This document shows, piece after piece, positions 1-32,270 of a DNA stretch of 32,270 bases. The stretch covers positions 806,001-838,270 of the forward strand of contig QPGO01000013.1 of the NCBI GenBank assembly GCA_008632985.1, given 5' to 3'. Both the position numbers and the translations under genes were made by a program. The notes below the pieces were generated by a model, which saw nothing but the letters and a program-made list of their open reading frames with translations, did not search any database and was not told the DNA's origin. Position 1 is the first letter of the stretch. Each line of letters begins with the position of its first letter. Source of the DNA: Psammoneis japonica. Its lineage: Eukaryota.

Positions 1-1
1 T

Positions 2-1303
2 AAAAGTATCAAGAACCCCTTTGCGTTGTCAACATTGGGTTTCTGGGCGGCTTTGAAAATCATGATACTGTATCTTCTCACTTTGGAGACCGTACTCACA
101 TGCTGCCTCACGGCTGGCCTTACGGCTTACTGGTACTATGAAGATGCTCAGTACCAAAATAAAACGGGCTGGGATGGTGGTGGTATGGACTTTGTTTTGT
201 TGGGTTTCGCGGTCACCACTCCTCTGTCTGCTGCAATTGGCATGGCATTCACGCGACGTGAAGACGCACTTTTGAGTATCTCAGAATTTCGAGGCTCTTG
301 TTATCAGCTTTACTTGGCCCATTCTCTCTGGGTTTGGAAGAAGTGGAATACCGCTGGCGACCGCGATACTCTCCTGGAACACTGCGATGCTCTCTTGGCG
401 CAACTAATTGGTACGATTTCTTGTCGGCACCACCCATATGTTTGCTTTGTCCGGAATGATCGAACTCTCACTTTTCTTTTGAAAAACAGGCATCGGCGAT
501 GAACTTGCTAGGTTTCTCAGTCTTCCTACTTCCTCCAGAGGAAGACATCGCATGACGATACTAGGACGAAGGGAGGCGCGTACGACAATGATTGCTGCCT
601 ACCGCCTGTTTGCATCCTACGGAACAAGGCGCTTGGCATGCGTCAATGCCTACGGCGAGAAGATGAAGGACTTGGGCTTGTCTGGTTCGGAAGCTACACG
701 CATACACTCTTATGAACGTCACATTTCCATAAGCTTGGAAAAGCTACGAAACACCAAGATGTATCGGACACCGCAAGCGCTTCGTTCTTTTGTACGAGTC
801 TTTACGATACTCATGCCTCCATTCTACGCTCCAACTTTTGCCCAGCTCAGCTATGACCTTGGATCTGTTGGGTATGGTCTTGCTTTTGGAATCTTTACGG
901 CGCTTGGTCTTTCTGCCTCTTTGAGAGTCTTGAAGTTCTGGAAGATCCGTTTGTCGCCTACGTTACATTGGATGGAATCAATGTTCAAGAAGAATTGGAA
1001 GTACTTCACTATTTGCAACTCGTAAATGCTCGAAAGCTCATCTTCCCAGATGCATCGCCCTATCCTTTAGGGCGGAGAGCTGCCCTGACTGGAAACCAAG
1101 GGCGCGTGGAGGAGATTCTATTGCCTGATCCAAAGGCCTTGTCAGATGAATCCAAGGGTGTTGCTGCAAGTAGCGGTTCAAAGGCAGATCAACCAAAACA
1201 GTTAGCAGGTGCTCCAATTGAGGAGCAGGAACATGGTCAGAAGCGGCGTTACAGTGTTTTCAAGTCCAGCATTTTTAAGAGGAGACCCCGTGTCAACAGG
1301 TAA
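2..1303 (+). CDS. Bestrophin-like (RFP-TM/UPF0187-type) membrane protein, 5'-partial. Exons <2-410 and 490-1303, with a 1-nt frameshift at ~917-919
   Basis: Frame is open from the window start. A GT..AG intron at 411-489 joins ORF 26-502 in frame to ORF 552-1025. Hydrophobic segments plus AFTRR, YRTP and, after the shift, LFESLEVLEDPF..LDGI motifs continue into ORF 968-1303. Family assigned from motif recall only. Confidence 0.6.
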
Positions 1304-2229
1304 AACTTCAGCCTTCCGATTAGCCTTACTGTACCGTATGCATAAAATTCTATAATACATTCAACTACCGGTGTCTATTGTAGGTATGGGTGACAACGCG
1401 GAATGAAATGAGTTGGTTTCTTTTGCTATGCAAGATTTCATTGTCCAGGCGGTCGAGCTGTGAAAGACGACGTTACTGTGCATGCTCTCTGATCGCGTCA
1501 CAAGGTGCCACAGCCAGATAGAAGCACCATTGCGGCTGGAACGGCCCAGTGTGGAATGGAAACTCTCTCTGTCCCTTGCTCTGTTGTTCATGTAGGTAAT
1601 CATCATTTACCACCAATTAGTTGGAGACAGTGCCAGTTCAGTGGAAATGGGTACAACAAGCAGTTGGAGTTTTTTGTGGGTTTTGTGACAATCTGGTGCT
1701 CAACTGTTTGCTTCCCCCAATCATTTCCACTAAAGCCAACTGGAGCTGTTTTGTACATTGCCTGTCAACTTCATGCCTCAACATGAACATTGCAATGAAA
1801 TGCCGCCACCCCAACAAAGAAATCAGGCTCACTTTCCTGGCCATGCACACCTTCCATTTCTCCTGGAAATTTGAAAAGATGCAATGAATCACCTTGACAG
1901 GAGCAACACATGGCTGTTGGGATCAGCCTCTTTGACTTCTCCTCTGGCATCATGCACAACTTGCCACTGCCCCTGACACATTGCAGTGCACTCCAAAATT
2001 TAAATGAAGGGGTGGCACCACTCCAACCACAGTCATGCTTGCTGGCCTCTTTCACTGGAAACTCTTGACAGAAGACAAGAAAAAGAGAAGACAATGAAGA
2101 GCAGCCCCAGCTGTTCAAAAACATTTGAAGTGCATGCCACCACCACACAAAAAACTCTGGAATGTCAAATTTGTGTAGAAGCAGTGCCAGCGCCCCAGTG
2201 GAAATGCCCAAAAAGTCTGGAGTGTGACA

Positions 2230-3070
2230 CCTCTGCTGCAGAACAATCTGCCACAATTTGGCTCTCTTTGTTGCTGCATGTGTTTTGAGCTCCACTTGCA
2301 CATGGCATTGCAAGTGAGAGCATGCAAGAGGCTCTCCAACTCAAATTGACAATTCCAGTCAACCCAAAAGTGATGCCTTGCAAAAGCAAACCCACCCTGG
2401 TGTGCTTCACAAAAATGACTTCTTAATCCAGTTGCTGGCTTTTCCTCAAATGGTGGCCAAGAACAAAAGAAGAGTGCTGCATCAGCTGCGGCAGCAAGCA
2501 ACCAAAGCATTGAAAGTTGTGCCCCATTGCATGACTGACGAGGGGTTGCACATCAACAAAAGTGCTGCATGGCGCAGCAAGTGGCAACAGCAGCGCACCA
2601 TCATTGGTCGTTGTTGATGACACATGTTTTTGTGACTCCTGGCTTGCAGCAGGCAGCCCAACATTTGCCACCCAGTGAGCAAGTCATCTGAAGAAAAGTC
2701 TGCAATGACTTGGCTTTCTTTGTTGCTGCGCATGCTTTGAGCTCTGTTTGCATGGTGTGGTGGGTGAGAGCATTCAAAATGCTCTCCTGTCTGAAATTGA
2801 TGACACACCAATCAACCCAAAAGCAATGCCTTGCAAAAGCAAACCCACCCTGACCTGTTTCACAAAAATGAGCTCTCCATCCAGCTGGGTGTTGGCTTTT
2901 CCTAAAATGGCAACACCAAGAAAAAAGAAGAGCGCTGTGGTGGAGGCTTCACTGGCAAGCAACCAAAACATTGCAAATCATGCTCCGCCATGCAATTGAC
3001 AAGGTTTCATGTCAACAAAAGTGCTGTGAGGCATGACAAGTGACAATGGTGGTGTGCCATGGGTCATCAA
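2230..3070. repeat. Degenerate tandem repeat of two ~450-bp units (~2230-2640, ~2690-3070), with a third copy at ~11100-11500
   Basis: Shared blocks such as ttggct(c/t)tctttgttgctgc, tcaacccaaaag..tgccttgcaaaagcaaacccaccctg and ttcacaaaaatga. The 11105-11326 copy has tctgccacaacttggctctccttgttgctg..tttgagctccac. Confidence 0.8.
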
Positions 3071-3834
3071 AATTTCTTGTGCTGTGTGCAGCTCTTGAGA
3101 CTCTCACATGTGCAGCCTGAACACCCACAACATGGCCAAGAGGCAAACCACAAAACTGGCCATTTTTCTGATGATGTGGCAACTTCAAAAATGCTTCACT
3201 TTTGCTGCTCCTGCCAAATTGGAGATTTCCCACACAGACTTCATAGAGTGGGATTGTGCAAGTCAGGCACGAGCACTTCTTTGAAATGAGCAAACAACCC
3301 GCCAGACACAACACGGGGGGGCAGTGTGAGATTTGCTGTGCCCCCTGCTGAACTTGCTCAGTGGGCAAGGAGATGAAGAGCTGCAGGTTGAGGAACACAT
3401 GCTCAGACTTGGAAAGCAAGCTGAGCTGGTGGCACCTTGAAAGGGCTCTCTGCATCAGCCCAGGCCTGAAGAGAAGTCAGCGTGTGGATGAGAAGAGAGT
3501 CGCAGGGCAAATGGTGGGAACTTTGGAGAGGAGCTCATGATCGCAATGTCTCACAAATTGGAGAAGCACAAAAAAAGTGGAGACTTGCCAGAGATGGCAA
3601 AAATCTTTTTCTGACCCGTGTGGGTGGCGACCTTACAACCACCGCCATCACAAGCCATGACAGAAGAGTTGCAGCATCAGCAGAAAACTGCAAGATCTGT
3701 CCATGCATCAGACTCACCGACGACTCACGGACATTTTCCCTTTTTCCTTTTTTCTTCGCGGTGTGTTCGACGATGGCTGTCTCATTTCTTGGAGAAGATT
3801 ATTCAACATCGAAAAGGTGCACAATCCTTTCCGG

Positions 3835-5170
3835 ATGGCGTCCAAGGCCCTAGTGGTGGGTTCTGGCGTGATTGGTAAGCTTCAAGAAATGAAAACAAGA
3901 ATGGCACACGTTGTGTTCTCGAGATTACCACGAAACATGCCATTTTTCTGACGGTGCTTTTGTTCTGCAGGTTTACGAACAGCCCTGGAACTGCTTCGAC
4001 GCAACGTTTCCGTGACTCTCAAATCACCTCGACCACCATGGCACCCCTCCAATTGTTCCCAAGGTGCCGGTGGACTTTGGATGCCCTTTCGTTGTGACGA
4101 TGAGCGCACCGATCGTTGGGCGATGGAAACGCTTGATATGTTGCTTGCCTTGAAAGACACGCAACAAGATGAGCTGGTAGAGATTGTACCGACTGTTGCT
4201 CTCAAGCGAGAACACCATGGTCCCACGGTAGACGACTTTATCGCTACAAAGGATGGCAAGAAGAGTAAAAGCCCATTGCCGTCGTGGAGCAAGGACGCGC
4301 GCCTTGACTTTCAGCACCTGACGGTAGAAATGTTGTGGTGGCAGAACCAAGTTTTGAAACTGCGCATTCCTACATTAGAGAGTCTGTATGAAGCAGGGTA
4401 CATGCATGCATGGGTCTTTCATCCTCCCATTGTTGATGCTCCTCGAATGTTAAAGGTACGACAAGGCCGTTAGCCGTGGATGTATTTGAACATGTCCGAG
4501 CTAGTTCTCATTTCTATCTTGTCCTCGCACTTTGCGTAAACAGAGCATGCTGAATGAAATTGAAAGCCACCCGTTGGCAGAGCATGTACACGTTGAAACC
4601 GGTCACGAGTATCAATCTGTAACAGAAATGGTTCAGGATGCTGTCGACATGGACTGTGACGCTGTTGTGAATTGCACGGGTCTCGGAGCGTCAAACGTAT
4701 GCAATGATACAGACCTTTTTGGAGCTCGTGGTATTCTGTTGCACTATGACCGAAGACAGGGTTGCTCACACTACAATGATGATGGTTTGCTCGTGGACGC
4801 TGCCGTGTTGACCGAAGATTCACCGTGGGGAAGCGAGACGGAACCGTGTTATCTTATCCCGCGTGGCGACGTGTTGCTAGTTGGCGGAAGTTACCTGGAA
4901 CGAGATACCGAACGTGAAATTCGACCGGAAGAAAGGAGACGTCTTCTCCAAAATGCACAGTTACTCGGTATCGATACTACTCAACAAAACCCGATAGGGG
5001 AATGGACGGGCTTTCGACCTTACCGGCCGACAGTTCGATGTGAAGTAGACGACATTTACGGTACAGAGGAAAAGGTACTGGTAGTCCATAGTTATGGCTT
5101 TGGAGGAAGTGGGTGGACTCTATTTGCTGGCGTGGCAGCAGACACTGCAAATCTAGTGACCAATTCATAA
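3835..5170 (+). CDS. FAD-dependent oxidoreductase, D-amino acid oxidase family. Exons 3835-3874, 3971-4455, 4544-5170
   Basis: The N-terminal GxGxxG motif (ALVVGSGVIG|LRTALEL) is restored by removing intron 3875-3970 (gtaag..ctgcag). The second intron 4456-4543 is phase 0. SQGAGGLW, VVNCTGLGA, GFRPYRP and HSYGFGGSGWT are typical DAO motifs. TAA stop at 5168-5170. An in-frame upstream ATG at 3703 is also possible. Confidence 0.9.
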
Positions 5171-5509
5171 ACCATGTCGTTACAGCGTTTTCTCTGCCGG
5201 ATGCACTTGACGACTATCGGTAAAGTACGAAGAAAACAAGGGAAGCTTGACCTTTTCAGCAATAGCATCGGCATTAGAAGAGCTCATCAATTGCCCTTGT
5301 ATGATATAGAACAATCTTTTTCATTATGTCGAATCGCCACTATGTTGTACTCAGTAATGGCTTGGCGTTTGCGGAAAGTAACAACAATCTACTACTAGTA
5401 ATATATTATGTACCAAACACATGATTCCCGCGTCTCTCGTCATTCAGAACTTTTTGCGAGTCTCACAAGAATCGCTCCGACGCCAAAAACAGAATACTAA
5501 TTCATGCCC

Positions 5510-6480
5510 TTATCCCTTGCCCTTGGAGGACGACGCGTAACGAGTGGAGTAGCCCTTGCCCTTGGAGGACGAGGCATAACGACTGGAGTAGCCCTTGCCC
5601 TTGGAGGACGAGGAGTAACTACTGGAGTAGCCCTTGCCCTTGGAGGACGAGGAGCAGCCCTTTTTTCCACCCTTGCTGGCACTTGGTGAACAAGCGGTCG
5701 GAGGAGGAGGAGGAGGTGGTGGAGGAGGAGGAGGTGGTGGTGGTGGAGGTGGTGGAGGAGGAGGCGGCGGAGGAGGAGGCGGTACCACGGGGCAAACGCT
5801 CTGCGGAGGATCACCCAAATCGGTCTAGAGACAAAAAAGAAGCGGCCAATGTGAGCCAAGCTCATGGAAACAACGGCATGCATGTCGCAACTTACAAACA
5901 CGGTCCAACCGGCCTGATCGCCCTCCTCCAAGAGGGGAAAGATTCCGCAGTCGTTCGTATAAGTTATTATATACGTGTTTACCGTAGACTGTTCATTGCT
6001 GTTCAATCCAGTAATCACAACTTGCAGTCCACGGGGCAAGGATTGCGAGTCAAGGTCCTGCGTCATGGTGGCGATGATGGATGTGTAGGTAAAGGTGTCA
6101 CCGTTCACATAGGGACCTGTTCGGACCGTTTGGGCCACCACCTGCAGATTTTGGTCCAATTCAAAAATCTGAACGTTTTGCACCGACAGGGGCACCAAAT
6201 CCTCCGCTGGCACTTCGTCTTCACCACGAATCTCTGTCAAGCAGGCCGTCTCATTGATACCAGGACCCGCCACAGTCGTGTCATCGCACACCAAGCTAAA
6301 ATCCAAGGTAAATTCGTACGTACCCGGTTGACAACCGCAAATGTCCGTCCCAACTTCCTGGGCACTGGCCTGCCAATCGCACAGCAATGTAGCAGTCACC
6401 ATCAACAGGGTTCGCACCATCCGACCCGTACCTCCATGACGGTGTCGCAACGATGGCGACCGATCCGATCCATCCGCCAT
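5510..6480 (-). CDS. Secreted protein: signal-like segment, Cys-containing domain, ~29-residue poly-Pro, C-terminal SSSKGKGY repeats. Exons 6480-5896 and 5824-5510
   Basis: MVRTLLMVTATLLCDWQASA is signal-peptide-like. A phase-0 intron at 5895-5825 (gtaag..ctctag) joins ORF 5497-6534 to ORF 5510-5818. The 36-nt coding repeats are visible at 5514-5660. Confidence 0.8.
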
Positions 6481-6849
6481 TGTTGTTGGAAAGTGTGTTG
6501 TTTTGTGACTGGCGATGGAAAAGTAGCCTAACAAGCAGAGGGAGCGATACCTACCGGTAGATTTTCGCGGGAATCAGGTGGTAATTCCATACTCATGCTC
6601 TGGGTATCATAAAAAATTTGAAGACCGAAATTTTGACGAGCATTCTCGGTTCCAGCGCAATTTTCTACCGTTGATTGTATGTTTGTTGTTTACACACACG
6701 GGACCGCAAGTTCACATCATAAGCATCCGAATATTTTTTCTAACATCAGTTTGAAACGCAACGGAAAACGTAAATCGGCTCACACGACTGAAAATTGAGG
6801 ACTGCAGGAGAATGCGGAATCCGCAAGGGGAATGAATGCGAACAATGAG

Positions 6850-6990
6850 TTGTTGTGACAGCTCCAGGTGTGGTGGAACCCCACTGCACTGACAAGGCCT
6901 CCAGACCCACTGCATTTCAACATGCAGTGCATGGCTCTGTCAGCATTGCAAGATGTGTCAAGGACACCTTTGTTGGGCTGTCACCTGCAT
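6850..6990. repeat. Dispersed direct repeat, copy 1 (copy 2 at ~9430-9585)
   Basis: acaaggcctccagaccca..gcatttcaa..gtgcatggctctgtcagcattgcaagatgtgtcaa.gacacc occurs at both sites. Confidence 0.85.
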
Positions 6991-9429
6991 GATCTCCTGT
7001 GTGAGCAACTGCTGTGACACACATTGTGGAGCCAGTGCAAAAAGAGAGAGACACTGGAGCCGCCCCTCTGGCTCATGCAGCACCTGCAAAGAGCACGACA
7101 GCAAGCTTGTGACATTCCACAAAACTCACAACCTTGGCTTGGTGTTGTTTTTGCCCCTGTGAAATTGTTTTGCATGTGGCTGCCAGCTCCTGTGCCGCCA
7201 ACTGCTTTCTTTGAGAAAGAGTGAAGGCTCAGAACAAACACACACAGCACCTTGCCAGCAAACAAAATTGACACATGAAAGCAGCCCAAATCAACACATG
7301 GGGTCTGTTCCAGCCATGCTGTTCTTGAATTCCAAGAAGCAGAGCAACAGGTGCAAAATTGCCTGGCAGCAGCTTTTCTTGTGCCCGCTTGTGTGCAGCA
7401 CTTGGGCACTGCACAAGCCACCGCCGCACCAGATTTGTCACCAAATGAGCCCAAAATGCAACAAAGTGAGTCAAGCAGCACAAAAACAGCTCAGGCAAAA
7501 GTCACTCCAAAATCATTGTTGAGCTCCAAGCCAAGAAGCTGTCATGTGCACAGTTGATCAAAAGTGAACCCAGCATGCCGCCCCATGAGCCACAAGGATG
7601 GGAGATGCAAGATTGATGCTCAGCTGCAAGGACACACAGCCAAACAAATCACATGCACAAAAATGGCACCTGCAGCCATCATGAACAAAGTCATTCACAG
7701 AGCACCAGAGCTGTGCATCATGTGCAGTCACTGTGCGAAGTTTTTTCCTGTGGGTGCATGTGCCAGTGGGGTGTTGAGAATCCAGCATTGCTGGTGTCTT
7801 GCTCTCTGCTGCAGTCCAAGCAAGTCAGACAAGGGCTGGCAACACTGCCCAAAACACCTGCCATTTTCACATGCCTCTGCAATGAAAGATGCTCAACCAC
7901 AGCTCAGCACACTGGCTGCCTTTTTTCTTGCCACAGAGCATGGCAAGATGTGAGAGTGGGTCATCATTGTTGCATGCAGCCCTGCCTCTCTCCGGGGTCT
8001 GGAGCAGCATGTGCTGGGGCACGCATTCCAGAAATTTGCTGCTGGCATGAGATCACATCTGAGGATGGATTTATGATCTGATGCATTTTTAAAACAGCTC
8101 TCTTTTTCTGTCATTTTCTCTTTTTGCACTTTCAAAGCATCGTTTCAGATGCCTGTAAATGCCCCGGGCACAGGTGAGAGATGCAAAGAAGGTGAAGCTG
8201 GCAGCTCTGTTGGAGTGGCTGGGAGCAAGACAGCTGATGCTCTCTCCTGCTGTGTGTTGCTGTTGGTTGTGCATTTGTCCCTTCCATTTCTTCTGCCCAC
8301 AGTGCTGGGAGGCAAGGAAGCCCAGAAGCAAAGAAGTGGTGGCACCCAGCTGCCACAGCATTGAGCCACAGCAACAAAAGACACACACTCTCTTGGCACC
8401 ACAAGAAAAAAAATGTCTTTGGCATGAGCACACAAGAGGTTTGTGCCCAGGGAAAGCCTGGGCAGCATTTTTGAACTTTGAGCTCAGTTTTCTGGTGTTT
8501 CCAGCCACACAACACTGCACTGCCTTGAAAGCTGCCAGACTTTTTTGTGTCATTGCAAAAAAGACATTTCCAATGAGTGTAAAGAGGAGGTTGATGCCCA
8601 CACAAAAATGCCACCATTGGCAAAGAGCACTTCCTGTTAGATCAATCAAAGTTGAAGCACACTCCTCAATTTCTTGGATCTCACATTTTGGGCAGTTGCC
8701 ACCCAGTCTTTGTGTTGGGACATGTTCAGCTGTTTTGTGACTCTTGTTTAATCTGAAAGTGCATTTGACTCAAAAGGGTGCTTTGCAACAGCAGCAGCAA
8801 TGGCAAATGTGGGCAAAAACCCTTCATCATTGAGTGAGAATTTTTTCTGCCTTCTTGTGGTGAAGTGAAGTGGCCAGTGTGAGTTTTGGGATGTTCTTCC
8901 TGCCATTGTTCCACTTTGTGCTGCACTCATGTTGCACAGGCTTCTTTGCTGTCACACTTGCTGCAAGAAATTTTGGCTTTTTGCAATGAGACAAAGTGGC
9001 AAATGCAAAACCCAGATGCTGCCAATGTTGTTGTCCCACTTTGCAATGTGGGGCTGTGCAACACTTGTCTTTGAGCTGGTTGTCATGGTGCACCCTCCAA
9101 ACTGAGTGGAGCCCCTGTGCCAAAATCTGCACAGATGACATGCAAAGTGTGCAGTCAGCACATTGTGGGAACACTCCAGCACACAACCAACACTTCTTTG
9201 TTGTTCAATGATGAATCCTGCTGAGCAGAAAAGGAGAAAGAACAGCAACAAGGGCACATGTCAAAAAACTGTTGTGAGAAACTGGGCTCTCCACAAGACA
9301 GAACAAATGCTGCAAAGTCCAGTGTTTCAACCAAAACATCATGGTTGAGCACAGCCTCGGAAAATGTGCTTGACATTAAAGTGGACTGGCTGGAGAATGC
9401 AAAATCCTTGCAAAGAAAATGCGAACATC

Positions 9430-9585
9430 GAGTTGTTCCAGCTTGGGGTGTGGTGGCTGGGACAACACCCTGGAGCCCACAAACAAGGCCTCCAGACCCA
9501 TGGCATTTCAAAATGCTGTGCATGGCTCTGTCAGCATTGCAAGATGTGTCAAAGACACCTTTTTTGGGCTGACACCTGTGCATGG
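9430..9585. repeat. Dispersed direct repeat, copy 2 (copy 1 at ~6850-6990)
   Basis: Same block as 6893-6990, with weaker similarity continuing downstream. Confidence 0.85.
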
Positions 9586-10486
9586 TCTGTGGTGTGCCAC
9601 TGGGCAACCACACTGCTCAACTTTTTGCAAGAAAAGTTTGTTGCATGTGGCAGCACCTTTGTGCAGCAGCACAAACTGCACATCCTTCTGGTGTCTCTTT
9701 GGCCAGAGCCAAGAGGCCAAGATGAAGACATGTTGCAGCCATGCTCGCTTGGCCCCAAGCACATGACACTCTGCCCAAATTGCAGCAAAAACTTGGCTCA
9801 GCAGCTTTGCACTGATTTTGCACTGTCGTGCTGTTTTCTTGGAGCCACACAAAATCAAGGTCTTTGAAGCAATGGCAGCAGCTTGGCCAGTGTCTTTGGG
9901 GGAGGCCCCTTTGGGGGGAGATCCCAGTGCCAACAGGTGGAGCTTTGGGCCCCGGCTAGCCTCATGCACAGTGCTCCATGGAATGCTCAACTTCTCATGC
10001 TTGTTGACAGTGTGGGTGACAATGCACAATGTGGTGCTTTTGAGTTGGTTTCTTGTGTTGCTGTCATGTAAAATTTTGTTGTCCAGAGGCAGCAGAGCTG
10101 GCAAAAAACTGCTGCGTGCACTTTGGCCACATGACAAGGTGCCACAATCCAGCAGGTGCAGTGTTGGCTGGAGTGGGCAGTTGTGGAATGGAAAGTCATT
10201 CTGCCTTTTTCTCTCTTGCTCATGTGGGTGACCACAGTTTGGCACCAGTTGGTTGGAGGCACAGTGCCAGCTCAGCAGAAATTGGCTGCAGCTTGAGTTT
10301 TTTTCTTTTTGTGATGATCATGTGCTCAACTTGCTCCCCAGCAATCTTCCTGCTGAAGCCAGCTGGAGTTGTCTTGCACTCATTGTTTGTCTCAACTGTG
10401 GGCCTCAACATGAGTCATGCAGTGAGACACATCCTGCTCTGAGATCCTGCAACCTTGACAAAGAAGTTGGGCTCAATTTTTTAGGC

Positions 10487-10511
10487 CACACACACACACA
10501 CACACACACAC
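10487..10511. repeat. (CA)n microsatellite
   Basis: Uninterrupted run of CA repeats. Confidence 0.95.
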
Positions 10512-12456
10512 CATTTCTCTTTTGACAGACTCAAATCAGCAATGAAATGTGGCTGTTCAGATCAGCCTCTTTTCAGCTCTCCTCTGGCAATGCACACAAC
10601 CTGCCACCCCTGGTGTGTTGCAGTCCACTCCAAAGTTGAGTCAAAAGGGGGGGGGGGGGACAGCGCTGCTCCTCCAACCACAGTCAGACTTGCTTTGCCT
10701 CTTGCTGAGCACTCTGACAGAAACAGAAGACAAAAAGCAAAGACCCAACTTTCCAAAAATTTGAAGCATGGCACCAAACAGCAAACAGAAGCCAAACAGG
10801 AGTTCTTTCTGGTGCAGGTGGTGAGAAAAGCAACCCTCCATAAATGTGCACCAGCATGGTGAGAGACCTCAAGACCCACATGTCAGAGAGTTGCGGTGCA
10901 GCACTGTTGATGCTGTGTGCTTGACAAAGCCCAACATTTGCTGGTGGCTGCAGTGCAAGACAACAAAAATGGGGGCCACACATGTTGGGCAGCAAGCACT
11001 GAAATGTGGAAATGTCCTGCAGTGCATCCCATTTTTTGGACATGTTTTCATGGTCTGGGTTTTCCTTCATTGTCAAAGGGGCAACCTTCCCAACAATGTC
11101 TTCTGCAAAAATGTCTGCCACAACTTGGCTCTCCTTGTTGCTGTGAGTGCTTTGAGCTCCACATGCATGCTGGCAGCAAGAAGCAAGAGGGAGCGCCAAC
11201 CTCTCCAGCTCAAGTGGACAACACACTGATCAAGCAACCCAGAAGTGACCTCTCCTTGCAGAAACAAACCCCCTCCCAAATGCTTTGTAAAATGAGCTCC
11301 CAGCAGTTGGTTTTTTCTGCAGATGGTGTGGCACACCACCAGTGCCAGCACAGATGTGCCAACAAGTGACCAGCATGCAAAACACTGCAAGCTGTGTGCC
11401 CTGCCATGATTGGCCAGGTTGCACATTGACAAAAGCACCACAAGGTGCAAGCAGTGACAGCAGTGCACCATGGGCCATTGTTGATCATGTGAATTTTTGT
11501 GACTCCAGCCAGAAAGATCCCTGCACTTGGCCCAGCAAGTGCACCATTCTTGCTGCAGCATGGGCGCATGCCATTTTTTGTTCCCCACAGTTCTTGAGAC
11601 AGGCATGTGCAGCCTGCACACCCAAGATGTGATGCAGGGGGCAACTGGCTTGCTGCATTGTTCAAATCCCCAAATGCCTTGGTTGCAGCTCCTTGCAAAT
11701 TAAAGGGCTCTCACAAAGACTGCACAGAGGAGGGCAGCAGAAGTCACATGCAAGTGCCAGTTGAAATCCATGCTGGGCAAACAGCACCAAAAAGTGCAAG
11801 ACATGATGTCTGGTGCTGCCATGCCAAATGCTCAAGCAGGCTGTGGCATGTCTCTCTCCACAGCTCCAGGTCAGAGCTGTGTGCAAGCTTGTTCTTGCTT
11901 AGCAGACAAGGGGTGGAGGGCCACACAGGTTGAGGAACACATGAGATTGAATTTGGAGAAAGAGGGCCAGCTGCACTGGTGTGGGGTGCCTTGGAAGGGC
12001 TCTGCTTTGGCCCTGACCTGCAGAAATGTAAGTGTGTTGATGAGAAGCAGCAACCCTGCAAATGAGAGCAGCTGCACAAAAAGCAAAACTTTGGTGCCTT
12101 GGGAGAGGAGCAAATGCTCCTCACAACATCCCACAAATTGGAGAAACACAGACAAGCAAAGACTTGCTGGAGATGGAAAGCCCTTTTCCCACCCACCCAC
12201 ATTGGCAGCAACCTCATGGCCACCGCCAATCCCACACAACAGAGGAGCTGCACTGCATGCACAGAACACACCATGCAGCCCCCCGCCAACAGTGGAGGAG
12301 TTCATCAACATGCACCCATGCATTGGACTCATGGCTCACAGACATTTTTTCCTGCTCCTTTTCTGCTCTTCACTCTTCATGGCTGTGCTGTCTGCCTCAG
12401 TTTGTGGAGAAGATTTGACATCAAAGTGCACATGTGTGCACAATCCTTTCAGGAGG

Positions 12457-13787
12457 ATGGTGTCCAAGGCCCCAGTGGCAGGAACTTGTGTGATTGGCAA
12501 GCTTTAAGAAATGAGAATGAAAATGGCACATGTTGTGTTCTTGTCATCACCACAAAACCATCCCATTTTCTGGCCATGCTTTTTGATCTGCAGGTCTGGG
12601 AGCAGCCCTCTGAAGCTGCTCTGATGCAATGCTCAATGGCTCACAAATCATGTTGACCAATTGACCACTGTTGTGCCCCTCAAGCTGTCCCCAACAATGT
12701 GATTGTGGACTTTGGATGCCCTTTCATTGTGATGACAAGCACAGTGATTGTCGGGCAGTGTGGAGATGCTTGAAACAGCTTGCTTGCCTTGTTGAAAGAC
12801 ATGCAACAAGATGAGCTGTGTTGGAGATTTTCCTGCCTGTTGCTCTCAAGCAAGAACACCATGGTCCCATGGTCAACAATTTTGTTGTCACAAAGGATGG
12901 AAAGAAGAGTCAAAGCACATTGCCGCTGTGCAGCAATGAGGATGCATGCCCTGACTTTCAGCACCTGATGGCAGAAATTTTGGGGCAGCAGAGCCAGGTT
13001 TTGAAACTGCTCATTCCTGCATTGGAGAGTCTGCATGAAGCAGGGCACTTGCATGCATGTTTCTTTCATCCTCCCATTGTTGATGCTCCTTGGATCTCAA
13101 AGGCACAACAAGGCCATTGTGGTGGGGATGCATTTGAAAACATCCAAGTTGGCTCTCATTTCCATCTTGTCCTTGCTCTTTAAAAAGAGCATGCTGAATG
13201 AAATTGAAATCCACCCATTGGCAGGATGCTGTCAACATGGGCTGTGACACTGTTGTGAATTGCGCTGGTCTTGGAGCATCAAATGTGTGCAATGATGGAG
13301 ACTTTGTTGGAGCTTGTGTGTTGTTCTGCTGCACTGTTGCCAAAGACAGGGTTGCTCACAAGGCAACAATGATGGTTTGCTTGTGGACACTGCAGCATTG
13401 ACCAAAGATGCACCATGCTGGGGAAGTGAGATGGAGCTGTGTTGTCTTGTCCCACGCAGTGACATGTTGCCAGTTGGCAGAAATTGCCAGCTGGAGCAAA
13501 ATGCCAGATGTTGAAAGTGAAATTTGGCCAGAAGAAAGGAGATTTCTTCTCCAGAATGCACGGTCACTCAGCATCAACATTGCTTGACAACACCCAGCAG
13601 GGTGGGAATGGATGGGCTTTTGACCTTGCTGGCTGGCAGTTCAATGTGAAGCAAACAACATTTGTGGCAAAGAAGAAAAGAAGCACAGGTGGCCCATGCT
13701 CATGATTGTGGCTTTAGAGAAGTGGGTGGGTGGGCTGCATTTGCTGGCATGGCAGCACACACTGCAGATCTGGTGGCCAATTTGCAA
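12457..13787 (+). pseudogene. Hypermutated D-amino acid oxidase pseudogene (paralog of 3835-5170)
   Basis: Aligns along the whole gene. It has frameshifts and a ~56-nt deletion (equivalent to 4581-4636) between CAG microhomologies. Both splice donors changed gta->gca, the stop changed TAA->CAA, and TpA and CpG are almost all converted. Confidence 0.93.
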
Positions 13788-13925
13788 ACCATGTCGTTGC
13801 AGCATGTTCTCTGCAACACATGTCACATTGCCAGGAACAAGATTCTTTGTCTTTCATTGCCATTCTCAACCAAATGCACTTTGTGATTGGCAACAAAGTG
13901 TGGAGAAAACAAAGCAAACTTTGTT

Positions 13926-14268
13926 TGGTGCAGATCTGAGGCAAGACCAACAAGAGATGGTGGTCTGTGCCTCCCCCTGCATGAGTGGGGGGTTGTCTTC
14001 CATGACATGCCCCCGCATCGGATGGCTGACGCAGAAGCAGTGCGCAAGCCCACAAGCACCATGCAAGCCACAGCAAGCTCACTCCTTTCTTTCATCAACA
14101 TTGCACTGCAACGTTGATGAGTTCAAAAGTGAGTTTTCACTTGCAGCCCATGCCACCCACCCTTTGCAGATCTCTGGCTGGAGCTTCAAATCCGGGTCAG
14201 GGGGGTGCCACAACCAACCAGAGAGCTTGTCCAAGAGCACTTCAGCCAAAAGAGGAAAGCAGAGTCGA
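13926..14268 (-). mobile_element. Insertion in the duplicated intergenic region: near-complete copy of an LTR-like repeat
   Basis: Absent from copy A (5240-5270). Its reverse complement matches 16369-16654 and then continues into 22697-22807. Confidence 0.75.
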
Positions 14269-14568
14269 GAGCAATGGAGGGCAATCAGCCCATCCATTTG
14301 CATTGACAGCAGAAGGCTCACCAATTGCTCAAGTGTGATGTGCAGAACAATCTTCTTGTTGAATTGCCACCATTTTGTGTTGGTTTGAGCATTTGCCAAT
14401 TGCAACAAGTCCAATGTGTCGCGACTTTGTGAGACAAGAAAAGTCTCGACTCAAAAGCATGTCCAGGAAAACAACAACAATCTGCTGCTGATGCTTCATG
14501 CAAGTGCATCATTCCCGCATCATGAATGTGTCCATGTCCTGCATCTCATCAAAAGAATTTTGTCCGCG

Positions 14569-15617
14569 TCATTCACAGATTTTTGCGAGTCTCACAAGAA
14601 TCGTTCCAACATCAAATGCAGCAATGCTGCTTTGTGCCCTCCCCCCCCTGCCCTTGGAGGATGAGGAGTGGTGGCCCTTCTTTCCACCCTTGCCCTTGGA
14701 GGACGAGGAGTGGTGGCCCTTCTTTCCACCCTTGCCCTTGGAGGACGAGGAGTGACAGCCCTTTTTTCCACCCTTGCCCTTGGAGGACGAGGAGCAGCCC
14801 TTTTTCCCACCCTTGCTGAGACTTGGTGAGCAAGAGGGTGGGTGAGTCGGAGCATCTGATGGGGTCATTGATGGGACCATGCTTGGAGCATCCGACGGGG
14901 TCATTGACGGCTCTGGGGTCATCGGCACCACGGGGCAAATGCTCTGTGGAGGATTGCCCAAATCAGTCTAAAGAGACAAAAAAGAAGCAACCAGTGTGAG
15001 CCAAGTTCATGGGGAACGACTGCATGCATGTCGCAACTTACAAACACGGTCCAACCAGCCTGATCGCCCGCCTCTAAGAGGGGAAAGATTCCGCAGTCAT
15101 TGCAACAAACGATCACATGAGTGTTTGTCACAGTCTCTTCATTGTCGTTCAATCCAGTCATCACAGCTTGCAGTCCACGGGGCAGGCTTGCCGAGTCAAG
15201 GTCCTGCGTCATGGTGGCGATTGTGGATGTGTGGGTGAAGGTGTCACCGTCAACACAGGGACCTGTTTGGACCGTTTGGGCCACCACCTGCAGATTTTGG
15301 TCCAATTCAAAAATCTGAACGTTTTTCACCGACATGGGCACCAAATCCTCCACTGGAACATTGTCTCGACCGTGAATCTCTGTCAAGCATGCCGTCTCAC
15401 TGACACCAGGACCCTCCATGGTTGTGTCATCGCACACCAAGCCAAAATTGAGGGTAAATTCGTACGTTCCCGGTTGACAAGCACAAATGTCTGTCCCAAC
15501 AGTCTGAGCACTAGCCTGCCAACCACACAGCAATGTGGCAGTCGCCATCAACAGGGTTCGCACCATCCGAGCCGTGCCTCCACGATGGTGTGGCGACCGA
15601 TCTGGGCCAACCGCCAT
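14569..15617 (-). CDS. Paralog of the 5510-6480 secreted protein, open but recoded (Tyr->His/Cys). Exons 15617-15042 and 14967-14569. May be a pseudogene
   Basis: Strong protein similarity (TDICACQPGTYEFTL, VQIFELDQNLQVVAQTV, NDCGIFPLLE). Intron 15041-14968 keeps gtaag and ttag, and both exons are open. The linker is PSMTPSDAP rather than poly-Pro. Tail repeats read KKGCH/HHSSSSKGKG. Confidence 0.65.
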
Positions 15618-16039
15618 TGCGCTTTGTTGCAAGTCGAAGAGCAATGCGTTGTGTTGTGTGCATTGAGAACTGTGATTTTTTGACGATGACAATGGACAAA
15701 GTGGTGCTGTGATGATCGCGGGAATGAATCACGGAACGTTCCATGCTGTGCCGCATGGCATGCCGGCATGCAATGTCCAGGCTCTTTGACACATCCTAAA
15801 TGGGCTGCATTGAACAACTTTAAAGTGAAGCAAAATGAAAGATGAACATCGCGGTTGCCGCGAAATTTGAAATTTTCATCCGTTGGATTTGTTCGCATGA
15901 CAGCACCACGCGGGGGGGGGGGAATGTCTCCGCACACACTGCCCAATCAATGGGTCGCTTGCTTTTTGTCGCTCTTGACTGACGCGTTCCAGGTCTAGGT
16001 GGGACCTCGCACCACTGAACTGTGACATCGACAGTTTTT

Positions 16040-16330
16040 TGAATCACGTCGCATGTCGCGCACGTAGATTTCTACGTGATTTTTTTGACATTTTGTGTCA
16101 TTTTACGGTGCACTCATTGAGCGATCCGTCCAACAACTTTTGACATTTTTTGTTACAGCGCGATTCTACAATGTCTTAAGAATCGCGTAGGGCAGGTGCA
16201 TTTGCAAAAACGTCTAGTGGCAAGAGGCACGATTGCACCACAAACTTGGCCGTTTATTTGATGTTGAAGATGAATGCATGCATCAATTAAATTCTCGTAC
16301 TGCGGAGCTCGCACGTGGAATTCTACGGGC
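16040..16330. promoter_or_regulatory. TpA/CpG-retaining island with palindromes
   Basis: CACGTAGA-tt-TCTACGTG at 16061-16078, CGCGATTCT-N11-AGAATCGCG at 16159-16187, and a degenerate second copy of the first motif at 16311-16329. Function unknown. Confidence 0.35.
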
Positions 16331-16334
16331 CCAA

Positions 16335-16654
16335 TGTCACACGGAGTCCCACCCAGGGCTGGAACGCGTCGACTCTGCTTTCCTCTGGTGGCCGATGCGC
16401 TCTTGGACTAGCTCTCTGGTTGTTTGTGGCATGGCCACCAGCCCCAGACCTCAAGCTGGAGCCAGCCAAGTCTGAGGCAACCCAGATTTGGAGCTCCAGC
16501 CAGAGAGCCGTGTGGCAAAGGGTGGGTGGTGAGGGCTGCAAGTGAAACTCACTCTCGAACTCAGCAACATTGCAGCATGACATTGATGGAAGAAAGGAGT
16601 GAGCATGCTGTGGCCCATGGGGAGCTCACAGGCTTGTGTGCTGCTTCTGTGTCA
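16335..16654 (+). mobile_element. Left part of a split LTR-like repeat (starts TGTCACA)
   Basis: Matches the reverse complement of ~14027-14268. Its terminus is the inverse of TGTGACA at 22801-22807. Confidence 0.65.
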
Positions 16655-19316
16655 AAAAGAAAGACAAAAATCTGCATTTTCAGTGCTGCCACTCCCTGGG
16701 TCGTGTGCTGGGTCTGGCAAAAGGGGAGGGCAACGAGATGGCCCAGTGGGTCTTGAAGGGAAATGGCAACGTTGTCCCCAGGCGGTCCGTTCGATGCTTG
16801 ATGACCGCCGAACTCAACAGCAACACTGAGAAGCGCAAGCGCAAGATTTTTGATCAGTGTGTTGAGTCACGTTGGGGTTCTGCCGCTTGCCCTGTGTCTC
16901 GTCCACGGGAAAGCAATGCATTCCACATGGAGATTCTGACGAGAAGGTTCCCCTGTATGACAAGTTGATCCACGCCAAGGTTGCCCTTCCTCAGGGTGAC
17001 AAGCCATGCAATGCCAAGGTCATTGGTTGCTCTGCAGATCCTGAAGGTCGCACCGTGGGCTCTTACAATGACAATCCCATCATGAACACACTTTTGTACG
17101 AAGTCGAGTTTCCTGACGGGGAGGTGAAGGAGCATGCGGCCAACGTCATCGCCAAGAATCTGCTCTCTCAGGTTGACTCCGAAGGCCACACACTCAACGT
17201 TTTTGACAGTGTCCTCGATTTCGCCAAGGATGACACCGCATTGACCAAGGACAACATGCATGCCAAGGTTGGCAAGCGGTCTCGTCTGCGCAAGACAACG
17301 TGTGGCTGGAAGTTTCTTGTGTCATGGAAAGACGGATCTGAGTCGTGGGTTTCCTTGAAGGACATGAAGGAATCCCACCCAGTGGAAATGGCCGAATTTG
17401 CCAAAGCAAGAGGCATGGATCATGAACCGGCTTTCCGATGGTGGATGCCGCACACACTCCGGAAGCGTGATTGCATCGCATCAGCGGTTGAGGCTCGTGT
17501 GCGACGTGTCACTCACAAGTGTGGAGTCAAGCCACCCAACACTGTCAAGGAGGCACTCGAGCTCGACCGACAGAACAGTGACAACCTGTGGGCAATGGCA
17601 ATCGAGAAGGCGATGCGTGACGCGGGTGTTGCCTTTGAAATGCTCGATGACGACACTCCAACTCCTGTCAGATGGTCCAAGCAATTGGGTCACCTTGTGT
17701 TCGATGTCAAGATGACCATGGCTGGGAAGGCTTGGTGGGTCCTAGATGGACACAAGACTTCCAACCCAGAAGGATCGACGCATGCAGGTGTGGCATCACG
17801 AGAAAGTGTGCGAATCGCTCCAACTTGTGCTGCTTTGAATGACATTGATGTCATGGCAGCGGATGTTCAGAATGCATGTCTGCAGGCACCGTCGTCGCAG
17901 AAGCATTGCATCACATGTGGCACCAAGTTTGGCATCGAGAACGTGGGCAAGTGTGGCCTCATCCGTCGTGCATTGTGTGGAGGCAAGTCTGCAGGACGAG
18001 ACTTCCGGAATCATCTACGAGCCTGCATGTTGCATGTCAGATTCAAGCCTTGTAGAGCGGACCCTGATGTTTGGATGCGTGAAGCACTCAAGGCGGATGG
18101 TGCTGAGTGTTGGGAGTGCGTCCTGTTGCACACGGACGATGTGCTGTGTGTCTCCAACAATGCTGAAAAGATTCTGTGGGAGGAAATCGGCAAGTGCTTT
18201 CCACTGAAGGAGTCCTCAATCGGTCCTCCTGGCCTGCATCTGGGAGGTCACCTTCGCAAAGTGGAGCTTGAGAGTGGAGCTGAGGCATGGGCCTTCAGCT
18301 CTTCGCAATGCACTCAAGCATCCGTGAAGAACATAGAGATCTGCCTGTTGGAGAAGGGAATGAAGCTGCTGTCCAAGGCTTCCACCCCTCTCAGCAGCTC
18401 GCATCATCCCGAGGTTGACACGACGCCCGAGTTGCAACCAGCAGAGGCAGCTCACTGTCAATCGCTCATTGGTGTCTTGCGTTGGATGGTGGAGCTTGGT
18501 CACGTTGACATTTGTCTGGAAGTGTCCATGATGTCCTCTCACCTTGCTCTGCCCCGAGAGGGACACCTTTCCCAGGTCTGCCATGTCTTCGCCCACCTCA
18601 AGAAGCATCACAGTGCGGAAATGGTGTTTGATCCCACCCATCCGGACATTGATGAAGAGTTGTTTGCATGTCGCGATTGGACCACCTCTGAGTTCGGTTT
18701 AGCCACAAAGGAGGAGATGCCTGCTGATGTGCCCCACGCTGGGGGATCAGGTGTGGTCACACGAGCCTTTGTCGACGTGGATCATGCGGGTGACTCCATC
18801 ACTCGTCGGCCCCACACTGGATTCTTGATCTGTCTGAATTCGGCACCCGTCTGTTGGATGTCGAAGAAGCAGACGAGTGTCAAGACGAGCTTGTTTGGGT
18901 CAGAATTTGCTGGCATGAAGCAGTGTGTGGAGCGCATTCGCGGACTCCGCTACAAGCTTCAAATGATGGGGATCCCGGTCATCGGACCGGCTCATGTTCA
19001 TGGAGACAACCAGTCTGTCCTGGCGAACACCTCCATCCCCAATTCGACATTGAAGAAGAAATGTCACAGTTTGGCACGCCACTTTGTTCGTGAGGGTGCG
19101 GCCCGGGACGAGTGGCGAACGGCATGCGTCAATGCGCACCTCAATCCCAGCGATCTGATGACTGAGGCACTGCCTTCAGGGGAGAAGCGCAGTCGGTTCG
19201 TTAGAATGACATTGCACTGTCTTGGAGGGAAGGTGGATTGGGCCATGTCGGTTGAACCACCTGCCAGTGCGGAGGGTTTTGCTGGAGTTCCCTGCCTGTG
19301 GAGTGGTTTTGTTTGA
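16655..19316 (+). mobile_element. Ty1/copia (diatom CoDi-type) pol 3' part: integrase C-terminal region, RT, RNase H. Catalytically decayed
   Basis: Motifs LGRVLGLAKGEGNEMAQW, TTCGWKFLVSWKDGSESWVSLKDMKES, GHLVFDVKM, DVQNACLQA, RALCGGKSAG, ADPDVW, LLHTDD, FVDVDHAGD, SLFGSEF, HGDNQSV and ARHFVRE are present. ORF 16872-19316 is 814 aa, with a frameshift near 16880-16960. Confidence 0.95.
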
Positions 19317-19417
19317 ATTTTCCACTTGATGGATGTTTGCATGCAGTTTGCCATCGCATGATGTTGATGAATCCCTTTGTTGGCAATCTGGCTTGACGAC
19401 ATGACCAAGTCTAGATT

Positions 19418-19561
19418 GAGGGGAGTGTTTTGGTCTGCCCATTGTTGGATCAGCGGGATTGCCTCTACGTTGAAAAGCCACTGCTCTGCAGTGCCAAGAG
19501 GGTGTGACGTGTTTGTGAGTTCGGTTCCTGGAAAGTGAGACTTTGTGCGATGTCTGCGACA
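19418..19561 (+). mobile_element. Putative polypurine tract (gaggggag, 19418-19425) followed by a short LTR candidate TGT...ACA (19426-~19561)
   Basis: A purine tract directly followed by TGTT lies just after RNase H. The right boundary is a guess because there is no second copy in the window. Confidence 0.5.
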
Positions 19562-19659
19562 TTTCCAGGACACCAGCACAAGATCGAGAGGTCCACTTGA
19601 GGATCCTCTCACAATTCGAATAGATCGCACTTTGATTGTTGATTCATTCTGTCGACACA

Positions 19660-21711
19660 GTTTTGGCAAGAAGCTTGGGCCCGGATCGCAAAAGAAGAAA
19701 AAGGAAGGAGGCAAGAACCCAGCGGAGGGTCGCAGTCAGAAGAACATGAAGAAGATGATCTCAGAAGCAGTGGCCTCTGAGCTGGCTTCTCGGGACAAAC
19801 AGGAGCAGCAACCCAATGCATCTGACGCCGATGATGCCCAAGCTGGTGCCCACCTGTCATCGTTGGTGCAGGCAGCATCTGCGTCGGCTCCTGCTGCGTC
19901 ACAGCCTCTGCCGCCACCACCTCCTCTGGCGCCTTCTGCTCCGCCTGCCCAAGCTTCTTTCTGTTCAATTTGAGGCTCTGGCTGTCACGCTTCAATCCAT
20001 TCTGCAACGCGCCGGCGCCAAGAAATGAAATGAAGGGACGGCGCTGTGTTCCCCATGTCTCCTCGCTTGAGGGGAGAAAGTGCTCCTTTTGTGCCATGGA
20101 ATCACAGTCGTCGATTCCCAATCATTCTGTTTTGAAATTTGTTGATCGCTGCATGGTCTCTGACATCACAATGGACACAAGCGACGAGACTGCGAACGGG
20201 AACGAGATGCGCACTGAGTTGGATTCGTGTGCCAATGTGGTTGTTGTTGGCAGAGGATCCTGCGTCTTGAACGACACCGGTCGCACCGCCCAAGTCAGCC
20301 CGTTCAACCCAGAATGTGAGTCGATGAAAGATGTGAGGATCGTTGATGCGCTCCTTGCATGCGACTGTCCGCATTCGATGAAGACATGCTTGTTGGTCCT
20401 TCACAACGCCTTGCACATCCCGGCGATGGACCACAACCTTCTGCCACCCTTTGTGCCATGAGAAGCAGGGGTGACGGTCAATGACGTCCCCAAGATTCAG
20501 ATCAAGGGATGAGAGCCGACAGAGGATGACCATGCCTTGGTGTTCTTGGATGTGAAGACACGGACTCCTTTGTCATTGTGGGGAGCATTCTCCTGCTTCC
20601 CAACCCGTTGTCCGACACTCCAGGAAATGAGAGACACCGACGATGCACTGGTGCTCACTCCAACTGGACACACCTGGAACCCTCACTCAGGTTCCTGTGC
20701 GCGCAATGAAGAGAGCATGTTGGACTGGGAGGGGAACATGTCAGACAAGCGAGACCGGGTGAAAATCCTGGCAGAGGATCTTCCGGATGAAGACGAGGAG
20801 CTCCGACTCTCCTCAACCATGACAAGTGTCGAGACGTGCATGATTGATCACAACATGACGTTGATTGACCACTTCGAAGCATGGGATGACTTGAGTGGAA
20901 CTCGTGGAACTGTTCGTGAAGTTGACAGTTCTCATGCTGTCTCATGTGATGTCTCTGTCACTCTTGATCCTGTTGCACTTGCAGAGAGCCTTCAAGATCG
21001 TCGCGATGTTGGAGTTTTTGCTGCTTCAGTTGGGTCTGCGCCAGTGGGACACGAAGATGACTCGGGTCAAGATGACAATGTAGACTTTGACATTTTCAAG
21101 GATGTCCAACTTGAAGACATTGTTGACGACCTTGTGGAGCACTTCGAGTCAGACCCTGAGGTCAATGTTGGTGGGACCACGGCATCAAAGTCCAAGGGTG
21201 CATCCCCAGAGCATCTGTCTAAGATCTGGCGGATGAGCACCAAGGATGCAGAGCGGACGATTGACAACACCACCCAACCACTGCATTGCTCCGAGGACCC
21301 TGCTCTCTCATGCAACTGCTCCACGAATGACAGAATGCTCTGACATCGGCGCATCTCTCAGCACTTCTTTATGGACACCTTCTTTGCGAGTGAGAAGGCT
21401 GGAAAGTCCACAAGGGGGTGCTCGTGCATGCAATTGTTTGTTGCGGACAAAGGCTTTGTCCATGTTGTCCCAATGCATGCTCGATCAGAAGTCCCTCAGG
21501 CTCTCAAAATGTTCATGAAGGAAGTGGGTGCACTGGAAGCGATTGCATGTGATGGCAACTCAGCGCAGAAGTCCGACAAGGTTCGGCAATTCCTTCACTC
21601 TGTTGGCACCAGTCCACGTCTGTTGGAGGAAGGAACGCCATGGTCGAACCGCGCTGAGTTGTGCGTTGGCCTGCTCAAGGAGGCCGTTTGCAAGGATGTG
21701 AAGGCGTCCTC
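19660..21711 (+). mobile_element. Ty1/copia (CoDi-type) 5' part: gag C-terminus, aspartic protease, integrase N-terminus and core. Decayed
   Basis: Lys-rich gag tail ending TLQSILQRAGAKK*. Protease RTELDSCANVVVVG..NALHIPAMDHNLLPPF. Integrase PEHLSKIW..AERTI..TTQ, FMDTFFA, CMQLFVADKGF and EEGTPWSNRAELCVGLLKEAV. In-frame TGA stops at ~20459 and 21341. Confidence 0.9.
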
Positions 21712-22696
21712 TCGCCACTTGCTCCAAGCCAGCCCACACTCCCAGTGCACCCACAGGTGCGGCAGAAGTTCTCGTCAACTGGCCCAAATTGGCGTCGCCA
21801 TGCTGTGATGCCCATCTGGTTAAAATGAGGCTGCACAGGAAAGAGAGTGTTGCTTTCTTTTTGAGTGGATGCAGAGAACCCACACTTCGACAGCAAACAA
21901 CAATGACACCATTCAGAAAAGGATGCAAACGCAGCACCAAATGAGGGGAACAACCTTGCTTCCAAGGATGAATCTTGTCTTCAACAAAAATTGACTTGAT
22001 TTTGCACTTGCAGGCTCTGGGACAAAAGTGAAAAATTCACCACTCAGAGCAGCAAGTTTGGCATGCCGGAAAACAAAAGAAGGGAAGTTCAGGACTTGCA
22101 GGCACGAAACAGAGAGCCTTGATGACATGACAAGAAGGGTGTTGGAAGAAATGACATTCTCACATGAAATTGACACTGGATCTGGAATGGAAATGTCTGA
22201 CCATGCAGCAGATGGATGGTCATCAGAGGCAGCGCGGATGGTGTGTCCAAACAATGAACACTCGTGAGTGCCACAACAGGGACAGTGCTTTCACCACATG
22301 GGGTGAAGAACTTGATTGGGCAGCTGGGAAAGAAAAATTGGTTGAGGGCTGGTGGGTGTGTGGATGGAAGCAGTTTGCACAGATGACACCGCTGTTGTTG
22401 GTGGATGTTTCTGAAGCATGCAGAATTTCTGTGAGATCCTGTGCAGAAAATGCATTGGGTCTGCAAAAAAAATGCCAAAAGGAACAACAAGCATGCAAGC
22501 CATGAGGCTTTGACTCCAGTCATTTTCCACTGAAAAATGTTGTGTGTCGTGCTGAGATGAGGGCATGCCATTGGCAGAAGTGGCCAAAATTGTCCTGAAG
22601 GACTTGACAAATTACCGTCTGAGAAGGGTGACATCAGTGCAAGAGCGCACGCAGAAACACATGCAGGGTTTCTTGGTGGGTGGCTGCCACAAAAAG

Positions 22697-22807
22697 TGCT
22701 TCTGTGCCAGTCATCTGATGCAGAAGCAGGCCATGAAGGACACACACCCCACTTGTGCAGGGAGGGGGCACAGACCACCATCTCTCACTGGCCTTGGATC
22801 TGTGACA
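22697..22807 (+). mobile_element. Right part of the split LTR-like repeat (ends TGTGACA)
   Basis: ggcacagaccaccatctc..gatctg matches the reverse complement of 13930-13975. Confidence 0.65.
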
Positions 22808-22872
22808 AAGGCACGTCAAACAACAATGCAATGGCCCCACACTGCACTGCACTGTGTGACATGGATGAAAAT

Positions 22873-22989
22873 NNNNNNNNNNNNNNNNNNNNNNNNNNNN
22901 NNNNNNNNNNNNNNNNNNNNNNNNNNNNNNNNNNNNNNNNNNNNNNNNNNNNNNNNNNNNNNNNNNNNNNNNNNNNNNNNNNNNNNNNN
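22873..22989. other. Assembly gap (117 N)
   Basis: Run of N, followed by a (CA)n tract at 22990-23014. Confidence 1.
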
Positions 22990-23014
22990 ACACACACACA
23001 CACACACACACACA
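22990..23014. repeat. (CA)n microsatellite abutting the gap
   Basis: Run of AC repeats. Confidence 0.95.
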
Positions 23015-24477
23015 ACATTGAACATGACAGCACTGTCTCTGCACTCACATTGTCAGCATTGAAGCATTTTTCACATCAACAGTTTCAAACTCAATGGAAC
23101 ATTTGCTTGGCAACAAAGAGTGGTGGCCAAAATTTCAGCTCATTTTCTGCACATGCACAGAGCTGAAAAGTTGCTTCATGCTGCCATTTTCAAAAAGTGT
23201 GCTCCATTTGCACAAGGCGCTGAGCTGCTCTACATCACTGAAGCCACAAGCAAATCAACCCAGTGTCAATTTTCTGTTGTTTGCACAGCAAATTTCTGCC
23301 TCCCTCAAGTTGACAAGGGAGAAACAGTCACATGAGTCATCAGCTTGATCAAAAACTTTGCACCTGGCTGCGTTTCTTGGCTGCTGCACAACAAGGGAGC
23401 CCCAATGATTTGCTGCAGACCCAGCGGGAAAGGAAACTGCCAGGCTGCAACTCTGCTTGCACCATCTCCATCAGCCCATCCAGGCCACCTCTGCTGCCAC
23501 ACTTTCCTTGTCTCCCAACACCACCCCAGCCTCCAGCCAAAGGAGGGGGGCCATTGCTGTTGCTGCTGAAAGCCAAAGGCAAAGAAGCACCACCAAGTTT
23601 TGAGCTGCCTCACTTCTGGACAACTTGTGTCCCAACTCTGGGTGGGGCTCTGTGAAACATGGGCCCACAGAATTCTGTGCATGAGCTCCACAGTTGGTGT
23701 GTTGGGCAGCAAACACATTTGTCTTTGACACCCAAATGAAAAGCCACTTTTGCATCACCATGGACTGCAGCACTTCTGTCATTGCCATGTTGTTTGCATG
23801 GTGAGCACAGAGCTCATGTTCAACCCATTTGAGCATTTTTTTCCAAGTGTCGCACAACTGATTGAAGCCACAGCTTCGCTCTTTTTTGTGGCCATGTTTG
23901 GCTCAATTGATGTGAGCAATTTGGGAAGCATCTTTGGAAGTGAGATCAATGAAGGCAGTCTGATTGTCAGCGCCTTGTGGGGCATTTTCAGCACAATTTG
24001 TGTGCACAAGAAAACACACGGGATCTGTCCAGCATTCCCAAATGCCCCCATTGCACTGATTGACAGACTGTTTTCATTCAAATTCCATGTGACTTTCTTT
24101 GACAGTCTCACTTCCAAAGACATCCCCCAAATTCTGGTGTGGTTGACAAGATTGTGGAGCAAAAGGCATGGCACTTTGCGTGCCACACATTTGGTGCCAC
24201 TGATGGAATCAAATGTGGTGCACTGCTTGGCACAGAAGCCAGCAAAGTCATTGATTGTCCATCACTTGGCAGCACAGGTGGGTGGCTTGTGTGCTGCACA
24301 CAACTTGCCATTGCAAGTGGCGTGCATGATGATGGTGCATTGCCAGGCAGAGAATGTGCCACTGTTGACAGTGTGGCACTTTGACCTGCACCAGGGGCTT
24401 TGGACATGGGGGTGCATGGCAGAGGGTGGCACTGAAGGTTCAAAAGAAAGGGTCAAACAGCAGCTGTGTTTTCCAAA

Positions 24478-24577
24478 GGTGCATCACTTGGCTCAGAAGA
24501 TGGAGCTGATGAAGACACAGTCAATGGTGCAATGCTTGGCTCAAATGATGGATGTGGCAATGACCTGACACTCACAA
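24478..24577. repeat. 100-bp direct repeat, copy 1 (copy 2 at 29233-29332). Encodes PSxEPSIAP..SSAPSSEPSDAP on the minus strand
   Basis: Identical to copy 2 except for one A/G difference. Confidence 0.95.
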
Positions 24578-25461
24578 CAGACCATTTTGCATGGAATGGA
24601 ACAGACAGATTTTTTCCAAAGTGGGGTGTGCGGAAGATTTGAGCCAAACTTCACCTGCGCACAGTTGTGGCCAAGTTGCCACACCCAATGATGATGAATT
24701 TCTCACCCGCTCCCTCACTCTCAGGGATGTCATGGGTTGAGGAACTTGCAAAACTTCTCAAAGTCCCTGTTGGAGCAATTTTGTGTGTTGAAATGGATGG
24801 ATCAAAGCCTTGCGGGGTTGACAATTGCTGCTTGCCACAAGTGCAGCGAAACACACAAGGCAGACACAACAATGGACCCCAACACTTGTTTCATTGACAG
24901 TCATGGTTTCCAGTTGCCCCCAATGGCAAAGGCCAGAGACCCGAAGATGCAAAAGGAAGGAAAACTTGCATTTGCAACAACACTTTCTGTCATGGAATGG
25001 GGCATTCATCTCACATGGTGTGCGTGCCAAAGAATTTTGTCACAACCATCACAAGTGCTCTTGGAGTCAAACCTGAGCACCGAGAGAAAGTTTTGAATGA
25101 TCCACGCAGTCAGGTGATTGCACCGTGGCATTTTCATCCTGAACATCAGCATTGTGACAAAAGTTGAGCAAGTGCTGGCACCTGAATCTGTGCAACAGCA
25201 ATGCGACACTCCGGGATTGGGAAAAGAAAAAGTGGGTTGGCTCCCCCCCCCCAACTACAAAGTTGGGTCACACAAAGAGATGGAAGAGCAAAGGCATGAG
25301 GTGCAGCCCCAAGAGCAATGGAAAGTGTCTTCTGGCATTGCATTGGACTCACCAGAGTGGCTTGGGCCACTTCTGACTGCACAGAGTTGCGCCAAGAGGA
25401 ACATGAAGACAAATGTTCCCAGTGGCAATGCTTCAAGGGGTGAAATTTCCAATCCTTTTAA

Positions 25462-25855
25462 GGCGGGTCAGTCACCACTTTTTTTAGCTCGAATTTGGTC
25501 GAATGGCTTGTGTTTTGCATGATTTTTCCTGAATTTCACCGTGCTTCACCATGGTGAAAACAACAAGCCACAAGTCTGTGACGGAGGTGGTCCATCTGCC
25601 AACACTCATTTGTTTTGTGTTTGTCATGTGTCAAAGATTGTGTGTGCATGAAAAGTTGATAGATGGCACGCTGCGTTTTTGAGAAATGTTGATGATTGTC
25701 ATCATCGTCGTGCTTCGATCGCGGTGTTGATGGTTCTCGTTTTCGTGCGCAATCGGGTGCAACTGTGAACAATTGTTGCACTCAAAAACAAGCACCACAA
25801 AAAATCTCATTCAAATGCAACGGTGGTTCTAGGATGAACGCGGGGGTGACCCGCC
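25462..25855. mobile_element. Putative 394-bp MITE with 9-bp TIRs (GGCGGGTCA/TGACCCGCC) and a TTAA target site
   Basis: ttaa|ggcgggtca at 25458-25470 and tgacccgcc|ttga at 25847-25859. The right TSD would be TTAA->TTGA, matching the local mutation signature. The interior keeps more CpG than its flanks. Confidence 0.6.
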
Positions 25856-27629
25856 TTGATGATGTCGCCAATGCCCCGAGAACAGCTGGGTCAAGTGTGA
25901 CAAAGTTGGTCACTCCAGATGCTGGCACCCCGTCTTCCACTGCAAGCATGCTGGCAGAGAAGCACGCTGTGGTCATGACAGCTCGAGCTCAGAGTTTCAA
26001 TGAAGAACTGGAGGACAAAAAGTTGGAGGTGGAGCATTTGAGTGAAATGGTGGAGCGACTGAAGGAAAAGATGTCCGACAAAGACAATGAAACAGGAGAG
26101 CTCCGCATCAGAGCAGATCAGCAAGGGAAAACAACAGAGATGTCAAACAGTTGGATTGCCAGAATGGGCCATTCTGGCATGCAGTCCAGGTTGACAAGGG
26201 GTTTTGAATTGATGATCTGTGTGTGTTGCCAGGAGTTGCGTGCATCCACCCCACAAAGAAGCTGAAGCTGCAGACTCAGCAATCAAGCAAGGACATGGCT
26301 CCACATCAGAAGATTGGGAACACAAGAGTTGTCATTGAACAGGTTGATGGGCATGCAAAGATGACGGGTGGACACTTCAACTGTGTCATCCATTGCTTCA
26401 GCTTGACCTTGCTCTGTTGTTGATGCAGATTTGTTTTCTGATGCAGAACTTTCATCCTGCCATGTGCGTTGCATTGATGGAAAATGCAGAGAACATCCCT
26501 GCCAAGCAGAGATTTGCTGGCATGGTGCTGCAGCCAATGGTTTGGCAGATGTGCATGGACAGGTTCACCTTTGGGGCACAGCAAGTGAGCACAAGAGGTT
26601 TGCGGAGCTCATGGAACAAGAGCCGGAAAAGTCATTGGTCGATGTTGGTGAGATGGTGCTTTGTGAAGACCGGCCTTGGAAACTCTGAGAGGAGCACAAC
26701 AAATGCACTGGAACTGACAACTGGCTGTGCAACAACCCCCAGTGGTTGTGTCTCATTGCATTGTTCTGAGATGCTTGAACAGAGCTTGCGCTGCTGGGTT
26801 GTCCTCAGAAAAACACTTCCGATCCAGCATTTGTTGATGGCATGTGTCATTGCCATTCATTTCACAATGAGGTCTGACACCCAAGTTGATGTTTCTCCAT
26901 GTGTTCTTCAAGGCACGTCTCTGAGCTTCCTCTTCTGTCTTTGGAGCTTGGCAGAATTGCATTTCTGAAAGTCCCTGAGTTGCGCCATGCCGGTGTTGCT
27001 GATTTCCTGCAATCCAGCAACATTTGTCCATCATGACAGGCTTGGGAGTGCTTCTCTCTTCACCCCCCAATGATGGCACTGGGTGTAGAGCACACAGCAA
27101 CAGTGCAGACATTGACCAAAACCAGCAGCACACAAAGCACAACAGCTGTCAATCACTCCAACAATGCGCCCAAGATTGTGCCCATCTTTTGCAAAGGTGG
27201 TTGGCTCAACTTGCAAGACCATGAAAACAAGACATGGATGGAGCTCTTTTCACTCACCTTTCTCTGCCCTCTCTTTCTGATTCTTGTTCACAGATGCAAA
27301 CTGTTTTGACAGCACACACAGTTTTGTCTTGTTGTCCAAGAATGCAATCGTGCGAAGCTTCAATTCTTGGTGATCAAGAACCCGTTGGAGCGCCGTGCCA
27401 TCCTGATGGTCTTCTGGCACTTGCTTTCACCTCTGCAGCCATGGCACTTGTGAACTGAGGAAACGGCAAGCTCAGGGCTCTCAATTGCAATGTCCTCAAA
27501 CTTGACAAGAAACTGCCCCCTGGAGCAAAGATCACAGCATGTCTTCAGCTCACATTTCAATTTCACATGTTTGTGTCTTTGAAAGAAAGCCACCATCATG
27601 AGATTCTCAAGCAGTTCATAAATTTTCAC

Positions 27630-29090
27630 TCACGGGTCTCCAGTGTCAATGGCAAAGAAGGAACCAGATGCACCTTTGTTCTGATTGAAAGCTTGCACCA
27701 GATGAGGTGCCTCTGCCTCAAGAGAGACAAAGCCTTTTGTGCACTTTGTCAAGTCATCTTTTTGGAGCTTGTCCCCACACTCAGAAGTGGTGTTGGCTCC
27801 ACAAGCACTCAAGAAGCTCTTTGGCTGTGCAACATTGCATTGCTCTGGTTTGTCCTTTGCAAAATGGCACCCAGCTGCCTCAGTCTTAGACAAGCATGAT
27901 TTGTTCAGGTGGTTGTGAGGGTTGAAAGAAGTCAGATTCTTGGCATCATTTTCAGAGAGCTTGCCACGAGGCGCAACTTTTCCCGCGGCATGTTTCCTTG
28001 TCATGACCGTGCTTGGCATCGCCAGTTTTCAATCAAGTTGCCTGACATTGCAGTTGAAATTACAACAAAGGGCCCTTTCAGAAAAGCATTCAGCCACAAC
28101 AGTGACATGCGCAGAAACCCTGTCCAACGTCCATGTGTCATCGAGCTTGTCACTTCAAAGTGTGCACTCCGCCACTCATCGCAAACACAAAGACATCTTT
28201 GATTCTTGATTGATGCTTGCTTCTTGATTGACATTCAATTCTGGAGGGTTGCTAGATTCCTCATCAATGGGTGCATTGAAAATTTCTAGAGCTGTCTTCT
28301 CGCCAACACCCGGAAGACCTGATTGACCAGGCATGCCATCACACCCACAAAGAGGAGCGCCAAAGATCTGAAAGACTGAGTGACCAAAGGAATGACAAGC
28401 ATGAGGAAGTGCAGCCATTTTCCCTCTTTCTGACAAAGCTCTTTCCATGTTGTTGCTCTCCATGTCAAAGAAGCGGACACTCCAAGTGTGATGGGAGTCG
28501 ACAATCAGCACTTTCTTTTGCCCGAACGCAAGCACATCAGAGTCTCCAGAAATGACCACTTCTGTTCAATCCCCAGTGACAGGATGGTGCCAGAGCTGTG
28601 AGTCTGCTTCCTCTGGTGCAATGATGGAAGACACCATGAATGAGTCACAAACCTTCTTGGCCACAAGAATGCACAGAGGTTCATCTTGCAACAAGTTGTT
28701 CCTCTCATCAGAGTTGGAGTTCGTGTTGTCTCTTCTGGCATGTTCACGCCTCTTCCATTCAGAGTCCCTTCCATCAAAAGCAACAAAGAGCTTGTCACCA
28801 AGATCACACATTCTGGCAAGATAATTCGGTGTTGAAGAAAAGTCCCGCAACGAAGGCCCGCAGTCTCCATTTGTGTGTGCGTGCCTGTGTCATTGGGCAC
28901 ACATGTGCAAAAGTCTGGCAACATCAAAGCCAATCACTTTTCCTTGAAGACCAAGCTCGTGGCTTGTCTTGAGAAAGTCGTTGAACCTTCTGCACAGTGA
29001 GAGGGGCAGCAAATTGTTCTCACCTGATGATGACTCAAGTGTCTTGCAGCGTTTGAGGCCAAAATCTTCCGTGCACCCCACTTCATCTGG
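27630..29090 (-). pseudogene. XPG/Rad2 (EXO1/FEN1-like) 5' nuclease pseudogene with a downstream SAP-like motif
   Basis: Motifs in the expected order across shifted frames: GLQGKVIGFDV, FVAFDGRDSEWKRREHARR, IIAPEEADSQL, VISGDSDVLAFG, LCGCD..GLPGVGEKTAL (H3TH), then NVAQPKSFLSACG..GDKLQKDDL (SAP-like). Confidence 0.8.
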
Positions 29091-29119
29091 CCATCTTCCA
29101 TGTAAAATGGTCTGTGGTG

Positions 29120-29480
29120 CTTGGTGTGGAGGCAGGAGGGTGTGAGTGATGGTGTGTTGCTTGCTTCCAAAGATGGCTTTGTTGATGGCGGTGCTTCACT
29201 GGGCATCACACTTTCAACTTGCCAACTCTGATGGTGCATCACTTGGCTCAGAAGATGGAGCTGATGAAGACACAGTCAATGGTGCAATGCTTGGCTCAGA
29301 TGATGGATGTGGCAATGACCTGACACTCACAATGGTGCTTGCTGTGGAGGCAGCAGGGTGTGAGTGATGGTGTGTTGATTGCTTCCAAAGATGGTTTTGT
29401 TGATGGTGGTGCTTTGCTGGGCACCACACTTGGCAACTCAGCCAAGCAGTGGAGTTTTCAATGGCACACTGCATGAAGAA
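29120..29480 (-). pseudogene. Relic of Pro/Ser/Thr (PSxxPSxAP) repeat coding sequence, including copy 2 of the 100-bp repeat
   Basis: Minus-strand translations PSSEPSIAPLTVSSSAPSSEPSDAPS and MPSEAPPSTKPSLEASNTPSLTPS. Internal duplication 29133-29200 / 29347-29430. Confidence 0.55.
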
Positions 29481-31765
29481 ATGTGCTGGGCACCATGGCA
29501 CAGGTGGTTGACAGCACAGCAAATCAAGCAAGTGAGGGCATGCCGATCAGTTTGGCAAAAAGGGAGCCACACAGAGAGCAGAGCTTGGTGCTGCACTTGA
29601 GCAATGAAACAAATGATCAAACAATGTGCCAAAAAACAGGTTTCCACAGCTGTCATGCACAAAAGTTGTTTTCCAGGTTTTTTGTTGAGTTCCAAGCAGA
29701 GCAACACATTGTGCGCAGTTGTGGTGAAGCATTTCCTGCAAACATTCCCAGATGCACTCACAAAGACATTGATGCCTTGCTCTGATGTCACCAAAAACAT
29801 GCTGTTGCACTACAAGAGACACACAACCACAACTCAACACACTGCTTTTTCTTGCCACAGAGCAGCAAGAGACATGTGTTGGTCACTGAACAGGGGCTGC
29901 TCCTGGCATGAAGCCAGCCATCTTGAAATGAGCACCACAGAGACCAGTGCCAGTTTTGCCATTTGTGGTTTTAAAAATCCCGGAAAGAGTGAAGTCATTG
30001 AGCATGAAACATGTCTGTGTGGTTTTCTGTGGGGAATGACAAGGCTGCTTGTTTTTCTGTTGGCAATCATGGAAATGTCAGCTGCCAACCCTCTCTGACA
30101 AACATGCAGCAGAGATGGCACACAGACCTCCATGAGTGAGCAGAGCAATCTGCTGGCTTGCAACACCAGCTTTTGGGCCATCAATGACAACACACAAGTG
30201 GCAAGCTTCAGCAGATGTGTGTGCTTCTCAATGCTTTCATTGGCCTAAAAAGAGCAACAGTCAGAAAAGAGCCCAGTTTGGAGACTTTTTGAATGATCTG
30301 GCCTTTCATGTGAGATCAGAGCGCTGCCATTGTGCAGTTTGCCAAGGGTGCGGTCAATGGCCAGTGGAGCCAGATGTCTGCAACAGCTCTCGTGGCACAA
30401 GCAATGGTGCAAAGTGGTGGGAAGGATGACAGTTGCAAGGGAAATGAGATTCAGAGGGATGGGTTGGTTGGCGCCACTTCTCAATGGGCAAGAAAGCAGC
30501 CCCAAAACCCCAAAGGAGAATTGTGTCAGAGGCACACACCAGCCAGAAAGATGTCTTTGGAGATTGTTTGGGGGCAAAGGTGCACAAGCAAGATTGTGCA
30601 AAGGGCCTTGGATTGGAAAGCATGAGCATTTTTCTACAAGGAAAGCTGCAAAAATTGTGGGCATTTCCAAAAAGTCAACGAGCTTGCTTCAAGGATGACA
30701 CCATTGTTTGCTTGTTGACTGTGTTGGAACTTCCAAGGCAAGTTTCAGCACCTTGCCCTGAATGCACTCCAACAGCTGCTCTGAACATGCAGAAGACACG
30801 AGGGCAAAGAGGGTGGCAATGTTTTTGAGAAAGCTGGCTGTGGGGGATGGGATGAGGTGGCCAGTGCTCTGCTGCGTTCCACTGAGAAGAAGAAAGATTG
30901 ACAAAGAGTTGGTGGTCTTTGAGCATGCCTCAGCTGTGCCCCCATCTCCAGGCAATGGGCCGTTGATCATGCAGGTGTGACAAGTGTCCGAAATGGGCTC
31001 TGTGATTTTGCCTGTCATGATGGCAGGACAAAGTTGTGCCCATTGCATGGTGGTGCACTCCTGGGAAATTCTCTCCGTTTCTCGCCACTTCAGTAAAAGA
31101 GATATAATCATATCTAATGTGCAGATCTAATCTCTATTTTGGAATGCATATAAATAATAATGAACGGAAAACTTTATCTAAATAAACATAATATTCAGCC
31201 TTTTCTGTACTTATATACAGTAATGCAGTGCTCAGTGCGGCCAAATTTAATGTGTATAATCAGTTGACGATGTCCGTAACTCAATACTGCAATGTCAATA
31301 AAAAAAAATTCTTGATAAGATCATAAATATGAAATTCAAAAAACAAACAAACATTAAAGCTTTTAAAAAATTTATCAAGCTACGCACTCGTAGGAAATCA
31401 ATTTAATTTTTTGGCGGGAATGTCGAACGAGATGTCACAAAATGCCAACACATTTTGGAAGAACAAGACCCACCACTGCAGTTCCCGGCTGCGCTGTTAT
31501 GTGGAAAGATATGAAAGACCGATCCATTTAACAGAGGCAAGACTCAGCGAATGAGCTCCCGGAAAAGCTGAGCAGTTTGTTATGTAGCGATGCCGATGCC
31601 TTATCAAACTACAAGACCCAGCGATTCTAGACCCGGCAATTCAACTCGTGGGTGTATCTTTCAGTATGATGTGATGTATCTATGTAGCACAGAGTGTGAA
31701 ATGTTGACACTTTTTTTCGACATGCGAATCATAGTCGAGGTGACACTCAGCAAAAGTACAGAAAG

Positions 31766-32270
31766 ATGAAGCTGCTTAAACATGGCATTTTATACTTGGC
31801 GCTCGTTGGTAAGCAGCATGGTGTAAACTCCAACGAAGTGCAGTGGATAAGACGCGAGTTGAATGCCCGGTCGATTACATCAGCTGCTCATGCGATCCCA
31901 GAAGAAGTAAGCGAAGCAGCTGTCGGCTACGAAGGATTCTTGCGAAGACCTGCTGTGGGTCGAGAATTAGCGACTCCTGTTCCTCCTTCGCCACGACCTC
32001 CTTCGCCACAACCTCCTTCGCCGAGGCCGCCATCGCCGCAACCACCATCTCCCCGACCCCCTACGCCACCTCCTTCTCAGCAAACGGCAGCAGTTTGTGA
32101 AGTCACTGTACGTACACCATGGAGAACGCACGCTTCGCTTGTACGGGAAACGCCCTGCTAATGTGGACAATCTTGTGCCTTTGCTTTCGTTTAGGTGGAC
32201 ATTGATTGCACTAGCGCAGAAGATAAGTCAGTACCATGTGATGATATCCCGCAGCCTCAGGGAGTGTGTT
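31766..32270 (+). CDS. Secreted PPSP-repeat protein with a Cys-containing domain, 3'-partial. Exons 31766-32107 and 32195->32270
   Basis: Short hydrophobic N-terminus, RREL/GREL processing-like motifs and (PPSP[R/Q])n repeats. A phase-0 intron at 32108-32194 (gtacgt..ctaat..ttag) gives CEVT|VDIDCTSAEDKSVPCDDIPQPQGVC. Dinucleotide composition is normal. Confidence 0.75.

What the first reader, a model, noticed from the sequence alone, without database searches (positions are those of the whole stretch)
12457..14490. TpA-specific A:T->G:C hypermutation of a duplicated gene: a RIP-like process running opposite to fungal RIP
Seen: cctacattagagagtctgtatgaagcagggtaca (4369-4402) becomes cctgcattggagagtctgcatgaagcagggcact (13016-13049), so 4 of 4 TpA are converted (two to TG, two to CA). 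In 4830-4887 versus 13423-13480, 3 of 3 TpA and 7 of 8 CpG are converted. Non-coding acaacaatctactacta (5381) becomes acaacaatctgctgctg (14474). Splice donors change gta->gca and the stop TAA->CAA. Known: CpG->TpG/CpA is ordinary 5mC decay, and fungal RIP creates TpA rather than removing it. Inference: a strand-symmetric A->G process at TpA acts on silenced or repeated DNA as a genome-defence or heterochromatin-linked mutator. Candidate mechanisms are a DNA adenine deaminase with TA/YA preference, deamination of modified adenine, or Pol eta-type error-prone resynthesis (A->G at WA). I know of no named system for this, but I cannot search the literature.
Basis: partly seen in the sequence, partly recalled or inferred. 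Interest (0 to 1): 0.93.

Follow-up and report, generated by a model that had tools for sequence, protein, structure and literature searches.

The report
TpA-erasing hypermutation of silent algal DNA
In a 24-kb stretch of an alga's genome, which includes a dead copy of a normal gene and a dead jumping gene, almost every TA step has been rewritten to TG or CA; this is the end state of a DNA-editing process reported only once before, in 2026, in an unrelated alga.

Summary
A segmental duplication (A 1252-6451, B 9888-15597) has one intact, spliced D-amino-acid-oxidase gene (A) and one pseudogene (B). Of 50 TpA in A, 44 read TG (22) or CA (22) in B and 1 is kept. Of 82 CpG, 68 are converted. A>G per adenine is 0.45 after T and 0.08-0.09 after A, C or G. 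Forty outgroup proteins show that A holds the ancestral state. B is only part of a 24.3-kb domain (6772-31093), and there is a second 2-kb block (1751-3750). Together they hold 69 TpA where about 1,170 are expected (O/E 0.04), and their edges are sharp and lie beside active genes. A copia element inside the domain has lost 18 of 22 conserved tyrosines, 16 of them to Cys or His. TpA loss runs ahead of CpG loss. Copy A's genes are spared, so the process is not repeat-triggered like RIP. It follows a domain. A 2026 preprint caught the same TpA-only A:T>G:C hypermutation happening in Bigelowiella natans. This window shows its saturated end state in a second lineage, whose closest named relatives are diatoms. 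The enzyme is unknown. A DNA adenine deaminase is the leading guess.

The parts
6772..31093 (.). Main TpA-free domain (24.3 kb). It is also CpG-poor, except over about 14.5-22 kb.
   Evidence: 17 TpA lie in 6524-6771 and the next TpA is at 8072. There are 22 TpA per 250 nt from 31094 on. TpA O/E is 0.00-0.24 in every 1-kb bin from 7001 to 31000. One search gives the pooled O/E of 0.043.
1751..3750 (.). Second, 2-kb TpA-free and CpG-poor block, lying between two expressed genes inside copy A.
   Evidence: only 7 TpA lie between 1900 and 3800. TpA O/E is 0.06-0.11; 64 TG<->CA mismatches against 175 matches with its paralogue 10380-12313, so the two were converted independently after the duplication.
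1252..6451 (+). Copy A of the segmental duplication. Its genic part is unmutated.
   Evidence: self-BLAST gives 65-79% nucleotide identity but 82-92% identity in purine/pyrimidine space.
9888..15597 (+). Copy B of the duplication.
3835..5170 (+). Intact D-amino-acid-oxidase-family gene (copy A). Exons are 3835-3874, 3971-4455 and 4544-5170, giving 383 aa.
   Evidence: open CDS with GT..AG introns; contigs of run X2 join across both introns. Pfam PF01266, E 2e-15; the introns and 3' flank keep 2, 6 and 23 TpA.
12389..13814 (+). DAO pseudogene (copy B).
   Evidence: 4 in-frame stops and a 57-nt deletion when projected onto A. At the 117 codons that differ, 40 outgroup proteins side with A at 100, with B at 11 and tie at 6. 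Conserved Tyr has become His or Cys.
5497..6534 (-). Repeat-rich minus-strand gene beside DAO in copy A. It is TpA-normal and spliced.
   Evidence: One search lists the ORF. One search shows an X2 joint at 5824/5896 with CT..AC ends, which is a minus-strand intron.
14567..15619 (-). Copy-B paralogue of that gene. TpA is mostly gone and CpG is only partly gone.
   Evidence: of its TpA, 3 are kept, 11 read TG and 8 read CA. Of its CpG, 29 are kept, 12 read TG and 10 read CA. A>G after T is 0.38, while C>T before G is 0.18.
16696..19316 (+). Copia-type retroelement, 3' part of the polyprotein (about residues 470-1365). The ORF is still open for 814 aa.
   Evidence: of 22 conserved-Tyr columns, 4 are kept, 10 are Cys, 6 are His and 2 are Arg. 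Trp is kept at 14/14, Gly at 39/41 and Arg at 23/33.
20243..21790 (+). Copia-type retroelement, 5' part of the polyprotein (about residues 1-450). It is TpA-free.
   Evidence: tblastn with five full-length relatives, E 1e-88 to 1e-120.
15981..16370 (.). MITE-like insert with 25-nt terminal inverted repeats. It is the only TpA- and CpG-normal island inside the domain.
   Evidence: inverted repeat I1; 13 TpA lie in 15996-16409; the summed contig depth here is 100 to 1000 times that of the neighbouring bins.

Best explanation
This is the long-term footprint of a DNA-level hypermutation process. It converts TpA to TpG or CpA, that is A:T>G:C at the A or the T of a TpA, with both strands hit equally. 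It acts only inside particular chromosomal domains.

Shown here:
- The changes are specific to TpA.
- They are transitions.
- They are derived, not ancestral.
- They are equally frequent on the two strands.
- They are independent from site to site.
- They stop sharply next to active genes.
- They affect a retroelement, a duplicated pair of host genes and unannotated DNA alike.
- They run faster than, and independently of, the CpG>TpG/CpA decay that affects much of the same domain.

Inferred:
- The process is the same kind as the TpA-only hypermutation measured in mutation-accumulation lines of Bigelowiella natans. Here it has run to near-saturation in a second lineage, whose closest named relatives are diatoms.
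- It is aimed by chromatin state (silent, TE-bearing DNA) and not by sequence repetition.
- Chemically it is most likely enzymatic deamination of adenine in 5'-TpA-3' to inosine, which is read as G. The candidate is a TadA/ADAT2-like deaminase, whose natural tRNA target is also an A preceded by U.

I give about 0.9 to the process being real and domain-restricted, and about 0.5 to adenine deamination as the chemistry.
For: Specificity: A>G per adenine is 0.45 after T against 0.08-0.09 after A, C or G. In a second segment it is 0.38 against 0.08-0.10. Of the 49 TpA changed in the gene segment, 44 became TG or CA.

Polarity: outgroup proteins favour copy A at 100 of 117 differing codons. Conserved Tyr became Cys or His in the copia ORF, with 4 of 22 kept.

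Strand symmetry: 22 TG against 22 CA in the gene segment, and 2857 TG against 2788 CA in the domain.

Domain restriction: sharp edges at 1751, about 3750, 6771 and 31094. The introns and 3' flank of gene A keep their TpA.

Conversion after the duplication: TG<->CA mismatches are 64 against 175 matches where both copies are TpA-free. They are 13 against 166 where only B is TpA-free.

Speed relative to CpG decay:
- Bins 15-22 kb have CpG O/E 0.57-0.80 with TpA O/E 0.00-0.24.
- Protein P0174 keeps Tyr at 7/28, Arg at 42/43 and other conserved columns at 457/491.
- Locus L002 has TpA O/E 0.14 with 195/203 other conserved columns kept.

Not an assembly quirk: contigs of run X1 match 6943-9547, 13066-14095 and 17342-19022 with 0 differences, and they bridge the edges at 1751, 3750 and 6771.

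Same signature in unrelated public records: P0174, P0396, P0425 and L002.

Precedent: in B. natans, 230 of 231 de novo mutations in two integrated viral regions are A>G or T>C, all at TpA, at about 6e-7 per site per generation. The authors propose an ADAT2-like enzyme (bioRxiv 10.64898/2026.01.13.699255; I read the abstract, Results and Discussion).
Against: - No mutation was seen happening here. Everything is inferred from divergence.
- No whole genome is held. I could therefore not show genome-wide bimodality of TpA content, nor look for a deaminase gene.
- A runs test finds no strand-coordinated clusters in the main segment: 24 runs against 23.0 expected, P = 0.68. There is thus no footprint of a processive single-strand enzyme.
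- No 3'-neighbour preference appears at the strand level: 24 against 22. TadA-derived enzymes are recalled to prefer TAC, so such a preference might have been expected.
- A TpA-normal MITE-like insert sits unconverted inside the domain.
- Remaining TpA are skewed to YTAR contexts, 33 of 69 against 37 of 266 in normal DNA. This is unexplained, and L002 does not reproduce it.
- The targets include host-derived DNA, whereas the B. natans report stresses foreign DNA.
- X1 probably comes from the sample that was assembled, and its platform is not on record.
Confidence: 0.6

Rival explanations
1. The footprint is the same, but the chemistry is on the thymine. A TET/JBP-type dioxygenase marks T in TpA within silenced DNA as 5-hydroxymethyluracil. 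Its further oxidation product, 5-formyluracil, or the modified base itself, mispairs with G. T>C transitions then accumulate as a by-product of an epigenetic mark, not as a dedicated mutator.
For: TpA is its own reverse complement, so T>C at TpA cannot be told apart from A>G at TpA in any of my counts.

In dinoflagellates a TET/JBP enzyme makes 5hmU, which is enriched at repeats and silences transposons. Earlier work cited there found that 5hmU preferentially replaces T in TA and TC (PMC11572971, passages read).

5-formyluracil in DNA gives mainly A:T>G:C transitions through fU:G mispairs (PMC7051996, passages read).

Site-by-site independence fits a decay process, as with 5mC.
Against: No evidence that this organism has 5hmU or a thymine hydroxylase. 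The dinoflagellate preference includes TpC, but T>C at TpC (that is, A>G at GpA) is not elevated here: 0.09. The B. natans data show bursts in only 11 of 15 lines, which looks more like a switched enzyme than steady decay.
Confidence: 0.2
2. One reading: a RIP-like, homology-triggered defence that detects duplicated DNA and mutates the repeats.
For: The interval is one copy of a duplication. A retroelement is also hit. The B. natans authors themselves draw the comparison with RIP.
Against: Copy A keeps its TpA over 3751-6451 although it was duplicated with B. The TpA-free state covers about 15 kb beyond the duplication, including stretches for which X1 gives single long contigs with 0 differences. 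In B. natans the hypermutated NCLDV region is reported to be single-copy. The MITE-like insert, where the summed depth of X1 contigs is highest, is unconverted.
Confidence: 0.05
3. RNA-level A-to-I editing of retroelement transcripts, fixed in the genome by reverse transcription.
For: P0174 shows a strand bias, Tyr>Cys 17 against Tyr>His 4. That is what coding-strand-only editing would give.
Against: It cannot explain the pseudogene with its introns, the intergenic DNA, or the 22:22 and 2857:2788 strand symmetry. ApA is not elevated, unlike the recalled ADAR neighbour preference.
Confidence: 0.03
4. Sequencing or assembly artefact, for example modified bases systematically miscalled in heterochromatin.
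For: X1, X2 and X3 come from one sample, which is probably the assembled one, and the platform is not on record.
Against: - Exact-word contigs at word depth about 30-70 reproduce the sequence.
- Strand-specific miscalls at a palindromic site should also give TA>CG and mixed calls, but 0 of 50 TpA read CG.
- Copy B also carries indels, 79 transversions, a 57-nt deletion and stops.
- Unrelated public records show the same Tyr>Cys/His pattern.
- The B. natans mutations were called from Illumina data.
Confidence: 0.02
5. A repair or replication bias without a dedicated enzyme. An example would be a T:G-mismatch glycosylase tethered to methylated chromatin that fixes replication errors towards G:C, by analogy with very-short-patch repair depleting CTAG in E. 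coli (recalled, not checked).
For: The TpA-free state coincides with CpG-decay domains. Sites are independent of one another.
Against: CpG is lost, not protected, in most of the domain. TpA loss also occurs where CpG is intact. No known glycosylase has a TpA context.
Confidence: 0.08

Closest known systems
TpA-restricted hypermutation of integrated viral DNA in Bigelowiella natans (Mettrop et al., bioRxiv 10.64898/2026.01.13.699255, 2026)
   Same: Only TpA is hit. Only A>G and T>C occur, giving TpG or CpA according to strand. The process is confined to discrete regions. TpA-poor, CpA+TpG-rich clusters and CDS enriched in reverse-transcriptase and DDE domains are its long-term trace. The low-TpA CDS there have a TpA frequency of 0.0018; here it is 69/25,893 = 0.0027.
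   Different: The lineage differs: the closest named relatives of the window's DAO are diatoms at 47-56% identity, and there is no near-identical hit. Here the process is seen only as an end state, not measured. Depletion is far deeper than in the active B. natans NCLDV region (Rho 0.45 there, 0.04 here). A duplicated host gene pair is hit as well as a retroelement. No viral genes were recognised. CpG decay runs alongside, whereas the preprint's main text never mentions CpG. I could not see its supplements.
Repeat-induced point mutation (RIP) of fungi
   Same: Dinucleotide-specific transition hypermutation that kills transposons and duplicated genes and leaves a skewed dinucleotide composition.
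   Different: The direction is opposite: RIP makes TpA from CpA, and this removes TpA. It is not triggered by duplication, since copy A is spared. There is no strand-coordinated clustering.
5-methylcytosine deamination at CpG
   Same: A self-complementary YpR dinucleotide decays to TpG/CpA with 50:50 strand outcome and site-by-site independence, inside silenced domains. It is present in the same domain (38 TG and 30 CA from 82 CpG).
   Different: It cannot produce A:T>G:C. TpA loss occurs with CpG intact (P0174 keeps Arg at 42/43) and is more complete than CpG loss in 14.5-22 kb.
TadA/ADAT2-ADAT3 tRNA adenosine deaminases and their DNA activity (as cited in the preprint; primary papers not read)
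   Same: The natural target is an A preceded by U. Family members are reported to act on DNA. This is the leading candidate chemistry.
   Different: No such gene could be looked for here. No 3'-neighbour preference is seen.
5-hydroxymethyluracil made by TET/JBP enzymes in dinoflagellates (PMC11572971)
   Same: A TE-directed DNA base modification in an alga, with a reported preference for T in TpA. It silences transposons.
   Different: It is an epigenetic mark, not shown to be mutagenic. Its preference includes TpC, which is not affected here.
ADAR hyperediting and APOBEC3 hypermutation of retroelements
   Same: Deaminase-driven transition hypermutation used against selfish elements.
   Different: Both act on RNA or single-stranded replication intermediates and give one-strand bias. 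The neighbour rules differ. Here genomic DNA that never passed through RNA is affected symmetrically.

Membership tests
B. natans-type TpA hypermutation | Mutations fall on TpA only | tested here: met
   A>G per adenine is 0.45 after T against 0.08-0.09 after A, C or G. In a second segment it is 0.38 against 0.08-0.10.
B. natans-type TpA hypermutation | Almost exclusively A>G / T>C, giving TpG or CpA | tested here: met
   Of 49 changed TpA, 44 are TG or CA. Pooled, 77 of 93 changed sites are TG or CA.
B. natans-type TpA hypermutation | Confined to discrete regions that contrast with the rest of the genome | tested here: met
   TpA O/E is 0.043 against 0.663, with edges sharper than 250 nt. This was tested within one 32-kb window only.
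B. natans-type TpA hypermutation | Targets are foreign DNA (integrated viruses, transposons) | tested here: inconclusive
   A copia element is hit, but so is a duplicated host gene pair. Most of the domain has no recognisable origin: 0 further Pfam families among the 74 ORFs scanned, of 160 ORFs of 90 aa or more.
B. natans-type TpA hypermutation | Very high de novo rate, episodic between lines | not testable with these tools
   This needs mutation-accumulation or population data. The only indirect estimate is that TpA loss is roughly 40-fold or more faster per base than ordinary transitions, if the domain is at equilibrium (from the counts).
Fungal RIP | C>T at CpA, creating TpA | tested here: not met
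   TpA is destroyed, not created.
Fungal RIP | Both copies of a duplication are mutated over the duplicated length | tested here: not met
   Copy A is TpA-normal over 3751-6451.
Pol eta-type WA hypermutation | A>G at both ApA and TpA | tested here: not met
   ApA gives 18/193 = 0.09, which is the background level.
ADAR-type hyperediting | Acts through dsRNA; 5' neighbour U or A preferred (recalled) | tested here: not met
   Introns, intergenic DNA and both strands are affected. ApA is not elevated.
5mC decay at CpG | C>T at CpG only | tested here: met
   This is met for the CpG component: C>T before G is 68/159 = 0.43 against 0.03-0.08 before other bases. It does not account for the TpA component.

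The most novel reading that the evidence does not exclude
A dedicated DNA-editing genome defence that erases TpA from silenced DNA is widespread among SAR algae, in the diatom lineage as well as in chlorarachniophytes. It is aimed by chromatin state, not by foreignness or repetition, so it can also destroy host genes that fall into a silent domain. It works independently of cytosine methylation. It is carried out by a natural enzyme that deaminates adenine in double-stranded chromosomal DNA at TpA. Such an enzyme would be a natural adenine base editor.
Probability: 0.3. Interest if true: 0.9.

Novelty: new member of a known kind. Interest (0 to 1): 0.74.

Why it matters
Until 2026 no process was known that removes TpA from DNA. 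One preprint has now caught it happening in a single chlorarachniophyte. This window adds four things.

1. The same signature exists in a second, distant algal lineage. It also appears in at least four unrelated public records of copia elements, so the process is probably widespread.
2. It shows what the end state looks like: TpA O/E of 0.04 over 24 kb, with borders at gene edges.
3. Host genes that land in such a domain are destroyed too. The process does not depend on CpG decay and runs ahead of it. These facts argue for targeting by chromatin state.
4. There is a practical warning. TpA-free DNA has almost no TAA or TAG stops, 1.9 against 18.7 per kb per strand. Dead sequence therefore keeps long open reading frames, such as the 814-aa ORF here, and will be over-called as genes.

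If the enzyme is a DNA adenine deaminase, it would also be of interest for base editing.

Tried and rejected
- Whole genome: none is held. There is therefore no genome-wide scan and no search for deaminase, TET/JBP or DNMT genes.
- Earlier findings of this scan: nothing for this genome or this sequence. The word search returned only phage cases with CA/TG or TpA skews. These do not bear on this report.
- RNA evidence: no listed holder is on record as RNA. X2 behaves as RNA because it has spliced joints, and it has depth in 8 of 30 bins. It has no contigs over 6671-20000.
- LTR dating: no LTR pair was found by self-BLAST in nucleotide or purine/pyrimidine space, so no absolute rate could be derived.
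- Rfam: 0 matches over the window.
- Pfam: I scanned 74 of the 160 stop-to-stop ORFs of 90 aa or more, taking the longer ones. The result was nothing except two sub-threshold coiled-coil hits. No viral genes were recognised.
- Flank preference: the skew of remaining TpA towards YTAR was not confirmed as a rate effect. At mixed sites TAY beat TAR only 24 to 22, and 11 of 12 YTAR sites in A are converted. L002's remaining TpA are not YTAR-enriched.
- Strand clustering: absent in the main segment. There are weak hints in two small segments (P = 0.09, 0.09, and 0.005 for 20 pooled sites). I do not rely on these.
- Protein atlas: it returned only generic bacterial DAO clusters and was of no use for taxonomy.
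- Cluster look-up: no names for P0174, P0122 or P0001.
- Literature: ten full-text searches. Only the B. natans preprint describes TpA>TpG/CpA hypermutation, and no listed paper describes it in diatoms. One search listed only 25 of 116 papers, most of them about terephthalate, so the other 91 were not seen. bioRxiv supplements are closed, so the preprint's supplementary tables were not seen.
Full report
**What is there**

The window is eukaryotic. Its introns are short and GT..AG. It carries a gene of the D-amino-acid-oxidase (DAO) family whose closest named relatives are diatoms: Ditylum, Cylindrotheca, Attheya, Thalassiosira, Cyclostephanos and Pseudo-nitzschia, at 47-56% identity. One Symbiodinium protein scores 51%. 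No near-identical protein is on record. The organism is therefore probably a diatom or another ochrophyte. It is not Bigelowiella natans as far as these hits show.

Self-comparison shows a segmental duplication, A 1252-6451 and B 9888-15597. Nucleotide identity is 65-79%, but identity in purine/pyrimidine space is 82-92%, so most differences are transitions.

Copy A holds an intact three-exon DAO gene of 383 aa (3835-3874, 3971-4455, 4544-5170). Contigs of public run X2 join its exons across both introns. Copy B holds its pseudogene.

**Check of the observation**

In the alignment of 3774-5197 with 12389-13814 there are 1363 columns at 79.5% identity.
- The 50 TpA of A became 22 TG, 22 CA, 1 TA and 5 other.
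- The 82 CpG became 38 TG, 30 CA, 3 CG and 11 other.
- AT and GC dinucleotides are kept at 71% and 74%.

Folded over both strands, A>G per adenine is 44/98 after T. It is 18/193, 16/202 and 17/181 after A, C and G. C>T is 68/159 before G and 0.03-0.08 before other bases. One hit destroys a TpA, so 0.5 per adenine is saturation. The true rate ratio is therefore much larger than the observed five-fold.

**Polarity**

I aligned the A protein with 40 relatives of 300 aa or more, taken from the 120 hits. I projected B onto it codon by codon. At the 117 codons that differ, the relatives side with A at 100, with B at 11 and with neither at 6. Tyrosines conserved in the relatives are His or Cys in B. 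B has 4 stops and a 57-nt deletion. The TpA-rich state is therefore ancestral and B is derived.

**The effect is a domain, not a gene**

TpA positions divide the window as follows.
- Normal blocks: 1-1750, 3751-6771 and 31094 to the end.
- TpA-free blocks: 1751-3750 and 6772-31093.

The TpA-free blocks hold 69 TpA in 25,893 nt, O/E 0.043. The normal blocks hold 268 in 5,948 nt, O/E 0.663, so about 1,170 would be expected at normal density. In the TpA-free blocks TG and CA stand at O/E 1.78 and 1.74.

The edges are sharp. There are 17 TpA in 6524-6771 and the next lies at 8072. From 31094 on there are 22 per 250 nt.

The normal blocks are the ones that hold the genes seen spliced in X2. Within them, introns and the 3' flank keep their TpA (2, 6 and 23). 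Protein-coding selection therefore does not explain the retention.

CpG is also low in most of the TpA-free DNA, with O/E of 0.03-0.16 in many 1-kb bins. Over 15-22 kb, however, it is 0.57-0.80 while TpA is 0.00-0.24.

**A second, independent polarisation**

The ORF at 16872-19316 is the 3' part of a copia-type polyprotein. Its 5' part lies at 20243-21790.

I compared it with the 60 best of its 120 relatives. Of 22 columns in which at least 80% of relatives have Tyr, the window keeps 4 and has 10 Cys, 6 His and 2 Arg. In the same comparison:
- Trp is kept at 14/14.
- Gly is kept at 39/41.
- Asp is kept at 28/30.
- Arg is kept at 23/33.

Tyr makes up 0.5% of the ORF against 4.0% in relatives.

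**Timing and independence**

Where both copies are TpA-free (1751-3700 against 10380-12313), TG<->CA mismatches number 64 against 175 matches. Where only B is converted they number 13 against 166. The two copies were therefore converted separately, after the duplication. The alignment of that segment is poor (61% identity), so the count is approximate.

The order of TG and CA outcomes along the gene is random, for TpA and for CpG alike: 24 runs against 23.0 expected, and 37 against 34.6. At sites where one strand reads TAY and the other TAR, the strands win 24 to 22. The events thus look independent from site to site, blind to strand, and insensitive to the next base.

**Relation to CpG decay**

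TpA loss is the faster process and does not need CpG loss.
- In the paralogue pair 5438-6451 / 14567-15597, 3 TpA are kept and 19 converted, while 29 CpG are kept and 22 converted.
- Protein P0174 keeps 7 of 28 conserved Tyr (17 Cys, 4 His) but 42 of 43 Arg and 457 of 491 other conserved columns.
- Metagenome locus L002 has TpA O/E 0.14 with 195 of 203 other conserved columns kept.

If the domain is near equilibrium, 0.27% TpA against 21.8% TG+CA implies that a TpA is lost about 80 times faster than one is made by the reverse transitions. That is about 40-fold per base. This is an inference from counts, not a measurement.

**Is it real DNA?**

Contigs of run X1 match three stretches with 0 differences:
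- 6943-9547, at word depth 34.
- 13066-14095, at word depth 31.
- 17342-19022, at word depth 28.

One 5.2-kb contig spans 1-4460 across both edges of the small block, and another spans the 6771 edge. X1 probably comes from the assembled sample and its platform is not on record, so it is not independent.

Independent support comes from four directions.
- No TpA reads CG, 0 of 50. Strand-specific miscalling at a palindrome would produce such calls.
- B carries indels and transversions.
- The same Tyr>Cys/His erasure occurs in unrelated public proteins. P0174 is 1 of the 120 hits. P0396 and P0425 are 2 of the 150 representatives. They keep 0 of 16 and 0 of 15 conserved Tyr, mostly changed to His or Cys.
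- L002 is the 1 TpA-poor locus among the 31 found in metagenome contigs. The other 30 have TpA O/E of 0.49-0.79.

**What it is like**

Ten literature searches found one matching description. This is bioRxiv 10.64898/2026.01.13.699255 (14 Apr 2026). I read the abstract, all of Results and the Discussion.

In mutation-accumulation lines of Bigelowiella natans, two integrated viral regions mutate at about 6e-7 per site per generation, about 1000 times the genome's rate. Of 231 mutations, 230 are A>G or T>C, and all of those lie at TpA. The hypermutation appeared in 11 of 15 lines. The genome also holds 124 TpA-poor, CpA+TpG-rich clusters and a low-TpA class of CDS enriched in reverse transcriptase and DDE domains. 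The authors propose an ADAT2-like DNA adenine deaminase.

The window shows the same signature taken to completion in another lineage. It adds four points.
- A duplicated pair of host genes is hit.
- The borders sit at gene edges.
- The process runs ahead of CpG decay. The preprint's main text does not mention CpG.
- Duplication as such is not the trigger.

**Mechanism**

What is shown is a domain-restricted, TpA-specific, strand-blind A:T>G:C process on DNA. The chemistry is not shown.

Adenine deamination to inosine fits the 5'-T rule of TadA/ADAT enzymes and is my first choice, at about 0.5.

The same counts fit T>C through a thymine modification. Dinoflagellates make 5hmU on repeats with a reported TA/TC preference (PMC11572971, passages read). 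5-formyluracil causes A:T>G:C (PMC7051996, passages read). Against this, GpA, which is the complement of TpC, is not elevated here.

Pol eta (WA) and ADAR-like editing fail on the ApA test. RIP fails on direction and on copy A.

**Unexplained**

- The remaining TpA are skewed to YTAR, 33 of 69 against 37 of 266 in normal DNA, and RTAY is nearly absent, 4 of 69 against 83 of 266. Yet no rate difference appears at unsaturated or competing sites.
- A 390-nt MITE-like insert with 25-nt terminal inverted repeats (15981-16370) is TpA- and CpG-normal inside the domain. It is either very young or exempt.

**Verdict**

I file it as a new member of a kind first reported in 2026. Its interest is high because it extends that report to a second lineage and shows the end state and the targeting logic.

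Noticed in passing
15981-16370: A MITE-like element with 25-nt terminal inverted repeats. It is TpA- and CpG-normal and lies inside the TpA-free domain. The summed depth of X1 contigs here is 1e4 to 1e5 against 30-70 nearby, though the tool warns this is no copy number. The short contigs of the tiny run X3 lie only at 15981-16316.
   Followed up: partly
1751-3750 and 6772-31093: TpA-free DNA has almost no TAA or TAG, 1.06 + 0.83 per kb per strand against 10.1 + 8.6 in normal DNA. TGA is nearly the only stop. This leaves 160 stop-to-stop ORFs of 90 aa or more in the window, and an 814-aa ORF remains open in a dead retroelement. Gene predictors will over-call such regions.
   Followed up: partly
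16696-19238 and 20243-21790: The copia polyprotein is permuted. Residues of about 470-1365 come first and residues 1-450 follow about 1 kb later on the same strand. Both breaks fall near residue 450-470. This could be a tandem pair sharing an LTR, or a rearrangement. No LTR pair was found.
   Followed up: partly
protein P0174 (not in the window): This Tyr-erased copia polyprotein shows a strand bias, 17 Tyr>Cys against 4 Tyr>His. The window is symmetric, at 22:22 in the DAO gene segment and 10:6 in its copia ORF. The bias might reflect transcription-linked or RNA-level editing in that element. Its DNA could not be fetched.
   Followed up: no
5511-5652 and 14642-14794: Tandem 39-42-nt repeats lie inside a minus-strand, repeat-rich gene with no Pfam family (5497-6534). 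X2 shows it spliced, with a CT..AC joint at 5824/5896. Its copy-B paralogue is partly decayed.
   Followed up: no
1120, 3244, 12030: At three TpA of the window, two of them among the few left in TpA-free DNA, an X1 contig reads the TG or CA form instead. This is 3 of the 23 listed differences that I checked. It is possibly allelic variation at the last TpA sites, but the numbers are small and some of the contigs may be paralogous.
   Followed up: partly
14027-14268 versus 16369-16654: Inverted repeat arms of 110 nt at 75% and 63 nt at 89% complementarity. One pair of arms lies in the tail of copy B and the other just downstream of the MITE-like insert. Their origin is unknown.
   Followed up: no
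22001-23500: The lowest-GC part of the domain (0.43). It holds an assembly gap of 117 N at 22873-22989.
   Followed up: no

Follow-up and report, generated by a model that had tools for sequence, protein, structure and literature searches.

Why should a copia retroelement be almost free of the dinucleotide TpA and yet remain rich in CpG? The question is raised by a 32,270-nucleotide stretch of DNA from Psammoneis japonica (hereafter the window), where a first-pass annotation had noticed this composition in one element, had read six of its motifs as containing former tyrosines, and had proposed that TpA is lost from double-stranded DNA independently of, and faster than, CpG. Throughout, o/e values for TA and CG are counts relative to the expectation from base composition.

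A permuted copia relic and its missing tyrosines

The limits of the element, at first given as 16872-21711, are moved by tblastn of full-length homologs to 16696-21712, and the order of its parts proves to be circularly permuted (integrase C-terminus, reverse transcriptase and RNase H, then a spacer, then gag, protease and integrase N-terminus):

16696-21712, + strand: copia element, whole (tblastn of full-length homologs)
16696..19316, + strand: 3' part of Ty1/copia pol, comprising integrase C-terminus, reverse transcriptase and RNase H (P0003 residues 468-532 and 565-1331)
19317..20125, + strand: non-coding spacer between RNase H and gag, without homolog match
20126..21712, + strand: 5' part of the copia polyprotein, comprising gag, protease and integrase N-terminus (P0148 residues 15-525, P0003 residues 1-397)

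All parts of a PR-IN-RT-RNase H polyprotein with an RVT_2-type reverse transcriptase thus map to the window. A colinear order with a flanking LTR pair was not found, nor were direct repeats flanking the element, and together with the permuted order this makes the element a rearranged relic rather than an intact member of its family. About 70 integrase residues are missing at the permutation junction. The spacer is presumed to house the element's one LTR together with the first part of gag, and no second copy of it was found elsewhere in the window. The frame 16866-19316 is open over 816 amino acids (P0001), with the YxDD box reading HTDD. Its 944 homologs (E<=1e-5) all carry PF07727, and the best of them reach 55-65% identity with E = 0. 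The frame's own Pfam RVT_2 score of 21 bits lies below the 31.6 cut-off, as is expected of a mutated element. The 5' part is interrupted by in-frame TGA codons at 20459, 20510 and 21341, of which the first aligns with Arg in 53/59 homologs and the last with Arg in 59/59; the CAT that follows the last aligns with Tyr in 58/59, so that the earlier reading of ctc-tga-cat as a former L-R-Y is borne out. Relative to the Ty1/copia elements of marine protists (relatives with Pfam RVT_2), whose PR, IN, RT and RNase H regions are homologous to its own (55-65% identity), the window copy differs in its permutation, in its one internal LTR-sized spacer without an LTR pair, and in being, as judged from its sequence, catalytically dead.

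The composition first noticed is confirmed by the counts: 16 TpA occur in 16696-21712 where ~271 are expected (o/e 0.06), 13 of them after 17100, while 247 CpG compare with ~358 expected (o/e 0.69). Per kilobase over 17001-22000, the o/e of TA is 0.00-0.10 and that of CG 0.57-0.78 (0.07 and 0.62 in 19001-20000). Tyrosine makes up 0.49% of the 816-residue frame, previously taken as 814 residues (4 residues, the number reported before), vs. 3.92% in 120 homologs, with histidine at 4.66 vs. 2.68% and cysteine at 4.04 vs. 1.58%. Of 25 conserved tyrosine columns, 23 are lost in the element, including the catalytic YxDD (Cys 13, His 8, Arg 2, Tyr 2); the 21 columns in the RT/RNase H part read C10, H7, R2, Y2 and the four in the gag/PR/IN part C3, H1. 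Other conserved residues are mostly retained (W 13/13, D 27/28, G 38/40). All six motifs named in the first-pass annotation have tyrosine as the commonest residue in homologs, at HTDD in 118/120, ALCG in 119/120, NACL in 115/120, THKCG in 115/120, AELCVG in 58/59 and HGDN in 60/120 (with Phe in 27/120), which means that family members do not naturally encode His or Cys there. The DNA of 16 metagenomic relatives has a TA o/e of 0.50-1.01 vs. 0.08 in the window frame.

Three other tyrosine-poor copia proteins are present in public collections. One of them, P0055, has lost 19/26 conserved tyrosines while keeping 40/41 conserved arginines, and its outcome is skewed (Cys 16 vs. His 3), so that a strand-biased component is possible in retroelements; the other two, with Cys:His of 5:6 and 4:7, are unskewed, like the element of the window (13:8).

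Regional TpA depletion and the duplicated host-gene block

The loss of TpA had been described as a property of the copia element. It is indeed found there, but it is not restricted to it, covering domains of ~24 kb and ~2 kb. Two-state segmentation cuts the window into seven segments, each with a TA o/e of either 0.04-0.07 or 0.50-0.77, which are arranged as follows:

1..1754, + strand: gene island with normal TpA and a membrane-protein-like product, TA o/e 0.63
1755..4136, no strand: second, shorter TpA-depleted tract, a spacer between two gene islands, TA o/e 0.07, CG o/e 0.34
4137-6771: TA o/e 0.70, CG o/e 0.97
6772..31093, no strand: TpA-depleted domain containing the copia element, duplicated block B and unclassified repeats; TA o/e 0.05 in 6772-16064 and 0.04 in 16325-31093, TG+CA o/e 1.83 and 1.71
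16065-16324: patch of 260 bp with normal TpA interrupting the depleted domain
31094..32270, no strand: normal-TpA island at the right end, TA o/e 0.77, CG o/e 1.00

The shortage is ~14-fold over 1755-4136 and 6772-31093, the depleted tracts containing 84 TA over 26,152 bp, or 3.2 per kb, and the islands 261 over 5,822 bp, or 44.8 per kb; TpA is normal in three gene-bearing islands. Depletion thus takes the form of discrete regions, the remainder being normal, in the one window tested. The edges are generally sharp. At the right edge (31093/31094), the count rises from 0-1 to 22 TA per 250 bp inside one bin. The right edge of the shorter tract is soft, with an intermediate TA density in 250-bp bins over 3750-4136, at the 5' end of an active D-amino-acid-oxidase-like (DAO) gene, so that sharpness of the edges is not universal. 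On the + strand, TG and CA are balanced in the depleted tracts (861/852, 1013/1036 and 218/230); runs tests find them interleaved, with no run clustering of outcomes, and no flank preference was found at changed TpA. Among 49 ORFs from the depleted tracts, Pfam gave no credible family, and none was matched by the product of 1..1754. ORF 2-430 has 54% identity to a predicted protein of Phaeodactylum tricornutum, and the closest matches of two window genes are diatom genes.

An internal control is provided by the host-gene block at 1409-6482, which is segmentally duplicated, introns included, at 10041-15619 (blastn pairs 1409-2142 with 10041-10776, 2232-2639 with 11099-11506, 3774-5197 with 12389-13814, and 5438-6482 with 14567-15619):

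3774..6482, no strand: copy A, normal TpA, with a DAO-like gene and a convergent Pro/Gly-rich gene
exons ~3971-4456 and 4545-5170, GT-AG introns 3876-3970 and 4457-4544, + strand: DAO-like gene of copy A (Pfam DAO, E 2.3e-15)
within 3774..6482, - strand: Pro/Gly-rich gene of copy A, convergent to the DAO-like gene
10041..15619, no strand: copy B, hypermutated, its DAO copy a pseudogene (blastn to 1409-6482)

When copy A is taken to represent the ancestral sequence, a polarity that is based on one paralog pair and on protein homologs at 55-65% identity rather than on a family consensus, 63 of 81 copy A TpA have become TG or CA in copy B (33 TG, 30 CA), 4 are kept, and 3 sites run the opposite way. 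The pair starting at 3774 contributes 50 TA (22 TG, 22 CA, 1 kept, 5 other) and one reverse site with TG or CA in A and TA in B; the pair starting at 5438 contributes 31 (11 TG, 8 CA, 3 kept, 9 other) and two reverse sites. In the same alignments AT, AA and TT are retained at 67-81%. The TA o/e is 0.70 in the genes of copy A, whose DAO introns retain 2 and 6 TA, vs. 0.05 in copy B, where the DAO pseudogene has four in-frame TGA and all 9/9 tyrosine codons are changed (H3, C5, G1). Both introns are present in copy B (74/95 and 65/88 positions identical to copy A), as is the intergenic DNA, which means that copy B never passed through RNA. The near equality of TG and CA here, like the occurrence of both outcomes in the element, lacks the asymmetry expected of RNA editing, and this symmetric hit on an intron-bearing copy agrees with the earlier proposal of mutation in double-stranded DNA. 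Double changes in the spacers, where both copies are depleted, are most often TG<->CA (19, 12 and 6 sites), as independent mutation events after duplication. Other copies, seen as contigs of sequencing run X1 with at least 80% likeness, depart from the window mainly by transitions, which go in all four directions (A>G 451, G>A 515, C>T 473, T>C 493), each kind of transversion numbering 65-91.

The decay of CpG follows another map. The two halves of copy B have lost 98% and 90% of TpA at a background divergence of 0.10 and 0.14, while their CpG loss is 96% and 49% (4% vs. 51% kept), with 68/82 CpG changed to TG or CA in one half. The CG o/e falls to 0.03-0.15 over 7001-14000 and over most of 22001-31000, against 0.57-0.80 in 15001-22000, so that it spans 0.03-0.80 inside one continuous TpA-depleted domain. 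Deamination of 5-methylcytosine resembles the TpA loss in yielding the same two product dinucleotides in the same window and differs from it in substrate and map. The proposed independence of the two processes therefore stands, with P0055 (Arg 40/41 kept, Tyr 7/26) pointing the same way; judging from degrees of saturation, TpA loss would also be the faster of the two.

Origin of the TpA loss

From the counts in the element, the regions and the duplicated block, the process acts on DNA, regionally, on both strands, specifically at TpA and spatially uncoupled from CpG loss. The window is probably the long-term footprint of such regional hypermutation of TpA to TpG/CpA on gene-free and presumably silent DNA. 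The conversion would be A to G in a T-A context on either strand, equivalently T to C, and would be directed at repeat-rich DNA comprising the dead copia element, the host-gene duplicate and unclassified repeats. It ends abruptly at the borders of gene units, in which introns and 3' intergenic DNA retain normal TpA, and it has reached saturation, ~93-98% of TpA being gone at a divergence of only ~10-14% at other sites. CpG decay is a separate process that has run to completion in part of the depleted tracts and roughly halfway in others. The target would be silent chromatin, and the hypermutation may serve as a genome defence; of its targets, the copia element fits foreign DNA, copy B derives from host genes by duplication, and the other tracts are without recognisable domains. 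As in the proposal made for Bigelowiella natans, a TadA/ADAT2-like deaminase may be at work, turning adenine enzymatically into inosine.

Adenine deamination and thymine modification are indistinguishable by sequence alone since TpA is its own complement. A 5-hydroxymethyluracil-like base made at TpA by a TET/JBP-type oxygenase and mispairing with G would, by this self-complementarity, yield exactly the observed CA/TG pair, and dinoflagellate DNA is reported to contain hydroxymethyluracil preferentially at TpA and TpC, which counts in favor of this route; it seems rather unlikely here, as TpC is undepleted (TC o/e 0.98 window-wide) and no flank preference points to either enzyme. A different view of the targeting is that TpA mutation is a genome-wide default from which gene units are protected, e.g., by transcription-coupled or open-chromatin repair. 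The normal-TpA islands lie exactly over gene units, with their introns and 3' intergenic DNA, in a depleted background, and a leaky boundary would fit the intermediate density at the 5' end of the DAO gene. Within the window, this default and active targeting are not separable; we consider the default unlikely, given that the B. natans preprint reports hypermutation confined to two regions and to 11/15 lines, which its authors read as a regulated process.

ADAR-like A-to-I editing of retrotransposon RNA, fixed by reverse transcription and integration, would account for a 5' T neighbor (the 5' U/T preference of ADAR is given in the Discussion of 10.64898/2026.01.13.699255) and for the mainly sense-strand A-to-G changes of P0055. 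Against it, 8/21 changed tyrosines of the element are His, i.e., sense-strand T to C, the loss also affects the intron-bearing duplicate and ~20 kb of other DNA, and a copy with HTDD could hardly be the product of its own last transposition unless edited during that cycle. Transcript editing is refuted for the whole domain by the introns and intergenic DNA of the duplicated block, and is very improbable as an account of the TpA loss. Equally doubtful is a sequencing or assembly artefact in which a modified base at TpA is misread while TA persists in the cell. Contigs of 1-2 kb from run X1 match the window without any difference; this identity counts against misreading, but X1, the sole run with the stretch, may be the sample from which the window was assembled, so that it supplies no independent chemistry or support. 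Strand-specific misreading would give reads of all CA or all TG rather than both interleaved, and the tracts concerned have undergone ordinary CpG decay and differ from copy A by indels and by 10-14% in background divergence; the other tyrosine-poor copia proteins argue likewise. Finally, mild TpA under-representation (o/e 0.5-0.9) is common, also in relatives, which might suggest that this copia lineage is naturally poor in TpA or that TpA is selected against, through codon usage or avoidance of UpA in RNA. This is refuted by the tyrosine columns of homologs (115-119/120, apart from AELCVG and HGDN with the counts above) and the normal TA of relatives, and its chance is negligible for a 14-fold depletion that includes non-coding DNA and a pseudogene.

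Comparison with known systems

Regional TpA-to-TpG/CpA hypermutation of DNA has so far been reported only once, in the unrelated alga B. natans (Mettrop et al., 2026, 10.64898/2026.01.13.699255). In the preprint's account, 230/231 mutations in two viral inserts of mutation-accumulation lines were A to G or T to C, all at TpA, arising de novo at ~1000x the baseline rate; the targets were integrated NCLDV and virophage DNA, TpA-depleted CDS were enriched in reverse-transcriptase and DDE-endonuclease Pfams, and the authors point to an ADAT2 homolog as a candidate. The window resembles this system, as described there, in its exclusive TpA specificity on both strands, its regional AT-to-GC direction and its TpA-poor clusters rich in CpA and TpG. 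It differs in the host, a diatom-like stramenopile here and a rhizarian there, in its targets (viral inserts there, and here an LTR/copia element, segmentally duplicated host genes and repeats of no known class), in saturation (o/e 0.04-0.08 vs. Rho 0.45 in the B. natans NCLDV insert), and in a co-occurring CpG decay that can be mapped against TpA loss. The main text of the preprint makes no mention of CpG, LTR, copia or pseudogene, and its supplementary tables may list LTR elements or flanks.

Repeat-induced point mutation (RIP) of ascomycete fungi is similar in its dinucleotide-specific regional transitions, which riddle repeats and transposons with missense changes and stops while genes are spared. 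According to abstracts, RIP is C to T, mainly at CpA, and creates TpA, the opposite of the 14-fold depletion and the CpA/TpG o/e of 1.7-1.8 seen here, and it mutates both repeated sequences (RIPCAL abstract), unlike the untouched genes of copy A; the window gives no evidence of duplication as a trigger. Hyper-editing of repeat-derived dsRNA by ADAR in metazoa shares the A-to-G change, the 5' U/T preference and the direction at repeats, as far as the preprint's Discussion describes it. It acts on RNA, leaving its mark on one strand of an eventual DNA copy, and cannot reach an intron-bearing duplicate or intergenic DNA. To our knowledge, ADAR is restricted to animals.

The window adds a second lineage and new targets to this kind of hypermutation. 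It is conceivable, and we suggest it tentatively, that an active DNA editor of diatoms, guided by chromatin, eliminates TpA from whatever is kept silent (transposons, foreign DNA, even spare copies of host genes), a "reverse RIP" running from AT to GC, and that it is the same system as in the chlorarachniophyte B. natans and hence an old, widespread defence of the SAR lineages and not a peculiarity of a single alga. Such an editor would also drive pseudogenisation of duplicates, could seed CA/TG microsatellites, and would raise local GC (0.54 here vs. 0.39-0.49 in relatives). By removing TAA and TAG stops it would create long false ORFs, and the 32 kb window holds 86 ORFs of at least 120 amino acids.

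Tyrosine replacement in a copia relic

The copia element was mapped by tblastn of full-length polyproteins against the window, and the map consists of three segments:

16696-16890: polyprotein residues 468-532
16926-19223: polyprotein residues 565-1331
20126-21712: polyprotein residues 1-397, or as far as 525 in longer homologs (gag, protease and integrase N-terminus)

From left to right, the element therefore consists of the integrase C-terminus with RT and RNase H, a spacer of 800 bp, and a part with gag, protease and the integrase N-terminus; about 70 integrase residues are absent at the outer ends. No direct repeats flanking the element, and no flanking LTR pair, were found. It is a circularly permuted relic, which arose either as two truncated tandem copies with one common LTR or as an integrated one-LTR circle.

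The first-pass annotation described an element that keeps CpG and has lost TpA, and the counts bear this out. Between 16696 and 21712 there are 16 TpA where base composition predicts about 271 (observed/expected ratio, o/e, 0.06), compared to 247 CpG where about 358 are predicted (o/e 0.69); 13 of the 16 TpA lie beyond 17100, and the per-kb dinucleotide values are concordant. The open frame at 16866-19316 (816 aa) contains four Tyr, the number first estimated, or 0.49% as against 3.92% in 120 homologs, and its His and Cys content is higher than theirs. These homologs are the best 120 of 944 (E ≤ 1e-5; 8,000 candidates scored) and show 55-65% identity, all with Pfam RVT_2. The element itself scores 21 bits for RVT_2 against the Pfam cut-off of 31.6, as expected after so much missense change.

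Taking a conserved Tyr column as one with Tyr in at least 80% of the aligned homologs, the 816-aa frame has 21, which read Cys (10), His (7), Arg (2) and Tyr (2) in the window, and the gag/protease/integrase part has four more, which read Cys (3) and His (1). The individual motifs listed in the first-pass annotation were all recovered with Tyr in the homologs: HTDD for YxDD (Tyr in 118/120), ALCG for ALYG (119/120), NACL for NAYL (115/120), THKCG for THKYG (115/120), AELCVG for AELYIG (58/59) and HGDN for YGDN, where 60 of 120 homologs have Tyr and 27 Phe. Likewise, the triplets ctc-tga-cat do correspond to L-R-Y, with the TGA at 21341 falling on an invariant Arg (59/59) and the following Tyr (58/59) changed to His. 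Other conserved residues are largely kept (W 13/13, D 27/28, G 38/40), and changes of the CpG type (to His, Trp, Cys, Gln or stop) affect 11 of 40 conserved Arg, while Tyr is lost at 23 of 25 columns. The possibility that active family members naturally encode His or Cys at these positions is at odds with the Tyr of the homologs and with the DNA of 16 metagenomic relatives, where TA o/e is 0.50-1.01 and GC 0.39-0.49, compared to 0.08 and 0.54 in the window ORF. Polarisation by codon against seven metagenomic relatives gives 4% of TA kept and 33-52% of other dinucleotides, with relatives that are too diverged for the purpose and a TG:CA ratio confounded by synonymous turnover.

The same replacement occurs in three copia proteins from public collections, all with little or no Tyr and an elevated His/Cys content. 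P0055, a 1362-aa open polyprotein, is the one Tyr-poor member of the 120 homologs; its 26 conserved Tyr columns read Cys (16), Tyr (7) and His (3) with 40 of 41 Arg kept, and it is a clean example of TpA loss without CpG decay. Its sense-strand skew of 16:3 may reflect some strand bias in retroelements. Two of 150 cluster representatives, P0383 and P0354, lack Tyr completely; at the Tyr columns P0383 has His 6/Cys 5 and P0354 His 7/Cys 4.

Regional extent of TpA depletion and the gene islands

Although the loss in the element stands, its confinement to the element does not, since most of 2001-4000 and 7001-31000 is depleted: TpA o/e is 0.00-0.14 in nearly every kb of these two ranges, with TG and CA at 1.5-2.3. 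A two-state segmentation of the window sets the limits of normal (o/e 0.50-0.77) and depleted (o/e 0.04-0.07) TpA as follows:

1-1754: normal
1755-4136: depleted
4137-6771: normal
6772-16064: depleted
16065-16324: normal (260-bp patch)
16325-31093: depleted
31094-32270: normal

The depleted tracts contain 84 TpA in 26,152 bp, whereas the islands (the gene-bearing segments with normal TpA) contain 261 in 5,822 bp. In 250-bp bins, the count jumps from 0-1 to 22 at the right edge of the depletion. The TpA loss in the window is real. AT, AA and TT are not depleted, and neither an overall AT->GC pressure nor biased gene conversion explains the pattern. The window contains 86 stop-to-stop frames of at least 120 aa in 32 kb, spread over all six frames; such long frames in the depleted tracts follow from the disappearance of TAA and TAG, which leaves TGA as the sole remaining stop. 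A Pfam search of 49 ORFs of the depleted tracts gave no credible families, and Rfam and tRNA searches gave no matches.

The islands carry the following genes:

Left end: membrane-protein-like gene
+ strand: D-amino-acid-oxidase-like gene (DAO; Pfam DAO, E 2.3e-15); its two GT-AG introns are each about 90 nt long
Opposite strand: gene convergent on DAO

TpA is kept in the DAO introns (2 and 6) and also where the convergent genes face each other, in their 3' intergenic DNA (one 250-bp bin has 20), so codon selection does not explain the islands. Among the best 120 matches to the DAO exon, the organism-named ones are all diatoms (among them Ditylum, Cylindrotheca, Attheya, Thalassiosira, Seminavis, Nitzschia, Fistulifera, Pseudo-nitzschia and Fragilaria) at 47-56% identity, bar one Symbiodinium entry, and the sole organism-named match of the second island gene is Phaeodactylum (54% identity). 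We conclude from these matches that the DNA stems from a diatom or a close relative, one not close to any annotated species, and reject Bigelowiella natans as its origin; an identical protein was not found in the collection searched. A dinoflagellate origin was likewise rejected, since a 15-nt spliced-leader motif of that group was not found at two or fewer mismatches and the DAO introns are of the ordinary GT-AG type.

Two smaller features of the segmentation deserve mention. The DAO gene, apparently intact, has about 20 TpA per kb at its 5' end (3750-4136), compared to 45 in islands and 3 in depleted tracts, and CpG is normal there; the hypermutated state may have leaked into a few hundred bases of the gene unit here. 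The 260-bp patch at 16065-16324, inside the depleted domain, has 11 TA, a CpG o/e of 1.34 and no tRNA or Rfam match. It is part of 16003-16669, where the summed depth of contigs from X1 (a sequencing run with contigs matching the window) is 135,494 compared to about 30-56 for single-copy DNA, and two readings are offered for it: a repeat of very high copy number that is apparently young or protected, or an insert resembling organelle DNA or rDNA.

A duplicated gene block as internal control

The block at 1409-6482 (copy A), about 5 kb with two genes and a spacer, is repeated at 10041-15619 (copy B). The two copies align over intergenic DNA as well as over the two DAO introns (74/95 and 65/88 identical), which makes copy B a DNA-level segmental duplicate rather than a retrocopy. 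Using copy A as a stand-in for the ancestor, the changes can be polarised.

Fate in copy B of the TpA and CpG of copy A
3774-5197 vs. 12389-13814, 50 TpA: 22 TG, 22 CA, 5 other, 1 kept
3774-5197 vs. 12389-13814, 82 CpG: 38 TG, 30 CA, 11 other, 3 kept
5438-6482 vs. 14567-15619, 31 TpA: 11 TG, 8 CA, 9 other, 3 kept
5438-6482 vs. 14567-15619, 63 CpG: 32 kept

The opposite pattern (TG or CA in copy A, TA in copy B) occurs at one and two sites in the two aligned halves, where the background divergence (sites other than TA, CG, TG and CA) is 0.10 and 0.14. The DAO of copy B is a pseudogene with four in-frame TGA, three of them derived from CGA; 136 of 348 compared codons are changed, including all nine Tyr codons (His 3, Cys 5, Gly 1). 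Hypermutation of the duplicated block is limited to the second copy, which is evidence that the process is not triggered by duplication alone. Both copies are depleted in the spacers, and the most frequent double difference there is TG<->CA (19, 12 and 6 sites), as expected if ancestral TpA or CpG were hit separately in each copy after duplication. The 39-nt coding tandem repeat of the convergent gene (5514-5652 in copy A) is a 42-nt repeat in copy B (14645-14816), i.e., the unit length has changed between the copies.

Further copies come from X1, which may be the window's own source. At 80% likeness or more, 5,070 of its contigs were placed on 12001-32000. Contigs identical to the window have a depth of about 28-36 in depleted tracts compared to about 56 in the right-hand island, and the depleted tracts may be present as two alleles or sub-populations that have diverged from each other, as ongoing hypermutation would produce. 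Over the copia region the summed depth is about 180-340. The 2,552 places where contigs differ from the window include A>G 451, G>A 515, C>T 473 and T>C 493, while each type of transversion accounts for 65-91; this transition excess in all four directions fits sister copies with an independent choice of TG or CA.

Nature of the process and its relation to known systems

Taken together, these results show a regional, TpA-specific process with TG or CA as products. Both products occur on one strand of copy B, as had been noted for the element, and at 33 TG to 30 CA both strands are hit about equally. Since intron-bearing copy B is hit, the process acts on DNA without any RNA passage, in agreement with the original argument for dsDNA mutation over transcript editing. 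TpA is near saturation at about 10-14% divergence of other sites, which means that its turnover is much faster than theirs. The proposed independence from CpG decay also holds, as CpG o/e ranges from 0.03 to 0.80 within one continuous TpA-depleted domain (0.03-0.15 at 7001-14000 vs. 0.57-0.80 at 15001-22000) and CpG loss in the two halves of copy B is 96% and 49%; it is clear that the two losses are spatially uncoupled.

The choice between TG and CA shows no effect of purine or pyrimidine flanks in the polarised pair (YTAY 12:7, RTAR 9:8, RTAY 7:11, YTAR 4:4), and runs tests on the order of outcomes gave no significant strand-coordinated clusters (smallest P 0.09). Among the residual TA of the depleted tracts, YTAR contexts are over-represented (TTAA 14/84, CTAG 10/84; a 5' A at only 7 and a 3' T at only 4). 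Since all eight YTAR sites of the polarised pair are mutated, the residual ones may be new mutations.

We consider a regional TpA editor or mutator working at the DNA level to be the probable class of mechanism, with its regional limits set either by targeting of silent DNA or by protection of genes. As to chemistry, adenine deamination is a tentative suggestion, and thymine modification seems unlikely. A DNA adenine deaminase of the ADAT2 type has been proposed for B. natans (10.64898/2026.01.13.699255) in a 2026 chlorarachniophyte preprint, the one description of TpA-specific DNA hypermutation that our literature search found; for diatoms no account of it was found. According to the main text of that preprint, 231 of 302 nuclear mutations in a mutation-accumulation experiment lie in two integrated viral regions, where all but one are A->G or T->C and those are all at TpA, hypermutation is about 1000 times baseline and restricted to 11 of 15 lines, and TpA-poor, CpA+TpG-rich clusters exist, with reverse-transcriptase Pfams among the TpA-depleted CDS (10.64898/2026.01.13.699255).

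The footprint in the window matches the B. natans process in being TpA-specific, symmetric between strands and regional, and differs in host lineage, targets, degree of saturation and visible relation to CpG decay. The nearest functional analogue is fungal RIP, which changes C->T, makes TpA and mutates both copies, whereas in the window TpA is lost and copy B alone is mutated. The window's case is that of a process of a recently described kind in a second major lineage, with an internal control. A saturated footprint in a diatom-like genome would make TpA hypermutation a cross-lineage phenomenon, and candidate enzymes could then be narrowed to those common to both genomes. The main text of the preprint does not mention CpG, LTR, copia, pseudogene, context or trinucleotide (10.64898/2026.01.13.699255); what the window adds to that text is a polarised control in the form of a host-gene duplicate with one mutated copy, evidence that duplication does not by itself act as the trigger and that gene units are spared together with their introns and 3' intergenic DNA, and direct proof of a separate map for CpG decay. 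In practical terms, depleted tracts yield spurious long ORFs, Tyr-free or Tyr-poor database "proteins" (P0055, P0383 and P0354) and sub-threshold domain scores, and annotation pipelines should therefore detect the signature of TpA loss.

The depleted tracts also contain microsatellites, (CA)12 at 10487-10510 and (AC)12 at 22990-23013, the latter starting right after a 117-N gap (22873-22989). AC repeats are described as very common in B. natans (PMC13746701), and one may speculate that such CA/AC microsatellites could be seeded by TpA->CpA change of TA repeats.
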